Origin: an uncultured Thiotrichales bacterium
GTDB lineage: Bacteria > Pseudomonadota > Gammaproteobacteria > UBA4575
DNA: 64,000 bases
Reading direction: 5' to 3'
Assembly (NCBI GenBank): GCA_964614915.1
Contig: CAZTNC010000015.1
Span: 19,096 to 83,095 of the forward strand
Shown: positions 1-64,000 of the stretch, piece after piece
Layout: each line of letters begins with the position of its first letter
Position numbering within the stretch: the stretch's first letter is position 1
The notes under the pieces: model-generated
Seen by the model: the letters and a program-made list of their open reading frames with translations, nothing else
The model's database searches: none
What the model was told of the DNA's origin: nothing
Made by a program: the position numbers and the translations under genes

Positions 1-49
1 CCTGGAGGCGCAGCATTCCAGCGCCTTTGGTGACCGTAACTTCAAGTGA

Positions 50-1231
50 TCAGAGCAACTGACCAAAAATCCTGAAGCCCGCCACATACGTCCCGATTGC
101 AGAGCCCAGGGTGCTCAGCACGAATACCAACAGCGTCTTGGCGACGGCGTTTCTGCGCCAGCCCGAAAAGGTCGCTGTATCCTTGCGCAGTTCCCGAAAA
201 TCCTTGACCGTAGGCTTGCGTACGATTAGTTCGACCGCGGCTGTGACCATGCCTGCACCGATCGTGGGATTCAGGGATGTGATCGGGGCGGCGACAAAGG
301 CTGTCCCCACAGTCACCGGGTGAGCACCGGCAATGGCCGCACCGAGCGCAGACAGGCTGCCATTGATGAAGACCCACTGCCAGACGAGTTTCCAGCCCAG
401 TTCCGGGCTTTCCCGGAAACCGAAGTAGAACCCAGTCCCGATCAAGATAACAATGACCCACGGGATGAGTTTGGGCCAGGATTTTTTGGGAGGAACTGTA
501 TCCAGCTCCCGGATGAGCGCGGACGCATCCAGGTCTTTGTCATCCAGGTGTCTTGTCATGCCTTTCAGGTGACCGGCCCCCACAACTGCAAGCATGCTTT
601 TACCTTCGTACACTTCAAGTGCCTGAAGGATTTTTGCCGCCATGTACTGGTCGCGCTCGTCGATCAGCGGGACAGACAGTTCCCGGGTTTGTTCTGCAAA
701 CTGCGTGAACGCGATCTCAAGGACATCCCCGCTTTTTAATTGCTCGATTTCCTCTTCGGACACTTTCTGGTGTGTGAGCGCACCTGCAAACAGTCCGGCC
801 ACCAGGTAAATACGCTTCCAAAACGACATATTCCGGTAGACCCGATTGAGCGTGACCCCGACTTCACGGTCAATCAGCACAACCGGCAGCCCGAGAGCAG
901 AGGCTTCCTCGATCGCAGTCTTCATTTCAAGACCCAATTCCACCCCCAGCTGTTCCGCCATTCTTTGCTGGTAGGCGCCCAGGGCCAGATGCGCCGTCAC
1001 CAGGTTGGCCCGGCCCTGGCGGATCACCGCAAACAGGTCCATTTCGGCCAACTGTTCGGGATGCATCAGCGATTTGCGCCGGCTTTGACACAGCTCGATG
1101 CAGATAACGTCATATTCCTTCGAGCGGATCATTTGACGGACAGCTTCGGCACTCGCTCGTGAGACGTGAGCTGTACCTAGTAGGGTAACTCTGCTTTTGC
1201 CGACCAGCAGGGATTGCAGCGGTTCGCTCAC
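50..1231 (-). CDS. TraB/GumN family protein (pheromone-shutdown TraB-like)
   Basis: 393-aa ORF with N-terminal TraB-type region (GTAHVS...EYDVICIELC) and C-terminal hydrophobic segments; family-level recognition of the translated sequence. Confidence 0.7.
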   Translation of the reverse strand: MSEPLQSLLVGKSRVTLLGTAHVSRASAEAVRQMIRSKEYDVICIELCQSRRKSLMHPEQLAEMDLFAVIRQGRANLVTAHLALGAYQQRMAEQLGVELGLEMKTAIEEASALGLPVVLIDREVGVTLNRVYRNMSFWKRIYLVAGLFAGALTHQKVSEEEIEQLKSGDVLEIAFTQFAEQTRELSVPLIDERDQYMAAKILQALEVYEGKSMLAVVGAGHLKGMTRHLDDKDLDASALIRELDTVPPKKSWPKLIPWVIVILIGTGFYFGFRESPELGWKLVWQWVFINGSLSALGAAIAGAHPVTVGTAFVAAPITSLNPTIGAGMVTAAVELIVRKPTVKDFRELRKDTATFSGWRRNAVAKTLLVFVLSTLGSAIGTYVAGFRIFGQLL

Positions 1232-1294
1232 GTTTTGCAGATCTTCAAAATTACAGGAAATGATCTCATAAAAAGATAGAATATAACGTGATAA

Positions 1295-1651
1295 CTATTT
1301 ATATTCATTATATTTTTTAGAACTCCCTCTCACCTTATCCTCAGGGTAGCGCTGGTGGTTCAAGGCTACCTTCTGACGGGTAGCCTCCACCAGGTTCACG
1401 TCTAGACGGTCAGCCAGGCGAAGCAGGAAAATAAAGACGTCGGCCATTTCAAGGGCCACCGCAGCATGCTTTTCCGGGTCCAGTTGCGCACTTTGCTCTT
1501 CTGTCATCCACTGGAAATGCTCCACCAGTTCAGCGGCTTCGACCGACAGCGCCATCGAGAGGTTTTTGGGACTGTGGAACTGTTCCCAGTCTCGTGCCTT
1601 TGCAAATTCCCGAAGCTCCAGTTTCAGTTCATCCAGGAGTTGCTCGCTCAT
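1295..1651 (-). CDS. MazG-like nucleotide pyrophosphohydrolase (small NTP-PPase family)
   Basis: 118 aa; EAAELVEHFQW ... EMADVFIFLLRLA motifs typical of small MazG-like NTP pyrophosphatases. Confidence 0.65.
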   Translation of the reverse strand: MSEQLLDELKLELREFAKARDWEQFHSPKNLSMALSVEAAELVEHFQWMTEEQSAQLDPEKHAAVALEMADVFIFLLRLADRLDVNLVEATRQKVALNHQRYPEDKVRGSSKKYNEYK

Positions 1652-1717
1652 TTAGGTTTTCCCTCCTACTCAATCCAAATCGTCGCCTGCCCGCGAAGGC
1701 CGGCTGCCCATTCTGCG

Positions 1718-2494
1718 TCAGCAGCTCCGAGCTGCGCACGTTGAACATTGAGGATCCTTGTTTATCTTCACGCTGTGCCATTCCATATTCAGCGCATCTA
1801 CAAGCAGCATCCTGTCCGCAAGCGTTCGGCCCGTATCCAGCAACAGCTTGATTGCTTCGGTCGCCTGGATGCATCCGATCAACCCGGCCACCGAGCCCAG
1901 GATGCCGGTCTCTGCGCAGCCTTCCTCAAATTCTCCCAAATCAGGATACAGGCAGCCGTAGCAGGCACTGGTATCGCGCATGGTAAACACCATCACCTGA
2001 CCTTCAAAGCGGATAGCCGCACCCACCACCAGGGGTGTACCGGTGTTCACGCAGGCCTCATTGATGGCGAAGCGTGCCGTGAAGTTGTCCGTTGCATCCA
2101 GCACGAGGTCCGCTTTCTCAACTTCCTGCCTGAGTCTTGTCCCAGTCAATGCCGCATTGATCGTGCGTACCGTGGTCTGCGCATTCAATGAAGCCAGGGC
2201 CCGGTTGGCCGCTTCGACCTTTTCATCGCCCACATTGTCATTGCGGTAGATGATCTGCCTTTGCAGGTTGGATGCATCGACCCTGTCCGGATCAACCAGT
2301 GTCAGGCTGCCGATGCCGCTGGAGACGAGATACATGGCTGCCGGGGAGCCGATGCCGCCAACTCCGAACAGCAGCACTTGGGAGGCGAGCAGTTTCTGCT
2401 GACCCGCAATATCGATTTGAGGCAGCATGATTTGACGGCTGTAGCGCAGCAGTTCCTGATCACTCAGATCCAGGTTTTGAGCCTCCTCGTCCAC
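1718..2494 (-). CDS. moeB: molybdopterin-synthase adenylyltransferase MoeB (ThiF/HesA family)
   Basis: RYSRQ...GVGGIGSPAAMYL Rossmann/ThiF motif, C-terminal CxxC pair; adjacent divergent mobAB. Confidence 0.85.
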   Translation of the reverse strand: MDEEAQNLDLSDQELLRYSRQIMLPQIDIAGQQKLLASQVLLFGVGGIGSPAAMYLVSSGIGSLTLVDPDRVDASNLQRQIIYRNDNVGDEKVEAANRALASLNAQTTVRTINAALTGTRLRQEVEKADLVLDATDNFTARFAINEACVNTGTPLVVGAAIRFEGQVMVFTMRDTSACYGCLYPDLGEFEEGCAETGILGSVAGLIGCIQATEAIKLLLDTGRTLADRMLLVDALNMEWHSVKINKDPQCSTCAARSC

Positions 2495-2520
2495 GGCAGC
2501 CCTAGCACAACCACGCGATG

Positions 2521-2838
2521 TCAGTTCTTCTCACGCCGTGCCTGGCCTTCGGCAAACGCCTTCTTCTGCTCGGCAGTCGCTTCTTTCTGGTAACGTGATT
2601 TCCATTCAGCATAAGGCATTCCGTAGACCGTTTCCCGGGCTTGGTCATAGTCGATCTCAATTCCTTTTTCCTGCGCTGCCGCCACGTACCATTTCGAGAG
2701 GCAGTTGCGGCAAAAGTCTGCCAGGTTCATCAAATCAATGTTCTGCACTTCGGTTTTTGCACGCAGGTGTTCAACCAGCCTGCGATATACGGCGGCTTCA
2801 ATTTCCAAACGGTCCTGATGACTGACCGGATCACTCAT
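2521..2838 (-). CDS. DUF1244 domain protein
   Basis: ORF 2521-2901; most likely start is the ATG at 2838 (MSDPVSHQD...) preceded by GAGGAGA; CRNCLSKWY core resembles DUF1244. Confidence 0.55.
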   Translation of the reverse strand: MSDPVSHQDRLEIEAAVYRRLVEHLRAKTEVQNIDLMNLADFCRNCLSKWYVAAAQEKGIEIDYDQARETVYGMPYAEWKSRYQKEATAEQKKAFAEGQARREKN

Positions 2839-3040
2839 GCTGCTCTCCTCGATTGTATGAATTCTACAGGCCGTGGATGGTGGGCCCTGCTCTCCCTTCA
2901 ATAGGCGGTCATCCGCATGCGGTCCGGTCCCGTAACAGGTGTCCGTCTGCCGGGAAGCAGATCAGATGATTATGCCCTTTGCTATTATATTTGTAATTCA
3001 TGGAAGGTTTCATGAGATTCTTCAAGACGCAGGGTATACG

Positions 3041-3640
3041 GTGTTGAGCAAGCAGAAAATTACAGGCCTCATCCTCGCAGGGGGTCGCGCAACCCGCATG
3101 GGAGGCCAGGACAAGGGGCTTGTCGAGATCAATCACCAGCCCATGATCGCATACGTCATCCAAGCCCTTCGGCCGCAGGTCTCAGAAATCATGATCAACG
3201 CGAACCGCAACCACAGCAAATACCGGAAGTTCGGGCATCCTCTGGTAGCTGACGAAATTACAGGCTTCCAGGGCCCGCTTGCCGGCATGGCGGCGGCCCT
3301 GAATCAGGTCTCCACCGACTATCTCTTCACCTGCCCCTGCGATGGGCCGCTGCTGCCAGCGGATGTAGTGGCCCGCCTGTATGCGGCCCTGCGCAAACAG
3401 GATGCCGAGATATGCGTAGCGCATGACGGGGACCGTTTGCAACCGGTCTGTGCCCTCATCGACTGTAGGCTGCGGGGCAGCCTACTGGCGTACCTCGGGG
3501 GTGAAGATCGCAAGATCGAACACTGGTATCGCAACCACAGATTTACCCAGGCCGACTTCAGTGATAAAAAACACTGCTTTCAAAACGCCAACAGGCCGCA
3601 GGACCTGGGCATGTTGTCCCAATATCTGAAGGGTCAGTAG
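3041..3640 (+). CDS. mobA: molybdenum cofactor guanylyltransferase MobA
   Basis: ITGLILAGGRATRMGG-DKGL motif; the ORF is open from GTG 2939 (alternative ATGs at 2966/2972), but the GTG at 3041 gives a canonical ~199-aa MobA; start uncertain. Confidence 0.8.
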   Translation: MLSKQKITGLILAGGRATRMGGQDKGLVEINHQPMIAYVIQALRPQVSEIMINANRNHSKYRKFGHPLVADEITGFQGPLAGMAAALNQVSTDYLFTCPCDGPLLPADVVARLYAALRKQDAEICVAHDGDRLQPVCALIDCRLRGSLLAYLGGEDRKIEHWYRNHRFTQADFSDKKHCFQNANRPQDLGMLSQYLKGQ

Positions 3641-3645
3641 CCGTC

Positions 3646-4194
3646 ATGGATGCCATCGAATTTGTGAAACCGGTTATCGGGTTGTGTGCCTACAGTGGTT
3701 CTGGAAAAACCACGCTACTCGAGAGACTCCTGCCCGTACTCTGTGCACGTAAGCTGAACGTCGCGGTCATCAAGCACGCCCATCACTCTTTCGATGTCGA
3801 TCATCCGGACAAGGACAGCTTCAGGATCCGCAAAGCTGGTGCCCGGCAGGTTCTGATCTCTTCACAAAAACGCTGGGCACTCATGCACGAGATTGCTCCG
3901 GATAAGGCGGAACTGACACTTCAGGAGACCCTTGAGCATATCGATCCGAGCCAAATCGATTTCGTTATCGTGGAAGGCTTCAAGTCCGCACCCGTTCACA
4001 AGATCGAGGTTCACCGCCCAGCACTGGGAAAGCCTCTGATTGCTGCAACAGACCGCCATGTCATTGCCATCGCGACCGATCAGCCGGAGAATGTGAAGGC
4101 TTCTCTTCCACTCCTATCCCTGAATGACCCGGCGCAGATTGCGGACTTTATCGGGCAGTTTATCTCCCGCCAGACAAATAAAGACGAAATCTGA
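3646..4194 (+). CDS. mobB: molybdopterin-guanine dinucleotide biosynthesis adapter MobB
   Basis: P-loop GSGKTTL near the N-terminus, 182 aa, immediately downstream of mobA. Confidence 0.85.
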   Translation: MDAIEFVKPVIGLCAYSGSGKTTLLERLLPVLCARKLNVAVIKHAHHSFDVDHPDKDSFRIRKAGARQVLISSQKRWALMHEIAPDKAELTLQETLEHIDPSQIDFVIVEGFKSAPVHKIEVHRPALGKPLIAATDRHVIAIATDQPENVKASLPLLSLNDPAQIADFIGQFISRQTNKDEI

Positions 4195-4208
4195 CTCTCT
4201 CCGAGCCG

Positions 4209-4236
4209 TTATAAATGCTATAATTAGCGTTTATAA
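4209..4236. promoter_or_regulatory. 7-bp-arm palindrome TTATAAA-N14-TTTATAA enclosing TATAAT, about 205 bp upstream of gltA
   Basis: read directly from sequence; candidate promoter or operator for citrate synthase. Confidence 0.3.
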
Positions 4237-4440
4237 GAACAGAACGTTGCTTGCTGTAACAGCGAAGCGCCATAACGACATCTTGTTTGGCAAAAGGCGT
4301 TCAGACGATAGAAGCCAGTCTGTTCGTGTAGTGCCGGGTCCACGCTGAATTTTCTTGCATGAAGACAGAGGCCGTCCCTGTCGCTCATGAATGACTTGCA
4401 CGCAAACACTTTTCGTATAACCACAAGGAACTGACCTCTC

Positions 4441-5751
4441 ATGGCAGAGCGCACTGTTACGGTAACCGACAACACGACCGGAAAGGCGGTCGAATTGCCC
4501 GTATTGGAGGGCACCAACGGCCCTCGCACCATCGATATTGGGAAACTGTACAAGGGCCTGGGCTATTTCACCTATGACCCGGGCTTTGTTTCCACGGCCA
4601 GCTGTGACAGCCGCATCACTTTTATCGACGGCGAACAGGGCCTGCTGCGTTACCGGGGCTATCCGATTGAACAGCTGGCCGAGCACAGTTCCTTCCTAGA
4701 GGTCTGCTACCTGCTCCTGCACGGCGAGCTTCCGAACAAGGACGCCTTCGATGCCTTTGAGGAGCGGCTGAAGATGCATACCCTGCTCGATGAGAAGATG
4801 CGCCGCTTCTACTTGGGTTTTCACAACAACTCGCACCCGATGGCTATGATGGTGGCTACGGTGGGCGCGATGTCCGCCTTCTACCATGACCAGATCGATG
4901 TGCACGATGCCGCTTCCAGGGAAACGGCCGCCTACCGCCTGATTGCCAAAGTACCGACCATGGCCGCCTGGGTCTACAAGTACACGGTGGGCCAACCCTT
5001 CATGTACCCAGACAATCGTCTGGACTATGTGTCGAACTTCCTGTACATGATGTTCGGGGTACCTTCCATGAGTTACCGTCCGAGCCCCTCGTTCGTGCGG
5101 GCCATGGACCTAATACTCATATTGCATGCTGACCACGAGCAGAATGCCTCCACCTCCACCGTACGACTGGCCGGTAGTTCGGGAGCTAACCCCTATGCCG
5201 CCTTATCCGCTGGCATCAGTTCGCTCTGGGGTCCTGCCCACGGCGGGGCGAATGAAGCCGTCATCAACATGCTTGAAGACATTGTGCAGTCCGGCAAGGA
5301 CGTCAACTACTACATCGAACGGGCCAAGGACAAGAACTCCAGGTTCCGGTTAATGGGATTCGGCCACCGAGTCTACAAGAACTATGACCCGCGCGCGAAG
5401 ATCATCCGGGAAGTCTGTCACCAGCTGTTGAGCGAACTTGGCGATGACAATCCCAATCGACCCCTGTTCGATACCGCCATGGAACTCGAGCGCATTGCTC
5501 TGGAGGACGATTACTTCATTCAGCGCAAGCTGTACCCGAATGTGGACTTCTACTCCGGGATCATTTTGCGTGCGATGGGAATCCCGCTGAACATGTTTAC
5601 CGTGATCTTTGCCCTGGCCCGTACGGTCGGCTGGATTTCCCATTGGAAAGAACACATGAGCGACCCGCAGGCCCGCATCGGCCGTCCCCGTCAGCTGTAT
5701 ACGGGAGAGGACCAGCGCGACTACGCGCACATCGACGAGCGCGACGACTAG
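4441..5751 (+). CDS. gltA: citrate synthase (type II, hexameric-type)
   Basis: 436 aa, full-length similarity to GltA including the catalytic His/Asp regions (GFGHRVYK). Confidence 0.92.
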
Positions 5752-6902
5752 CCGATTCCGGTAAAGAATTCCCTCAGTACAGGCGCGAAGTTCGCTTCAT
5801 CGATTAGGAACGAGTCGTGCCCCTGAATGGAGGGCAGGCGCACGAACTTGATGTCGCACCCGGCCTTGTTGATTCCGTTATAGATCTCTTCTTGCTGCTT
5901 GATCGGGAAAAGAATATCCGTCTCGACCCCGACGACCAGCGTCCTGATGGAATGGATCTTGGCGAGCCCTGCATTGACGGACCCCCCATGGTCAGCGACA
6001 TCAAACCAGTCCATGGCCCTTGACAGGTACAGATAGCTGTTGGCATCGAAGGCATCTACAAATTTGTGGGCGTTGTAGTCGAGATAGGATTCGACTTCAA
6101 ACTCGATGCCGAACTTGTTCTTGGCCTTGCGCCCAGAGTCCACCCGCGCACGGTTGAAACGCTGGTTCCATTCTTCACCCGCGCGGTAGGACACAAGGCC
6201 GATCTTCCTGGCCAGGACCATGCCGTCTTTGGGTTCCTTGTCAGGCTGGTAATGGCCGCCTTCCCAAGCGGGGTCACAGCGCACGATTTCACGCTGTATG
6301 GAACGCATGGCGATGGCCAGCGGCAAGGACCGGCAGGCCGAAGAGATCGTTACAAGATTACCCACTTCGTCGGGATACTGCAGCGCATAGGCAAGCGAGG
6401 TCATGCCTCCCATGGAAGATCCAACTACTGCACAAAGATGATCGACCCCCAGTTCCTGGACGGCATGATGGCCAGCCTTGGCAATGTCCTCGATCGAGAG
6501 ATCCGGGAAATCCAGGCCGTATGACCTGCCGGTTCTGGGATTAACCGAACCCGGTCCTGTCGTACCAAAGCAGCCTCCCAGGGAATTGACACACACGACA
6601 AAAAAGCGGTTGGTATCAATCGGCTTGCCTGGCCCGATCATGTACTCCCACCAACCTGGGGACGGGTCCTCACTGGACGAACAGGCATGTGCAGTAGGTG
6701 ATAGGCCGGTAAAGACAAGCACGGCATTGTCCCGCATCTCCGAGAGCTTGCCCCAGGATTCATAAGCCACCACCACCTCGGGCAGGGTCCCGCCACGGTG
6801 CATGTGGAAGTCGGTCGTACCGTAATCGCCGTGCAGTTCCACGAAGCGGGTAGCCGGTGGTGTCCAGCGAGACGTCGGTTCCAATTTTTTTGCTGTACTC
6901 AT
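5748..6902 (-). CDS. metX: homoserine O-acyltransferase MetX (alpha/beta hydrolase)
   Basis: 384 aa; GSSMGG nucleophile elbow and the overall MetX pattern; convergent with gltA and overlapping its stop codon. Confidence 0.85.
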
Positions 6903-6974
6903 TGCATAAATGTACCTTTTTCCATTTCCGGAGGAAACACTACCAAGGGGTATGGTATGGCCTGTCTGGCCGGT

Positions 6975-7463
6975 TTAACGGGGCCTGGACGTAAGAACCA
7001 GCGAGAGTACCAGTAACCCGATGAACAAAATCAGTGTTTGTTGCGGGATGGTCAGTCCTGCGAAGGTCCAGTGCACCTCTGCGCATGAGCCCGAGGCTGT
7101 GAATACCTTCTTGGCGACCTCAAGGACTGGCAAGGTTTCAAGCATGAAATACAGGTCCGGCCCGCATTCGGGTACCTGATCGGCCGGCAGGCCCTGCAAC
7201 CAGACACGTCTTCCAGCAAGCCCGACCCCAGCGAGGCTGAGCGCGGTCGCCAGTGTCCCGTATATTCTTGACAGGAAGGTTTTGGGGTTGGAGATCAGGG
7301 CCAAGGCAAATACGATCCCGAGAGCTACCAGCACGAGGCGGTCCAGAATGCACAGGGGGCAAGGGTCCAGATTCAGCGCGCCCTCAAGATAAATGATTGC
7401 AAACAGCAGCGAAGCGATGCATGCCAGAAATCCATAAAAATTCAGCGCTCGGTAGCCGAACAT
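6975..7463 (-). CDS. dsbB: disulfide bond formation protein B
   Basis: 162 aa with four TM helices, CPLC in the first periplasmic loop and a second Cys pair (C...C) in loop 2. Confidence 0.8.
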   Translation of the reverse strand: MFGYRALNFYGFLACIASLLFAIIYLEGALNLDPCPLCILDRLVLVALGIVFALALISNPKTFLSRIYGTLATALSLAGVGLAGRRVWLQGLPADQVPECGPDLYFMLETLPVLEVAKKVFTASGSCAEVHWTFAGLTIPQQTLILFIGLLVLSLVLTSRPR

Positions 7464-7472
7464 GTCCAGGTC

Positions 7473-8015
7473 TCAGGTCTGTTCCATGCCGTGGAGGATG
7501 GCCGCCAGTCCCCGGTACCAGCCGGTAATGTCCTGTAGCGAGAACGCAGCATTCGCTGGGCTCGGGTTGGGGCTGACAAATACGGCGGAATGCCCGATGG
7601 TGATGGATTGCATACCCCAGTCTATCGGCGCATCGGTATGTCCCGTGTACTTGAAGAAGTTTTTCGCGGCCATTTTGCCGTGAAACCAGCAGATACCCGG
7701 CGCGTACCGCAGGATTTTTTTCTCTAGCACAGGCGCCCATTCCCTGTAGTCCGCAGCCCTCAAAGCCTTCGCGGATGGCGAGGGGCGCTTGACCACATCC
7801 GTGAATCCAATCCGGTGCAACTGGAAGAGCCTCGCCTGGAATTGTGGGCCGGGTATCACCTTTTCCGAGACCAAGCCACTGGCATCCAGCGCTCTCCAGA
7901 ACCGGTTTCTCGGATTGGCAAAGTAAAAGCCCTTCTCGACCGAAATGCTGGAAGGATTGAGTCCGATAGACAGTGCTTTCAGTTCGTGATCAACGTAGTC
8001 AGGGAGTGTGTCCAT
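7473..8015 (-). CDS. mug: G/U mismatch-specific DNA glycosylase (Mug/TDG family)
   Basis: ORF open to 8126, but the likely start is the ATG at 8015 (MDTLPDYV...); GLNPS ... NRFW ... LPNPSP motifs of the Mug family. Confidence 0.75.
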   Translation of the reverse strand: MDTLPDYVDHELKALSIGLNPSSISVEKGFYFANPRNRFWRALDASGLVSEKVIPGPQFQARLFQLHRIGFTDVVKRPSPSAKALRAADYREWAPVLEKKILRYAPGICWFHGKMAAKNFFKYTGHTDAPIDWGMQSITIGHSAVFVSPNPSPANAAFSLQDITGWYRGLAAILHGMEQT

Positions 8016-8142
8016 ACGGTGCCTGCAAGATTGCGGATTGAGGTATCGCAGTGCATTCGATACCCTATACCCTGATTCGAGTATAAAAGTAAACGCCATC
8101 TTGCCCGTGCCTGCCGATCCGACCAATTATTCCATCACCACC

Positions 8143-8838
8143 ATGGAACTGGGGCCGATGGAGAACTTTGTCTACCTGCTCACCGATCACGCCACGCAAA
8201 GTACCGCCGTCGTCGACCCGGCATGGGATGTGCCCGTGATCTTGGATTGTGCCCGCAAGCTGGGTGTCACCATTACCGATATCCTGCTGACCCACAGTCA
8301 CCATGATCATATCAATGGCATTGACCAGTTGCTGGACCAGTGTGATGCCGAAGTACACCTGCTGAAATCCGAGGCGGCCTTCTGGGGTGCCGATCTCGTC
8401 CGCCCGAGTCTCCATCATGGAGGAGACCGTATCAAGATCGGGAAAACCGAAATCGAGATATTGCACACCCCTGGACACACCCCTGGCTCGGCCTGCTACC
8501 GCATCGGCAATGATCTCGTCACGGGCGATACGCTTTTTGTGTTCGGCTGTGGGCGCTGCGATTTGCGAGGCGGCGATCCGGAGCAGATGCACACCACGCT
8601 AAAACGGTTTAGAGATGAACTTCCCGAATCGATCGTCATCTACCCGGGCCATCATTATGCAGAGCAGGCGACCTCAACCCTGGCGGACGAACTCGAGGGC
8701 AATCCCTTCATGCACTTTACCGAGGTGGACCAGTTTGTCCGTTACCGAATGAAAGTCCATGACCAGATTCGGAGCTCGCCCTACGCGGCGGTCACAAAAG
8801 AAGAAATCGAAGTTCTCTCCAGCCAGAAGACACCTTGA
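8143..8838 (+). CDS. MBL-fold metallo-hydrolase (glyoxalase II-like)
   Basis: THSHHDH metal-binding motif; ORF open from 8008, but the ATG at 8143 (MELGPMENFVYLL) avoids overlap with the divergent mug. Confidence 0.7.
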   Translation: MELGPMENFVYLLTDHATQSTAVVDPAWDVPVILDCARKLGVTITDILLTHSHHDHINGIDQLLDQCDAEVHLLKSEAAFWGADLVRPSLHHGGDRIKIGKTEIEILHTPGHTPGSACYRIGNDLVTGDTLFVFGCGRCDLRGGDPEQMHTTLKRFRDELPESIVIYPGHHYAEQATSTLADELEGNPFMHFTEVDQFVRYRMKVHDQIRSSPYAAVTKEEIEVLSSQKTP

Positions 8839-8862
8839 ATAGAGCCAGGCCCTATCCTGGGG

Positions 8863-9231
8863 TCATTCAATCTCTTGGCTCAGACGGGCCAGGATGCCAG
8901 GGATTTCCTTTGCCGCCCCTAGGTAGGGAGTTGACGTGATTCGCACCTGCGGGTATTCCTGCCTGGCTTTCTCAATCTCTGCAGGGATATCCACGCTGAC
9001 ATGCCGACCTGCAGCAAGGAAATAGGGCAGCACCGTAATGTGTTTTGCACCTTTTCGCACACAGCCAAGCACCCCCTCGGAGATGGAGGGTTCGGTGATC
9101 TCCAGGAATGCGAAATCAACCCAGTCGAATTGATTCCCCGGAGTTTGTGCAATTTTTGCAGCCAGTGCCCGGATTTCATCACTGGAACCGGGATGGCGGC
9201 TGCCATGGGCAACCAGCAGCAATGCGTCCAT
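8863..9231 (-). CDS. cbiX: sirohydrochlorin chelatase CbiX (small form)
   Basis: about 120 aa; LLVAHGSR N-terminal motif and overall CbiX-small pattern; ATG at 9231 (TTG at 9237 is an alternative). Confidence 0.7.
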   Translation of the reverse strand: MDALLLVAHGSRHPGSSDEIRALAAKIAQTPGNQFDWVDFAFLEITEPSISEGVLGCVRKGAKHITVLPYFLAAGRHVSVDIPAEIEKARQEYPQVRITSTPYLGAAKEIPGILARLSQEIE

Positions 9232-9373
9232 TCGCAAATCCTAGCATGAACGTCGTGCTGCAGCGTATTTTGGCCGCGCCTGCATGAAGGCAAGGTCGAC
9301 GAGGCCAGCACAGCGGCACTTTGGTTTACTAATGTAGCAATCCTCTGTATAACGCACCCGAACAGAGGTTTTC

Positions 9374-9817
9374 ATGACCGAAATCACGCTAGAAATCGCC
9401 AATACAATCATTGATGCTGCCCTCCGGGAAGGCCGCACGCGCAAGCTGGCACCACTTACAGTTGCCGTACTGGATGCCGGCGGCCACCTCAAGGCTTTGT
9501 CGCGGGCGGATGGCGCAAGCTTCATGCGCCCGATGATGGCCGTAGCAAAGGCCTGGGGCGCGATCGGTGTCGGTGTCTCATCACGCACACTGGGCGAGAT
9601 GGGCGAGCAGCGGCCAATGTTCATGAATGCCCTGGTCCAGGTTGCTGACCAGCGGCTTTTACCCGTGCCCGGAGGCGTGCTCGTCCGAGATTCCGACGAT
9701 GCGATCATTGGTGCAGTCGGCATCTCCGGCGATGTGTCCGACCAGGACGAATCTTGTGCCGTTGCGGGAATCAGTGAGGCCGGGTTGCAGGCGGATACGG
9801 GAAAGCCCCAGGAGTAA
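9374..9817 (+). CDS. GlcG/HbpS-like haem-binding protein (DUF336)
   Basis: 147 aa, ...GAVGISGD... C-terminal motif typical of DUF336/GlcG; last core gene before the AT-rich island. Confidence 0.7.
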   Translation: MTEITLEIANTIIDAALREGRTRKLAPLTVAVLDAGGHLKALSRADGASFMRPMMAVAKAWGAIGVGVSSRTLGEMGEQRPMFMNALVQVADQRLLPVPGGVLVRDSDDAIIGAVGISGDVSDQDESCAVAGISEAGLQADTGKPQE

Positions 9818-9823
9818 ATTTTG
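9815..9823. repeat. left copy of a 9-bp direct repeat TAAATTTTG flanking the AT-rich island (right copy at 13695-13703)
   Basis: exact 9-mer at both GC-content transitions; an inverted TTATGTAG/CTACATAA lies just inside each copy. Confidence 0.3.
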
Positions 9824-9848
9824 GGAATTATGTAGCTAAGTTGACAAA

Positions 9849-10034
9849 ATGAATAAAGCAGAAAAGACAAAAAGAGAATATTTTGCTGAACTTAGTAAAA
9901 ATTATAAAAAACGTAAAGAGTATGAATGTGAATTAAATAATGCCATAACCATGGTTCATAAAACATTTGCTGTTTTAGATAAATTACTTAACGACTACTA
10001 CAAACTGTTTCCTGAACGGAAAAAGCAGAAATAA
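9849..10034 (+). CDS. hypothetical Lys-rich small protein (61 aa)
   Basis: ORF in very AT-rich DNA, where long ORFs are unlikely by chance; no convincing RBS. Confidence 0.2.
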   Translation: MNKAEKTKREYFAELSKNYKKRKEYECELNNAITMVHKTFAVLDKLLNDYYKLFPERKKQK

Positions 10035-10212
10035 GTTTTTCCATTTTCTCTAATTTCTCTATCAACGTTTCCGAAGCGTTTTCTAACTTTACGATTTCTT
10101 TTCTTAGTGATTTTGATAGATGGTGACCAGCTATTGTTTCTGTTTTAACTAATGTCTCTATCAGAACTAGCATCATTATTTCCAGGGCTTCGTAATTCCC
10201 ATTATTTCCCAT
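9988..10212 (-). CDS. hypothetical coiled-coil small protein (74 aa)
   Basis: GAGGGG Shine-Dalgarno 8 nt upstream of the ATG; heptad-like Lys/Glu-rich sequence; overlaps the 3' end of ORF 9849-10034 convergently. Confidence 0.35.
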   Translation of the reverse strand: MGNNGNYEALEIMMLVLIETLVKTETIAGHHLSKSLRKEIVKLENASETLIEKLEKMEKLISAFSVQETVCSSR

Positions 10213-10250
10213 CTTTATCCCCTCATTTTAGTTTTAAATAAATACGAAAC

Positions 10251-10279
10251 TTGACAAAATAATATTATTTCACTAATAT
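10251..10279 (+). promoter_or_regulatory. sigma70-type promoter TTGACA-N17-TAATAT upstream of the IS1595 transposase
   Basis: consensus -35 and near-consensus -10 with 17-bp spacer, about 80 bp upstream of the transposase ATG. Confidence 0.5.
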
Positions 10280-10358
10280 AGTGTTATGTTAATTCGTAAT
10301 GTAACACCTTACAGTGCAGGTTAAAAACAAACCAGTCGTCCTGAGTCTCTACGAAATC

Positions 10359-11246
10359 ATGGATCGATACAAGACCAAGGAAGACGCCATTTGCTACTTT
10401 GAAAAAATGCGATGGGGTGACAAGCCCGTATGCGTCAAGTGTGGTTGTACAGGCAGGATTACGGCACAGAAGAAAGTCGGTGATTACTGGTGTGGAGACT
10501 GCCGGAGTTACTTTAATGCTTTCACTGGCACTCCACTAGAACGCAACAAGGTAGACCCTCGCAAGTGGATTTACGCCACCTACACCCTGATGACTTCACG
10601 GAAAGGTATTTCCAGCCTTCAACTGTCCAAAGAAATTGGTGTGCAGCAGCGCACTGCCTGGTACATGCTGCACCGGCTGCGTCTGGCCTGCGGCGACAAT
10701 ATGGAAGCCTTGCACGGTGAAGTTGAAATGGATGCAACATACATCGGTGGACTTGAAAGGAACAAGCACGCTGACAAAAGGTTGAAGTCCGGCAGAGGTA
10801 CGGTAGGTAAACAGGCTGTGCTCGGTATGAAACAGCGCGAAGGACGGGTAAAGGCCATATCGGTTGAGGGTGAAGACAAGGCAACTATTCACAGTGCTGT
10901 TCTTGCAAATATTGAAGTGGGTACGACTATCTATACAGATGATCATAGGGGCTACAAGAATATCGGCGGGACTATATACAAACATCAAACCGTCAAGCAT
11001 TCGGCAAAGGAATACGTGAATGGCATGGCTCATACCAACAGCGTCGAGTCTGTATGGTCAGTGCTCAAACGCGGCTTCAATGGTGTCTATCACAATTGGA
11101 GCAAAAAGCATTGCCAACAGTACGTGAACGAATTTACCTTTCGGCTGAATGAAGGGAATTGTGATCGAGACACCCAGGACCGGCTCGACGATCTGTTCAA
11201 GGCGATGTCGGGTAAAACGATAACTTATAGAGCGCTGACTTCTTGA
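10359..11246 (+). CDS. IS1595 family transposase (N-terminal zinc ribbon plus DDE_Tnp_IS1595)
   Basis: CVKCGC...CGDC zinc ribbon; IYTDDHRGY, HTNSVESVWSVLKR and YVNEFTFRLN motifs characteristic of IS1595/ISXO2-like transposases; ORF open from 10314, ATG at 10359. Confidence 0.85.
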   Translation: MDRYKTKEDAICYFEKMRWGDKPVCVKCGCTGRITAQKKVGDYWCGDCRSYFNAFTGTPLERNKVDPRKWIYATYTLMTSRKGISSLQLSKEIGVQQRTAWYMLHRLRLACGDNMEALHGEVEMDATYIGGLERNKHADKRLKSGRGTVGKQAVLGMKQREGRVKAISVEGEDKATIHSAVLANIEVGTTIYTDDHRGYKNIGGTIYKHQTVKHSAKEYVNGMAHTNSVESVWSVLKRGFNGVYHNWSKKHCQQYVNEFTFRLNEGNCDRDTQDRLDDLFKAMSGKTITYRALTS

Positions 11247-11279
11247 GCGTAGTCTTGCTGTTATTCAAACAGCGTTCAG

Positions 11280-11813
11280 TTAAGCGGAATTTTCTGCACG
11301 TTTAAAATCTTTTGCAGAAAACCGGTACCAGTTGCGGAACAAATGTTGCCACCACTTTACTGGTTGAAAATCATCTGAGCCAAACCCAAGCGCCTGTGAT
11401 GCGGCATTTCCGCACTCAGCATTAAGAGCGTGATAGATAGCAGGTTCATCCTCATAAACGCTGAGTATTTCTTGACGCCACTTATGTATTTCCTTTTCAT
11501 CAGCTTTATACACGTCGATCATCTTGGCAATTTCATAAAAACGCTTCGCAAGAAATTCATGGTTACGTGCCCTGTCTGCCAGGCCCCACACCATGTTGAT
11601 AGCCCCTATTGTAGTGGGTATAAGCATGATAAACATGGCAACTGCTTTGTTGGCTTCTGCAAGCTGCCACACGGCATAACTGCCTGACAGCAATACTGCT
11701 ACCATCAGCCACCTGTGCCATTTATCAAAAAAAGATCGTCGTGCAGTGTGGTAGCGAGCGCTACGGTCACAATCATGCAGAAAATCTTTTGCTTCCTGTT
11801 GCAGATCAGTCAT
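11280..11813 (-). CDS. two-TM membrane protein with about 100-aa cytoplasmic C-terminal domain (SLATT-like architecture)
   Basis: 177 aa; TM helices at about aa 35-51 and 57-78; start ATG overlaps the stop of the upstream peptide gene (ATGACTGA). Confidence 0.55.
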   Translation of the reverse strand: MTDLQQEAKDFLHDCDRSARYHTARRSFFDKWHRWLMVAVLLSGSYAVWQLAEANKAVAMFIMLIPTTIGAINMVWGLADRARNHEFLAKRFYEIAKMIDVYKADEKEIHKWRQEILSVYEDEPAIYHALNAECGNAASQALGFGSDDFQPVKWWQHLFRNWYRFSAKDFKRAENSA

Positions 11814-11949
11814 TTTTTCTCGGCGGTGTTACATCTCTTGGAGGTTCGTTAGAGTGAGTCTTATCTGGCGAATCATGTGCAGGTATATCTTTAGGTGGCG
11901 GCGGCGGCGGTTGGCGAACAGGTTGCGGCTCTTTTCTATCCTTTGACAT
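11806..11949 (-). CDS. proline-rich small protein (46 aa, MSKDRKEPQPVRQPPPPPPKD...)
   Basis: not in the supplied ORF track (<60 aa); AAGGAG Shine-Dalgarno 6 nt upstream of the ATG at 11949; stop overlaps the start of the downstream 2-TM gene. Confidence 0.35.
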   Translation of the reverse strand: MSKDRKEPQPVRQPPPPPPKDIPAHDSPDKTHSNEPPRDVTPPRKND

Positions 11950-11994
11950 GGTCATCTCCTTAAAAATACTAAGTTTAGTTTAACATTTTTTTAA

Positions 11995-12996
11995 TTATTC
12001 ATGAGGTAGAGGACAATCTATGCAGCCTCCTGGAGGTGGTGTAGCACCTGAATTGGAATTCTTGAAAGCGGCAGTTGACCCATAAAAAGCCCCGACAAAA
12101 CTTACAGGGCCTACATTGGTTATTGTCGCAGAACCTCCATGGGTTCCTGCCACCATGCGAGGGTTGCCATCAGAATCATCTTCAGACGAGAATCGACCAC
12201 CCCAACGTCCTCCCATATTGGCAACACCCAGTTGCGGATTCTGAAGCACCACCTCGCTTCCAGTAAACGAGCCGTCAGCATTGATGCTGGCGTCAATTAG
12301 CTGGAGTACGAATGGAGTCAGCACGTACCGGCCTCCCTGTAGCAATTCTATGTTCGTAATATCCCCGTCAACGGTCATGGCCCCGGTACTGAAGTCTGCT
12401 TCAAGAAACAGGCTGCCCCGGTACTCTCCCGTAGCCGAACCAAGTACGTAGGTGCCACCTGTAATCCCGTTGTAATCGACTTCACCTACGTTTACGGGAA
12501 TTGTCGGCTGTGTAGACGTTGAAAATTCTTCGCCGTCCACAAAAGCCCCGATTTCCACGCTTCCACCCGATGATCTGTAGGACCAGTACCCACCCGCCAG
12601 GTAGTCCGTAGCATCACCCGAATTCCAGTCCACCAACACACCGGCTCTAACGTTGCTTCCAACCAAAGTACCTGTCTGGGACATTCTTCCCGTAACTGAA
12701 CTGGTTTCAGGATTCTGGATGATGGAAGAACCGCTCGTATTCAATGTAAATGAACTACCTCCTGCACGGGCTACCGTGACTTCAAAACTTGATCCGGGTG
12801 TGAAACGTGTACTGATGGTGTCCGAAGCTACTGCCTGGATAATACTTGTCCCAAACACCGGTGGTGACATGGCGGCTCGTTCTGCGGCATCACTGTAGGA
12901 TACGGGTGGGTTGACAGGGGCAGGATCGCTTCCGCCTCCACCTCCGCCTCCACAGGCGGACAGCAGCACTAAGGCTGCACATAGAATTCTTCGCAT
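11995..12996 (-). CDS. surface-lipoprotein-like protein with fHbp/TbpB-type C-terminal beta-barrel signature
   Basis: lipobox LLSAC followed by a GGGGGGGS tether; G-YRG-LF-EADF-TG-M-VDGDI resembles the G.YRG..F...A.F.DF...G.I motif of neisserial fHbp/TbpB barrels; ATG at 12996 with a GAGG Shine-Dalgarno (ORF open from GTG 13035). Confidence 0.6.
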   Translation of the reverse strand: MRRILCAALVLLSACGGGGGGGSDPAPVNPPVSYSDAAERAAMSPPVFGTSIIQAVASDTISTRFTPGSSFEVTVARAGGSSFTLNTSGSSIIQNPETSSVTGRMSQTGTLVGSNVRAGVLVDWNSGDATDYLAGGYWSYRSSGGSVEIGAFVDGEEFSTSTQPTIPVNVGEVDYNGITGGTYVLGSATGEYRGSLFLEADFSTGAMTVDGDITNIELLQGGRYVLTPFVLQLIDASINADGSFTGSEVVLQNPQLGVANMGGRWGGRFSSEDDSDGNPRMVAGTHGGSATITNVGPVSFVGAFYGSTAAFKNSNSGATPPPGGCIDCPLPHE

Positions 12997-13182
12997 GGTT
13001 GCCTCGCGTAAAGTGACGTTTTTTACTTCCGACACAAGGGTGCCGGGCCATTGTCACTGTACGCAAGTATGCGGATAGTTCCTGCCTATTCGCCGTGTGT
13101 CAGATAGCTACTTCTGACACATATATTCGGCTGTTGTATTCAGTAGGTAACCCGACTCTGGATTACTCACGCACAGTGACAG

Positions 13183-13191
13183 TGTTATAAT
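13183..13191 (+). promoter_or_regulatory. extended -10 promoter TGTTATAAT for the small two-gene cassette
   Basis: TGnTATAAT about 30 bp upstream of the AAGGA Shine-Dalgarno and ATG at 13223. Confidence 0.45.
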
Positions 13192-13222
13192 AGGCTTACA
13201 GATTAATCTGCACAAGGACCAA

Positions 13223-13386
13223 TGGATAAGATTCAGGAAAAGATAGACAAGGTTGCTAAAACCTTGTTAAACATGCCTGCTCCACAAGAGCACAAACGCA
13301 CGATTCCCACCAAGAAAGACCTTGAACGCAAGTTTGTCATGCGGGTTGACCGCAAAGGCAAACCATCTGTACGTGAGATCAAATGA
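13223..13386 (+). CDS. hypothetical hydrophilic small protein (54 aa)
   Basis: not in the ORF track (<60 aa); good Shine-Dalgarno; stop overlaps the start of the next gene (ATGA). Confidence 0.35.
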
Positions 13387-13580
13387 TGATTGTAGAATTT
13401 TTAACAATGATCACGGCTGCTGCTGTGATTGTAGGGATGCTTGTAAAATTATATTTTAAAATTGATCGATTAGAAAAAAGACTAGATAAGCTAGGTATTA
13501 CCAAAGTCACATACAGTAAATACCCTGCAGACATTGATCATATGGAAGACGGAGAAATCTGGGTGCAATACGAAAAATAG
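13383..13580 (+). CDS. hypothetical small membrane protein (65 aa, one N-terminal TM helix)
   Basis: translationally coupled to the ORF at 13223-13386. Confidence 0.4.
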   Translation: MMIVEFLTMITAAAVIVGMLVKLYFKIDRLEKRLDKLGITKVTYSKYPADIDHMEDGEIWVQYEK

Positions 13581-13694
13581 CGTTTAAGTTTAAATATTAT
13601 TTTTCACGTATCTTCTGCTTGAATCTCATCATATAAGAACTAAAACTTGGCTAAGGTATCCCCTGTACCCTGCCAAGTTAACTACATAAGTCCC

Positions 13695-13703
13695 TAAATT
13701 TTG
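13695..13703. repeat. right copy of the 9-bp direct repeat TAAATTTTG flanking the AT-rich island
   Basis: exact match to 9815-9823; followed by the hairpin CCGGGC-N9-GCCCGG. Confidence 0.3.
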
Positions 13704-13776
13704 TACCGGGCGGTGATGCTGCCCGGAATCGAACACCAGCAAGATTTTCGTTCCACCGTGTATTTTGGGAGAGACT

Positions 13777-14961
13777 ATGATTAAGCCTCACGGAGCCGAT
13801 GCCTTAAAGCCTTTGTACGTCAGTGATGAGGTGCAGCGCAAGCAGTTCGTACAGGAGGCGGAACACCTGCCCTCCGTACTGTTGAACTCGGCAGCTTCCT
13901 GCAACGTCGTAATGCTCGGAGCCGGCTACTTCACGCCACTTTCCGGGTTCATGAATATCCAGGACTCGATCTCGGTCGCCAATACCATGCATACATGTGA
14001 CGGGCTGTTCTGGCCCGTCCCGATCATGAACCTTGTACAGGACGCATCTTCCATAGAACCCGGCATGCGCATTGCGCTGAAAGACCCGAATATGGATGGG
14101 TTCCCCGTGATTGCGATCCAGGAGGTTGAAGCCGTTGAAGAACTCGGTGAAGACCAGATGGCCACCATCGTGGAGAAAACGTACCGCACCACGGATCAGG
14201 ACCACCCTGGTGTGGCAACCATCATGGCATCGGGGAGGACAGTGATCTCAGGCCCTATCCAGGTGCTCAATTACAGCTATTTCCAGGATGAGTTCCCGGA
14301 AACGTTCCGTACCGCAGTCGAAATCCGTGATGAAATCACCGAGCGAGGCTGGCATACCGTGGTGGGATTCCAGACCCGCAATCCGATGCATCGTGCCCAT
14401 GAAGAGCTGTGCAAGATGGCGCAGCAGGCCACGGGCGCGGACGGTATCCTGGTCCACATGCTGCTGGGGAAGCTGAAACCCGGAGACATCCCAGCCCCCG
14501 TTCGGGATGCCGCGATTCGCAAAATGGTCGAGCTCTATTTCCCGCCCAACAGCGTCATGATTACAGGCTACGGATTCGACATGCTGTATGCCGGCCCGCG
14601 TGAAGCTGTCCTGCATGCGGTCTTTCGCCAGAACTGTGGCTGTACGCATTTCATCATCGGCCGCGACCATGCCGGAGTGGGCGACTACTACGGGGCGTTT
14701 GATGCCCAGGAAATTTTCGATGAGGAAGTGCCCCCGGACGCGCTGGAGATCGAGATCTTTCGTGCCGACCACACGGCCTATTCCAAAAAGCTGAACCAGG
14801 TCGTCATGATGCGTGATGCACCTGACCACCAAAAAGAGGACTTTGTTCTGTTGTCCGGCACGAAGGTCCGTGCCATGCTGGCGGCCGGCGAATCCCTGCC
14901 GAAAGAATTTGCCAGACCGGAAGTCGCCGAAATCCTGATGGATTTCTACCAGAGCGCATAA
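13777..14961 (+). CDS. sat: sulfate adenylyltransferase (ATP sulfurylase, dissimilatory-type Sat)
   Basis: QTRN and GRDHAG motifs; full-length match to homo-oligomeric ATP sulfurylases of sulfur oxidisers; ATG at 13777 after GGGAGAG. Confidence 0.9.
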   Translation: MIKPHGADALKPLYVSDEVQRKQFVQEAEHLPSVLLNSAASCNVVMLGAGYFTPLSGFMNIQDSISVANTMHTCDGLFWPVPIMNLVQDASSIEPGMRIALKDPNMDGFPVIAIQEVEAVEELGEDQMATIVEKTYRTTDQDHPGVATIMASGRTVISGPIQVLNYSYFQDEFPETFRTAVEIRDEITERGWHTVVGFQTRNPMHRAHEELCKMAQQATGADGILVHMLLGKLKPGDIPAPVRDAAIRKMVELYFPPNSVMITGYGFDMLYAGPREAVLHAVFRQNCGCTHFIIGRDHAGVGDYYGAFDAQEIFDEEVPPDALEIEIFRADHTAYSKKLNQVVMMRDAPDHQKEDFVLLSGTKVRAMLAAGESLPKEFARPEVAEILMDFYQSA

Positions 14962-15005
14962 GCTGCTGCGCACCGCCTGCAGACCACGGCGACGTCTGCA
15001 CGCAC

Positions 15006-15839
15006 CTAGTTTCCAGGCGGCATCTCGTCCATGAGCAAGCCGGGATCGAGGCGCTGCTGATGCCAGTTCATCCTCCAGTCCAGATGAGGGCCGGTGACCC
15101 GGCCTGTGGCGCCCACCAGGGCAATGGGCTGCCCCTGCTCCACGTACTCATCCACCTCGACCAGAATCTCCTGCAGGTGCAAAAAGGACGATGACAGGTT
15201 CTGGCCGTGGTCCACAACTAGCGTGCCTCCTGAAAAATACATGTCCTCGGCGTAAGTCACTCGCCCGGAGGCAGGTGCGAGAACCCGTGTCCCGACGGGT
15301 GCGGCAATATCAATACCATAATGGGGCTGGCGCGGCTGGCCGTTGAGAATTCGCTGGCTGCCGTAAATACCCGAAATTCGCCCCCGTACAGGCCATATGA
15401 AGCCTGCTTTGAAATCCATGCGATCCTCATCGAGGCTTCGCGCAGCTGCAATTTCTGCACTTTCCCTGCGAACCCGGCGCATGATCTGTGGCCCCGGATT
15501 CACCTGGGCGTCTGGCAATCCATCGATGCGCTGGATGTCATACTCACGTCCTGCGATCTCAAACGTGTGCGAGCGCACAGCTCCTTCTTTCGTCTGAACG
15601 GTGACGGTTGCCTGGGGAGGGTAGTCCCGGCCAAACCCGAGAATGAATTCGCCGCTCGAGGAAACACGCACGGGACGCCCGTTCGTCCATACCTTCGAGT
15701 TCGGGCTCACTTGCCCAAAAGCCAGTCCACCCTGAATCAGGTTGCCAGTCAGTGAAAGATTTCCCGGTCCGGCATTTGCGAGCAGGAAAATTGTCAACCC
15801 GGCCCACGCGAGCGCAATCCTGGCACAGGCATGCATCAT
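15006..15839 (-). CDS. M23 family metallopeptidase (LytM domain)
   Basis: HYGIDIAAPVGTRV...VDHGQNLSSSFLHL matches the HxxxD / HxH LytM signature; signal peptide from the ATG at 15839. Confidence 0.75.
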   Translation of the reverse strand: MMHACARIALAWAGLTIFLLANAGPGNLSLTGNLIQGGLAFGQVSPNSKVWTNGRPVRVSSSGEFILGFGRDYPPQATVTVQTKEGAVRSHTFEIAGREYDIQRIDGLPDAQVNPGPQIMRRVRRESAEIAAARSLDEDRMDFKAGFIWPVRGRISGIYGSQRILNGQPRQPHYGIDIAAPVGTRVLAPASGRVTYAEDMYFSGGTLVVDHGQNLSSSFLHLQEILVEVDEYVEQGQPIALVGATGRVTGPHLDWRMNWHQQRLDPGLLMDEMPPGN

Positions 15840-15992
15840 CCGGTAATCCAGCACCGAGCCGGTGCCCTGCCCTCTTGCATGGCCTGGTCCTCTAGAAAAT
15901 TTTGTCAATTAATGCCCGACAGACGGGCTGCCCGGTCTTTCAACCGGGCAGAATACTGGCGATTGCCAGAAAATCAGATAGCGAGTGCGCCC

Positions 15993-16694
15993 TCAGGCGG
16001 GTCCGTACTGAAACGCCGAGGACAGCCCGGCCTTGCCGGATTCGTACCAGTCAACGCCGTTGTCATGGTAACGAGCCCGCTTGGACATATGCAACGTGAT
16101 CGGGTTATGCGGCGCAACCGCAAGCGGTGTGTGGGCCAGGATGATGTCCTTGCCGTCTTCCCCTTTGATGGGGTGGATATCAATTTCCCCTGCGCCTTCC
16201 ACGACCAGGTGCTTCCTCTCGGGAGTATCCATGATGCTGATGTTGGCCTTCTCAATACTGAGGACCTCGCTGATCAGGCTCGCGATGATGCCCAGGTGGC
16301 CTCCGCCTCCCCCGGTCCACAATGTCTTCAACGCTTCGAACTGCGCATCGTTCGCCTGATTATCAACGTACAGGGCTGCGCGCCAGTTGCCGTTGAGAAG
16401 ATTCCCGGGGGCATGCAGCCAGACCGACACTTTCATGCCGTCCAGGCTGACATCACCGTAGTGACCCTTGTCGATTTTCCAGCCAACGAGAGCCGTGCAT
16501 GAACCCACGGTCGGGTCATTCAGCAAAAGACAGGGGCATACGTTATCGCAGGTACAGGACTCGAAATAGTTGCCCATCACTTTCCAGTCCACTGCGTTTT
16601 CGGTCGAAGCCTGCGAAAGCCCAAGTCCTGTCGACCCCAAGGCCAACGTGCTTCCGGTAGCTTTTAAAAATTTTCTTCTGTTAAAAATTGACAT
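15993..16694 (-). CDS. DUF1326-like protein, Tat-exported paralogue
   Basis: twin-arginine signal MSIFNRRKFLKATGS...SQA; conserved NYFESCTCDNVCPC core; AGGAGA Shine-Dalgarno; family assignment (DUF1326, PF07040) is from memory. Confidence 0.65.
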   Translation of the reverse strand: MSIFNRRKFLKATGSTLALGSTGLGLSQASTENAVDWKVMGNYFESCTCDNVCPCLLLNDPTVGSCTALVGWKIDKGHYGDVSLDGMKVSVWLHAPGNLLNGNWRAALYVDNQANDAQFEALKTLWTGGGGGHLGIIASLISEVLSIEKANISIMDTPERKHLVVEGAGEIDIHPIKGEDGKDIILAHTPLAVAPHNPITLHMSKRARYHDNGVDWYESGKAGLSSAFQYGPA

Positions 16695-17069
16695 GCTAGT
16701 TTCTCCTGCCATCTCATCTGACATCGCTCCGGTTCGCATGAGCCAAACCGGTCGTCTCAAAAAATAGTCTATCGCATACTATAGCCCAAAATGGCTACTC
16801 TTTAAACATGCCTGTTCGTTTCCGGACCTGCTCGACACCGCATTCCTGGCAGGATCTCGGAATATGAACCGGATCAACAGGTTAGACGGTTCTCCTGTCT
16901 ATCTCCAAATGAGTGGGGCGCTGCCTTGCCAAAAACGGCAGCGGAAGAGAAATGGACGGGGCCCGAGTGGGCCGCGGCATGCCATTCGTGCCGCCTGCGC
17001 ACTGGAACCCGAGCCTGCGAAGGCCCGGATTTCAATGCATGTGCTGTTTATTAGGAGCCTGGACCTGGC

Positions 17070-17678
17070 TTAGCCGGGCCCGTACTGAAATGGTGACGCC
17101 AGACCGGCTTTGCCGGATTCATTCCAGTCGATACCATTATCGCTGTACTGTGCAATCTTGGACTCATGCAGGGTGACCGCATTTCCCGGAGCCACTGCAA
17201 GCGGCATGCCGGATACCATGACAGGCTTGCCCTCTTCTCCTTCCATTGCAACGATCTCGTTTTCCCCGATCCCCTCAATCACCAGGTGCTTCCTTTCCGG
17301 CGTGCTCTCAAAGCTGATGTTTGCTTTCTTGACGCTCAGAACATCGCTGACCAGGCCTGCAATCACCGCCAGGTGACCACCGCCTTCGCCACTCCACAAG
17401 GCGCCGATAGCATCGAACTGTGCATCATCTGCACTCTCATCTACGTACAGCGCCAAACGCCAGTTGCCTGCCGTGAGGTTGCCCGGCGCATGCAGCCAGA
17501 CTGCAACCTTGATTCCGTCCAGACTGACATCGCCATAATGTCCCTTCTCGATGCTCCAGCCGACGAGAGCCGTACATGTACCCACGGTCGGATCTTTCAA
17601 TAATAGACATGGGCATAAATTGTCACAGGTGCAAGACTCGAAATAGTTGCCTTCCACACTCCAGTCTGTCGTCGCCAT
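17070..17678 (-). CDS. DUF1326-like protein, cytoplasmic paralogue
   Basis: about 65% identical to the upstream paralogue, same Cys motif, no signal peptide; GGGAGG Shine-Dalgarno before the ATG at 17678. Confidence 0.65.
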   Translation of the reverse strand: MATTDWSVEGNYFESCTCDNLCPCLLLKDPTVGTCTALVGWSIEKGHYGDVSLDGIKVAVWLHAPGNLTAGNWRLALYVDESADDAQFDAIGALWSGEGGGHLAVIAGLVSDVLSVKKANISFESTPERKHLVIEGIGENEIVAMEGEEGKPVMVSGMPLAVAPGNAVTLHESKIAQYSDNGIDWNESGKAGLASPFQYGPG

Positions 17679-17930
17679 AGCGTCACCTCCCGGCCTTCTG
17701 GATAAATACGAAGCCTGCCAGCAACGCTGGCAGAACTGTGTTTGAGTATAGCCTAAAAAAGTGGGGCTTGAAACACCCCACGGCGGCGGCAATCCTGTGC
17801 TGGACTTTCATGTATACAGGCAATCCAGTATGATCCTGCTGATGATTCTGACTGTTTGTTTGACTCCCGCGACGACACGGTTTGCATGCCCGTAAACCGG
17901 TCATCTGACCGACCCAAGTAAGGCACTCCC

Positions 17931-18728
17931 ATGAACACCCCTCCCCCTGTTGCAGGACTTTCTCCACGAGACAAAAAGATCGTCATCTCAGGACTGATCC
18001 TGGTGGCGGGTGTGAGCTGGCTGTACATAATTTACATGGCTTGGGCGATGGAGAACATGCACCTGGTCGATATGTGGATGCCTCCGATGGGTGGCATGCG
18101 TGCATGGACGGCATGGGACTTCCTCATGCTCTTTCTCATGTGGTACATCATGATGATTGCCATGATGACCCCGAGCGTTTCGCCGATGGTCATGATGTTC
18201 ACCACCGTGAGCCGGCAAAAGAAGCTCAGACAACAGCCCTATGCACCTACCTTCATTTTCCTGGCGGGATACCTGGTCGCCTGGGCTCTGTTCAGTTTTT
18301 TTGCAAGTGCCGTCCAGTGGCCCCTGCATGGAAGCAAACTGCTCGATCCCATGATGTACACCGACAGCTACCTGCTGAGCGGCTCGATCCTGGTGCTGGC
18401 AGGGGTCTACCAAATGACGCCGATGAAAGACGCATGTCTGAACCAGTGCAGAACCCCGCTCGGCTTTTTGATGGCTGCCTGGAAGGATGGCAAGAGCGGA
18501 GCCTTCCAGATGGGCCTGTACCACGGGATGTTCTGTGTGGGTTGCTGTTGGGCACTGATGGCAGTGCTGCTGGCTGTAGGCGTGATGAACATGCTCTGGG
18601 TTTTGCTGATTGCAGTCTTTGTTCTTCTTGAAAAAATTCTTCCATTCTCTGCGACCACGACTCGCATGATCACGGGCGCAGGGCTGATTATCTGGGGCGG
18701 TTACTGGCTGAGCCTTCACCCCTGGTAA
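17931..18728 (+). CDS. DUF2182-like predicted metal-binding integral membrane protein
   Basis: 265 aa, Met/His-rich with multiple TM helices and a CVGCC motif; divergent from the DUF1326-like genes, a pairing I recall as recurrent. Confidence 0.6.
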   Translation: MNTPPPVAGLSPRDKKIVISGLILVAGVSWLYIIYMAWAMENMHLVDMWMPPMGGMRAWTAWDFLMLFLMWYIMMIAMMTPSVSPMVMMFTTVSRQKKLRQQPYAPTFIFLAGYLVAWALFSFFASAVQWPLHGSKLLDPMMYTDSYLLSGSILVLAGVYQMTPMKDACLNQCRTPLGFLMAAWKDGKSGAFQMGLYHGMFCVGCCWALMAVLLAVGVMNMLWVLLIAVFVLLEKILPFSATTTRMITGAGLIIWGGYWLSLHPW

Positions 18729-19009
18729 GAGATCTCTGCTGAAAGTTTTCTGGCATTTCAGTATCCAGTGAAATTCGTATAGCGCACGATCCAGTTCTGG
18801 GCTTTTGCTTCACTCCCAGGGTCCCAGTTCCCCGGTGCATTTTCTAGTACATCAAGTCTGGAATACACACCGTGGCATCAACATCCCTGACAAAACGTTG
18901 ATGGATAAAATCGATGGCAGCCATCATTATTTTCCGATGTTCCGAATCGGCTCTTTACCTAAAATAGGATCATCGTATTTATAAAGGGAATCGACCATAG
19001 GAGCGAATC

Positions 19010-19501
19010 ATGGAACAGGCAACACCATTGCCGATTGACATTGACATCGGCATCCCCGAACTCCAGCGCAAGGAAATTGCAACCGGCCTGAGCCGGCTGC
19101 TTGCGGATACCTATACGCTGTACCTGAAAACCCACAACTACCACTGGAATGTAACCGGGCCCATGTTCACTACCCTGCATACCATGTTTGAGCAACAATA
19201 CCAGGAGCTCGCTCTGGCCGTGGACGAAATCGCTGAGCGAATCCGGGCGCTGGGTATTTTTGCACCCGGTTCCTACAGCAGGTTCAAGGAACTCACCCAG
19301 ATCGATGAGGAAACACGTGTGCCGAGTGCCAAGGAGATGATCCACCAGCTGGTCCTGGGGCAGGAAGCCGTGGTGCGCACCGCTCGGGAGATCTTTCCGG
19401 TCATTGATGCGGCAAACGACGAACCCACTGCCGATTTGGTTACAAATCGCATGCAGACACACGAGAAAACCGCCTGGATGCTGAGAAGTTTGCTGCAATA
19501 A
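19010..19501 (+). CDS. dps: DNA starvation/stationary-phase protection protein Dps
   Basis: ferritin-like HNYHWNVTG...LHTMFEQ ferroxidase-site motifs. Confidence 0.9.
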
Positions 19502-19628
19502 GCAGGGCATCCGGTTGAAGATTTCATGCAGCCCATGCCGTGAAGCGCTATAGTGTGCACTGGTTCTAGATGGCAGGGAATGTCTATGCTTTCATAGCGA
19601 CCCCTACACGATACGAGGAGGTGGATAC

Positions 19629-19961
19629 ATGTTTGGGTTCGGTGGCAAAAAAAATAAGGACTTCAAGGCAACGATTTTGAACACGGGCCAGACCTTTGAT
19701 GTCAAAGGCGGCATAAACCTGCTGCAGGCTGCAAAAAATGCCGGCATTGACTGGCCATGCGACTGCAAGGTCGGTTCATGCGGGACCTGCCGCGCCAAGC
19801 TGGTCAGCGGTAAAGTCAAGGAACTGACGGACTTCACCTACACGCTCGATGGAGAGATGCTGAAAGCGAACTATATCCTGGCCTGCCAGGCCAGGCTGAA
19901 AACAGATGTTGAGGTGGAAGTAGATTTCGACCAGACGGCGGTCAATCCGGAATACATCTGA
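19629..19961 (+). CDS. 2Fe-2S ferredoxin
   Basis: 110 aa with C-x4-C-x2-C and a distal Cys (CDCKVGSCGTC...C). Confidence 0.75.
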   Translation: MFGFGGKKNKDFKATILNTGQTFDVKGGINLLQAAKNAGIDWPCDCKVGSCGTCRAKLVSGKVKELTDFTYTLDGEMLKANYILACQARLKTDVEVEVDFDQTAVNPEYI

Positions 19962-20075
19962 TCGTGGACACCTGCCGGGTAGACCCATACCGGTCATGTG
20001 GTGTGTAGGTCTGCAGACTCCCGGTCCTGTCACTCCTATTGCCAGGTCGCACCGGGCCAGTCCTGACGGCACTAA

Positions 20076-21926
20076 GTGAACTTGCCCGAGGCCAGCCAAC
20101 CGGGTTCAAGCAGCCAGCTCCAGCTGTTGAAGCAGAAACGTTTCTGCCCTTTTTTCCTGACCCAGTTCTTCGGTGCCTTCAACGACAACGTTTTCAAAAA
20201 TTCGCTGATTATCCTGATCGCCTTCCAGAGCAGCTTTTCAGGATCAGACATCTCGAACTACATCATCAATCTCGCCGCACTTCTTTTCATATTGCCGTTT
20301 TTTCTTTTCTCCGCAACTGCCGGACAGATTGCGGACCGTTTTGGCAAGGCCGGACTGATCCGCAAAATCAAGCTGGGTGAGATTGTCATCATGCTGCTGG
20401 CTGGGGCGGGATTCTATCTCGACAGCATTCCCCTATTGTTGCTGTGCCTGTTTCTCATGGGCACTCAGTCGTCCTTTTTTGGCCCGATCAAGTATTCCAT
20501 CATTCCCGAGCACCTCAAGCAAAAGGAGCTTATCGGCGGAAATGCACTGGTAGAATCCGGCACTTTCATGGCCATCCTGCTGGGCACGATGCTGGGCGGG
20601 TTTTTGGTCGGCGTGGCTACTGATGCCCGGGCACTGGTGTCTGTGACCGTGATTGCACTGGCCGGGCTGGGCTATCTGAGTTCCCTGCAGATCCCCCCTA
20701 CTCCGGCAGCGGTTCCCTCGCTCAAGGTACGTTGGAACCCTGCCGTCGAAACTGTCCGCAATGTGGTGGCCCTGAGAAAACATGGCGCGGTGTTCTTCTT
20801 TATCCTGGGTATTTCGTGGTTCTGGTTTCTGGGAGCCACCTATCTTACCCAGTTGCCGAACTTTACCCGGCTGGCACTTGGCGCCAATGCCCAGGTGGTC
20901 ACATTTTTCCTGGCCTTGCTTTGCGTAGGTATCGGCGTGGGCTCGCTATTGTGTGAGCGACTCTCCAACCGGTCGATCGAACTAGGACTGGTCCCGGTTG
21001 GCTCGATCGGGCTGACCGTTTTCGGCATTGATCTATTTTTTGCCACCACAGCACATGTATCAAGTGAGCTCATCGGCCTTCCGGAATTTATCCGCAACCC
21101 GTCCAACTGGAGGCTGTGCTCGGATATCTTCCTGATCGGATTGTTTGGCGGAATTTACATCGTGCCGCTATATGCCACGGTGCAGGCACGTACACGGGCA
21201 CAAGAGCGCGCGCGGGTTATCGCCGGGAACAATATCCTCAATGCCATTGCCATGATTGGATCCTCCCTGTTTGCCATCGCGCTCCTCGGAGCCGGCTTGA
21301 GCATCCCGGGGCTTTTCCTCACGGCCGCCTTGCTGAATGCCGCCGTCGCCCTGTTCATTTTCACACGCGTCCCCGAGTTTTTGGTTCGTCTGATCGTGTG
21401 GGTTTCAATGGCGGCCGTGTACCGAATCAAGAGCGTCGACCTGAAGAATCTGCCCACACAGGGACCCCTGATCCTGTCCGGCAGTCCCGCAGGTTTCCTC
21501 GACATCCTTATTCTGAACTCCTGTCTGGGGCGTCCGGCCCGTTTTTTCATATCCCCCGGGCATCTGGACTCTCCCTTTTCAGCCTTTCTGCTCAAGGCGG
21601 TCAACAATCTCGCCGGCTCCCCGAGCTCCCAGACGCCTGCCCGAGAGACTTCGGTGTACCAGCAAATCGTTTCGGACCTGAACGAGGGAAAGGCGGTGGG
21701 GATTTTTCCAGGTGAAGGTTTAAGGCTGGAAGATCTGGCCGAAGGCGTGCTGCAAGACGGCGGGCAAAAGCAAACTCAGGACCCGGTGACAGTCGTACAT
21801 GTCTCCTTGAGGAGAAGGTGGCCCATGATTGAGATTATCGTGGACAAGCCGACCAGCTTGGGGCCCTGCAATGCAGAATGGTTGCAAAGGGCAATTCCGG
21901 GCACGCTGGTTTCACCCGGCTGCTGA
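20076..21926 (+). CDS. MFS transporter (lysophospholipid transporter LplT-like) fused to a C-terminal PlsC-like acyltransferase domain
   Basis: N-terminal 12-TM MFS region with FGAFNDNVFKN, as in LplT; C-terminal about 200 aa resembles the PlsC/Aas acyltransferase fold but lacks a recognisable HX4D; GTG start at 20076 is uncertain. Confidence 0.65.
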   Translation: MNLPEASQPGSSSQLQLLKQKRFCPFFLTQFFGAFNDNVFKNSLIILIAFQSSFSGSDISNYIINLAALLFILPFFLFSATAGQIADRFGKAGLIRKIKLGEIVIMLLAGAGFYLDSIPLLLLCLFLMGTQSSFFGPIKYSIIPEHLKQKELIGGNALVESGTFMAILLGTMLGGFLVGVATDARALVSVTVIALAGLGYLSSLQIPPTPAAVPSLKVRWNPAVETVRNVVALRKHGAVFFFILGISWFWFLGATYLTQLPNFTRLALGANAQVVTFFLALLCVGIGVGSLLCERLSNRSIELGLVPVGSIGLTVFGIDLFFATTAHVSSELIGLPEFIRNPSNWRLCSDIFLIGLFGGIYIVPLYATVQARTRAQERARVIAGNNILNAIAMIGSSLFAIALLGAGLSIPGLFLTAALLNAAVALFIFTRVPEFLVRLIVWVSMAAVYRIKSVDLKNLPTQGPLILSGSPAGFLDILILNSCLGRPARFFISPGHLDSPFSAFLLKAVNNLAGSPSSQTPARETSVYQQIVSDLNEGKAVGIFPGEGLRLEDLAEGVLQDGGQKQTQDPVTVVHVSLRRRWPMIEIIVDKPTSLGPCNAEWLQRAIPGTLVSPGC

Positions 21927-21957
21927 ACCTTTCAAGAAGTTTTGTCCTGATGCGGGG

Positions 21958-22033
21958 TGGAGCGGGAAACGAGGCTCGAACTCGCGACCTCAACCTTGGC
22001 AAGGTTGCGCTCTACCAACTGAGCTATTCCCGC
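21958..22033 (-). tRNA. tRNA-Gly (anticodon GCC)
   Basis: reverse complement reads GCGGGAATAGCTCAGTTGGTAGAGCGCAACCTTGCCAAGGTTGAGGTCGCGAGTTCGAGCCTCGTTTCCCGCTCCA, almost identical to E. coli tRNA-Gly(GCC). Confidence 0.92.
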
Positions 22034-22084
22034 AGACGATGGATACCCGCCAGCCAGTCAGAAGATGGGGCATGATCGCTGCCC

Positions 22085-22642
22085 CTATCCCCGATACGAC
22101 CGAGCCGCACGGCTAATATAGATCATCATCGACCAAAGTGTAAGTACCACGGCTAGGTACAGCAACCACACCCCGATCTCGAATACGGGGATTCCGAGCA
22201 CGGGATAGTAATAGAGCAGGAAGAACAGTGCCATCATTTGCGCGCCCGTCTTGAGCTTGCCCAGCATCGACACTGCGACGGAATCCCGCTTGCCGAGCTC
22301 GGACATCCATTCACGCAAGCCCGAAACCACCAGTTCCCTGGCAATGATGATCAGCGCCGGAACCAGTATGGACAGCTGTCCATGCCGGTCGACGATGACC
22401 ACAAGGACCGTGACGATGATCAGCTTGTCGGCGATCGGGTCCAGAAAGGCCCCGAGTTTCGAGACCTGATTCAGTCTGCGCGCCAGATATCCGTCCAGCA
22501 AGTCCGTGACGGAGGCCACCCCGAACAGCGCTGCCGCCAGCGGCATGCCCCAGTGTTCGGGCAGGAAATAATACACACCGACCAGAAGTGGTGTAATCAG
22601 AATCCTGATAAATGTCAGTATGTTGGCGACACTATATATCAT
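22085..22642 (-). CDS. pgsA: CDP-diacylglycerol--glycerol-3-phosphate 3-phosphatidyltransferase
   Basis: CDP-alcohol phosphotransferase motif DG..AR....S..GA..D...D; conserved uvrC-pgsA-tRNA-Gly synteny. Confidence 0.9.
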   Translation of the reverse strand: MIYSVANILTFIRILITPLLVGVYYFLPEHWGMPLAAALFGVASVTDLLDGYLARRLNQVSKLGAFLDPIADKLIIVTVLVVIVDRHGQLSILVPALIIIARELVVSGLREWMSELGKRDSVAVSMLGKLKTGAQMMALFFLLYYYPVLGIPVFEIGVWLLYLAVVLTLWSMMIYISRAARSYRG

Positions 22643-22654
22643 ATCCGTTTACAT

Positions 22655-24469
22655 TCAGTGACTGTGGACTTCCTGGTAAATCACCTGGGCAAGATGACGG
22701 CTTACCCCCGGTACCTTCGCGATCTCCTCAACGCCGGCACGCGAGACCCCGCGCATTCCCCCGAAATGTTTCAGCAGGTTTTGCCTGCGTTTCGGGCCCA
22801 ACCCCGCAATGTTCTCCAGCGGCGATGATACCCGCGCACGCGCGCGCCGCTTGCGGTGACCGCCAATGGCAAACCGGTGTGCCTCATCCCGGATCTGCTG
22901 GATCAGCCGCAGGGCCAGCGAATGCGGCGCAAGCCGCACTGGACGCCCTGTATCTGCGATGATGAGTGTCTCCTGCCCGGCTTTCCTCTGCGGCCCTTTC
23001 GCAACCCCAACGATGCAGACCCCTTCGACCTGCAGTTCGGCCAGCGCGTCCCTGGCCTGGGTGACCTGTCCTTTGCCTCCGTCAATCAGCAGCATATCAG
23101 GCAACTTGCCCTCTCCCTTCTTGAGCCGCATGTAGCGGCGGGTCAGCGCCTGGTGCATGGCCGCATAGTCATCGCCGGCCTGAATCCCCTCGATATTGAA
23201 GTAGCGGTAATCCGTTTTGATCGGACCATCCTGCTCGAACACTACGCACGAGGCCACTGTCGCCTCGCCCCGGGTATGGCTGACATCGAAGCATTCGATG
23301 CGCTGGGGTACGAACTCAAGTCCGAGTTCGTCCTGAACGGCCTCGAAACGCTGCATGAGACCCGCTTTTGAGGCCAGTTTGCCCTGCAGGGCTCCGGTCG
23401 CGTTTTTTCTTGCAATGTCCAGCCACCGGGCGCGCCTGCTGCGCGGTGTGCAAACAATCGATACCTTCCTGCCCGCCTGGTTGCTCAGCATCTGCTGCAA
23501 GAGCCCGACTTCCTCCGGGCGGTGGCTGAGTATGATCTCCTCGGGAATCCCGTGAGTAAGGTAGTACTGCCCCAAAAATGCGGCGATGATCTTCTCTTTG
23601 CTTGCGACATCCGGAATTTTAGGGAAATAGCTCTTGTTGCCGAGGTTCACTCCTGCGCGGATATTGAATACCTGCACGCAGGCGACTTCCCCTTCCGATT
23701 CGATGGCGGCAATATCCACATCACCGCCCTCGGCACTGACGTACTGCTGCTCGGAAACCTTGCGCAGCATCTCGATCTTGTTGCGACAGCGCGCGGCCGT
23801 TTCATAATCCAGGTCCGCGGAAGCCTGGTCCATTTCGTTCACGTAGCGGGCAATGAGTGCCTGGCTGTTCCCTTCTAGGAACTCGATGGCCGCGTCGATT
23901 TCATTGCGATAGCTGTCCTCATCGACCAGGCCCACACAGGGCCCGCTGCAGCGGTTGATCTGGTATTGCAGGCAGGGCCGGCTGCGGTGGCTGAAAAAAT
24001 AATCGTCGCACTGGCGAACCTTGAACACCTTTTGCAGCAGGCTCAGGGCGCTGCGGGCCGCACCGGGGCTGGCATAGGGGCCGAAGTACCGTCCCTTCCG
24101 TTCTCGCCTGCCCCGGTAAAAGGTAATCTGCGGGAACTTGTGCTCGGAAGAGATGAAGATGTAGGGATAGCTCTTATCGTCCCGCAACAGTATGTTGTAG
24201 CGTGGGCGATGCCGCTTGATGAGATTGTTCTCGAGCAGCAGGGCTTCGGCCTCCGTATTGGTGACCGTGGTCTCGATGGCCGCTGTTTGTGCGATCATCT
24301 TGGTCAGCCGTGGACCTCGTTTGCCGCGGTTAAAATAGGCTGCGACCCTTTTCTTGAGGTTTTTGGCCTTGCCGACATACAGCAGCTTCCCCTGTGCATC
24401 GAGCATGCGGTACACGCCCGGGTCCAGGCTGAGGGTCTGGATGAACTGCTTGGGATCAAATTCGTTCAT
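22655..24469 (-). CDS. uvrC: excinuclease ABC subunit C
   Basis: 604 aa, GIY-YIG N-terminus (GVYRMLDAQGKLLYVGKAKNLKKR), UvrBC domain, C-terminal HhH. Confidence 0.95.
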   Translation of the reverse strand: MNEFDPKQFIQTLSLDPGVYRMLDAQGKLLYVGKAKNLKKRVAAYFNRGKRGPRLTKMIAQTAAIETTVTNTEAEALLLENNLIKRHRPRYNILLRDDKSYPYIFISSEHKFPQITFYRGRRERKGRYFGPYASPGAARSALSLLQKVFKVRQCDDYFFSHRSRPCLQYQINRCSGPCVGLVDEDSYRNEIDAAIEFLEGNSQALIARYVNEMDQASADLDYETAARCRNKIEMLRKVSEQQYVSAEGGDVDIAAIESEGEVACVQVFNIRAGVNLGNKSYFPKIPDVASKEKIIAAFLGQYYLTHGIPEEIILSHRPEEVGLLQQMLSNQAGRKVSIVCTPRSRRARWLDIARKNATGALQGKLASKAGLMQRFEAVQDELGLEFVPQRIECFDVSHTRGEATVASCVVFEQDGPIKTDYRYFNIEGIQAGDDYAAMHQALTRRYMRLKKGEGKLPDMLLIDGGKGQVTQARDALAELQVEGVCIVGVAKGPQRKAGQETLIIADTGRPVRLAPHSLALRLIQQIRDEAHRFAIGGHRKRRARARVSSPLENIAGLGPKRRQNLLKHFGGMRGVSRAGVEEIAKVPGVSRHLAQVIYQEVHSH

Positions 24470-24486
24470 GTCACCTCAAACCACCG

Positions 24487-25137
24487 TCAGCGGTTATTCA
24501 TCACGGCAACGGCTCTCGAGAAAACCGCCTCGAACTGTTTCCGGGTCAGCCGGCCGGTCTGCGTGTTGTAGCGACTGCAATGGTATGAGTCCAGCAGGCA
24601 CAGCCGGTTCTCGATGCGGTGCAGTTTGCCATGCGCGAATGAACAGTGGTTCAGCTTCATTCCCAGTGCGCGCAACACGGCATCGTGGGCGATTCTGCCC
24701 AGTGCAAGAATCACGCTTTCGGGTCGAAGCGCAAGCAGTTCGTTGCGCAAGTAGGCATTGCAGTTCCTGATTTCCCCGATCGTGGGCTTGTTTGCAGGCG
24801 GCAGGCATTTCACTGCGTTGGTGATCCGGCAATTTTTCAGCTGCAGGCGGTCACCTGTGTTTTCGGAGACAGGACGGGTAGAAAAGCCAAACTTGTGCAG
24901 CGTCCGGTACAGGAGGATGCCTGCATGATCCCCGGTGAAGGGGCGGCCGGTAGCGTTGGCGCCGTGCAGCCCCGGAGCCAGCCCGACGATCAGCAATTGA
25001 GCATCCGGATCACCGAAGGCTGCAACCGGCTTGCAGTGATATTCCGGGTGCAGGGTTTTTCTGAAAGCCAGATTTTTAGCAATGCGGGGGCATCGCCTGC
25101 AGTCTTCCCGGTACGTCAATGAGTGTACGGTAGGCAC
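24487..25137 (-). CDS. uracil-DNA glycosylase family protein (family 4/5 type)
   Basis: GLAPG...GANATGRPFTGD motif of the UDG superfamily; co-directional and 18 bp downstream of uvrC. Confidence 0.7.
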   Translation of the reverse strand: MPTVHSLTYREDCRRCPRIAKNLAFRKTLHPEYHCKPVAAFGDPDAQLLIVGLAPGLHGANATGRPFTGDHAGILLYRTLHKFGFSTRPVSENTGDRLQLKNCRITNAVKCLPPANKPTIGEIRNCNAYLRNELLALRPESVILALGRIAHDAVLRALGMKLNHCSFAHGKLHRIENRLCLLDSYHCSRYNTQTGRLTRKQFEAVFSRAVAVMNNR

Positions 25138-25155
25138 CTGACAGGCCGCACCGGG

Positions 25156-26130
25156 TCAAAATTGCAACAGTGCCGAACCCCATGTAAACCCGCTTCCAAA
25201 GGCTTCAAGCATCAGGGTCTCTCCCTTCTTGATCCGGCCATCCCGCACCGCCGTATCCAAGGCCAGCGGAACGGATGCCGCAGAAGTGTTGCCATGCTCG
25301 GACACCGTCAGGATAACCCGTTCCATGGACATCTTCAGCTTTCGTGCCGTGGCTTCAATGATCCTGCTGTTCGCCTGGTGCGGCACCAGCCAGTCCAGGT
25401 CGCCCTTGCTGACCTGGTTGGCCTCCAGCGCCTCATCCACGATCTCGCCCAGCTTGTTGACCGCCATCTTGAACACGGCATTGCCTTCCATATACACGTA
25501 GGCTTCCCCGGCCTTGAGTTGCTCGTAGCCACTGGAGATGCCGTGCGGTACGTGCAGCAAGTGCTCGTAGCTGCCATCGGCGTGCAGGTGCGTGGACAGG
25601 ATCCCGGGTTCGGTCGATGCCTCAAGCACGACCGCACCGGCTCCGTCACCAAACAGCACACAGGTGCTGCGGTCATTCCAGTCCAGGATGCGGGACAGGG
25701 TCTCCGAGCCCACCACCAGCGCACACTTGGCCTCACCCGCCCGGATGAACTTGTCTGCGATTCCCAGCGCATACACAAAGCCCGTACATACCGCCTGCAC
25801 ATCGAATGCCGGACACCCGTGCACGCCCAGCCTCTTTTGCAAGAGACAGGCCGTGCCCGGGAAGATCTTGTCTGCAGTCGTGGTCGCCAAGATGACCAGA
25901 TCGATATCGGAACTGGACTTGCCGGCCATCTCGATCGCCCGCAGCGCGGCATGGGCTGCAAGATCGCAGGTGGTCTCGTCCTCGGCCGCAATATGGCGCT
26001 GCCGGATGCCGGTCCTCTCCCGAATCCATTCATCTGTGGTGTCGACAAGTTTTTCCATGTCCTTGTTCGTCAGTATTTTCTCCGGCAAATAGCTTCCGGT
26101 ACCGGTGATTTTCGAGTACGTCATGGTCAA
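25156..26130 (-). CDS. fabH: 3-oxoacyl-ACP synthase III
   Basis: active-site Cys in [11 protein letters not shown]; His/Asn in HQANSRI and GNTSAAS. Confidence 0.92.
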
Positions 26131-27146
26131 CGAGTGTGTTTCAGGTAGTCGGCGATGTGGGTGTCGATCATTTGAGGCACCTGCTTGACGGCTTCCAGGC
26201 GTGCTATATCGATTGCGTGCTGGAACGAATAGGCATCCGCCCCGCCGTGGCTTTTTACAACCACGCCCCGCAATCCCAGAAGGCTCGCGCCATTATAGCA
26301 CCGCGGATCGATCCGCCGCCTGAAAGATTTCAGCACCGGCAAAGCCAGCAGCCCGCAGAGTTTGGTGAACAGATTCTTTTTAAATTCCTGCTGGATATAG
26401 TGGGAAATCGTTTTAGCCACCCCCTCGCTGGACTTCAGCGAGACATTGCCGGCAAACCCGTCACACACCACCACGTTGACGTCTCCGCAATAGACATCAT
26501 CTCCCTCGACATAGCCGATGTAGTTCAGCCCGCTTTTCAACAAAATCTCGTGTGCGTGCTTCACCTGGTCATTCCCCTTGATCTCCTCTTCACCGATATT
26601 GAGCAGCCCAACCCTAGGGTTTTCGATCTCGTCGATGGCAGAGGCCAGAACCGTACCCATGACGGCAAACTGCAACAGATGCTCACTGCTGCAGCCTACA
26701 TTGGCACCCAGATCCAGCATGTAGGTCTGGCCCTGGATGGATGGGATCGCACTGGTGATGGCCGGACGGTCAATCCCCGACAGCATCTTGAGCACATACC
26801 GGGCAGTGGCCACGAGTGCACCCGTGTTGCCAGCACTGACACAGGCATGTGCAGTGCCTTCCTTGACCAGGTTCACAGCCACCCGCATCGACGAGTCTTT
26901 TTTACCGCGCAACGCCCGTGAGGGCGATTCGTCCATCTCGATTCGCTGGCTCGCATGATGCACACGCAACCGGTCAGAGGGCCCAGCATGAATGCGGGTG
27001 AGTTCACCCAGAATCTCCTGTTCATCGCCGACCAGAATCAGGGACGTGTCCGAGTGGTCCTTCAGGTAGGCAACGGCGGCTTCAGCCACCACGGTCACCC
27101 CGAAGTCACCGCCCATGGCATCCAGGGATACTGTGTAGCTGGTCAC
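26127..27146 (-). CDS. plsX: phosphate acyltransferase PlsX
   Basis: full-length PlsX similarity; 4-bp overlap with fabH; classic rpmF-plsX-fabH cluster. Confidence 0.9.
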
Positions 27147-27235
27147 GATACGTAAGACTGGGCCCCAAATGCCATATGCGGGTCAGGCAGACAGGCAATC
27201 AGGATTCGCAGATTTGGCTAGAAACCGGGCAGTGG

Positions 27236-27433
27236 CTATTCCTCGTCGTCCTCGTATTCTTCGGGTTTCACGATCACCTGGCGGCCCCGGTAGTAGCCGT
27301 CTTCAGTCACGTGATGGCGCCGATGCCGCTCGCCAGTCGTAGAGTCCACAGACAGGGTGGCAGCGGTGAGCCCGTCATGGGCGCGACGCATGTCTCTTTT
27401 TGAGCGTGTCTTCCTGTTCTTTTGTACCGCCAT
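27236..27433 (-). CDS. rpmF: 50S ribosomal protein L32
   Basis: [21 protein letters not shown]-terminus. Confidence 0.92.
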
Positions 27434-27448
27434 GGGATTCTCCTATCT

Positions 27449-27958
27449 TCACGTGCGTTTCAAAACTGCGAACGGGTTGCGGGCAGGGCCGCACGCCCTG
27501 TCCTTTGAACCCAGCCACGCTATCATACCTTGGTTGCATAGTGAAATATCCTCATGTTTAGGGACCAGAGGCAGCGCGAGCAGCAGTTCGTCCTCCACCA
27601 AGTGCGAAAGCTCCAGGCTGTCACCCTCATATTCATGAAGGTCGTAGCCTTCGGGCATCCCGGTGAAGCCTTCCAGGCTGGAGCGTACTATGAGCCTGAC
27701 GTGCGGACTGACCCGGACATGGACCTCATCCAGGCAGCGCACACAGCGCAGACCCAGCGTGCACTCGATCTTTCCATCTACCCGGAATCCAGCCTGTTCA
27801 CGAACCAGCTCAAGGTCGACGATCACGGCCGAGGCGATCGAGATGACCGCATCCTTCAGGCGCGACATCGAGTCCGCCGACATCTGACCGGCAACGGCCA
27901 GATCACGATTTGCAATGGCCTGGAGATTGAGGCGTTCGGATAGCTGACTGTGCGCCAT
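27449..27958 (-). CDS. yceD: YceD family protein (DUF177)
   Basis: CxRC...C pattern; sits upstream of rpmF as in most bacteria. Confidence 0.8.
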   Translation of the reverse strand: MAHSQLSERLNLQAIANRDLAVAGQMSADSMSRLKDAVISIASAVIVDLELVREQAGFRVDGKIECTLGLRCVRCLDEVHVRVSPHVRLIVRSSLEGFTGMPEGYDLHEYEGDSLELSHLVEDELLLALPLVPKHEDISLCNQGMIAWLGSKDRACGPARNPFAVLKRT

Positions 27959-27991
27959 CTTGGGCGTGGTCTTGTAGACGGTCGCCTGGGC

Positions 27992-28975
27992 TCAGCGAAC
28001 CGTTGGCTGCATGAGGAGTTCGCGAACCGGCTTGACGAGCACGCTTCCCAGTTGCCTTGAAAACCGTTGCAAGACATCCTCGCGGTAGGTGTAATCCTGG
28101 ATGCCCTCGACACCCACCACCTCGCGTGCCACGTAGCCGGCACTGCCAAAGCCGTCCACGAGTCCCATTTCAAATGCCTGTTCCCCGGTCCAGAACAGCC
28201 CGCTGAATACCTTGGCTTCATCAATAAGCCGGTCTCCCCTTCCCTGCCTGACCGCTTCAATGAACTGCTGGTGGATCTCATCGAGCAGTTTCTGCACGTG
28301 TGCCTTCTCGAACGGCTCTTCTGGCGAAAATGGGTCGAGCAGCCCCTTGTGCTCACCGGCGATCATGAGTCGGCGCTCGATGCCAAGCTTCTCCATCGCC
28401 TCGACAAACCCAAAGCCGTCCATCATCACACCGATGGAACCGACGATACTGGCCTTGTCCGCGTAAATCTCGTCTGCGGCCACTGCTGCAAATACTCCAC
28501 CCGAAGCACAGATATCAGTGACCACCGCATACAGGGGCTTGTCGGGATAAAGCTCGCGCAAGCGCGTGATCTCGCGATTGATATAGCCGGCCTGCACGGG
28601 ACTTCCTCCCGGGGAGTTGATCTTCAGGATCACGGCCGCTGAGCGGGGATTCTCGAAAGCTGCCTGCAACCCGGAAATTACATTGCGCGCGCTGGCAGTC
28701 TCGCCATCTGCAATTACGCCTGTCATCTCCACCATCGCCGTGTGCCGTGTGCCGTCAGGAAGCGTGGACAGGTTCCAGTCCATCATGCCGATGAGAAACA
28801 GGCCGAGGTAGGCAAAGCCAAGCGATTTGAAAAATATTCCCCAGCGGCGCGCCCGCTGCTGCTCCCTGAGACCCGCCGAGGCCAGCTTGACGATGGCATC
28901 CTGCTCCCAGGAGGAAACCGTGCGCGCAGGGCGCGAGCGTTCGCCCATTTCTTCCAGATTGATCTCAGGTTCCAT
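27992..28975 (-). CDS. sppA: S49 family signal peptide peptidase SppA (36K type)
   Basis: INSPGGS and ASGG catalytic motifs; N-terminal TM anchor. Confidence 0.8.
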   Translation of the reverse strand: MEPEINLEEMGERSRPARTVSSWEQDAIVKLASAGLREQQRARRWGIFFKSLGFAYLGLFLIGMMDWNLSTLPDGTRHTAMVEMTGVIADGETASARNVISGLQAAFENPRSAAVILKINSPGGSPVQAGYINREITRLRELYPDKPLYAVVTDICASGGVFAAVAADEIYADKASIVGSIGVMMDGFGFVEAMEKLGIERRLMIAGEHKGLLDPFSPEEPFEKAHVQKLLDEIHQQFIEAVRQGRGDRLIDEAKVFSGLFWTGEQAFEMGLVDGFGSAGYVAREVVGVEGIQDYTYREDVLQRFSRQLGSVLVKPVRELLMQPTVR

Positions 28976-29936
28976 ACTCGGTATCCGGCTCGGGACCCCC
29001 GGTCCTTTCCGCGCGCATGAACGCGGGTGCGGTGAGGCATTCCAGGAAGTCGTTCAGTTCGGGACTCAACGGTGCTTTTATAGCATACTTCGCGCCGCTG
29101 CTTCGACACTGGAAGCTGACCTTCGAAGCATGCAGGAACATGCGTCTGAGCCCATCTTTTCGACAGGCGCGGTTGAATGCGAAGTCCCCGTGTTTCGGGT
29201 CCCCTGCCACCGGATGACCGACCTGCGCGGCATGAATGCGGATCTGGTGAGTACGCCCGGTACTGATCCTGATTTTCATCAGGGAGAGACCGGCATATAC
29301 CTGCAGCGGGGAGAAGTGGCTGACGGCTGTCTGGTAGCGTTCACCCGCGGCTGCCCTGTCCGCCTTCTTTTTCAGCGGCACAAGGATTTTTTTCATACCT
29401 TGGTTCCAGGTCCCCTTGACCAGCGCCAGGTACTCCTTCTCGATTTTGCGGTCCCTGAGCAGTGCATGCAGCTCATCAAGCATGGTCTTGTCTTTTGCAA
29501 TCAGCAGGCAGCCGCTCGTGTGGCGGTCCAGCCGGTGGGCGAGCTCCAGAAAAGGTGCCTTCGGACGAGCAGCCCGCAGCACCTCGATCACTCCAAACGG
29601 AGCGAGGTGACCCGGGTGCACGGCGATGCCAGCCGGTTTGTTGATGGCGAGAACCGATGCATCCTCATACAGGATGCAAGACTGGATCCTGGACTTGAGA
29701 TCCTCGGGGATAACCGGGGCACGGACCGGTGCAGTGCGCAGTTGTGGAACCGTCACCGTGTCCTTGTCGACCAGCCGTCGGGTTTGCCGGATGCGCTTGC
29801 CGTTGATTCTGATTTTGCCGGTGCGCAGCAAACGGTAGATCAGGCTTTTGGGAACACCTTTGAGGTTGGCGAACAGGAAGTTGTCGATCCGCTGGCCTTC
29901 CCGGGTGGAGTCAATGACATAGGTGGTCGACTTCAT
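28965..29936 (-). CDS. rluC: 23S rRNA pseudouridine synthase RluC (RluA family)
   Basis: S4 domain then HRLDRHTSG catalytic motif; divergent from rne as in E. coli; ATG at 29936 (MKSTTYVI...). Confidence 0.85.
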   Translation of the reverse strand: MKSTTYVIDSTREGQRIDNFLFANLKGVPKSLIYRLLRTGKIRINGKRIRQTRRLVDKDTVTVPQLRTAPVRAPVIPEDLKSRIQSCILYEDASVLAINKPAGIAVHPGHLAPFGVIEVLRAARPKAPFLELAHRLDRHTSGCLLIAKDKTMLDELHALLRDRKIEKEYLALVKGTWNQGMKKILVPLKKKADRAAAGERYQTAVSHFSPLQVYAGLSLMKIRISTGRTHQIRIHAAQVGHPVAGDPKHGDFAFNRACRKDGLRRMFLHASKVSFQCRSSGAKYAIKAPLSPELNDFLECLTAPAFMRAERTGGPEPDTEYGT

Positions 29937-29963
29937 AATGGAACCACAATGCCCCGGCGGCAT

Positions 29964-30361
29964 TACGATGCGCCGGTTTTCGGGACATCATGTATTACAA
30001 CAGTATATCTTGTTAATTATGGAATAGTTACGTACCATTGCTGTCACGGTGCCAACAATGAATTGCATGATTGATGCAGCACCGTTTAGGGTTAGATTTT
30101 CTGCTTCCACAGCGTTGGGTATTTCTACAACCGCTATGGAAGAAAGCTTGAGCCACGCCGACCGATGTATTCCGACGGAACCACACGCGGGGGCTCATAA
30201 GTAAAAGATGATTGGTTTACTAAGTTTCACAGTCCGCCTTTTCCACGGACCCCATTCCATCGTATCTGCAGGCCAGGCACATCAAGGTCGTGCCGGAATC
30301 ATTATGGAGTGGCAACCAGCATACGCGTCGCGTGGAAAGCGGGCACTACACAGAGTTAGCA
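29964..30361 (+). promoter_or_regulatory. long rne 5' leader / promoter region (candidate autoregulatory UTR)
   Basis: about 400-bp non-coding gap upstream of rne, by analogy with the enterobacterial rne leader; structure not verified. Confidence 0.35.
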
Positions 30362-32332
30362 ATGAAAAGAATTTTGATCAATGCCACACAACAGGAAGAG
30401 TTGCGGGTCGGGATGGTCGATGGACAGCGACTGTACGATCTCGACATAGAACTACCTTCACGAAACCAGAAAAAAGATAACATCTACAAGGGCACCATCA
30501 CCCGAATCCAGCCGAGCCTGGAGGCAGCCTTTGTCAACTACGGCGCCGAGCGCCACGGGTTTCTTCCCTTCAAGGAAATCTCGCGAGATTTCCTGAGCGG
30601 TTCACCAAGCAACAACGGTGAGCGCGTGCCTATCCGCAACCTCATCTCCGAAGGCCAGGAAATCATCGTGCAGGTCGAGCGCGAAGAGCGCGGCAACAAG
30701 GGCGCTGCACTCACCACGTACATCAGCCTGGCCGGGCGCTATCTCGTTCTGATGCCGAACAACCCGCGCGCAAACGGGGTATCCCGGCGCATCGAGGGTG
30801 AAGATCGCGAAGAAATCCGAAGCGTGCTGTCCAAGCTCGAGGTTCCTAAAGGCATGGGAGTCATTGCGCGAACCGCCGGAGTGGGACATTCACCGGAAGA
30901 CCTTCAATGGGATCTCGACTACCTGCAAAAGGTCTATGCTGCCATCAAGGCAGCAGCCGACTCCAAAAACAAACCGTTCCTGATCTACCAGGAAAGCAAT
31001 GTCATCATTCGTGCACTGCGCGATCACCTGCGTGATGACATCAGCGAGATCATCATCGATGACCCGGACGTGTTTCATGAAGCCAAGAAGTTTGTCGAGC
31101 AGGTCATGCCGCACAACCTGAAAAAGCTGAAGCAATACGAAGACCATGTGCCCCTGTTCAACCGTTACCAGATTGAATCCCAGATCGAATCCGCATTCGA
31201 GCGTGAAGTCACCCTGCCCTCCGGCGGGTCAATGGTCATCGATCATACCGAGGCCATGATCTGTATCGACATCAACTCGGCCAGGGCGACCAAGGGCAGC
31301 GACATCGAGGAAACCGCGCTCAACACTAATCTTGAAGCTGCGGACGAGACCGCACGGCAGCTTCGGCTGCGCGACCTCGGCGGGCTGATCATCATCGACT
31401 TCATTGACATGACGCCCGAGAAGAACCGCCGCGAAGTGGAAAAGCGTTTGCGCGAGGCACTCAAGATCGACCGCGCACGCGTGCAGCTCGGGCACATCTC
31501 CCAGTTCGGGCTGCTGGAGATGTCACGCCAGCGGCTGCGGCCTTCTCTGGAGGAGTCGAGCCAGATCGTATGCCCGCGGTGCACCGGCCATGGAACCATT
31601 CGCAGCGTCGAGTCGCTGGCACTCGCAGTCCTTCGCCTGATTGAGGAAGAAGCCATAAAGGAAAGCACCGGCAAGGTCATCGCCAAGCTTCCTGTTGAGG
31701 TCACGAGCTTCCTGCTGAACGAAAAACGCATCGGCATCAGCGAGGTCGAGGCGCGCCATGCCGTGCAACTCGTGATTGTGCCGGACCCGAACCTGGAAAC
31801 TCCGCACTTTTCCGTGGAAAGGGTTCGAAGCCAGGATGCCAAACCCGACCAGAAATCAAGCTACGAGCACATCCCCCAGGAAGAAACCGGACTCACGTCT
31901 TACCAGCGTGCCCCGGTAGTCGCGGAGCAACCGGCTGTGAAATCCATTCATGCGAGCACTCCGGCCCCCTCTTCGAAAACGCAATCCGGCCCCAAGACCG
32001 GGGCCCCTCGCCCACTGAAGACCCTTCTGGGGTGGCTTTCGGGCGGCAACAAGACATCCACGCAGGACGAAGAAGCAGCTACGTCCAAGAGTGCAGAACC
32101 TGCCCGCGAGCAAAGCACCCCGACGCGCGCGCGCAGCGGCCAGCGGCGACGTGGTTCGCGGAATCCCTCACGTGGCGGCCAGCGGCGAAGGGATGGCTCC
32201 AGAAAAACGGATGACCAGCGAAGGGCAGGCTCTGCACGAAAAGGCCCCGGCAACCGGGACCAGGCCAGCAGCAAGCCGACGAACCCGGGCAAGTCTCCGT
32301 CATCGGATTCGGGCAAAACTTCTTCGCAGTAG
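30362..32332 (+). CDS. rne: ribonuclease E (short form, catalytic N-terminal half plus Arg/Ser-rich tail)
   Basis: [31 protein letters not shown]-terminus, S1 domain, DNase-I-like and Zn-link (CPRCTGHG) regions. Confidence 0.9.
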
Positions 32333-32376
32333 ACTGCGAAACAGGCGGTATTCTCCTGGGGGAGCCTGCGTCCGGC

Positions 32377-32910
32377 TTATGCGGGGGTTTCAAGCGCGTG
32401 ATGGGTCTGGATATGTTCCAGCAGTCCGCTGCATGCATCCTCGATCAGGTCCAGGACGGTCTCAAATCCGTTGAGCCCCCCATAATAGGGATCGGGGACT
32501 TCCTCGCGCTCGGTGCGCCGGGCAAAATCCAGCAGCAGGCGCACCTTGTCCTTCCGGGTTTTTGGGCAATGCGCCAACAGGTCCTCGTGATTCTGATGGT
32601 CCATGGCGAGGATGAGGTCGAACGCCATGAAATCCTGGGCTCTGACCTTTCGGGCTCGCAGATGCTCCAGGGAATAACCTCGCTGGGCCGCCACGGCCCG
32701 GGCTCGTGAATCCGGAGGCTCGCCGGTGTGGTAGGCATAGGTGCCCGCAGAATCCACGCCGATGACCTCCTGCAAGGAATGCTTTTCAACCAGGTTTTGG
32801 AAGACGCCATGGGCCATGGGGGAGCGGCAGATGTTTCCCATGCACACGAACAGTATGTTGATGTCCTTGCGCGTCGCCGGATTTTCGGGGAGTTTCAGTT
32901 CGATCTGCAT
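32377..32910 (-). CDS. low-molecular-weight protein-tyrosine phosphatase
   Basis: CMGNICRS P-loop (CX5R) and a distal DPYY general-acid motif. Confidence 0.85.
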   Translation of the reverse strand: MQIELKLPENPATRKDINILFVCMGNICRSPMAHGVFQNLVEKHSLQEVIGVDSAGTYAYHTGEPPDSRARAVAAQRGYSLEHLRARKVRAQDFMAFDLILAMDHQNHEDLLAHCPKTRKDKVRLLLDFARRTEREEVPDPYYGGLNGFETVLDLIEDACSGLLEHIQTHHALETPA

Positions 32911-32968
32911 CCTGTCAGCCCATTGCGATTGGTTTGAGTGTGCAGTTGTAGGCGATCACACACCTCGG

Positions 32969-34306
32969 CTAGCGATCGAATACCAGCGCCTCCCCAAGAA
33001 AAGGCGCCTCCGACAGCCGGCCTTCTTCGAACACTACCTGACCGTTGAGGATGGTGGTGTCGATCGTCGAGCGAAAGGTGTAGCCCGAAAACGGTGACCA
33101 GCCGCACTTGTATAAGACGCTTTCATCGGTGACGGTGCATGGCCTGGATGCATCGATCAATACCAGGTCGGCCCGGTACCCTTCCTCGATAAATCCCCGC
33201 TCGGTGACCGAGAACCGCCTGGCGACATTGTGGCTGGTCTTCTCCACAATTTTCTCCAGGCTCAGGACACCATCATGATAATGCTCCATCAGGCTCAGCA
33301 GGGCATGCTGGACCAGCGGCAGTCCTGCTGGCGACTCCAGGTAGTTGCCGCGCTTTTCCTCAAGCAGGTGCGGGGCGTGATCCGTGGCAATGATGTCGAT
33401 ACGGTCCTCCATCACCGCCCCGAGCAGCCCTTCCCGGTCACGGGCCGTCTTGATCGCCGGATTGCACTTGATCAGCGCACCACGGGTGGCGTAATCCGCG
33501 TCACTGAAGAACAGGTGGTGTACGCAGACCTCCGCTGTGATGGGTTTGCCCTGGACCTCGCCTTCGGTGAACAGCTCCAGTTCCCGTGCCGTCGAGAGAT
33601 GCAGGACGTGCAGCTGGGTGCCGTGTTTTTTCGCCAGGCCGACGACCTTCACCGAGGACTTGTAGCAGGCTTCCTCAGAGCGGATCACAGGATGGTATTC
33701 CACGGGAATGTCGTCCCCGTATTCGCGCTGGAACTTGCGAAGATTCTCGTTGATCATCGGTGTATCCTCGCAATGCGTGATTACCGGTACGGGTGCAAAT
33801 TCGAAGATCCCCTCCAAAGCCTCGTCACGATCGACCAACAGATTCCCGGTCGAGGCTCCCATGAAAACCTTGATGCCGCAGGCCAAGTCTTTGGGTAAAC
33901 GTTTAATCTCTTCAAGGTTGTCATTGCTGGTGCCCATGTAGAAGGCGTAGTTCGCACGCGCGCATTTGGCTGCAATCCGGTACTTGTCCCGGAGCCTGTC
34001 CACAGTCAAGGTCGGAGGAGAGACATTGGGCATGTCCATGAAACTCGTGATGCCACCAGCAATGGCCGCACGTGATTCGGTTGCAATCTCCGCTTTATGG
34101 GTCAGGCCGGGTTCGCGAAAGTGAACCTGGTCATCGATCATCCCGGGGATCAGGAACTTTCCATCGGCATCGATGACGCGTTTTGCTGGTTTGTGCTGCA
34201 GGTCCGCATCGATATGCGCAATCCGCTTGTCCACAACCAGGACATCTTGTTCGGTGATAACGTGATTGTTGACCACGCGTGCATTGGTGATCAAAAGGTC
34301 GTGCAT
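32969..34306 (-). CDS. pyrC: dihydroorotase (class I, cyclic amidohydrolase)
   Basis: DDQVHFREPG and ATDHAPH metal-site motifs; 445 aa. Confidence 0.8.
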   Translation of the reverse strand: MHDLLITNARVVNNHVITEQDVLVVDKRIAHIDADLQHKPAKRVIDADGKFLIPGMIDDQVHFREPGLTHKAEIATESRAAIAGGITSFMDMPNVSPPTLTVDRLRDKYRIAAKCARANYAFYMGTSNDNLEEIKRLPKDLACGIKVFMGASTGNLLVDRDEALEGIFEFAPVPVITHCEDTPMINENLRKFQREYGDDIPVEYHPVIRSEEACYKSSVKVVGLAKKHGTQLHVLHLSTARELELFTEGEVQGKPITAEVCVHHLFFSDADYATRGALIKCNPAIKTARDREGLLGAVMEDRIDIIATDHAPHLLEEKRGNYLESPAGLPLVQHALLSLMEHYHDGVLSLEKIVEKTSHNVARRFSVTERGFIEEGYRADLVLIDASRPCTVTDESVLYKCGWSPFSGYTFRSTIDTTILNGQVVFEEGRLSEAPFLGEALVFDR

Positions 34307-34366
34307 AAGACTACTTTTCCAACATCCATTAGAAACAAGCGAGCCGCGTGGCCGCGGTAAGATCCC

Positions 34367-34558
34367 TCACTCCAGCCGGTTCACCAGCCGGTACACGGCA
34401 ATCAGAATTCCAAAGCCCACATACATTCCCAGCAGGCAGATCAGCATCAAAATCCCTAGGCCGGGCTCAATGACACCGGATCGAACCAGTGCGAACACCC
34501 CAATTGCTATGCCGATGAATGCAGAGACAGCACCTGCTGTAACAAGTATTTTTGTCAT
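34367..34558 (-). CDS. hypothetical small membrane protein (63 aa, two TM helices)
   Basis: AGGA Shine-Dalgarno; strongly hydrophobic. Confidence 0.3.
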   Translation of the reverse strand: MTKILVTAGAVSAFIGIAIGVFALVRSGVIEPGLGILMLICLLGMYVGFGILIAVYRLVNRLE

Positions 34559-34707
34559 GAAATCCTGTGTGAATTTCTCGCACCCAAAGTATCAGTGCCA
34601 CCTTACACGAAAATACCCCGGGATTCATGAATCTCCTGATTCGCTGTCTGCAGAATGAACCCCGCATGATTTCAGCTACAGATGGCAATCTCTGATTAGA
34701 GCTCAGC

Positions 34708-34795
34708 TGGCGGAGAGGGAGGGATTCGAACCCCCGGACCCTTTCGAGTCAACGGTTTTCAAGACCGCCGCATTCGACCACTCTGCCACCTCTCC
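34708..34795 (-). tRNA. tRNA-Ser (anticodon UGA)
   Basis: reverse complement reads GGAGAGGTGGCAGAGTGGTCGAATGCGGCGGTCTTGAAAACCG...GGTTCGAATCCCTCCCTCTCCGCCA; long variable arm, anticodon TGA. Confidence 0.9.
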
Positions 34796-34939
34796 GGTCA
34801 AGCTGGGAAGAATACCCGAATAGAGCCGGGAACTACCAGCACTGATGTTGTCTAAAAAGTAGTGAAGATGACTTGAATTCGTCTAGAAAACCATTATGTT
34901 AGAAACATCAAACATTTTTATTCTGGAGAACAAGCAAAT

Positions 34940-35611
34940 ATGAGCGATCCAAGACTGCAAATGGGTAGTGTAAGCCAGGCTAGTGTCTTAGCCACCAACA
35001 AGGTGCTGCGCAATACCTATGCACTTCTTTCAGCTACCCTGATTTTCAGTGCACTGATGGCTGCCTTGTCGACCGTATTGCATGTCGGTCACGGTACCAG
35101 TCTGATCTGTTCCTTTGCCGCCCTTGCGCTGATCTGGTTCGTGCTGCCCCGTACGGCTGAATCTGCGACCGGCATTGCCGTTGTATTTGCCTTCACGGGC
35201 CTGCTGGGCTTCGGGCTTGGACCAGTACTGAATTTCTACCTGAACATGACGCACGGCGCACAAGCAATTGCGACGTCCCTGGGGGGTACTGCAGTCGTGT
35301 TCATCGGACTTTCAGGCTATGCCCTGGCTACGCAACGTGACTTCAGCTTCCTGGGAGGATTCCTGTTTTCCGGGCTGATGGTGGTGTTGCTGGCTGCGCT
35401 GGCCGGAATTTTCCTCAACATGCCGGGCCTGTGGCTGGCCATCAATGCTGCGGTAATCCTGATATTCAGTGGTTTCATCCTGTTTGATACGAGCCGCATC
35501 ATCAATGGCGGGGTCACCAACTATGTCATTGCCACAACCTCGATCTACCTGAGCATATACAACATATTCATTTCCCTGTTGCACTTGGTGGGTTTCGCAG
35601 GCAACGACTAG
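34940..35611 (+). CDS. Bax inhibitor-1/YccA family membrane protein
   Basis: seven TM helices, typical BI-1 length and pattern. Confidence 0.8.
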   Translation: MSDPRLQMGSVSQASVLATNKVLRNTYALLSATLIFSALMAALSTVLHVGHGTSLICSFAALALIWFVLPRTAESATGIAVVFAFTGLLGFGLGPVLNFYLNMTHGAQAIATSLGGTAVVFIGLSGYALATQRDFSFLGGFLFSGLMVVLLAALAGIFLNMPGLWLAINAAVILIFSGFILFDTSRIINGGVTNYVIATTSIYLSIYNIFISLLHLVGFAGND

Positions 35612-35623
35612 ACCGGGTCGTCG

Positions 35624-35809
35624 ATGGATTGGATGAAGTTTGCCTACGCGGCGCTGGTCGTCGCCCTGCTCATCTTCATTTTTCCTGCGGCAAAGTACTG
35701 GCTGAAAAACAGCCCGAAGGCCGAACGAGGTGACTGGCAGGCATTCCTGCTGCCGATCAGCCTGGTGGTACTGTTTGTCGCTGGCCTGATGTGGATCGTA
35801 AGCCAGTAG
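35624..35809 (+). CDS. hypothetical small membrane protein (61 aa)
   Basis: two hydrophobic helices; weak RBS. Confidence 0.3.
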   Translation: MDWMKFAYAALVVALLIFIFPAAKYWLKNSPKAERGDWQAFLLPISLVVLFVAGLMWIVSQ

Positions 35810-35858
35810 AGGCGGATTCCTGATTCACGAGGTTGCTGAGTCTTCGCGCTCGGCAGCC

Positions 35859-36341
35859 TCAATCCCTGAAATTATCGAACTGCACTGGGATGCCCAGCTT
35901 GGCGTCCCGGAGCATGCCCATGACCTTCTGCAGATCGTCGCGCTTTTTCCCGGAAACACGGACCTTGTCCCCCTGGATCGCGGTCTGGACTTTGATCTTG
36001 GAATCCTTGATGAGTTTGACCACCTTCTTGGCAGTGGCCTGGTCAATTCCCTGCCGTACCGCCAAAACCTGTCGCGCACGCATATTGGCCTCCTCCACTT
36101 CGCCCCTTTCCAGACAGCCCACGTCAATTCCTCGCTTGGCCATTTTCTGAATGAGAATGTCATAGATCTGGTCGATCTGGAATTCGGATTGCGCCTCGAT
36201 GCGCAAGGCGGAGTCTACCTGATGGACCTTCGCATCCGATCCCCTGAAATCGTACCGGTTGGAGATTTCCCGGTTTGCCTGATCTAGTGCGTTGGTCAGC
36301 TCGTGAGCATCCACTTCGGATACCGCATCAAATGAAGGCAT
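35859..36341 (-). CDS. yajQ: YajQ family cyclic-di-GMP-binding protein (UPF0234)
   Basis: MPSFDVVSE N-terminus and overall YajQ pattern. Confidence 0.85.
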   Translation of the reverse strand: MPSFDAVSEVDAHELTNALDQANREISNRYDFRGSDAKVHQVDSALRIEAQSEFQIDQIYDILIQKMAKRGIDVGCLERGEVEEANMRARQVLAVRQGIDQATAKKVVKLIKDSKIKVQTAIQGDKVRVSGKKRDDLQKVMGMLRDAKLGIPVQFDNFRD

Positions 36342-36391
36342 GGTTCAGTATCCTCCTGTTTGGACGGGTTGAAAGCAGATAGAATTATACA

Positions 36392-36766
36392 ATGTCCCGA
36401 CTGGCCATCCTCCTCGGTTCCGGCAATGCCGCGCTAGCGATTGCACTGAGCGCCTATGCGGCTCACGCACTGCGCCCTGCCTGGTCGGAGCACAGGTATT
36501 CGATTTTCCAGATCGCGGTGGATTATCACCTGTATCATGCGCTAGGTCTGGTGGTGGTTGGGACCCTGATTGCCCAGCATGCCGACCGGGGGCTGCTCAA
36601 GGCCGCCGCTGCAGTCATGCTGGCTGGAATGACTCTCTTTTGTGGAAGTCTCTACTTCCTCAGCCTGACTGAACTTGCCTGGTCAGGCAGGGTCACCCCG
36701 TTTGGCGGGGTGGCGTTCATCGTCTCATGGGGCCTGGTGATGATCGCCTATTTCAGGAAAAGCTGA
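36392..36766 (+). CDS. DUF423 domain membrane protein (YgdD-like)
   Basis: 124 aa, four TM helices, DYHLYHAL motif. Confidence 0.7.
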   Translation: MSRLAILLGSGNAALAIALSAYAAHALRPAWSEHRYSIFQIAVDYHLYHALGLVVVGTLIAQHADRGLLKAAAAVMLAGMTLFCGSLYFLSLTELAWSGRVTPFGGVAFIVSWGLVMIAYFRKS

Positions 36767-36807
36767 CTGAGAGTGAGACGGCAGGCTGAAGCTAGGCCGG
36801 CTTGGGG

Positions 36808-37296
36808 TTAGCAGCTGGCTCCCCCCAATACCCTGACCTCATCACCAACCGCGATTCTCCCGCCTGTCTGCACCGATGCTGTGACACCTCCATGGTTCCA
36901 CATGGCATTGAACCCACCGTACCCCAGGGCCTTTTCCATTTTGGCGCAGGGCACGCAATCTCCCGTCACCTGGAGCACCGCATCGTTGATCCCGATCTCA
37001 AGATCCTTGCAGAGCCCGAGATTGATGCCCGATACCACGATGTTGCGTCTGAGCACTTCTGGGAAAACGGCTTCCTTGCCCAGCAAGGCGGCAACCACCG
37101 GAAGGTATTCAGCCTGAATCAGGGTTACCTGACGGTGGCTTCCTGTACGCTGGCCTGCCTTGTCCCCCTCGAGTCCATGGTCTTGAAGCAGCGTGGCGGC
37201 ATCCACGACATCCATGGCCTCACCCGAAGCCTTTCTGAGTCCGATCCACTCGATCTTGCCGCTTTGGGGAAAGTGGTCCTTGAGTCCGGCAGTCAT
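36808..37296 (-). CDS. MOSC domain-containing protein
   Basis: conserved Cys near the C-terminus (GDCVPC) and a beta-barrel-like MOSC pattern; ATG at 37296 avoids overlap with serS (ORF open to 37383). Confidence 0.65.
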   Translation of the reverse strand: MTAGLKDHFPQSGKIEWIGLRKASGEAMDVVDAATLLQDHGLEGDKAGQRTGSHRQVTLIQAEYLPVVAALLGKEAVFPEVLRRNIVVSGINLGLCKDLEIGINDAVLQVTGDCVPCAKMEKALGYGGFNAMWNHGGVTASVQTGGRIAVGDEVRVLGGASC

Positions 37297-37318
37297 CGGT
37301 AGCGGTCCTTTGGCATCT

Positions 37319-38599
37319 TTATGGGGAAGCAATGATTTCAAGCCCGCCCATATAGGGCTGCAGAACGTCGGGAACACGGACACGTGCCTGGTCGTCCTGG
37401 TAGTTTTCCAGGATCGCGACCAGCGTTCGGCCTGCAGCCAGACCTGAACCGTTCAGCGTATGCAAGAGTTCGGTTTTCCCGGTCGCGGGGTTTTTCCAGC
37501 GGGCCTTGAGCCTTCTGGCTTGGAAATCCACAAAATTGCTGCAGGAGGAAATCTCGCGATAGCGGCCTTCGCCTGGCAGCCAGACTTCGATATCGTAGGT
37601 CTTGGCTGCAGCAAACCCCAGATCACCCGTGCACAGGGTCACAACCCGGTAGGGCAATCCGAGTTTTTGCAGGATGATTTCTGCATGCTGCGTGAGTTCT
37701 TCAAGCGCGCGCCAGGATGCTTCGGGCTTGACGAGCTGTACGAGTTCGACCTTTTCAAACTGATGCTGGCGGATCATGCCCCGCGTGTCCTTGCCATACG
37801 AGCCGGCTTCCGAGCGAAAGCAGGGTGTGTGGCAGACATATTTGACGGGTAGCTCACTTTCTTTGGCAATGTGATCGCGCCAAAGGTTGGTCACCGGCAC
37901 TTCCGCGGTTGGAATCAGGTAATACGGATTGTCGGTGGCCAGCTTGAACAAATCAGCTTCGAATTTAGGCAACTGGCCGGTGCAGGTCAGGCTTTTGTCA
38001 TTGACAATGTACGGGACGTACACTTCCTGGTAATCGTGTTCCGAGACATGGGTGTCCAGCATGAACTGGATCAGTGCGCGGTGCAGCCGGGCTACCTGGC
38101 CCTGCATGGTGACGAACCGGCTGCCGGTGATGCTAGCGGACTTTCCAAAATCAAGTCCTCCGATGCGCTCTCCAATCTCCACGTGACCGAGTACCGGGAA
38201 ATCAAATTCCGGAGTCTCGCCCCACGTCCGCACCACTGCATTGTCCGCCTCGGTGTCACCATCCGGAACACTCTCGTGGGGAAGATTAGGCAGAGTCAGC
38301 ATCCATGCATGAATTTCCGATTGCAGCTGCTCGAGTTCGGCTTTTCCTGCTTCAAGTTCCGCGTTGACCGTTTTCATCTCATCCATCAGGCCCGAGATGT
38401 CCTCACCCGAGGATTTGCCCTGCGCGATCCGCCTGGAATTCGTGTTGCGCTGGTTCTGCAGGCTTTCCGCATCCGTTTGCAACTGCTTGCGTTTTTGCTC
38501 CCGAGTGACAAACCAGTCCTGGTCAATCGTCAGTGTGCGACGCCCGAGCTGCCTGGCCACCTCATCCAGTTCGGTTCGCAACATCTTGGGATCCAGCAT
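37319..38599 (-). CDS. serS: serine--tRNA ligase
   Basis: 426 aa, N-terminal coiled coil and class II aaRS motifs. Confidence 0.95.
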
Positions 38600-38616
38600 G
38601 AGTTATACCCCTGCCT

Positions 38617-38988
38617 TCAAAAGGCACGCGCCAAGGTCATGCCAAGATAGCAGGCTCCCAGGCACAAGACGATACTGGCCGTGACATTGACCGCTGCACC
38701 CAGCACACTGCCCTGCTGGAGCAGATGCAGGGTTTCTATCGAAAAGGCCGAGAAAGTGGTGAATCCCCCAAGAAGCCCCACCAAGAGCGCCAGCCGGATT
38801 TCGTCCACCACAACCCAGCGCTCCAGCAACACGATCGACAGCACACCGATCAGCAAGGACCCCGTGACATTGACAAGCAGCGTTCCAAAAGGGAATTTGC
38901 AGCCCCACCAGTGTGTGCACTGCACCTGAATCAGGTATCTCAGCACCGAGCCCAGCGCTCCTCCTACAGCAATGCTTGCCAGCGTCAA
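38617..38988 (-). CDS. crcB: fluoride efflux channel CrcB/FluC
   Basis: four TM helices, GxxGGxTTFSTF-like motif (GGFTTFSAFS); TTG start with an AGGAGA Shine-Dalgarno. Confidence 0.85.
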   Translation of the reverse strand: MTLASIAVGGALGSVLRYLIQVQCTHWWGCKFPFGTLLVNVTGSLLIGVLSIVLLERWVVVDEIRLALLVGLLGGFTTFSAFSIETLHLLQQGSVLGAAVNVTASIVLCLGACYLGMTLARAF

Positions 38989-39165
38989 ATCAGGTCTCCT
39001 TCTTACACCTAGCGGTCAATTACAAGCTGGTTTGATCAGTGGTATATTGGCTTGACGCCAATAATGGTACCGCAAGTTGGCGCATCCATGACGAAACTCT
39101 TGGCGATGGCGCCCTGGTGCAAGACAGGGATGGTCAGCAGCCGGTAAGCGCAAAGCTCTGTTGGT

Positions 39166-40632
39166 ATGAAAATGCGAGCCAGTCTATCAGAATTGACAAA
39201 GCGATTTCACCAGGTCCTGCCGGAGGATGCGGTCCTGGTCAAACATGAACAGCTGGCTCCCTATGAATGCGATGGCCTGACGGCGTACCGCCAGATTCCC
39301 CGTGTGGCCCTGCTGCCTGCCACCAGCGAACAGGTCCAGGCTGCAGTGGCGCTCTGCAGGGAGCTGGAGCTTCCAATCGTGGCCCGGGGCGCCGGTACCA
39401 GCCTGTCCGGGGGTGCACTGCCACATCCGGAAGGAGTCTTGCTCAACTTTGCCCGGCTTAACCGGGTGCTGGAAATCGACCCGCACAACCGCACGGCCAC
39501 CGTCGAGCCTGGAGTGCGTAACCTCGCGATCTCGGAAGCCGCCAGACCGTATGGTCTTTACTATGCTCCGGATCCCTCCTCGCAGATTGCGTGCACCATC
39601 GGCGGCAACATCGCGGAGAACTCAGGCGGCATCCATTGCCTGAAATACGGGCTCACCGTGCACAACATCCAGGCGTTGAAGGTCTTGACCGCCGACGGCG
39701 AGATCCTCGAGCTGGGTGGAAAACACCTGGAGTCCCCCGGCTTCGACCTGCTAGCGCTGATGAACGGCTCGGAAGGCATGCTGGGGGTGGTATTGCAGGC
39801 GACGGTGAAGCTGTTGCCCCAACCGCATGCGCGCAAGGTGCTGCTGGCAGCCTTCTCTGACGTGCGGGATGCGGGAAATGCCGTCGCTGCAGTCATTTCC
39901 CATGGAATCATCCCTGCCGGCCTTGAGATGATGGACCATTTCACCATCCAGGCCACGGAGCAGTACTGCAGTCCCGGGTACCCGAAAGATGCCGCAGCTA
40001 TCCTGATCTGTGAGCTGGATGGCTATGAGGAAGAGCTGGCAAATCAAACAGAACGTGCCAGACAGCTACTCGAACAGCACAAGGCCACACAAGTGCGCCT
40101 AGCAAGCAACGAGCAGGAGGCGGAGGTACTGTGGCAAGGACGCAAGGCGGCCTTCCCTGCACTTGGCAACCTGACTCCCGACTACTATTGCATGGATGGC
40201 ACCATCCCGCGCAAGCATCTGGCTGAAGTCCTTGAGGAAATTTATGCACTCTCAGGAAAGTTCGGACTTCGTGTCGCCAACGTATTCCACGCCGGGGACG
40301 GCAACCTGCACCCGCTCATTCTCTATGATGCCAACGAGCAAGGTCAGCTCGAGAAGGCAGAAGAATTCGGGAGCGAGATCCTGCAGCTGTGTGTCAGGAT
40401 GGGAGGCACCATCACCGGTGAGCATGGCGTAGGCGTGGAAAAACTCAACCAGATGTGCGTGCAGTTCAACTCAAAGGAACTGCAGACCTTCTATGCCATC
40501 AAGTCCGCCTTTGACGAGCATGGGTTGCTAAACCCGGGCAAGGCCATCCCGACCCTGCACCGCTGTGCCGAGTTCGGTGCCATGCATGTACACGAGGGGA
40601 AGCTGCCCCATGCTGACCTGCCCCGTTTTTGA
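39166..40632 (+). CDS. glcD: glycolate oxidase subunit GlcD (FAD-linked oxidase)
   Basis: FAD-binding PCMH domain; followed by glcE and glcF. Confidence 0.9.
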   Translation: MKMRASLSELTKRFHQVLPEDAVLVKHEQLAPYECDGLTAYRQIPRVALLPATSEQVQAAVALCRELELPIVARGAGTSLSGGALPHPEGVLLNFARLNRVLEIDPHNRTATVEPGVRNLAISEAARPYGLYYAPDPSSQIACTIGGNIAENSGGIHCLKYGLTVHNIQALKVLTADGEILELGGKHLESPGFDLLALMNGSEGMLGVVLQATVKLLPQPHARKVLLAAFSDVRDAGNAVAAVISHGIIPAGLEMMDHFTIQATEQYCSPGYPKDAAAILICELDGYEEELANQTERARQLLEQHKATQVRLASNEQEAEVLWQGRKAAFPALGNLTPDYYCMDGTIPRKHLAEVLEEIYALSGKFGLRVANVFHAGDGNLHPLILYDANEQGQLEKAEEFGSEILQLCVRMGGTITGEHGVGVEKLNQMCVQFNSKELQTFYAIKSAFDEHGLLNPGKAIPTLHRCAEFGAMHVHEGKLPHADLPRF

Positions 40633-40647
40633 CGACCGGCCCGGAAT

Positions 40648-41703
40648 GTGACGGATACCAAGGAAACCATCGCAACCCGGATCCGGGATGCGGCCAGACA
40701 CAAGACCGCCTTGCAACTTCTGGGCGGGAACACGAAGGCCTTCTACGGCCGAAGCATCCAAGCCACGCCCTTGTGTCTTGCCGACTACTCGGGAGTTGTC
40801 GAATACGAGCCCTCCGAACTCTATATCACCGCACGCTGCGGCACACCCCTGACCGCGATCGAGCAAGTCATCGAAGAAGAAAACCAGATGCTCCCGTTTG
40901 AGCCACCACACTTCGGGGCAGCAGCCACTCTGGGCGGTGCCATTGCCGCGGGACTGGCGGGTCCCGGGCGTGTAGGCAATGGGAGCGTACGCGACAGCAT
41001 GCTTGGCGCAGAAATCATCAACGGAAAGGGTGAGTACCTGTGTTTTGGCGGCAAGGTCATGAAAAATGTCGCCGGCTATGATGTTTCGCGCCTGATGTGC
41101 GGCGCTTTGGGAACATTGGGCGTTCTGATGTCAGCCACGCTGCGCCTGCTGCCCAGGCCACCGTGCGAACAAACGCTGGTCATTGCAGATGCGCCCGCCG
41201 ATGCGATCCACAAGATGAATGCATGGGCGCTCACACCGATGCCGATCACGGCAACCTTTCACGACGGAAAAAACCTCTATGTCCGCTTGACCGGCTCTTC
41301 ATCCACGGTTGAAAAATGCCAGAATGAAATCGGCGGCGAGCGCATCGAGCAAAGCGAGCTCTTCTGGACCCGAGTCCGCGAACAAACCCATGAAGCATTT
41401 ACGCCTGATGCACCCTTGTGGAGGATTCGAGTACCCCCCTCCACTGACCCTCTCGACATTACAGGCCCATGTGCAATGGAATGGAACGGCGCCCTTCGCT
41501 GGCATGCCACCCACACCGATGCCTCCACGATCCGTGAGGTCGCCCGTCGGGCTGGCGGGCAGGCCTGCCAGTTTCGAGGACCAGCCATCGAGCATGTGTT
41601 CAACCCCCTGCCATCCGCGCTGCTCAAAATCCATCAACGGCTCAAACATGCCTTCGATCCCGAGGGGATCCTCAATCCCGGCAGGATGTATCCGCAGTTC
41701 TGA
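40648..41703 (+). CDS. glcE: glycolate oxidase FAD-binding subunit GlcE
   Basis: FAD_binding_4 domain; operon position. Confidence 0.85.
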   Translation: MTDTKETIATRIRDAARHKTALQLLGGNTKAFYGRSIQATPLCLADYSGVVEYEPSELYITARCGTPLTAIEQVIEEENQMLPFEPPHFGAAATLGGAIAAGLAGPGRVGNGSVRDSMLGAEIINGKGEYLCFGGKVMKNVAGYDVSRLMCGALGTLGVLMSATLRLLPRPPCEQTLVIADAPADAIHKMNAWALTPMPITATFHDGKNLYVRLTGSSSTVEKCQNEIGGERIEQSELFWTRVREQTHEAFTPDAPLWRIRVPPSTDPLDITGPCAMEWNGALRWHATHTDASTIREVARRAGGQACQFRGPAIEHVFNPLPSALLKIHQRLKHAFDPEGILNPGRMYPQF

Positions 41704-41708
41704 GATCC

Positions 41709-42908
41709 ATGCAAACCTCTCTCCCGGACAGTTTCCTGCAAACAGCAGAAGGCCACCAGGCAGACAAAATACTGCGCAAATGCGTACATTGTGGCCTTTG
41801 CAATGCGACCTGCCCGACCTATCAGTTGACCGGAAATGAACTGGATGGACCGCGGGGTCGAATCTATCTGATCAAGAACTACCTGGAGGGCAAAACCGAC
41901 GGCAACGTTGGGCTCAGGCATCTGGACAGGTGCCTGACCTGCCTGTCCTGCGAGACAACCTGCCCTTCCAGTGTCCGGTTCGGTACTCTTCTCGACACCG
42001 GGCGCAAACACATGAATGAGACTGTAAACCGTTCACTGATCAGCACGATCAAGCGCTACCTGATCATTCGCATATTTTCCAAGCCGTACAGAGTCAGGAT
42101 GGTTCTCGCGCTGGGACGTCTCGCAAAACCATTTTTGCCCAAAAAGCTGGCAAGCAAGATGCCTGTTCAGGCCACCGGTGGGTCAAAAGCGGCAAAGGCG
42201 AATCCAGCTCTGCCCAAAATGCTCACCATCCGGGGCTGCGTACAATCGGTGGTCGCCCCGCAAATCAACAGTGCGGCCGTGAAAGTGCTGGAGAGATCCG
42301 GTATTTGCCTTGAAGAGGCGAAAGGCGACTGCTGCGGCGCCCTTGCCTATCACCTGGGCGATCTCAAGAGCGCGGAGAAGACCATCGGCCAGAATATCGA
42401 CAACTGGTACCAAGGTCTGAAAAATAAATACGAATTTTTAGTTGTTACATCAAGTGGTTGCAGCAGTTTCATAAAGCAATATGGGGAAGTAATGCAGGCC
42501 AGCCCGAACTATGCGGGTCGTGCAGAATTCATCAGCGAGCGGTGCAGGGATCTCTCCGAACTAGACATCGGGCCGAAGACACGCCCTGCCGGGGAGACCT
42601 GCACAGTGGCTTTCCACAGCCCATGCACACTACAGCATGGCCAAAAGGTGCATGGCAAAATCGAGGCGCAGTTGCAAAATCGGGGTTACAGACTTGTCCC
42701 GACCCTAGACCCGCATTTGTGCTGCGGCTCTGCAGGCAGCTACTCCCTGCTCGAAACCGAGCTGTCGGCAAAACTGCTGGAAAACAAGCTGGCTTGCCTT
42801 GAGCACGCCCGGCCCGATGTGATCAGTACAGCCAACATCGGTTGCCTGATGCACCTGCAGTCAGGCACCGAAAGGCCCGTCAAACACTGGATTGAGCTGC
42901 TCGTATAG
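41709..42908 (+). CDS. glcF: glycolate oxidase iron-sulfur subunit GlcF
   Basis: two 4Fe-4S CxxCxxC...CP motifs followed by two CCG domains. Confidence 0.9.
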   Translation: MQTSLPDSFLQTAEGHQADKILRKCVHCGLCNATCPTYQLTGNELDGPRGRIYLIKNYLEGKTDGNVGLRHLDRCLTCLSCETTCPSSVRFGTLLDTGRKHMNETVNRSLISTIKRYLIIRIFSKPYRVRMVLALGRLAKPFLPKKLASKMPVQATGGSKAAKANPALPKMLTIRGCVQSVVAPQINSAAVKVLERSGICLEEAKGDCCGALAYHLGDLKSAEKTIGQNIDNWYQGLKNKYEFLVVTSSGCSSFIKQYGEVMQASPNYAGRAEFISERCRDLSELDIGPKTRPAGETCTVAFHSPCTLQHGQKVHGKIEAQLQNRGYRLVPTLDPHLCCGSAGSYSLLETELSAKLLENKLACLEHARPDVISTANIGCLMHLQSGTERPVKHWIELLV

Positions 42909-43006
42909 CCGGATATCGGTCAACAACCCTGTAAAGCGGCAATTGCGATTCCTCGCCATTCCCTTCCTGCGGGAGTCTGGATGGAAAAATGCCCGTGGAA
43001 TCGGGA

Positions 43007-43291
43007 TCAGGGATCTCCAGGTTTCCAGATCCCGAACGCCTCGCCTTTTGGACGAATGCTGGCTTGTCTTTGCCGTGTGATGTCCTCATAGACATATTTT
43101 GCAAAGGCAACAATCTCATTCATGATCTCATTTTTTTCACCTGTCGGCAGATCATGATTCCCTATGACGAACCCTGTGATGGCAGCCAAGTATTGACCCG
43201 CCAGTATTGGATTGGCAGCACGCTCGTCTGCTTCAATGAGTACTTTCTGAATTTCCTCGATAAGTTCCCTTGACAGTTTCAGCTGGTCCAT
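43007..43291 (-). CDS. hypothetical protein (94 aa)
   Basis: ORF with a GAGG Shine-Dalgarno immediately downstream of rarA; no recognisable family. Confidence 0.35.
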   Translation of the reverse strand: MDQLKLSRELIEEIQKVLIEADERAANPILAGQYLAAITGFVIGNHDLPTGEKNEIMNEIVAFAKYVYEDITRQRQASIRPKGEAFGIWKPGDP

Positions 43292-43312
43292 GTTGAGCGC
43301 CTCAATTTGTAT

Positions 43313-44584
43313 TCAATTCTGGTTTTCGGTTTTATTCCGGAGCCTGCGCATACGCTCCCTGATCTTGATCTCAAGACCTCGATCTACGGGTTCGTAATAG
43401 CGTGTCCCTCGCAGTATTTCGGGAAAGTAGCATTCACCCTGCGCATAGGCATCAGGTTCATCATGAGCATAACGATAGTCCCGTCCGTAGCCAAGGTCTT
43501 TCATCAGCTTGGTGGGTGCGTTTCTCAGATGCATCGGTACTTCCTGGCTGCCATGGGTTTTGGCATCTTTCATTGCCAGGCCATATGCACGGTACGTGGC
43601 ATTGCTCTTTGGCACGCAGGCCAGATACACGATGGCCTGTGCAATGGCCAGTTCACCTTCCGGTGAACCCAGGCGCTCATAGGTATCCCAGGCACTCACT
43701 GCGATCTGCAGGCCACGGGGATCTGCGTTTCCAATATCCTCAACGGCCATCCGCAGTACGCGACGCGCAACGTAATAGGGATCACAGCCTCCATCGATCA
43801 TCCTGCAAAACCAGTACAGGGCGGCATCGGGATCGGATCCGCGCACGGACTTGTGCAACGCGGAAATCTGGTCATAGAAATACTCGCCTCTCTTATCAAA
43901 GCGCCGAATACCCTGCGCGGTGACTTCCTTGACGATTTCGCAAGTGATTGTATTTTCCGCTGCACTCTCGCCAATCCAGTCCGCGGCAATTTCCAGAAAG
44001 TTCAATGCACGCCGCGCATCACCGTCCGCTACAGATGCAAGCAGGTCCCTGGCTTCGGGATCGACCTCGATCTGCCGGTGGCCCAGACCACGCTCGCTAT
44101 CCTGCAGGGCATTGTCGATGCACTGGCCGACATCCTGTTCAGTCAGCCTTTTCAGGACGTAAATCCGGGCCCTGGACAGCAGTGCATTGTTGAGTTCAAA
44201 AGAGGGATTTTCCGTCGTGGCACCAATAAAATAGAACGTGCCGTTCTCGATGTGCGGCAAAAATGCATCCTGCTGTGCCTTGTTGAATCGATGTACTTCA
44301 TCAACAAACAGCACGGTACTAGAGGCGTGTTCCTGGCTGTGCAGCCTGGCCTGTTCGATTGCCTGGCGGATCTCCTTGACTCCGGACAGCACCGCGGACA
44401 AAGAAAGAAACTGTGCATGTGAAGTATTGGAGATGATGCGTGCCAGCGTAGTCTTGCCTGTACCTGGAGGCCCCCAGAAAACCATGGAATGCAGCCTGCC
44501 CTGCTCGATTGCCTGGCGTAATGGCTTGTCACCGGACAGCAGGTGCGCCTGACCCACGAACTCGGACAGGGTGACAGGACGCAT
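43313..44584 (-). CDS. rarA: replication-associated recombination protein A (AAA+ ATPase)
   Basis: Walker A GPPGTGKTT, then MgsA-specific C-terminal domains. Confidence 0.9.
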   Translation of the reverse strand: MRPVTLSEFVGQAHLLSGDKPLRQAIEQGRLHSMVFWGPPGTGKTTLARIISNTSHAQFLSLSAVLSGVKEIRQAIEQARLHSQEHASSTVLFVDEVHRFNKAQQDAFLPHIENGTFYFIGATTENPSFELNNALLSRARIYVLKRLTEQDVGQCIDNALQDSERGLGHRQIEVDPEARDLLASVADGDARRALNFLEIAADWIGESAAENTITCEIVKEVTAQGIRRFDKRGEYFYDQISALHKSVRGSDPDAALYWFCRMIDGGCDPYYVARRVLRMAVEDIGNADPRGLQIAVSAWDTYERLGSPEGELAIAQAIVYLACVPKSNATYRAYGLAMKDAKTHGSQEVPMHLRNAPTKLMKDLGYGRDYRYAHDEPDAYAQGECYFPEILRGTRYYEPVDRGLEIKIRERMRRLRNKTENQN

Positions 44585-44757
44585 GCGGTCTGCCAGTGGG
44601 CGATAGCCATCCGTGCGATCTAGCAGGTCGGTGTTCTGGTTGGCAGGTGCGCTCGAAATGACTGTCTCCTCACATGTGCAGATGTCGGCAACTCAAGTTG
44701 CCCGGGGCTGCCCGGCAGATACCAGGTGTGAGCAGCAAGCCCGTACGCTAGCCTTGC

Positions 44758-45423
44758 TCACTGCGCTGGGTAACCCACGACATCCACTCCTTGAGGTGCC
44801 TTGAACACAAAATATCCCGTCGGGAAGTTCACGTTCAGCTCGAGGTGCCTGAATTCAACAACGGTCTTTTGCGAAAACTGATCATGCAACTCCATTTTTC
44901 GGATCCCTTTTTCATCGAGACCGATCTGTACGCTGCGAAACTCGGTGTCCTGAACGTGAGGAACCAGCTCCACCCAGTTGAGATCATCTCGATCCGGAGC
45001 TGAAAAAATCTCAAAATCGTCCTGCAGGACGCGGGCATTCATCAGCAGCATGATTGGCGCACTGCCCAATGCCTCCATGATGGGCCTTGCAACAGCCTGC
45101 TGTAATTGCTCGTCGTAGACCCACAGGTACTTGCCATCCGCAAGGATGAGTTGCCTGTGGGGTTGTGCATATTGAAAGCGAAACTTGCCGGGTCGGCTCA
45201 GGGCGACGGACCCTCTTGCCGTCTGAACCAGCCTGCCATCTTCTCCCCAGACGGTTTGCAGAAAGCTTCCCTGAAAAGAGCGTACCTCCGCAAAAAATGT
45301 ATTCAGCAAGCCCACAGCCTCACTGCCCGAACAGGCCAATGAAAACGACAGCAGCACGCTGCCCAAAAATGATTTCCAGATCCGTATCACTCGCTGCCCT
45401 ATCCGAACTCTCTGGCTAGACAA
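44758..45423 (-). CDS. lolA: outer-membrane lipoprotein carrier protein LolA
   Basis: signal peptide plus LolA pattern; ftsK-lolA-rarA synteny. Confidence 0.8.
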   Translation of the reverse strand: MSSQRVRIGQRVIRIWKSFLGSVLLSFSLACSGSEAVGLLNTFFAEVRSFQGSFLQTVWGEDGRLVQTARGSVALSRPGKFRFQYAQPHRQLILADGKYLWVYDEQLQQAVARPIMEALGSAPIMLLMNARVLQDDFEIFSAPDRDDLNWVELVPHVQDTEFRSVQIGLDEKGIRKMELHDQFSQKTVVEFRHLELNVNFPTGYFVFKAPQGVDVVGYPAQ

Positions 45424-45485
45424 ATTTGATGGTGCCCGGCGATGCTCAATCTTGCATTACGCCGGTTCCGGCACAGTCTGTGTGA

Positions 45486-47768
45486 TTATACCGGTGGCGG
45501 GGCAATGACTTCTCGACTGCCATTGGACAAAACAGCACTGACAACACCACTGTTTTCCATCTCTTCTATGATTCTTGCGGCGCGGTTGTAGCCAATTTTC
45601 AATCTTCGCTGCAAATAGGAAATCGAGGCTTTGCGGGTTTCTGTAACGATTGCAATCGCTTCATCATAAAGCGGATCGAGTTCGCCGTCTTGACCATCAA
45701 TGGGTTCCAGTCCAGGTATTACATCCCTGCCATCCTCGGGATCCTGGGTGACCTCATCCAGGTAAGCCGGGGCCCCTTTTTGCTTCAGGAAGGCAACCAC
45801 CTTGTGCACCTCTTCATCCGAGACAAACGCACCATGAATACGATCGGGAAGGGAGGTCCCCGGAGGCAGGTACAACATGTCGCCATGGCCCAGCAACTGC
45901 TCGGCACCCATTTGATCCAGGATGGTTCGCGAATCGACTTTCGAAGACACCTGGAAGGCAATCCTGGAAGGGATGTTCGCCTTGATAAGGCCAGTGATGA
46001 CATCCACCGAGGGACGTTGGGTGGCCAGGATCAGGTGAATTCCGGCCGCCCTGGCCTTTTGCGCAATTCGTGCAATCAGCTCTTCGACCTTCTTGCCGAC
46101 AACCATCATCATGTCCGCAAGCTCGTCTACTATGATGACGATGCTTGGCAATGGGTTCAGTGTTTCAACCGGGCTGCCCTCCAGCTCGCCACCCTCTTGC
46201 GGACTGGCAAAAGGATCAGGCAAGGGGCTGCCTTTGTCGATAGCCTGCTTCACCTTCGTGTTGTAGCTCTGGATACTGCGAACCCCGAGCGCCGACATCA
46301 ACTGATACCGTCTTTCCATCTCGGCCACGCACCAGCGAAAGGCGTTGGCCGCCTCTCTCAAATCGGTGACGACCGGAGAAAGCAGGTGCGGAATCCCTTC
46401 ATACACTGCAAATTCCAAAATCTTGGGATCGATCAGGATGATGCGCACCTGCTGTGGTGTGGCTTTATACAATATGCTCAGCAGCATTGCGTTCAAGGCT
46501 ACCGACTTGCCGGATCCGGTGGTGCCTGCAACCAGCAGGTGGGGCATTTTTGCGAGATCCACCACGATCGGGCGCCCGCTGATATCCTTGCCCAAGGCCA
46601 GGGTCAGGATGGATGAGGACTCATCGTAGGTCTCAGAGCGCAGAATATCGCTGAGCACGACCAGCTCCCGGTACTCATTGGGAATTTCAAGCCCAACGTG
46701 GGATTTGCCTGGAATCACCTCGACAATCCGCACACTCACCACAGAAAGAGCGCGGGCAAGATCCTTGGCCAGGTTTGAGACCTTGCTCACCTTGATCCCT
46801 GCTGCAAGCTGTAATTCAAAGCGGGTGATCACAGGACCTGGATGGACTTCAACCACCGCGGCATCGATTCCGAAATCGAGCAATTTCAGTTCTACCTGGC
46901 GCGACATGGCCTCCAGCGCATCGTCCGAATATCCCTTGGTGTCATCGGCAACGTTGTCCAGCATGGAGGTCGGAGGCAAGGCGGTTTCCACTGAATCGAA
47001 CAGCGGGATCTGGCGTTCCCGTTCCGCCCGCTTGCTTGGCGTGATCTCTTCCACGGTCGGCTCGATGCGGGGCGGGGATTTCTGGATCTTCACCTTTTTG
47101 GCCTTGACCACCTTTTCACGGGCAGTTCTCGCCTGTTTGCCCAGGTGCCTCTCTCTTAGCAGGCTGATCAGTCTCCAAAGCCATGAACTGATCTTCAGGA
47201 TGTATTTCCCGGTTGTGTCCAAAAGCCATAACAATGAGAAATGCGAGAACACCGTGATACCGGCAAAAAACAGTGCCAGCAGCAGCAAAGTGGCACCGAC
47301 AAAATTGAAGACGGCAAGGAAGCCCGTACCGACAATGTCGCCCAGAACACCGCCTGCCGTGTGCGGAAGAAAGCCTGGCTGAAAATGCAAAGCCGCCAGT
47401 CCACAGCCTGCCGCCAAAGTCAGCAAGAAGCCGGCCCAGCGTACTCCCAGTGTCCGGTAATCGACAGCTTGCGTATCCGTTCCACCCCGGTACAACAGCC
47501 ATCCACTGTAGGCCACCATGATGGGGGCAAGGTAAGACAGGTAGCCAAATAGGAAAAAAAACAGGTCCGCAAACCAGGCGCCGGCCCTGCCGCCAAGATT
47601 GTTTGCAACCAGGTCATGGCCCGCCTGGGTCCAGCGGGGGTCCGACTGCTGATACGTAAGCAGCGCCAGCATCAGATAAGCACCCAGTGCAGCCAGTATC
47701 AGTAGAACGCTTTCACGCAGGCCCCTAGGCAAGGAAGCCCGATCACTGGATTTCGATGGCTTTTTCAA
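45486..47768 (-). CDS. ftsK: DNA translocase FtsK
   Basis: N-terminal TM domain, Pro-rich linker, FtsK/SpoIIIE motor (GTTGSGKS), gamma domain. Confidence 0.95.
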
Positions 47769-47815
47769 GACGGCTCAGCCAATCTGATCGCTTACTCTCA
47801 AATTATCTACTTAAG

Positions 47816-47847
47816 ATATTGAATTAATTAAAACTATAATTCAATAT
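47816..47847. repeat. perfect 11-bp-arm inverted repeat ATATTGAATTA-N10-TAATTCAATAT in the ftsK/trxB divergent region
   Basis: read directly from sequence; AT-rich region between two divergent promoters. Confidence 0.4.
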
Positions 47848-48023
47848 TTCTGTATAACGTGATTTGCTCAAACCCCATCATCGGACTTCTATTGTACAGC
47901 AATACTGCCCCAACTCATGTAAAATTCGCCCCCATGAATCCTGCAGCAATGCTGCCGGATCAACTTCCGAGTATAGCAAGGGGATTATGTAGCAAAATCT
48001 ACATTTGCCGGATGGATTGTTAG

Positions 48024-50229
<2,206 letters not shown>

Positions 50230-50250
50230 AACGATTTTCATTGTGATGAA

Positions 50251-50979
50251 ATGGATATTCACTGGCTAGACCCCTCCAATAGCAACGCCCCATTTCCTGA
50301 CGTCGAGAAAGCCCTGCAAAACCCTGATGGCCTACTTGCGGCGGGAGGAGACCTGAGCGTTACACGACTGCTGAACGCATACCGTAAAGGGATCTTTCCC
50401 TGGTATGAAGATGGCCAACCGATTCTGTGGTGGTCTCCAAACCCGAGAGGCGTTTTGTATACGCAAAAATTCAGAATTTCTTCCAGCTTGAGAAAAACCT
50501 TGCGCAAGCATGAATGGACAGTCACATTTGATGGTGATTTCAAAAAAACGGTTACTGCATGCGCTGCACCTCGAAGTTACGCGAGGGGCACATGGATTAC
50601 CAACGAAATGACAGAGGCCTATACAGCCTTGCATCAACTTGGCTGTGCACATTCGGTTGAATTGTGGGACTGCCAGGAACGTTTAATTGGTGGCGTGTAC
50701 GGGGTCATGATTGGAAAAATGTTTTTTGGCGAATCCATGTTCAGCTTTCAGACGAACGCCTCCAAAATTGCCCTCACTTACATTGTCAGTCATTTATACA
50801 ACTGGGGCTGCCCGTTGCTGGACTGCCAGCTGCCCTCGTCCCACTTGTTGAGCCTTGGTGCAGAGGCCATATCAAGAAGGGACTACATCAGCACAATGAC
50901 ACCTCTGTGTGATGAAAAACTGACCGACTTCACATGGGAACTGGATAACAGCATCGACATCGCCAACTGGAAGTCGTAG
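50251..50979 (+). CDS. aat: leucyl/phenylalanyl-tRNA--protein transferase
   Basis: GIFPW and WWSPNPR motifs. Confidence 0.85.
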   Translation: MDIHWLDPSNSNAPFPDVEKALQNPDGLLAAGGDLSVTRLLNAYRKGIFPWYEDGQPILWWSPNPRGVLYTQKFRISSSLRKTLRKHEWTVTFDGDFKKTVTACAAPRSYARGTWITNEMTEAYTALHQLGCAHSVELWDCQERLIGGVYGVMIGKMFFGESMFSFQTNASKIALTYIVSHLYNWGCPLLDCQLPSSHLLSLGAEAISRRDYISTMTPLCDEKLTDFTWELDNSIDIANWKS

Positions 50980-51180
50980 CAAGGAATCTTTCCGAAAAAC
51001 ATGGATATACGCCCAATGATCTCTATGACCCCGAGCATTCTTCGGTCTGCGTGCAAACATGTATCTGACAGCTAAAACGTACGCTGCTAGAATTACCCAC
51101 AAAAATCATGCCGGTGGTCTGGGGAAACACTGGACGGGCCGCTGTATACAGCTTGCTGGTGTATTGACCGGAGAATCTTT

Positions 51181-52359
51181 GTGGTGAAAATGCAGCCATC
51201 GCCCTCGGCCTATACTGAAGGCTATGTCTCTGCACGTCTGCATGACCTTGCCACTGCTGACAACTACATCAAGCATACCTGCATAGGTGATCCTGAGTTG
51301 GACCCTGCGATGGAAGAGATCTCCTCTCTTCCCAGTGAAGAGCTGCACCGGTTCATCGCTGCCGGAATTGAACAACAGACGGACGTCTTGCGTACCGCAC
51401 CACAAGCATTACGTGATGCTTTTGAGCGCATCAACGAACCCCCTTCCTGGCTTGACTACAAGGCCTTTGACCCAGCCATCCAGGCGTTCTACACCAAGGC
51501 AAACGACATACTGCTAGCACTGGTTACCGGAGTTCTGATCGAAGGCTTTTCGACGTTGATGAGTAAGCCGTTTGGCATTACGGGCCGTATGTTGCAAGAA
51601 ACAGATGTGAGCATCCGGCAATTGAAGCAAGTCAACCGGCATCTGCTTGAAATATTTTTCCCCGGCGGCCTGCTGAGAAAAGGTGACGGATGGAAGTTGT
51701 CCGTGCGCATCCGCTTCATTCATGCACGGGTGAGACAGTTGATGAAAGCTGCGGACGAGTGGGACACAAAGGCTTGGGGTACACCGATAAGTGCGGCACA
51801 CATGGGTTTTTCGACCGCCTTGTTTTCACATAGGCTGCTGGAACACTCGACGTCAGTAGGTGCCAACTATAACCGGGATGAGAAAGACAGCATCTTCGAG
51901 TTATGGCGCTACGTGGGTCATCTCATGGGTGTACCCGAAACAATCCTGTTCAACAGCCAGCAAGATGCGCGCAAGCTGTTCAAGATCGGCTTCCTGTGCG
52001 AGCCCGCTCCGGATGCCGACGCCGCAACCATATCCAATGCCCTGATACAGTCGATCCCCCTGGTTGCCGGATTGACAGACAGGGATGAGCAGGACTCCAT
52101 GAGGAACCTGGCCTACCGTATTTCAAGAGCACTGGTCGGAAGCCAGCTTGCCAACCAGTTGAAGTTCCCGAAAGGCAGCAGCACGGGCGTCCTGCAGGTG
52201 TACCGCGCCAAGCAACTCAGCGAACGGCTGATCAAGGATGTGCAACTGATCAAATCGGAAAACTTCCTGCAGCTCCTGAATGCTTCCCAATACGACGAGG
52301 TCGGCGTGAGCTATAAGATGCCCGACCATGTACATGCATCAAAATCAAGCGAGTGGTGA
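51181..52359 (+). CDS. MpaB-like oxygenase family protein (DUF2236)
   Basis: about 390 aa with the internal arginine-rich helix region (RIRFIHARVRQ) that I associate with DUF2236; GTG at 51181 or ATG at 51190. Confidence 0.5.
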   Translation: MVKMQPSPSAYTEGYVSARLHDLATADNYIKHTCIGDPELDPAMEEISSLPSEELHRFIAAGIEQQTDVLRTAPQALRDAFERINEPPSWLDYKAFDPAIQAFYTKANDILLALVTGVLIEGFSTLMSKPFGITGRMLQETDVSIRQLKQVNRHLLEIFFPGGLLRKGDGWKLSVRIRFIHARVRQLMKAADEWDTKAWGTPISAAHMGFSTALFSHRLLEHSTSVGANYNRDEKDSIFELWRYVGHLMGVPETILFNSQQDARKLFKIGFLCEPAPDADAATISNALIQSIPLVAGLTDRDEQDSMRNLAYRISRALVGSQLANQLKFPKGSSTGVLQVYRAKQLSERLIKDVQLIKSENFLQLLNASQYDEVGVSYKMPDHVHASKSSEW

Positions 52360-52498
52360 AACCAGCCTACCTGATTGTGATATTTGACATCGCTATGCTA
52401 CGGTTAATGAACATTTCGCGCTTCCCCGCACCCTGCAGGGCTGAAAATGATTGCCGCGCACACAATGTATCACTGACTGTGCTCTATTGGAGGAACTC

Positions 52499-53320
52499 AT
52501 GACTGGCGTTCACCCTCACCTGCGATCAGTGTTGCGACTGGCTGTCCTCTACCTGGTCCTGTCCGCCTTTTACGGAACGCCTGTGTATTCGGAGTCCCTG
52601 ACTCCGGAGGAAACAGGTTTGAAAATTGCGCGTGATACCCAAGCACGCGACCAGGGGTTTGGCAATCTAACGGCCCAGCAAACCATGACGCTTCGCAATA
52701 AGCAGGGGCAAGAGAGCCTGCGCCAACTCCGGGTAAAGGTCCTGGAAGTACCTGACGACGGGGACAAAAGCCTGTTTGTTTTTGATAACCCCCGCGACGT
52801 CCAAGGGACTGCACTGCTTATCCACGGTCACAAGGATACCCCGGACGACCAGTGGCTCTATTTACCTGCCTTGAAGCGGGTAAAACGCATCAGTTCTTCG
52901 AACCAATCCGGTTCTTTCATGGGGAGCGAGTTCGCCTATGAAGACATGAGCAGCCCGGAGGTAGAAAAATTCACGTACCGGTACCTGCGCGATGAGCCTT
53001 GTGGAGATTTGACCTGTACGGTCATGGAAAGGTACCCGGTCAATAAAAAATCGAGTTACAGTCGTCAAGTGATCTGGCAAGACAAAGACGCCTTGCGAGC
53101 ACAGAAAATCGAGTACTACGATCGCAAAAACGCGCACCTGAAAACACTTACCCTGACAGGCTACGAGCTGCATCTGGATCATTACTGGCGTGCCAGCCAG
53201 ATGACGATGGTGAATCATTTGACTGGGAAAAGTACAGTGATCACTTGGACAGATTATCAGTTTCAAACCGACCTCGATGATCGTGACTTTACGAAAACAG
53301 GGCTGAGACGAATACGTTGA
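52499..53320 (+). CDS. outer-membrane lipoprotein-sorting protein (LolA-like fold)
   Basis: signal peptide from the ATG at 52499 (GGAGG Shine-Dalgarno); DDQWLYLPALKRVKRISS...GSxFxYEDM pattern of the LolA_like family. Confidence 0.6.
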   Translation: MTGVHPHLRSVLRLAVLYLVLSAFYGTPVYSESLTPEETGLKIARDTQARDQGFGNLTAQQTMTLRNKQGQESLRQLRVKVLEVPDDGDKSLFVFDNPRDVQGTALLIHGHKDTPDDQWLYLPALKRVKRISSSNQSGSFMGSEFAYEDMSSPEVEKFTYRYLRDEPCGDLTCTVMERYPVNKKSSYSRQVIWQDKDALRAQKIEYYDRKNAHLKTLTLTGYELHLDHYWRASQMTMVNHLTGKSTVITWTDYQFQTDLDDRDFTKTGLRRIR

Positions 53321-53324
53321 TGTC

Positions 53325-54581
53325 GTGCAGCGCAGTCCCCTGCAAGTCCTGACCCGCGCGGCCTGGCTTTTGGCCATGGCCTTGGGTGCACAAGTATGTG
53401 CAGGCAGTGAAATTGACTACGAGGTCTTCGGGCACGTCGGGGTCGAAAATCGCTGGTACCCTGAAAATGCTGCCTATCCAGGTCAACCAGACCTTGCCAG
53501 CGGAATCGTTCTGGAACCGGAATTCTATTTTGAGAGTGTCGAGGGCTGGAGTTTCACCCTAATCCCATTCTTGCGTCATGACAGCGCTGATCCGGATCGC
53601 AGCCACGCAGACTTGCGGGAAGCGTATTTCCTGCTGCTCGGTGAAATTGGAGATGGCGAGTGGGAATTGCGCCTCGGCATGGACCGGGTGTTCTGGGGAG
53701 TTGTTGAGTCACATCACCTGGTGGATATCATAAATCAGACCGATTTGATTGAGCACCCTGATGAAGAGGTCGAACTGGGCCAACTCATGGCACATGCCAC
53801 CTGGTCCGGGAATTGGGGCGCAGCTGAGCTGTTTATCCTCCCACATCATCGGGAGCGTACCTTTCCAGGCCGCAAGGGTCGCCTGCGTTCATCACTTGTC
53901 GTGGAGGACGACGATCCTACCTACGAAAGTGGCGCGAAGGAATGGCACATGGATTTTGCGGTCCGGTACAGCCAGAACTTCGGGCCTTTTGATATAGGCG
54001 TGAGTTTTTTTAACGGCACCGGCAGGGACCCTCTTCTGCGACCTCAGGTCAGTGAACGACGCAACGGGGAACTGGTCTTAGTCCCGCATTATGAGCAAAT
54101 ACGCCAGTTTGGTATCGATGCACAGCTTACTACTGATGAGTGGCTGTTCAAGCTTGAAGCCATTCACCGCGCCGATTCCCAGAATTTGCGCTATGTGGAG
54201 GAGGACTATGCCGCATTTGTGATCGGTGCAGAGTACACGTTTTATTCTATACTCGGGACCGCTGCTGATTTTGGAGTCCTTGGCGAGTGGTGTTACGATG
54301 AGCGAGGCAAGGACGCAACGAACATTTTCGACGATGATCTACTCATCGGCATACGCGTAGCATTCAATGACATCCAGAATACAGAGATTTTCTCCAGCCT
54401 TCTGAAAGATCGGGACTATTCCACCAGTGCCTTTGTGATCGAGTTCAACCGCCGGATTTCTGACCGGTGGTCCGCAAATCTTGAACTTTTCTCACTGTTC
54501 AATGTAGAAAAAAAAGATACTCAGTTTGACCCTATCCGACGCGATAGCTTTTTGGAATTTCGCCTGAACTACAACTTTTAA
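53325..54581 (+). CDS. putative outer-membrane beta-barrel protein
   Basis: signal peptide, alternating amphipathic strands, C-terminal ...LNYNF with terminal Phe; 4 bp downstream of the LolA-like gene; GTG start. Confidence 0.5.
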   Translation: MQRSPLQVLTRAAWLLAMALGAQVCAGSEIDYEVFGHVGVENRWYPENAAYPGQPDLASGIVLEPEFYFESVEGWSFTLIPFLRHDSADPDRSHADLREAYFLLLGEIGDGEWELRLGMDRVFWGVVESHHLVDIINQTDLIEHPDEEVELGQLMAHATWSGNWGAAELFILPHHRERTFPGRKGRLRSSLVVEDDDPTYESGAKEWHMDFAVRYSQNFGPFDIGVSFFNGTGRDPLLRPQVSERRNGELVLVPHYEQIRQFGIDAQLTTDEWLFKLEAIHRADSQNLRYVEEDYAAFVIGAEYTFYSILGTAADFGVLGEWCYDERGKDATNIFDDDLLIGIRVAFNDIQNTEIFSSLLKDRDYSTSAFVIEFNRRISDRWSANLELFSLFNVEKKDTQFDPIRRDSFLEFRLNYNF

Positions 54582-54667
54582 CCAGGCTTGCGGCCAAGGC
54601 TTGGAAGTGCAAAACCAAAGAACTGCCACGGTCCCGGATGGTCGCGACGAAACACCCAGATACCTGG

Positions 54668-55663
54668 TTATCCAGCCTGGATGACGTTCCGCAAGGAGGG
54701 TGGAAGGCCAAAGCGAACATTCTCGACAATACCATCCATATTCGAGATTTCCAGGTCAGCAAACTCCCTCAGCTTGCCAATCAACTCCTGCACCAGTTCT
54801 TCAGGCGTCGATGCACCTGCCGTGATTCCAACGGCCTCAACTCCCTGTAACAACAGAGGATCAATTTTTGCCGGGTCTTCGACCAGGTGACTCGGGGTGC
54901 CGCTGTCATTGCTGACTTCACATAAGCGATTTGAATTGGAGCTGTTATGGGCCCCTACCACCAGCATCAGATCAACCTGAGCGGCAAGAGCACGGACAGC
55001 GGCCTGTCGATTCTGGGTTGCATAGCAGATGTCCTTGGTATTTGGACCTGCAATGTTAGGAAACTTCTGCTTCAATGCCTTGATGATATCCCGTGTATCA
55101 TCGACCGATAGGGTAGTCTGGGTCACATAGGCTACCTTGTCCGGGTCACCCACTTCCAACATCTCTACATCTTTTGTGTTGCTGACTAGATGGACAGGCC
55201 CTGGGATTTGACCCAGTGTGCCTTCAACCTCAGGATGATTCTCGTGACCTATCAAGATTACATCGTAGCCTTTTGCAGCATAACGCTGGCCTTCCTTGTG
55301 CACCTTGGAAACCAACGGGCATGTAGCATCAAGTGACTCAAGGCCGCGCTCCGATGCATCTTGCTGAACCTTTTTTGACACACCATGAGCGCTGAACACG
55401 GCAATTGCATTGTCTGGAATCTGGTGAATTTCTTCTACAAACCGCACGCCCTTCGCTTTCAGGTTTTCCACAACCCTTCGGTTGTGGACGATTTCGTGCC
55501 GTACGTATACGGGAGGCTCATAAAGTTTTAGTGCTCCTTCTGCAATTGCAATCGCACGGTCTACGCCAGCACAAAAGCCACGTGGCTGAGCCAAAATCAC
55601 ACGTATTTTCTGTCTCTCCCGATCTGGACTATCAGGGGAGTTCACTTGTGGTAATCCATCCAT
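54668..55663 (-). CDS. ispH: 4-hydroxy-3-methylbut-2-enyl diphosphate reductase
   Basis: three conserved Cys regions (GFCAGV...) and full-length IspH/LytB similarity. Confidence 0.9.
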   Translation of the reverse strand: MDGLPQVNSPDSPDRERQKIRVILAQPRGFCAGVDRAIAIAEGALKLYEPPVYVRHEIVHNRRVVENLKAKGVRFVEEIHQIPDNAIAVFSAHGVSKKVQQDASERGLESLDATCPLVSKVHKEGQRYAAKGYDVILIGHENHPEVEGTLGQIPGPVHLVSNTKDVEMLEVGDPDKVAYVTQTTLSVDDTRDIIKALKQKFPNIAGPNTKDICYATQNRQAAVRALAAQVDLMLVVGAHNSSNSNRLCEVSNDSGTPSHLVEDPAKIDPLLLQGVEAVGITAGASTPEELVQELIGKLREFADLEISNMDGIVENVRFGLPPSLRNVIQAG

Positions 55664-55737
55664 GAGTATGTTCTCAACTGGTTTTGCTCACAGTTCTGTA
55701 AAAATCGTGGCCAAAAATTTCATCACTGCCATGCATT

Positions 55738-56802
55738 TTAAGACCTTGCCTGCTCAAGGTGCCTTCCCTCAACTCGTGGAAGATTGTAAGTTAATATCCC
55801 GAATAGCAACTTCAAAGCCAGATTTGACCGCACCACGGCACTAGTCACGATAGTGACCATCCACACGCTGCGACGTGAAATCTTCACCTCTTGACCACTC
55901 TTGAATCCAGGTGTCGCATGGATACGACGCAGGGTCAATATGGCCATCCCCAGCGCCCACAGGCAATGAAGGCGAATGCCGGTTTCGCGAGGAGGGATAA
56001 TCATTATAAATCGTAATGCATTCGAAAGATGATGCCGGGCGATGGCTACCAACTCAAACAGCCCCTTGGTAAAGCCAGGATCGCGCTGCGCGGTAGACAG
56101 GGAACTCAACTCGAAACCTGCTGCAAGAAAAATATCCTGTGGCAGCCAGCATGCTCCACGGCGTCGGTCATCCCATATATCTTTCAGTATATTTGTCATC
56201 TGTAGACCTTGGCCAAAAGAAACTGAAAGCGCAAGCAATTCCTCACGTCGCTCATTGATTTTTTCAGAATAATCGCAGAACAACTCGGTGAGCATCTCGC
56301 CTACGACCCCGGCAACGTAATAACAGTATTGATCAAGGTCAGGCAGGTCATTCAGGCCCTTTACTGTTGCCCTTTGCTGAAATTCTGCCATCCCTCGCGA
56401 CATGATTTTCACGCAGCGCTCAAGTGCATTGCGCTGAGCATCACTAAATCCCCTCGTGATACGAATCACTCGAGCAGTATGTGCAATCAGATCATGTTCA
56501 CTTTTTGTCGTTGACGAAGACAACAGCTCACCGAGATCGTGCGCAAAGGGATCAGGCTCCTGCCGACCTGCAACAATCTCGGCAAAGCGCTCAGAGAACT
56601 CACGTTTTTGTTCTGCAGAAAGTGCGGGTTCGTCTTCGATAGTATCCGTGATCCGGCATAAAAGATATGCGTTGCCTACGACATCACATAATCCATCCGG
56701 AAGCTGCGGAATGGTCAAGGCAAATGTGCGAGATACCCCTTGCAAAGCCTCTGCCTGATAGGCAAAGTCATCGTTCGTCAACCCACTCAAGGCGGACACC
56801 AT
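55738..56802 (-). CDS. squalene/phytoene synthase family protein (HpnC/HpnD-like)
   Basis: two Asp-rich regions and YCYYVAGVVGEM of trans-isoprenyl diphosphate synthase head-to-head enzymes. Confidence 0.75.
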   Translation of the reverse strand: MVSALSGLTNDDFAYQAEALQGVSRTFALTIPQLPDGLCDVVGNAYLLCRITDTIEDEPALSAEQKREFSERFAEIVAGRQEPDPFAHDLGELLSSSTTKSEHDLIAHTARVIRITRGFSDAQRNALERCVKIMSRGMAEFQQRATVKGLNDLPDLDQYCYYVAGVVGEMLTELFCDYSEKINERREELLALSVSFGQGLQMTNILKDIWDDRRRGACWLPQDIFLAAGFELSSLSTAQRDPGFTKGLFELVAIARHHLSNALRFIMIIPPRETGIRLHCLWALGMAILTLRRIHATPGFKSGQEVKISRRSVWMVTIVTSAVVRSNLALKLLFGILTYNLPRVEGRHLEQARS

Positions 56803-57447
56803 TAGCTTAATCTCTATTTCGCTTCACAGTATGAGTTGCATTGTACACTCGCACTGGTTAATAGGAAATTGGGATAAACTTCAACGCAAAGTTTGAGTGA
56901 AAAATCTTCCAGGCATCCGGAATACGAATTACTCAGCAATCTTTCGGAAATCCTCGCAGAGCCGATCTGAATTTGAGCGTTTCCTGTTTCCTGAATCACA
57001 GAACTGCATGACCCGGATTCCAGAAGACTGACCCTGGAATTGGCTCTCTTTTCATGCGATTCATCATTATGCAGTCGCTTGATGCAAAGCATGGTTCACC
57101 CAAGCTTAGCCAAACAGGGATTAAGCCAGAAACAACATTCATGGGGTTTGGATAGGGCCTCCCTCGTCCCGGTATATCGCTACTTGACGTTTACTCAAAA
57201 GCCCTTGCCTGCCAGGTAGTTGAAGGGCACTAAAGGAAGCTGCCAGCCTTCTCCGGCCCGCATTTGACCTGATTCAGCCACGCCAAGAGTCTTGGCTCTC
57301 TGACCTCGGGTACTGGCACCTGTTTTGTAGCCGGGAGGGGACATTCAGACATAGTGAAAGTTTAGTAGATAAGGTACAATAAATTTTGTATAGTCTCTGC
57401 CAAACCAATCTCTCTGGAGAAGTACCATTCAAAATCATCAGGTAGAA

Positions 57448-57783
57448 TTGCAGGTCGATCAGGTTGAGGGAACCGCACTGATCATAAGCGTGACAGGCCG
57501 TATCGACGGTGTGAATGCTCAGGAATTTTACAACAACCTCAACAAGGAAATTGATGGTTCTGACAATCCGGTAGTACTGGATCTTGAAAATCTGTCCTAC
57601 ATCAGTAGTGCAGGTTTGCGTTCGATCCTGCTTATTGCAAAAACCCTCAAGGGTAAAAATACAAAATTCATGCTCTGCTCCCTGCCCGAGCCGATAAAAG
57701 AAATTGTTGAGATAGCAGGTTTTGACAAGATTATCGATGTGCTTCAATCCCGAACTGCAGCAGTAGAAGCCATAAAGGGTTAA
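57448..57783 (+). CDS. STAS-domain anti-sigma-factor antagonist (SpoIIAA/RsbV-like)
   Basis: DLxxLSYISSAGLRSIL with a phosphorylatable Ser; TTG start. Confidence 0.75.
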   Translation: MQVDQVEGTALIISVTGRIDGVNAQEFYNNLNKEIDGSDNPVVLDLENLSYISSAGLRSILLIAKTLKGKNTKFMLCSLPEPIKEIVEIAGFDKIIDVLQSRTAAVEAIKG

Positions 57784-58005
57784 CACACTTACAGAAAAGC
57801 CAGTGCGACGGCCCTGCAGTCATCCCCCTCCTGAATAGAACTACCAAGCTGCTGATAGCACACTAGGTTGAGAAGCCTCGTGAAGTATAAGCAGCACATG
57901 CCGGCATCACCAGTTCAGCCAAAGGCCTGTCTGGTGTTACAGGATTAAACTTCCCGCATCAGAGAAATTTTCGTTGTGGCCCAAGAACTGAACCTAACGG
58001 ATGAA

Positions 58006-58326
58006 ATGACTGATGGTGTCCTGGTCATCCATGTAGGCGGCCGTGTTGACGGTGTCAATGCACAGGAATTTCAGGGGGAACTTGACCTGAGAGTCCAGGG
58101 CACTGATGGGCCTGTTATTCTGGATTTCAAGAACCTTACCTACATCAGTAGTGCAGGTTTGCGTTCAATCTTGCTGGTTGCAAAAGTGTTCAGGGACAAA
58201 AATACGAAATTTGTGTTGTGTTCGCTGCCAGAAACAGCCCTGCAAGTCATACGGATTTCCGGCTTCGACAAAATCATCGAAATACAAGAGTCCCGCTCTT
58301 TGGCCATGGCTGCTGCCACAAATTGA
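58006..58326 (+). CDS. STAS-domain anti-sigma-factor antagonist, paralogue 2
   Basis: same DFKNLTYISSAGLRSILL motif; about 55% identical to the paralogue at 57448-57783; ATG at 58006 (GTG at 57976 is an alternative). Confidence 0.7.
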   Translation: MTDGVLVIHVGGRVDGVNAQEFQGELDLRVQGTDGPVILDFKNLTYISSAGLRSILLVAKVFRDKNTKFVLCSLPETALQVIRISGFDKIIEIQESRSLAMAAATN

Positions 58327-58330
58327 CTCC

Positions 58331-60535
58331 TCATGAAGGTGCAGCGGCTACACCCTCTCCATCAGCAGATTCTCCAGCAGTATCCTTTGTCTCATGGAAG
58401 ACCGGTTCCACCGGTAACACGACAATCATGTCCGTGTACTCACCTTCCTTAGTATCCACACGGATCTCTCCACCATGCTCCCGCATGATGTCGTTGGACA
58501 GAGACAGACCCAGGCCTGTTCCCTTATCAGGCGGCTTCGTTGTATAGAATGGATTGAAAATACGTTCCAACGCCGATTCGGGAATACCGTTGCCATTGTC
58601 CCGGACATGAACCTCTACATGGTCCCCGACCTGCAGGGTGCTCAACTTGAGTATCGGTTGATATTCCTTCCCGGCATCACCGCCTTCCTCTAGCAGATTT
58701 TTTCTTTTCTCATCAGTGGCATAGCAGGCATTTGTCACCAAATTCAGGAACACACGACCGAGATCTTGTGGACGAACCATGATCTCCCGCAGCCCTTCCT
58801 CGTAGTCTTCCTGGATTTCCAGTTGAAATTCCGTGTCAGCAGCACGGGCACTATGGAATGCAAGCAGCGCATGATCGTTCAACAGTACGTTCAGATCGGT
58901 TTCCTGCCAGTCCCCGCCACCACGACCCATTTTCAGCATGTCCATCACAATCCTGTTTGCACGCTTACCATGCTCATGAATGCGTTGCAGATTTCCTGTA
59001 AGGTCGCCGGCCACCTCCTCGACGAATTCCGGATCGTATTCATCTTCTCCATTTCCTTCCCCAGCTCTGCTTTTGGCCACTTCTTCCAACAGCTCTTCCA
59101 GCAGTTCTTGCGAGACCTCCGAAAAGTTCATGATGAAGTTCATTGGATTCTTGATTTCATGGGCAACCCCTGCCGTTAACTGGCCAAGTGCAGCAAGCTT
59201 CTCGCGCATCACAATCTGATCCTGTGCACGCTCCAATTCCTCATTGGTTTTTGCCAGTTCCTCGTTTTTCCCTTTCAACTCTTCGGCGAGCGTTTCCACC
59301 AGGTTAAGACGTTGTACTTCAAGCGCATTATTCCTGAACACATCCAGTGCCTTGGCCAGCTGTGCAATCTCATCGCGGCCATCAACGTCAATGGCAACTT
59401 CCAGATCGCCGCCAGCCATTTGCTGCATCTGATTCGAAATTCTATCCAGACGCTTGATCAAGCGGCGCTGTACGAGCAGCCAGACAAACAGGAATGCGCC
59501 TGTGATACTCACGAGATTGACAATCAGCAGTACCGTTGTGCTGGTGGCCGTTGCCGTGGTTGCCTTGTCGGCCATCTCCCCTGCAGCCATGCTGGAGTCA
59601 TCCACAAAGCTCTCTACCTGTGCAACAACGTCAATTCCCAGGATCTGGCTGTCATTGAGCAGATCAACCAGTTCCTCATCAACTGAGAGCTCCCTGAAAC
59701 GCAAATCAAAGCCGTTGTTCTCCCTTCTGCCAACCGATAACAGCTCAACAAAAGCCGTAGATAACCGGCCGTGGACTGCTGTATTTTTAAGCGCATCAAG
59801 CGACCGTTCGGCAAGGCCGACGGTCGCTTCAAACTGTTCTCGCAAAGGCTCCAGCAACGCTTTATCGGTCACGGTAAACGCAGTTGCCAGCAACTGTGTG
59901 GCGATGGCAGCCGCTTCACGCAATTCAACCAGTCGGCGATACGTTTGAAATTCCTGTTCTGAAAAATGAACGGAAGCTGGTGACCGTGCCTCATCGAGAG
60001 ATCTGTAGCCTGTCATCGTGTAGAACATCTGATCATCAATCTCTTCGATCAAAATCGCTGTCAATTTGCCTTGGACCACATGGAGTTCATCTCTGAGATC
60101 GATAATATGCTGGCGAACATCGAAGCGTTCCCTGACAAGCAGCTTGACCTCGCCAATATTTCGCACAATGCCAGCCCCGCCGGACTGAATCTGTTGTGCC
60201 CTTGCGTCTTTTCCCTGGTTTGCCAGCATGATTGAAAGCTGCGCCTCGAACTCATCTGCCTGCCAACCTGTTGTTGCGGCAATAGTTTCAAACTCTTCTG
60301 GTGTGGCTACTGTCGTAAGACGTGGCACTGCTGCAACAAGCGATGCTGTTTGCTGGGCAATCGCAAACGCGGACGTCATCTCCGGGACACTTTTCTCGCT
60401 GACGTTTTGCTGGATTTTTCCGATGTAGTCGAGAATGAAAAGAGCAAGCAGGCTAATTACGATGATCAGCGCAACGGCGCCACCGAAACCCACATAAAGC
60501 TGTGTAGAAATTCGACTCCAAAGTTTTGCAGGCAT
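58331..60535 (-). CDS. sensor histidine kinase with large periplasmic sensor domain (HAMP-HisKA-HATPase_c)
   Basis: TM, about 320-aa periplasmic region, TM, HAMP, coiled coil, H-box AGVAHEIKNPMNF, G-boxes (GTGLGLSL). Confidence 0.85.
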   Translation of the reverse strand: MPAKLWSRISTQLYVGFGGAVALIIVISLLALFILDYIGKIQQNVSEKSVPEMTSAFAIAQQTASLVAAVPRLTTVATPEEFETIAATTGWQADEFEAQLSIMLANQGKDARAQQIQSGGAGIVRNIGEVKLLVRERFDVRQHIIDLRDELHVVQGKLTAILIEEIDDQMFYTMTGYRSLDEARSPASVHFSEQEFQTYRRLVELREAAAIATQLLATAFTVTDKALLEPLREQFEATVGLAERSLDALKNTAVHGRLSTAFVELLSVGRRENNGFDLRFRELSVDEELVDLLNDSQILGIDVVAQVESFVDDSSMAAGEMADKATTATATSTTVLLIVNLVSITGAFLFVWLLVQRRLIKRLDRISNQMQQMAGGDLEVAIDVDGRDEIAQLAKALDVFRNNALEVQRLNLVETLAEELKGKNEELAKTNEELERAQDQIVMREKLAALGQLTAGVAHEIKNPMNFIMNFSEVSQELLEELLEEVAKSRAGEGNGEDEYDPEFVEEVAGDLTGNLQRIHEHGKRANRIVMDMLKMGRGGGDWQETDLNVLLNDHALLAFHSARAADTEFQLEIQEDYEEGLREIMVRPQDLGRVFLNLVTNACYATDEKRKNLLEEGGDAGKEYQPILKLSTLQVGDHVEVHVRDNGNGIPESALERIFNPFYTTKPPDKGTGLGLSLSNDIMREHGGEIRVDTKEGEYTDMIVVLPVEPVFHETKDTAGESADGEGVAAAPS

Positions 60536-60551
60536 TGCGCTTCTCTCAAAT

Positions 60552-61778
60552 TTATTGCGAATGCGAGGCCCCGGTCTGCGATACAACAGAGGTCAGGGAT
60601 GTCACGGGTGAATACTCGCCATTGGCGCCAATTGCCGTCAGGAAAACGCTGTCCGACCCCTGGTTGTCGTCCTTTCCATAACGCAGTTTGAACCCATCCA
60701 GACTGATGCTGTCACCGGTTCGCAGCACTGAATCGATACAGCCGCGATTAATCCGCTTGTCACATTGAGAGACTACGTAAGCCGCCAGGCGTCCTGCCAA
60801 ATACCCTTCGAACGATATAAAACCCGGTTCAATGGCTGGATCATATGCTTTAAGTGCCGAGCGGTACGAAGCCGATGCGTTTATCGTATCCCCTGTCGGA
60901 AAGGGTACAACCTGCGTCACCAAAACACCTGACCCCCCGGCACCCAGTTCCTTTGCCAGGGCATTGCTGCCCACGAAAGACAGGGTCATGAAAATTGGGT
61001 CCATCCCGAGACGTCGCGCCCACATGATAAAGGTTGCAGTCGGTTTATAGGGGCCCACAATGATCACGGCCTGTGGTTCAATCGCGCGCAGGTCGAGAAG
61101 TGCCGTCTTCACCGCAACCGTGTTCCTGGGAAACACACCCGTGCCAACAGCGGAAAGCTCCCGACGCTCAAGGGCCAGAAGAACACCCTGCAGTCCCGCA
61201 AGCCCGAAGGAGTCATCCTGGTAGAGGATGGCAATGCGATCGTAGCCCATGTCAGTGGTCAACCGCTCGACCATCTCCTCGGTTTCCTGATAGTACGAGG
61301 CCCGAAGGTTGATGACAGTGTGACGGGCATTGTCACGCAGGTATTCTGCACCTGTCATAGGCGCTATGTAAGGCACATCGTTTGTCTCAGTGACCGGGAC
61401 AGCCGACTGGGAAGTAGGTGTGCCTACTGCACCTATAAGGGCAAAAACACCCTCTTCGATCAGCTGCTGCGTATTTGAGACGGCCGCCTCTGGCTCATAC
61501 GCATCGTCCAGTGAGCGCAATTCCAGGCGGCGTCCATTAACGCCACCTTTGTCATTGACCTCTTTGAAGGCGGCAAGAATTCCTGCCCTCATGCTTTTAC
61601 CAAGTTCACCTGCAGGGCCGCTGAAAGCAGCAGATTGCCCAAACAGAATGCGTTCGCTGTTTACACCAGGGGTAGTGATTATGCTGTCCTCAACCTCACT
61701 CACCGCAACACTTGCAAATATCGCAGCAAAAAGTGTGGTAAAGGCTTTTCCGAGAGATAGTCCGCGCAGAGCCTGCAC
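60552..61778 (-). CDS. periplasmic ligand-binding protein (LivJ/Peripla_BP_6-like ABC-type substrate-binding fold)
   Basis: signal peptide; type I PBP pattern; directly upstream of the sensor kinase in the same operon. Confidence 0.7.
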   Translation of the reverse strand: MQALRGLSLGKAFTTLFAAIFASVAVSEVEDSIITTPGVNSERILFGQSAAFSGPAGELGKSMRAGILAAFKEVNDKGGVNGRRLELRSLDDAYEPEAAVSNTQQLIEEGVFALIGAVGTPTSQSAVPVTETNDVPYIAPMTGAEYLRDNARHTVINLRASYYQETEEMVERLTTDMGYDRIAILYQDDSFGLAGLQGVLLALERRELSAVGTGVFPRNTVAVKTALLDLRAIEPQAVIIVGPYKPTATFIMWARRLGMDPIFMTLSFVGSNALAKELGAGGSGVLVTQVVPFPTGDTINASASYRSALKAYDPAIEPGFISFEGYLAGRLAAYVVSQCDKRINRGCIDSVLRTGDSISLDGFKLRYGKDDNQGSDSVFLTAIGANGEYSPVTSLTSVVSQTGASHSQ

Positions 61779-61782
61779 TTTA

Positions 61783-62202
61783 TTAGATCTTCTTAACCAT
61801 GGTTAAATGGTTGCGCTCACTGTTGCGCTGGTAACGCAATTCCGTCATCAACTGCTTGGCCAGCCGGATACCGGCGCCACCAATGCTGCGTTCTTCAAGT
61901 GAACTTTCGATATCCAGGTCGGGTGCATCATGCAATGGATCAAAGGGGCACCCATCATCCATGATCTCGACGGTGATGGTTTCACCCTCCCTTGAGAGCT
62001 TGATCTCAACTTCATGCTCCAGATCATCGTCATGGGCATAACTGACTACATTCGTAAAGAGTTCCTCCAGAGCAAGCTGGATCTGAAGCAATGCATCCAT
62101 GGGAAATCCGTGCTGCTCGCCAAATTCCTCCAGCGCGGCCTCGATCGTGCGGATCTCCTCCATTCGATTGACAACAGTCAGTGTGCGTGAAGCTTGCATC
62201 AT
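61783..62202 (-). CDS. anti-sigma regulatory factor (RsbW/SpoIIAB-like Ser/Thr kinase, HATPase_c)
   Basis: 139 aa, N-box EELFTNVVSYA and G-box GGAGIRL. Confidence 0.7.
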   Translation of the reverse strand: MMQASRTLTVVNRMEEIRTIEAALEEFGEQHGFPMDALLQIQLALEELFTNVVSYAHDDDLEHEVEIKLSREGETITVEIMDDGCPFDPLHDAPDLDIESSLEERSIGGAGIRLAKQLMTELRYQRNSERNHLTMVKKI

Positions 62203-62217
62203 TCTACTCCAGCTTTT

Positions 62218-63375
62218 TCAGGTGACCCGCAGAACAAGGCAAGTGATATCGTCGGATTGGGGGGTTTCTCCTGCAAACTCCCTGACCGACTGGAACACCG
62301 TATCGGTAACATCCTTGGCACTCCCGAATGAACTGTTTCGAAAAACCTCGAAAAACCTGTCCATCTCGAACAATTCACCATCGCCCTTCTCTGCTTCCGA
62401 AACCCCGTCTGTATAAAACACAATCATGGAGCCAGATTCCAGAGAAACTGTTTTTTCCTGATACTCCAAATCCGGCATAACGCCCAGCGCAGTTCCTTCC
62501 GTTGATTCCAGCAGCTCAATGGTCTTGTCCGGCTTGACTACCACAGGCAGGTTATGTCCGCCGTTCGAATACACAAGCTCTTTGGTCTGCGGATCATAAA
62601 TACCGTATAACAGGGTTACAAAAGTCATGTCGGCATTATTATCTGCCAGCATCCCATTCACTTGCTTTAGGACATTGGCCGGGGAGCTGGAAGTCGCAGC
62701 ACAGGCCTTCAACAGCGTACGGCTGGCCATCATGAACATTGCAGCCGGCACCCCCTTGTCAGACACATCTGCAATCACTACACCGATCCTGCCATCAGAG
62801 AATTCGTACACATCAAAAAAATCGCCGCCCACAGAGCGTGCCGGCACCATACTTGCGTAGAGATTGAATTCCTCAGAAGAGGGAAACGACATGGGGAGAA
62901 TGCTCTGCTGCATCTTCCTGGCTACATCGAGCTCGTTTTGAAGTGCAACCAGCTTGTCGCGTGTGCTCAGCGCCTGTCGCCATAGCGTGAGATTTTCAAT
63001 CGTGCGCTCGATGGTGACCTTCAGATCCGTGAAATCAATGGGTTTGGTGACAAAATCAAATGCACCCCGATTCATTGCAGTCCTGATATTCTCCATGTCT
63101 CCGTATGCAGAAACCATGACTGCACGTATATCAGGATCGACGTCCGGTATTTGTGCCAACAGGGTTAGCCCGTCCATGACAGGCATATTGATATCAGACA
63201 GCACGATGTCATACTTGCCATTTTCGCGCAGGAGCTTCAGGGCTTCAGCACCGTTGTGTGCAAACTCAAAAATGTAACGACCGCGGCGAACTTCCCGCCT
63301 CATTTTCTGCAGCATAAGCTGCTCTAAGTCCACCTCGTCATCGACAACGAGTATCCGGACATGATCATCGCTCAC
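62218..63375 (-). CDS. response regulator receiver fused to PP2C/SpoIIE-type serine phosphatase (RsbU-like)
   Basis: REC domain with a phospho-acceptor Asp (VLSDINMP), then PP2C metal-binding Asp motifs (GGDFFDV...DVSDKG...DG). Confidence 0.85.
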   Translation of the reverse strand: MSDDHVRILVVDDEVDLEQLMLQKMRREVRRGRYIFEFAHNGAEALKLLRENGKYDIVLSDINMPVMDGLTLLAQIPDVDPDIRAVMVSAYGDMENIRTAMNRGAFDFVTKPIDFTDLKVTIERTIENLTLWRQALSTRDKLVALQNELDVARKMQQSILPMSFPSSEEFNLYASMVPARSVGGDFFDVYEFSDGRIGVVIADVSDKGVPAAMFMMASRTLLKACAATSSSPANVLKQVNGMLADNNADMTFVTLLYGIYDPQTKELVYSNGGHNLPVVVKPDKTIELLESTEGTALGVMPDLEYQEKTVSLESGSMIVFYTDGVSEAEKGDGELFEMDRFFEVFRNSSFGSAKDVTDTVFQSVREFAGETPQSDDITCLVLRVT

Positions 63376-63785
63376 TTACTACCCCATTTCACAATTTGGA
63401 TACCCAAGCTGGCATCAATCAGTTACACGCGCTGTTGATCCACCTGTATTGAAAAACCCTCAAGAAATCTTGCATGCATGACTTCCATCAAACCACGCGG
63501 ATTATATCAGTAAAACCGACCACAGGGAGATAGAAACAGCCAATACCCGAGTTTGTTCGCAGTTTGATTTGCAATCCACTTTTTGTGCAGACACATACTT
63601 TTGATAACTTGCCCTGCCAAACAAGCCTTGCGAGGCTGTCCTGCCCACTCTTAATCCGCTTGCGTTTATCGCTTACCGCGGGTAATCATTAATCTACGGG
63701 AAGTCATTCCAGATATCCTATGTATTTTGTGCGGCTATGTATTTCATGCAGCCCATGAAGCATTTGCATGTACCGGAGAAATGTT

Positions 63786-64000
63786 ATGGGAAACCGAACT
63801 CGGTTCTATATCGGTGGTGAGTGGGTCAAACCCTCGGCAAGTCAAACCTCAGACGTCATCAATCCTGCTACAGAAGAGGTCATTGGCTGTGTACCAATGG
63901 GCAGTCAAGAAGATCTGGACAAGGCAGTTGCCGCCGCCAAGGCGGCTTTCGTCTCCTATTCCCAAACAACACGGAAGGAAAAGGTTGAACTGCTGGAAGA
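63786..64000 (+). CDS. aldehyde dehydrogenase family protein (5' partial, runs off the window)
   Basis: N-terminus FYIGGEWV...VINPATEEVIG typical of NAD(P)-dependent aldehyde dehydrogenases. Confidence 0.65.
   Translation, partial: MGNRTRFYIGGEWVKPSASQTSDVINPATEEVIGCVPMGSQEDLDKAVAAAKAAFVSYSQTTRKEKVELLE

Follow-up and report, generated by a model that had tools for sequence, protein, structure and literature searches.

The family of polytopic membrane proteins now listed as "PpoB2, copper chaperone" (PF09948, DUF2182; COG5486) was founded by PpoB2 from Marinomonas mediterranea, which is required specifically for the transfer of copper to tyrosinase (PMC2855505). PpoB2 is encoded in an operon with its client tyrosinase PpoB1, and no DUF1326 partner forms part of the PpoB description. 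The second described system is the DmdE/DmdF pair from Ruegeria lacuscaerulensis (EMBO J 2026; PMC12992908), in which DmdE is the DUF2182 membrane protein and DmdF the soluble DUF1326 protein. The two are always adjacent and act as a pair, their knock-outs have phenotypes, and the module is needed for DMSP demethylation. In Roseobacters dmdE, dmdF and dinB follow one another in a single operon that also holds dmdA/acuI and is regulated by DmdR, DinB being often linked. Purified DmdF consumed H2O2, gave an in-gel peroxidase signal and was reported as a peroxidase, and ROS were increased in the dmdF mutant; the gammaproteobacterial homologues were found to be phylogenetically distinct from the DMSP-linked group (PMC12992908). 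The function of this pairing, which the original prediction had considered uncharacterised, is therefore no longer so, and the pair already has a name. A precedent for one Cys-rich metal-binding scaffold in both compartments are the copper storage proteins, of which Csp1 is Tat-exported and Csp3 cytosolic (PMC7558416). The Csps, however, store metal in bulk without a dedicated membrane partner, whereas DUF1326 has only a single five-Cys cluster.

The locus analysed here lies within a stretch of 64,000 nucleotides (the window) from an uncultured marine bacterium and comprises the following genes, the last two being conserved neighbours for which membership in the module is only possible:

15993-16694, minus strand: DUF1326 protein with Tat signal (Tat copy; predicted exported paralogue), 233 aa, start MSIFNRRKFLK, AGGAGA ribosome-binding site
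17070-17678, minus strand: DUF1326 protein, cytoplasmic copy, 202 aa, start MATTDW, without signal peptide
17931-18728, plus strand: DUF2182/PpoB2-family polytopic membrane protein, 265 aa
19010-19501, plus strand: Dps/ferritin-like gene downstream of DUF2182 (PF00210, E 1.9e-28)
19629-19961, plus strand: small 2Fe-2S ferredoxin (PF00111, E 1.6e-18)

The two DUF1326 genes form a tandem on the minus strand, and the DUF2182 gene is separated from them by a spacer of 252 bp. The divergent arrangement is thus as predicted, but it is the second, cytoplasmic copy and not the Tat copy from which DUF2182 diverges. The assignments to DUF1326 and DUF2182 were fully confirmed in Pfam profile searches: the Tat copy matches PF07040 with E 5.8e-46 and the cytoplasmic copy with E 3.9e-48 (157.3 and 164.4 bits; profile positions 1-176/177 covered; gathering cut-off 25 bits), and the membrane protein matches PF09948 with E 5.5e-65 (219.3 bits; profile positions 1-186/188 covered; gathering cut-off 28.7 bits). 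The membrane protein is, like PpoB2, Met/His-rich and polytopic, but its locus has two DUF1326 genes and no adjacent cuproenzyme gene. With DmdE/DmdF the locus shares the two Pfam families and the adjacency of the genes, which in the window are divergent instead of co-operonic. Linkage to dmdR, dmdA, acuI and dinB is not found at the window locus, and an exported DmdF paralogue has not been described for Roseobacters (PMC12992908), whereas the clade to which the window belongs has a Tat-type DUF1326.

The two DUF1326 copies are 71% identical over 197 aligned residues without a single gap, rather than about 65% as first estimated, and the predicted mature part of the Tat copy is colinear with the cytoplasmic copy. 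The motif NYFESCTCDN(V/L)CPCLL was correctly recognised in both. It belongs to an N-terminal CxCx3CxC...C cluster, of which C16, C18, C22, C24 and C35 (numbering of the cytoplasmic copy) are invariant in 46 DUF1326 family members. G100 and G101 likewise do not vary in these 46 sequences, and at least 90% of them retain H102. Both window copies carry every residue of the cluster and of the GGH motif, the Tat copy having retained all five invariant Cys and a GGGH motif. Twenty positions are fixed differently in the Tat and the cytoplasmic copies; the differences are mostly conservative, and no obvious new ligand set was found among them. DUF1326 has the beta-cone fold of the acetoacetate decarboxylase-like superfamily at 3-9% sequence identity, a fold that is enzyme-like (acetoacetate decarboxylase, MppR, Diels-Alderases) and not that of a known metallochaperone. 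The likeness to ADC, MppR and Swit_4259 is one of fold only, since the Cys cluster is specific for DUF1326. Sequence searches of the PDB with DUF1326 and DUF2182 gave nothing meaningful, and in the literature no measurement of metal content or metal transfer was found for any DUF1326 protein.

That only the first copy begins with a twin-arginine signal, as originally proposed, holds for the window and for all orthologues of that copy. The cytoplasmic DUF1326 has no N-terminal extension. The signal is the following:

16608-16694, minus strand: twin-arginine signal peptide, residues 1-29 (MSIFNRRKFLKATGSTLALGSTGLGLSQA), a consensus match read in the sequence, with predicted cleavage after SQA and a mature protein expected to begin with STENAV

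NRRKFLK fits the (S/T)RRxFLK consensus and is followed by the h-region ATGSTLALGSTGLGL and by SQA. The model TIGR01409 gives 16.5 bits for the Tat copy of the window, the cut-off being 16.7 bits, and 18.6, 17.7 and 18.5 bits for the orthologues P0001, P0004 and P0005, which are all over the cut-off; the Pfam model TAT_signal did not match the window Tat copy. RRKFLK, the h-region and SQA are kept in seven of seven clade loci (window, L001, L003, L004, L005, L008 and L010), which span a synonymous divergence of up to about 0.7. A motif not conserved among orthologues had been named in advance as evidence against the proposal; the opposite was found. Near-identical DUF1326 proteins are therefore probably present on both sides of the inner membrane, export being predicted from the signal. 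This does not mean that a folded, cofactor-loaded protein must be exported, as had been concluded. In the family as a whole the conclusion does not follow because P0277 and P0312 carry Sec-type signal peptides; indeed, Tat or Sec signals are found also in other DUF1326 lineages, where they were gained independently. A TatA-like sequence or another tat gene was searched for in the 64-kb window and not found.

The Tat copy arose by duplication, an event confined to a single clade of sponge-type gammaproteobacterial MAGs and reported here for the first time. An NJ tree places the Tat copies as the sister group of the cytoplasmic copies from their own genomes; in the sister lineage (L006/L009) there is a single DUF1326 copy, and a scan of the complete chromosome behind L009 revealed only one locus. 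Complete chromosomes exist for the clade (OZ242174.1, OZ244850.1) and for the sister lineage (OZ251487.1). The Tat-copy orthologues are of equal length and 79-87% identical. With dN/dS values of 0.03-0.09 among them, the Tat copy is under selection, and with 0.03-0.19 across both copies, purifying selection acts on the two. In a separate marine clade a Tat-type DUF1326 is the sole copy beside DUF2182, the pair forming there a stand-alone two-gene operon amid housekeeping genes. Most genomes have only a cytoplasmic DUF1326 partner.

Upstream of the two DUF1326 genes four sequence elements were considered:

16778-16808, minus strand: promoter-like element of the Tat copy, TGTTTAAAG-N13-GGCTATAGT, holding a sigma-70-like TTTAAA-17-TATAGT
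17715-17733, minus strand: stem-loop (predicted 5' leader, cytoplasmic copy) or operator palindrome, mRNA strand CUGCCAGC-GUU-GCUGGCAG
17745-17775, minus strand: promoter-like element of the cytoplasmic copy, TGTTTCAAG-N13-GGCTATACT, nearly invariant in seven orthologous spacers
17761-17781, no strand assigned: inverted repeat GTGGGG-N9-CCCCAC; it overlaps the promoter element of the cytoplasmic copy in its -35-like part

The two promoter-like elements share the form TGTTT[C/A]AAG-N13-GGCTATA and are the sole matches in the 64-kb window, even when three mismatches are allowed. That of the Tat copy is conserved in L004 and L008 and is paralogous to that of the cytoplasmic copy; thus promoter and gene were copied together. 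The hairpin with its perfect 8-bp stem is real, but its loop has three nucleotides and not four, and its position, 17715-17733 (CTGCCAGC-AAC-GCTGGCAG), differs by 4 nt from that first given. When the 252-bp spacer was shuffled 2000 times, a perfect 8-bp hairpin arose in 35 of the shuffles, and the whole window contains 17 hairpins of this kind, so that the element is mildly unusual locally and not exceptional. Its conservation in orthologous loci, which had been proposed as a check, is found for the stem core CCUGCC/GGCAGG (kept in six loci, with three breaks) but not as covariation: there were no pairs with a compensatory change in the stem and the covariation term was 0.06. The leader of the single sequence folds no better than its shuffles (z -0.40), and an Rfam scan of 15800-19100 at E values up to 1 gave no match. 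With no covariation and a z of -0.40, a riboswitch or attenuator in the leader is not claimed. The inverted repeat has a spacing of N9 rather than of N10 as first read. In spite of its terminator-like look it was rejected as a functional element because, in L001, L003, L005, L008 and L010, conservation does not extend to its left arm; it is probably incidental and, like the hairpin, shows no covariation. A resemblance of the repeat to sigma-32 and CsoR-operator sequences was, on our own reading, rejected on spacing and orientation.

The DUF2182 protein has seven predicted helices with the N-terminus inside and contains 28 Met (10.6%), five Cys including those of CVGCC, and four His. Because Lys and Arg number 12 on the inside versus two on the outside, the Met-rich loops are assigned to the outside and a CxxxC motif to the inside. 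In this predicted topology the periplasmic Met/His-rich loops comprise MENMHLVDMWMPPMGGM as well as H133, M141 and M142; M70, M75, M78 and M79 in helix 2 and H198, C202, C205 and C206 in helix 5 are within the membrane, CxxCC being mid-membrane; and C169 and C173 form the cytoplasmic CxxxC. Many of the Met are invariant. The first periplasmic loop, which joins helices 1 and 2, carries Met/Asp repeats in relatives (e.g., MDMDKPMNMDKPMDM), and in Thiothrix a PCuAC periplasmic copper-chaperone domain (PF04314, E 4.7e-28) is inserted in this loop. The DUF2182 plus PCuAC architecture occurs in nine 90%-identity clusters, one lineage being only 52% identical. The insertion is consistent with an outside location of the Met-rich loops.

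DUF1326 is widespread in bacteria and archaea, the profile matching 5,927 representatives of 50%-identity clusters. That its pairing with DUF2182 is recurrent, as stated in the original prediction, is evident from 80 genome loci of many phyla, in 75 of which DUF2182 lies within 6 kb of DUF1326. The pair is adjacent also on bacterial and archaeal plasmids. Clustering of the neighbours in the 80 loci yielded no universal third gene, only clade-specific synteny with MsrA, Dps or ferredoxin. For example, MsrA is immediately downstream of DUF1326 in nine loci. In the window the neighbours are M23 peptidase, ATP sulfurylase, Dps, ferredoxin and MFS/acyltransferase. Dps is intact in L003, L004, L005, L008 and L010, reduced to a short C-terminal remnant in L001 and absent from L006/L009, and thus has almost the same distribution as the Tat copy; the ferredoxin is found downstream of DUF2182 in the window, in L001 and L008, and in the sister lineage L006/L009. 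A gene for tyrosinase or another cuproenzyme was found neither in the Pfam annotation of L001, the equivalent 12-kb locus, nor among the window neighbours examined, and DMSP or acrylate genes were not found near the locus. Elsewhere the neighbours are diverse: a gene annotated as four-helix-bundle copper-binding protein about 3.5 kb from the pair on a Bacillus cereus plasmid, a thioredoxin-family gene near the pair in B. cereus, a GDCCVxC protein adjoining the pair in C. necator, a cytochrome-c peroxidase gene 3.6 kb from the pair in Ralstonia and, in other plasmid contexts, an iron-chelate ABC transporter, a TonB receptor and cobalamin genes.

For a copy of the widespread DUF1326/DUF2182 module (DmdF/DmdE; PpoB2 family) the explanation that we prefer, and to which we give an even chance, is that of an inner-membrane unit for a transition metal, most likely Cu(I), with partners on both faces; the metal, the direction, the contact between the proteins and the export are what we infer. 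The Met/His-rich periplasmic loops of DUF2182 (MENMHLVDMWMPPMGGM; H133, M141, M142) would capture the metal, which would move to an intramembrane Met/His/Cys site (the Met of helix 2; H198, C202, C205 and C206 of helix 5) and from there to the cytoplasmic C169 and C173, and the soluble DUF1326 would take or give the metal with its CxCx3CxC...C cluster. In the clade the partner gene was duplicated with its promoter and one copy gained a Tat signal; near-identical partners would then be expected on both faces of the membrane. At the outset a shuttle of metal or redox type between the two sides of the inner membrane had been suggested; it is in this sense plausible, and the Met-rich loops, the topology and the PCuAC insertion lend weight to its metal side. 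The proposed logic resembles that of copper importers with Met motifs, namely Ctr1 and the CcoA/CalT MFS transporters, which pass Cu(I) on to chaperones in the cytosol: it leads from outer Met-rich motifs via a Met/His/Cys site in the membrane and an inner Cys motif to a soluble Cys-rich acceptor. A relationship of these importers to the window proteins, in sequence or in fold, was not found, and the likeness is one of mechanistic analogy. A bolder version, in which DUF2182 and DUF1326 form an unrecognised route of Cu(I) across the bacterial inner membrane and in which the clade has a complete three-station relay with one Cys-cluster beta-cone protein, made in the cytoplasm, serving both faces, the Tat copy docking to the Met-rich periplasmic face and the cytoplasmic copy to the CxxxC face, appears unlikely. 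A two-sided relay cannot be the general mode of action because most genomes have only the cytoplasmic partner and the marine clade has only the Tat-type partner at the locus.

It should be noted, however, that several observations count against copper. Some plasmid neighbours point to iron or cobalt, no cuproenzyme gene was found within some 12 kb around the locus, and the sole biochemical report is that of DmdF as peroxidase (PMC12992908), to which the enzyme-like beta-cone fold must be added. The nine loci with MsrA directly after DUF1326, the Dps gene at this locus and the DinB linkage in Roseobacters (PMC12992908) point to oxidative stress. They could be explained by a defence against peroxide in which DUF1326 is an H2O2-consuming enzyme with one isoform per compartment and DUF2182 has a supporting role, e.g., in supplying the metal. 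This we consider somewhat doubtful, even though the increased ROS in the dmdF mutant, the cytochrome-c peroxidase gene in Ralstonia and the position of Dps beside DUF2182 in nearly the same clade as the Tat copy also speak for it. In the in-gel assay 440 ug of protein were loaded per lane (PMC12992908, legend of Fig. 6), which suggests to us a low specific activity, one within reach of any adventitious redox metal. Furthermore, the gammaproteobacterial homologues are distinct from the DMSP-linked ones (PMC12992908), a known peroxidase fold or motif was not found, and neither the invariant Met/His/Cys pathway of DUF2182 nor the PCuAC insertion nor the Met-rich loops on the periplasmic side are accounted for. 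If the activity depends on bound copper, the two explanations overlap.

The Cys clusters in all three proteins, including the cytoplasmic CxxxC and the mid-membrane CxxCC of DUF2182, could also be read as a DsbD/CcdA-type relay for thiols or electrons, from a cytoplasmic DUF1326, reduced perhaps via ferredoxin, to the Cys of DUF2182, to the periplasmic DUF1326 and finally to a periplasmic target. The predicted presence of near-identical Cys-cluster proteins on both faces, the ferredoxin conserved downstream and the thioredoxin-family gene in B. cereus would fit. Yet such a relay would usually be incomplete because most genomes carry a single DUF1326, on either side; invariant Met and Met-rich loops typify Cu(I) binding and not disulfide exchange; and DUF2182 was not recognised as having the DsbD/CcdA-type membrane fold, in which transmembrane helices bear a redox-active Cys pair. 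We therefore hold a thiol relay to be improbable. Still further from what we would expect, and very improbable, is that there is no compartment split at all, the N-terminal extension being non-functional for export or the second copy being redundant and heading to loss. The TIGR01409 score of the window copy just below the cut-off, the missing Pfam match and the lack of a tat gene in the 64-kb window would agree with this, but not the signal kept in all seven clade loci, the low dN/dS of the Tat copy, the orthologues that pass TIGR01409, or the Tat and Sec signals carried independently by other DUF1326 lineages.

For this genome alone the finding of a clade-specific duplication in a known module is modest. 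The module itself was already known; new are the clade-specific duplication giving the Tat copy, the marine clade with a Tat-type protein as sole copy, and the Met-rich or PCuAC-containing first loop. Their interest lies in the fact that the DUF1326/DUF2182 module is very large but lacks a mechanism; it has been linked by one study to copper delivery and by another to peroxide stress and marine DMSP turnover (PMC12992908). The locus and its relatives offer natural experiments: the soluble partner, as predicted from its signals, can work in either compartment and is sometimes kept in both, and the first outer loop of DUF2182 tolerates the insertion of a genuine periplasmic copper-chaperone domain. 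Taken together, these observations fix the topology and point towards Cu(I). If the three-station relay for Cu(I) were true, the gains of Tat and Sec signals and the PCuAC insertions would be alternative periplasmic halves of one pathway. The locus also bears on the status of the reported peroxidase activity, which may be primary or may be a by-product of copper bound to the protein.

The locus comprises three genes:

15993-16694, minus strand: DUF1326 paralogue with a predicted twin-arginine signal (Tat copy), 233 aa, N-terminus MSIFNRRKFLK
17070-17678, minus strand: DUF1326 paralogue lacking the signal (cytoplasmic copy), 202 aa, N-terminus MATTDW
17931-18728, plus strand: DUF2182 polytopic protein, 265 aa

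Both small proteins match DUF1326 in Pfam (PF07040; E 5.8e-46 and 3.9e-48), and the membrane protein, whose gene is separated by a 252-bp spacer from the divergent gene of the cytoplasmic copy, matches PF09948 (E 5.5e-65). The Tat and cytoplasmic copies have NYFESCTCDN(V/L)CPCLL in common and are 71% identical over 197 residues without a gap, so that the exported protein in its mature form is colinear with its cytoplasmic counterpart. Across 46 aligned relatives (numbering of the cytoplasmic copy) C16, C18, C22, C24 and C35 are invariant, as are P23, P30, D80, Q87, G100 and G101, and at least 90% of the aligned proteins retain H102.

The original prediction regarded this pairing as uncharacterised, which is out of date. 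The current Pfam name of PF09948 is 'PpoB2, copper chaperone', after a Marinomonas mediterranea protein specifically required for copper transfer to tyrosinase (PMC2855505), and in February 2026 DUF2182 and DUF1326 were named DmdE and DmdF in Roseobacters, where dmdE/dmdF knock-outs do not grow on DMSP, the dmdE mutant is partly rescued by dmdA deletion, and DmdE is not a DMSP transporter (PMC12992908). The gammaproteobacterial homologues are reported to be phylogenetically distinct and unlinked to DMSP genes (PMC12992908).

In the Tat copy NRRKFLK conforms to the twin-arginine consensus, and after it come a weakly hydrophobic segment and SQA. The TIGR01409 score is 16.5 bits (cut-off 16.7), that of orthologues with 79-87% identity is 17.7-18.6 bits, and the motif is conserved at every orthologous locus, contrary to the refuting condition set in the original prediction, its loss among orthologues. 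From this N-terminus we infer export of the Tat copy to the periplasm; a TatA-like gene was not found within the 64-kb window. The Pfam matches and the conserved motif thus confirm the observation of a DUF1326 tandem, one member Tat-type, with a divergent DUF2182 gene.

Judged from N-terminal sequences, export is recurrent in the DUF1326 family. For example, in a separate marine gammaproteobacterial clade (13 loci) a single DUF1326 with the signal S(R/K)RxF(L/M)KG is encoded directly upstream of DUF2182; one such protein (P0053), found on 205 contigs and encoded in a two-gene operon amid housekeeping genes, passes TIGR01409 with 19.0 bits. Searching 1.84 billion representatives with a profile yielded 5,927 family members. 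Of the best 150, about seven begin with a Tat-like sequence and two (P0277 and P0312) with a Sec-type signal peptide, so that DUF1326 can apparently function in either compartment. The same 150 include fused members: P0205 is joined to a response-regulator receiver domain and has lost one cluster Cys, and P0336 is joined to a bacterial Ig-like domain. Given the two Sec-type signals, exported family members need not all cross the membrane folded. The original interpretation is thus supported in part: the families and the conserved signal stand, but its step to folded export does not extend to the whole family.

When the helices of DUF2182 are taken from a structure model, 12 Lys+Arg fall in the N-terminus and even loops versus 2 in the odd loops and C-terminus, which argues for seven helices with N-in topology. 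Of the conserved residues, the segments rich in Met and His, MENMHLVDMWMPPMGGM and H133...M141 M142, are predicted to lie outside, M70, M75, M78 and M79 together with H198, C202, C205 and C206 within the membrane, and C169 and C173 inside. Met/Asp repeats such as MDMDKPMNMDKPMDM enlarge the first loop in the marine clade, and in two Thiothrix loci this loop contains, between helices 1 and 2, a complete PCuAC domain (PF04314; E 4.7e-28 in L023, 2.2e-27 in L028) flanked by Met-rich runs of the MDMDMD type:

L023 4464-5780, minus strand: Thiothrix DUF2182 with PCuAC insertion
L028 3973-5307, minus strand: Thiothrix DUF2182 with PCuAC insertion

This architecture is found in nine 90%-identity clusters, one lineage (P0375) being just 52% identical to the others. 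PCuAC itself serves as a chaperone for Cu(I) in the periplasm (PMC7558416). The repeats and insertions in relatives thus confirm the predicted outside assignment and indicate copper.

Scanning genomes at one per species yielded 586 relatives, of which the best 80 loci were examined. In 75 of these 80, DUF1326 has a DUF2182 gene no more than 6 kb away; the pair is divergent in close gammaproteobacterial relatives and forms a co-directional DUF1326-DUF2182 operon in most other lineages. Among these loci the tandem occurs only in the window and in L001, L003, L004, L005, L008 and L010, all six from uncultured Gammaproteobacteria and two on complete chromosomes (1.85 and 1.97 Mb). Candidatus Porisulfidus sponge symbionts and Thiothrix are related a little more distantly. 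Neighbour-joining places the Tat copies as the sister group to the cytoplasmic copies of the same genomes, and the next lineage out (L006, L007, L009) has the cytoplasmic copy only, L009 lying on a complete chromosome in which the scan found no second DUF1326 locus. The duplication that gave rise to the Tat copy is therefore specific to the tandem clade, and the locus represents a clade-specific form of an already known and in part characterised module. Purifying selection acts on both copies, with dN/dS of 0.03-0.09 (Tat copy) and 0.03-0.19 (cytoplasmic copy).

Between window and L001 the Tat copies are identical in protein (dS 0.22), whereas the cytoplasmic copy of the window is as divergent from that of L001 (dS 0.70, dN 0.055) as from those of the most distant clade members, and in the tree it branches outside the other cytoplasmic copies. 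This suggests a recombination breakpoint between the paralogues. Window positions 9820-13700 are missing from all six related loci, whose alignments skip from about 9816 to about 13702, and are probably a strain-specific insertion, which holds a 65-aa ORF and the following:

10314-11246: IS1595-family transposase
11280-11813: ORF without Pfam match
11995-13035: ORF without Pfam match, Gly-rich putative lipoprotein

The intergenic elements are:

17715-17733: hairpin CTGCCAGC-AAC-GCTGGCAG, in the spacer between cytoplasmic copy and DUF2182
17745-17775: promoter-like block TGTTTCAAG-N13-GGCTATACT
17761-17781: inverted repeat GTGGGG-N9-CCCCAC
16778-16808: paralogous promoter-like block TGTTTAAAG-N13-GGCTATAGT, upstream of the Tat copy

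The hairpin is present as predicted, although 4 nt away and with a loop one base shorter. In an alignment of the spacer from the window and six orthologous loci its core CCTGCC/GGCAGG is retained and there are no compensatory changes, substitutions being one-sided or pair-breaking; in the same alignment the left arm of the GTGGGG/CCCCAC repeat is unconserved. The entire leader with the hairpin does not fold better than shuffled sequences (z -0.40). Shuffling the spacer 2000 times gave a perfect 8-bp hairpin in 35 cases, and the window contains 17 such hairpins. Rfam gave no match for the intergenic features. Conservation in the spacer is strongest in the promoter-like block, whose paralogue is conserved in L004 and L008. 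Even with three mismatches, the window has no match besides these two blocks; promoter and gene were therefore duplicated together, and the two copies probably have similar expression. The paralogues are separated by a 375-bp spacer (16695-17069) that is conserved among relatives and contains a conserved, Arg-rich antisense ORF (69-119 aa) without a protein-coding look. A terminator-like site was not found on its coding strand, and there may therefore be read-through from the cytoplasmic copy into the Tat copy, besides the latter's own promoter-like element.

The neighbours of the 80 loci include no universal third gene; the clade-specific ones relate to oxidative stress (Dps, MsrA), to ferredoxin or, on plasmids, to metals. 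A small 2Fe-2S ferredoxin gene is found downstream of DUF2182 in the tandem clade and the sister lineage, and in the former, the very clade with the Tat copy, a Dps gene, kept by five of six relatives, lies between the two. Most of it is lost in L001, a Logan contig (L001 2427-2582 versus window 18729-19390); the sister lineage L006/L009 never had Dps at the locus. Directly 3' of DUF1326 an MsrA gene (GCFWG motif; e.g., L013 6613-7317) is found at nine loci of Porisulfidus, Thiothrix and a related lineage (L013, L015, L016, L020, L023, L025, L028, L030, L031), a second recurrent tie of the module to oxidative-damage repair. On plasmids the neighbours are a four-helix-bundle copper-binding protein and thioredoxin (B. 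cereus), an iron-chelate ABC transporter (Rhodococcus), a TonB receptor, a PepSY protein and cobalamin genes (Novosphingobium) and, immediately 3' of the DUF1326-DUF2182 operon in C. necator (L090 6470-6697), a gene annotated as 'GDCCVxC domain-containing (seleno)protein', by which one more small protein with a Cys motif is joined to the module.

The best-supported reading of DUF1326/DUF2182 is a metal-handling module, the metal most likely being Cu(I). The outer Met-rich site of DUF2182 would capture the metal, which would proceed to the intramembrane Met/His/Cys site and then to the inner CxxxC, with DUF1326 as soluble partner carrying the Cys cluster; in the tandem clade, duplication and the Tat signal would place this partner on both membrane faces. 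The direction of transfer and the DUF1326-DUF2182 contacts are presumed. Copper storage proteins, with Tat-exported Csp1 and cytosolic Csp3, are a precedent for a family split by compartment (PMC7558416).

In the main rival reading DUF1326, present in both compartments, would serve primarily to consume peroxide as an enzyme; purified DmdF consumed H2O2 (PMC12992908). If the reported activity, assayed with 440 µg protein per lane (PMC12992908), is due to bound copper, the copper and peroxidase readings merge. Less likely is a thiol relay like that of DsbD, since the partner is on one side only in most genomes and the numerous invariant Met are better suited to Cu(I). The main value of the locus is that of a natural experiment on the working of the DUF1326/DUF2182 pair.

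Follow-up and report, generated by a model that had tools for sequence, protein, structure and literature searches.

A candidate signalling cassette combining TorT/TorS-like input with RsbY/RbaY-type partner switching in sponge-associated bacteria

Partner switches are common in Gram-negative bacteria, and their inputs and targets are mostly unknown. A locus found in a 64,000-nucleotide stretch of DNA from an uncultured Thiotrichales bacterium (the window) raises the question of what such a switch would sense and on what it would act. It had been described, from the sequence alone, as a complete partner-switching module wired to a two-component sensor. We analysed its genes, their relatives at other loci and the modelled structure of its sensor. 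Our preferred reading, to which we give a probability of roughly 0.6, is that the locus is a self-contained signalling cassette built from two known modules, a TorT/TorS-like input and an RsbY/RbaY-type partner switch. The component parts are all of known kinds, and the same cassette, devoid of a sigma factor gene, recurs in sponge-associated bacteria labelled as several phyla. Its features are the following:

63375..62218, minus strand: REC-PP2C response-regulator phosphatase (REC and PP2C/SpoIIE), 385 aa, Pfam PF00072 and PF07228
62202..61783, minus strand: RsbW/SpoIIAB-like serine kinase (HATPase_c_2), 139 aa, PF13581
61778..60552, minus strand: LivJ-type exported solute-binding protein (Peripla_BP_6), 408 aa, PF13458
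60535..58331, minus strand: sensor histidine kinase, 734 aa from its ATG (ORF up to TTG 60586), assigned with Pfam
57350..57447, plus strand: STAS1 leader and promoter-like region, TAGATA-17-TATAGT at 57366-57394, GGAGAA at 57416-57421
57448-57783, plus strand: STAS1, single-domain, 111 aa, PF01740, predicted phospho-Ser54
57976-58326, plus strand: STAS2, single-domain, 116 aa, PF01740, predicted phospho-Ser59

Gene set and catalytic residues

The six genes of the original prediction were all recovered as ORFs with the domains attributed to them, NCBIfam domain calls agree with Pfam for the cassette proteins, and the catalytic and phospho-acceptor residues are all intact. The REC-PP2C protein matches PF00072 (7e-24) and the full profile of PF07228 SpoIIE (4e-55). 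Its phospho-acceptor, Asp60, aligns with the acceptor aspartates of P. aeruginosa RssB (3eq2) and Spo0F. The PP2C motifs GGDFFD, ADVSDKG, TDG and DDIT are present, and the first three align with the RssB PP2C domain. The PF07228 match runs to residue 384 of 385, no kinase domain is fused to this polypeptide, and the ORF of the RsbW-like protein starts 15 nt downstream as a separate gene. The RsbW-like protein matches PF13581 HATPase_c_2 (1e-27). Its N-box (E46..N50), DDGCPF and GGAG motifs align with B. subtilis RsbW (6m36) across the N-box (E..N), DDGxxF and GGxG, so that the ATP-binding residues of the N, G1 and G2 boxes, on which the earlier kinase assignment hinged, are intact. The protein falls below the NCBIfam equivalog cut-offs (36.6 bits against 145 for RsbW and 33 bits against 135 for SpoIIAB; 33-37 bits against 135-155 over the RsbW and SpoIIAB equivalog models). 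By sequence, it is RsbW-like and not an RsbW orthologue. Both STAS proteins match PF01740 (STAS1 2e-19, STAS2 2e-18) and also score above the TIGR00377 cut-off. The phosphorylatable serine proposed for them was confirmed, as Ser54 of STAS1 and Ser59 of STAS2 align with SpoIIAA Ser58 and are kept in all orthologues.

The minus-strand genes are spaced 4-16 nt apart, in agreement with the single operon proposed earlier. The most likely start codon of the kinase is ATG 60535, because all orthologues begin there; a 16-nt gap then takes the place of an overlap with the binding-protein gene. Upstream of the REC-PP2C gene lies a divergent aldehyde dehydrogenase gene. STAS2 is convergent on the kinase gene, their stop codons being 4 nt apart. 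A bidirectional terminator at this junction was considered and rejected (folding z-scores of -0.3 to -1.6, no conserved structure). Promoter and terminator counts showed no excess over the shuffled expectation, an Rfam search of positions 56500-64000 at E <= 1 returned zero RNA-element matches, and the promoter-like match ahead of STAS1 is not by itself above chance. About 100 nt of the STAS1 leader are conserved in all gammaproteobacterial relatives, including L009. A possible alternative start of STAS1 itself is ATT 57427, 21 nt further upstream, which would give 118 aa; it is preceded by a conserved GGAGAA, and a TTG occupies that position in L009.

Purifying selection acts on all cassette genes, with dN/dS values of 0.04-0.18. 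The REC-PP2C gene (0.038) and STAS1 (0.043) are at the lower end, and the STAS1 protein is identical in the window and in two related loci, L004 and L006. STAS2 (0.179) evolves about four times faster than STAS1 and is, by this measure, under relaxed constraint. In the tree, the lone STAS of the Dadabacteria cassette is the orthologue of STAS1. The STAS copy number is 1 in Dadabacteria, 2 in the window and 3 in L026, and the second STAS gene arose by a duplication confined to one sub-lineage. The branching of outputs through two paralogues, as once suggested for this locus, is possible.

The separation of the RsbW-like kinase from the phosphatase bears on the comparison with known systems. In HsbR and CrsR, a single polypeptide carries REC, PP2C and kinase. 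They share with the cassette a gammaproteobacterial setting and a REC-controlled PP2C and an RsbW-like kinase acting on an adjacent STAS protein. The Hpt relay that feeds the HptB-HsbR-HsbA pathway of P. aeruginosa is absent here, and the targets of these systems (FlgM/HsbD, RpoS) have no counterpart at the cassette locus. The CrsR/CrsA- or HsbR/HsbA-type logic first attributed to the locus is imprecise in this respect: the kinase is a separate 139-aa protein and there is no Hpt relay. As set by its domain layout, the architecture resembles the separate-protein RsbY/RbaY/RsfR type. In B. cereus (RsbK-RsbY-RsbV-RsbW-SigB) and M. smegmatis (RsfS-RsfR-RsfB), the REC-PP2C regulator is phosphorylated by a sensor kinase and itself dephosphorylates the STAS antagonist, the substrate of a separate RsbW-type kinase (PMC10950880). 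Here too, a REC-PP2C protein would dephosphorylate a STAS that a separate RsbW-type kinase phosphorylates. RsbK and RsfS, however, have CHASE3-type sensors and no partner binding protein, RsbK being a hybrid kinase, whereas the cassette combines a TorS-like sensor with a LivJ-type binding protein. They also control SigB and SigF, with sigB lying in the B. cereus cluster, while no sigma factor is linked here. The R. capsulatus RbaV/RbaW/RbaY system is likewise proteobacterial, with separate STAS, RsbW-like and REC-PP2C proteins; no sigma partner was detected for it, and its STAS, which is dominant, may be the output (PMC3999984). It differs in that rbaY is unlinked from rbaVW, the locus has neither binding protein nor kinase, and the STAS is single; the likeness is one of architecture.

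Periplasmic input

The input of this cassette is unusually explicit and testable: it pairs a TorS-like kinase with a soluble binding protein, which lends itself to ligand screening. The kinase comprises TM1, a periplasmic domain of about 295 aa, TM2, HAMP, HisKA (AHEIKNP) and HATPase_c. The sensor kinase of the original prediction is thereby retained, with a periplasmic domain somewhat shorter than the 320 aa or so announced. Its H-box and ATP-binding boxes are ZraS-like and intact, and no REC or HPt domain was detected in it with Pfam. The sequence reaches 21.7 bits with the Pfam TorS_sensor_domain model (PF21689), below the cut-off of 27, and 133 bits with TIGR02956, below 676; its homologues carry precomputed PF21689 matches. 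In the AlphaFold model, the periplasmic region has a pLDDT of about 85-96, and the top six PDB matches of this region are all TorS sensor domains, TorS-TorT complexes included (E 4e-7 to 1e-5, TM-score to target 0.66-0.85). As modelled, the periplasmic domain has the TorS-like double four-helix-bundle sensor fold. Grouped at 50% identity, the matches of an exhaustive search with the kinase sensor domain form 535 clusters; of the full-length ones, the ten closest are metagenome proteins or MAGs, and no cultured organism with the cassette was found through this search.

Since the sensor models as a TorS fold, the input probably works like TorT/TorS, with a LivJ-type binding protein in the place of TorT. 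TorS, the kinase of this TMAO-sensing pair, is a hybrid whose REC and HPt domains feed the OmpR-type, DNA-binding regulator TorR. In contrast, both domains are lacking from the cassette kinase, whose gene is linked to that of a REC-PP2C protein. The two systems have in common a TorS-type periplasmic sensor encoded beside a dedicated binding protein, without transporter genes. Kinases that depend on solute-binding proteins, TorS/TorT included, form an established class, in which TorT is of the Peripla_BP_1 type (PMC8050422). The cassette binding protein is of the Peripla_BP_6 type and falls outside the TorT family.

The binding protein matches PF13458 Peripla_BP_6 at 3e-49, begins with a signal-peptide-like segment and has 4kv7 as its nearest solved structure (1e-64). 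It is the best-conserved cassette protein between distant hosts (62-65%), and its pocket loops are invariant across hosts labelled as different phyla. In LivJ, we take the ligand contacts to be Ser79, Thr102, Tyr202 and Glu226, the last of which contacts the ammonium. The cassette protein has a threonine at 79 and keeps Tyr202, while Glu226 is replaced by serine and an Ala-Ala-Thr stretch by Met-Thr-Gly. Its score against PRK15404 is 64 bits, with a cut-off of 477, and by sequence it lies outside the LivJ/LivK branched-chain amino-acid proteins. Its ligand is probably small and carboxylate-bearing and probably not a standard alpha-amino acid. Neither ABC permease nor ATPase genes were present among the called genes of annotated cassette loci, and in the 28 loci compared none of the repeated neighbours of the cassette is a transporter family.

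Conservation of the cassette and its hosts

In these 28 independent loci the order REC-PP2C, binding protein, kinase is invariant. The RsbW-like gene is found in 22 of them and always sits between the REC-PP2C and binding-protein genes; STAS genes occur in 20. Four loci (L016, L018, L021 and L022) show 4-nt gene overlaps, and in L022 the cassette is intact although its RsbW-like protein is only 38% identical. The gene set, this linkage and the TorS fold support a partner switch wired to a two-component input. Five or six related loci (L020, L027, L031, L058/L059, L083) carry the REC-PP2C, binding-protein and kinase genes with no RsbW-like or STAS gene nearby, so that the phosphatase may also have substrates other than a linked STAS. 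Apart from the cassette genes, no family is found in more than 4 of the 28 loci. Amt and CP_ATPgrasp/Alpha-E reach 4 loci each in the clustering and never occur in the window lineage; they were rejected as general parts of the cassette. We found nothing specific in the literature on this architecture or on partner switches of sponge symbionts.

The hosts of the cassette are labelled Gammaproteobacteria, Dadabacteria, Chloroflexi, Rhodospirillaceae and Spirochaetaceae, and sponge microbiomes are the origin of all full-cassette contigs of this sample for which a source could be traced. A chemical cue of that symbiosis might for this reason be revealed by the ligand. The Dadabacteria cassette shows 69-81% similarity to that of the window, the same level as the cassette of a syntenic relative, which indicates horizontal transfer. 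The cassette appears to have moved as a unit between the labelled phyla, carrying no output gene. Recent transfer was rejected, because the GC content of the cassette follows that of the host over a range of 0.44 to 0.68. If the cassette did move without an output gene, its target would be something that most bacteria share or readily supply. Were it an ordinary system, it would still be a clean example of TorT/TorS-type sensing joined to RsbY-type partner switching.

Proposed mechanism, output and alternatives

The analysis establishes the gene content, the intact catalytic residues, the linkage across lineages, the TorS fold and the lack of any linked target. What follows, from each binding and phosphotransfer step to the ligand, the target and the regulatory direction, is inferred. 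The LivJ-type protein would capture a small periplasmic ligand and dock on the TorS-like helical sensor of the kinase, altering autophosphorylation. The kinase would hand its phosphate to Asp60 of the REC-PP2C protein, and the phosphorylation state of REC would set the PP2C activity, up or down. The RsbW-like kinase would phosphorylate Ser54 of STAS1 and Ser59 of STAS2, PP2C would take the phosphate off, and unphosphorylated STAS would bind the RsbW-like protein. The output would leave the cassette only through protein-protein contact with a target encoded elsewhere. Activation of PP2C by REC phosphorylation, as originally proposed, was not kept: the direction cannot be inferred, and in RsfSR phosphorylation lowers the phosphatase activity (PMC10950880).

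The search for a sigma factor was made by phmmer with RpoS and RpoE as queries, against all ORFs of 50-60 aa or more from the window and from 102 related loci; a SigB sequence served as a positive control and was found at 2e-15. No sigma-70-family ORF was detected in the 64-kb window or in the 102 loci, except one housekeeping rpoD (L035). This agrees with the earlier remark that the window holds no target sigma factor and extends it to every related locus. The module cannot be called complete, because the target partner is missing at every locus: neither an alternative sigma factor nor another output gene is linked in any of them. For the output we hold a weak preference, based on analogy and on the variation in STAS copy number: unphosphorylated STAS is slightly more likely to be the active output than the holding of a sigma factor by the RsbW-like protein, because SypA, HsbA and probably RbaV offer analogies.

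A classical anti-sigma circuit, in which the RsbW-like protein sequesters an unlinked sigma-70-family factor that unphosphorylated STAS sets free, is possible, although we are inclined to doubt it. The factor could be the primary sigma, giving a growth throttle as proposed for Chlamydia RsbW/sigma-66, or an alternative one of the FliA/RpoS type. The RsbW-like protein is a GHKL protein of full RsbW/SpoIIAB size, whose best solved match is RsbW in SigB complex entries. Of the cassette proteins it diverges fastest from host to host (36-43%), which would fit adaptation to a partner in the host. A cassette working after transfer between phyla needs a universal target, which the primary sigma factor would be, and in L035 the cassette directly follows dnaG-rpoD. 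That adjacency is however a single case, none of the roughly 100 loci has a linked alternative sigma factor, rpoS is missing from its usual place after nlpD in the window lineage, and the equivalog scores given above are far below the RsbW/SpoIIAB cut-offs. In the chlamydial system, RsbU carries its sensor domain and PP2C on one membrane protein and the genes are scattered, while in the cassette sensing is divided among a binding protein, a kinase and REC. RsbU of Chlamydia has been described as a sensor phosphatase, and the RsbU-RsbV1/RsbV2-RsbW system resembles the cassette in its host-associated, reduced-genome setting, in having two unequally conserved STAS paralogues for one RsbW, in sensing an extracytoplasmic signal and in lacking a dedicated alternative sigma factor; its RsbW binds sigma-66 (PMC11619594, PMC4552016), which favours the anti-sigma circuit. 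On the other side, in the closest studied proteobacterial system no interaction of RbaW with a sigma factor was seen, RpoD having been tested too (PMC3999984). A bolder proposal, which we consider unlikely, is that the five-gene cassette serves sponge symbionts as a mobile means of sensing their host: it would have spread horizontally across at least 4-5 phyla of sponge-dwelling bacteria, and its invariant pocket would detect one metabolite of the sponge or its microbial community. Since it carries no output gene, it would act on a universal cellular target, for example the primary sigma factor, and would throttle growth as proposed for chlamydial Rsb.

The locus could also unite two independent systems that merely adjoin. 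The binding protein and kinase would then signal to a DNA-binding regulator encoded elsewhere, or the binding protein would belong to an ABC transporter, and the REC-PP2C/RsbW/STAS proteins would be driven by another kinase. Binding proteins more distantly related to that of the cassette (48-57% identity), many of them from soil-type contigs, indeed adjoin unrelated kinases with no PP2C nearby, and REC-PP2C/RsbW/STAS trios exist without binding protein or kinase, in L013 and in the R. palustris VWY operon (PMC3999984). Such a chance arrangement is nevertheless very improbable given the invariant gene order with its 4-nt overlaps, the RsbW-like gene lying inside it, a kinase without REC or HPt domain of its own, and the lack of any other response regulator, ABC permease or ATPase among the called genes of the window cassette and of annotated cassette loci. 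We give still less credence to a decaying remnant that has lost signalling in a reduced symbiont genome. The genomes are small (1.85-2.0 Mb), the STAS2 dN/dS is raised, and one of the three STAS copies of L026 looks truncated. Against decay, dN/dS is 0.04-0.09 for the cassette genes and 0.18 even for STAS2, the catalytic residues are all retained, the STAS1 leader is conserved, and the six ORFs remain unbroken across 8-10 species-level genomes.

Gene organization and catalytic residues of the cassette

The locus comprises four closely packed minus-strand ORFs and two plus-strand genes encoding STAS antagonist paralogues.

Cassette genes in the window, with median dN/dS among the related gammaproteobacterial genomes
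63375..62218, minus strand, REC-PP2C phosphatase, 385 aa, dN/dS 0.038
62202..61783, minus strand, RsbW-like protein, 139 aa, dN/dS 0.050
61778..60552, minus strand, binding protein, 408 aa, dN/dS 0.090
60535 (likeliest start, ATG)..58331, minus strand, histidine kinase, 734 aa, dN/dS 0.056
57448-57783, plus strand, STAS1, dN/dS 0.043
57976-58326, plus strand, STAS2, dN/dS 0.179

Pfam and NCBIfam assigned to the six ORFs exactly the domains of the original prediction. The kinase was found with its expected domains, but its start was moved to ATG 60535, the most likely site and the one used by all orthologues, and its periplasmic domain was shortened from the predicted 320 aa or so to about 295 aa. 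With this start, the operon gaps are 15, 4 and 16 nt. STAS1 may begin at a non-canonical ATT (57427); a conserved GGAGAA (57416-57421) lies 5 nt upstream of it, and the syntenic locus L009 has TTG at this position, the upstream codons being kept at the amino-acid level.

The STAS2 and kinase genes are convergent, with 4 nt separating their stop codons (58326-58331). No terminator hairpin was detected at this junction. Among the relatives inspected the junction is similarly tight, at 4 nt in L004 and 6 nt in both L010 and L014. Overlapping antisense transcripts are thus likely.

The residues on which a partner switch depends, as assumed in the prediction, are in place. STAS1 Ser54 and STAS2 Ser59 align with SpoIIAA Ser58, and this phosphorylatable serine is kept in all orthologues of both proteins. 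The N-box and both glycine-rich boxes of the RsbW-like protein align with those of B. subtilis RsbW (6m36). REC Asp60 is aligned with the acceptor aspartate of RssB and Spo0F, the PP2C motifs are present, and both a ZraS-like H-box and a full set of ATP-binding boxes are found in the kinase.

The nearest relatives are uncultured Gammaproteobacteria MAGs, some of them closed chromosomes of 1.85-2.0 Mb. The gene order of the window neighbours mgsA, lolA, ftsK, trxB, aat and ispH is gammaproteobacterial, and in L002-L009 the whole locus is syntenic, including the flanking SQS_PSY and ispH. Judged from sequence conservation, all cassette genes are functional, STAS2 being under relaxed yet real constraint. 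The SQS_PSY-STAS1 intergenic region (56803-57447) is about 300 nt longer than its L004/L006 counterpart; the extra stretch lies at roughly 56880-57180 and holds an unsupported 92-aa ORF (56814..57092), while about 100 nt beside each flanking gene are conserved. A 418-aa ORF (53325-54581) follows the LolA_like/DUF1329 gene; it has no match in Pfam and is 71% identical in L009.

The kinase sensor and the binding protein

The periplasmic domain of the kinase was modelled from 15 sequences, with a periplasmic pLDDT of about 85-96. The six best PDB matches of the model are all TorS sensor domains, TorS-TorT complexes among them, and are clearly separated from the subsequent matches. For kinases that sense a ligand by way of a docked binding protein, TorS is the model case (PMC8050422). 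In contrast to TorT/TorS, the binding protein of the window belongs to a different family, Peripla_BP_6, and the kinase is of the non-hybrid type. The nearest solved relative of the binding protein is 4kv7, which is LivJ-like and uncharacterised. At the positions that we take to contact the carboxylate in LivJ, hydroxyl residues are kept, whereas Glu226 of LivJ is replaced by Ser. The pocket loops are invariant among the labelled phyla, and the binding protein is the best-conserved cassette protein between distant hosts (62-65% identity versus 36-43% for the RsbW-like protein), which makes one conserved ligand likely.

Conservation, transfer and habitat of the cassette

Cassette genes were found on contigs labelled Dadabacteria/Thermodesulfobacteriota (L010, L014, L015), Chloroflexi (L016, L017), Rhodospirillaceae (L018, L019) and Spirochaetaceae (L020) and on unlabelled long contigs (L021, L022), with different flanks in each. 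A metagenome scan with the binding-protein alignment as query added the best 80 loci, scored by our own ORF calls. REC-PP2C (P), binding protein (B) and kinase (K) keep a constant order in all 28 non-redundant loci; the RsbW-like gene (W) is present in 22 and STAS (S) in 20, several of the loci lacking either being truncated contigs. The orders found are S-P-W-B-K, W-S-P-B-K and P-B-K alone, with P-W-B-K plus a convergent S in the window and in Dadabacteria. Several lineages show 4-nt overlaps between neighbouring cassette genes. By such comparison, chance adjacency is excluded, and the proposed wiring of the cassette draws its main support from this conserved adjacency and order. Remoter binding-protein relatives (48-57% identical) lie beside unrelated kinases, without a partner switch.

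The Dadabacteria cassette proteins are 69-81% identical to those of the window, compared with 72-82% for the cassette of L009, 65-84% for L009 housekeeping genes and 49% for IspH of the unrelated host L021. The convergent-STAS layout, which is derived, is common to Dadabacteria and gammaproteobacterial cassettes. As far as the taxonomic labels of the records hold, these comparisons indicate transfer of the cassette between the two lineages. Cassette GC tracks host GC (0.44-0.68), so such transfers would not be recent.

Neighbour-joining places gammaproteobacterial STAS1 together with the one STAS of Dadabacteria (100% support), with STAS2 as their sister clade on a long branch; the STAS proteins of the other labelled phyla lie apart from these two clades taken together (100%). 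The STAS duplication can thus be assigned to the sub-lineage with STAS convergent to the kinase gene. STAS copy number ranges from 1 to 3; that of RsbV is likewise variable in Chlamydiota (PMC11619594). L026 (10985-12115) carries three tandem STAS ORFs convergent to the kinase gene, one seemingly truncated, all with YISSAGLR.

The full-cassette contigs with a checkable source trace to Petrosia, Sarcotragus and Aplysina sponges (LXNJ, LXNI, MKWU), and none of the best 80 loci came from the seawater assembled in the same study (PMC5099237). As a descriptive tally, these contig sources suggest an association with sponges. No cultured organism carrying the cassette was found.

Several neighbourhoods were recorded. 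In the Dadabacteria contigs L014 and L015 (1474-7608, 14992-20018), sterol-type lipid genes surround the cassette, among them those for an ERG4_ERG24 reductase, an amine oxidase, a KshA-like Rieske oxygenase, an MMPL transporter, a GPP34-cytochrome P450 fusion and two methyltransferases carrying Sterol_MT_C. On the STAS side, ispH and an MPAB_Lcp_cat oxygenase-like gene are common to the window (51181-56802) and L021 (754-5596), which additionally has an MMPL gene; in the window, SQS_PSY (squalene/phytoene synthase) adjoins STAS1. CP_ATPgrasp_1 and Alpha-E genes, in one case accompanied by a transglutaminase, and genes for ammonium transporters are repeatedly found beside the cassette in several lineages (L016 11628-14912; L018 11684-14147, 4354-5757; L022 12124-13509; L030, L032, L051, L061) and are absent in the window lineage; they may reflect a nitrogen-related context or co-transfer.

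The missing target

No sigma-70-family gene was found in the 64-kb window, in agreement with the original prediction, or near the cassette in related loci, except for a housekeeping rpoD at its usual dnaG-rpoD position in L035; the screen recovered its positive control. In this sponge-metagenome contig (2411-6123), the REC-PP2C, RsbW-like, binding-protein and kinase genes lie directly downstream of dnaG-rpoD, a single case that is probably coincidental. Beyond 63375, where a search for a sigma partner had been suggested, the adjoining gene is a divergent aldehyde dehydrogenase and not one for a sigma factor. In this lineage rpoS is not at its usual gammaproteobacterial site after nlpD: in L001, from the same organism beyond the window end (1047-3441), and in L009 (1671-4141), what comes after pcm, a VTT-domain gene and nlpD is an oppositely oriented DUF498 gene. 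When the flanking ORFs were clustered without bias, no family proved linked in more than 4 of the 28 loci (Amt, Alpha-E, IspH). The module is thus self-contained and lacks its target, so that the partner-switching system, which had been called complete, is incomplete.

The published proteobacterial system RbaVWY shares the separate-protein layout; no sigma partner was found for it, and its authors saw in the STAS protein a possible output (PMC3999984). The REC domain may control the phosphatase in either direction; RsfR is inhibited by phosphorylation (PMC10950880). SBP-dependent TorS-type sensing and a partner switch that takes its input from a two-component system through a REC-PP2C regulator are each known singly; our literature searches for the architecture found no description of the two united in a portable cassette of five genes that lacks an output gene. 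Its interest lies in a ligand and a target that are both directly testable.

A different partner switch (RsbW-like, STAS, GAF-PP2C) occurs in L023 (4955-16465) after a 1012-aa HEAT/cNMP-binding protein, and adjoins contractile-injection-system genes (Pvc16_N, phage sheath, gp19-like tube).
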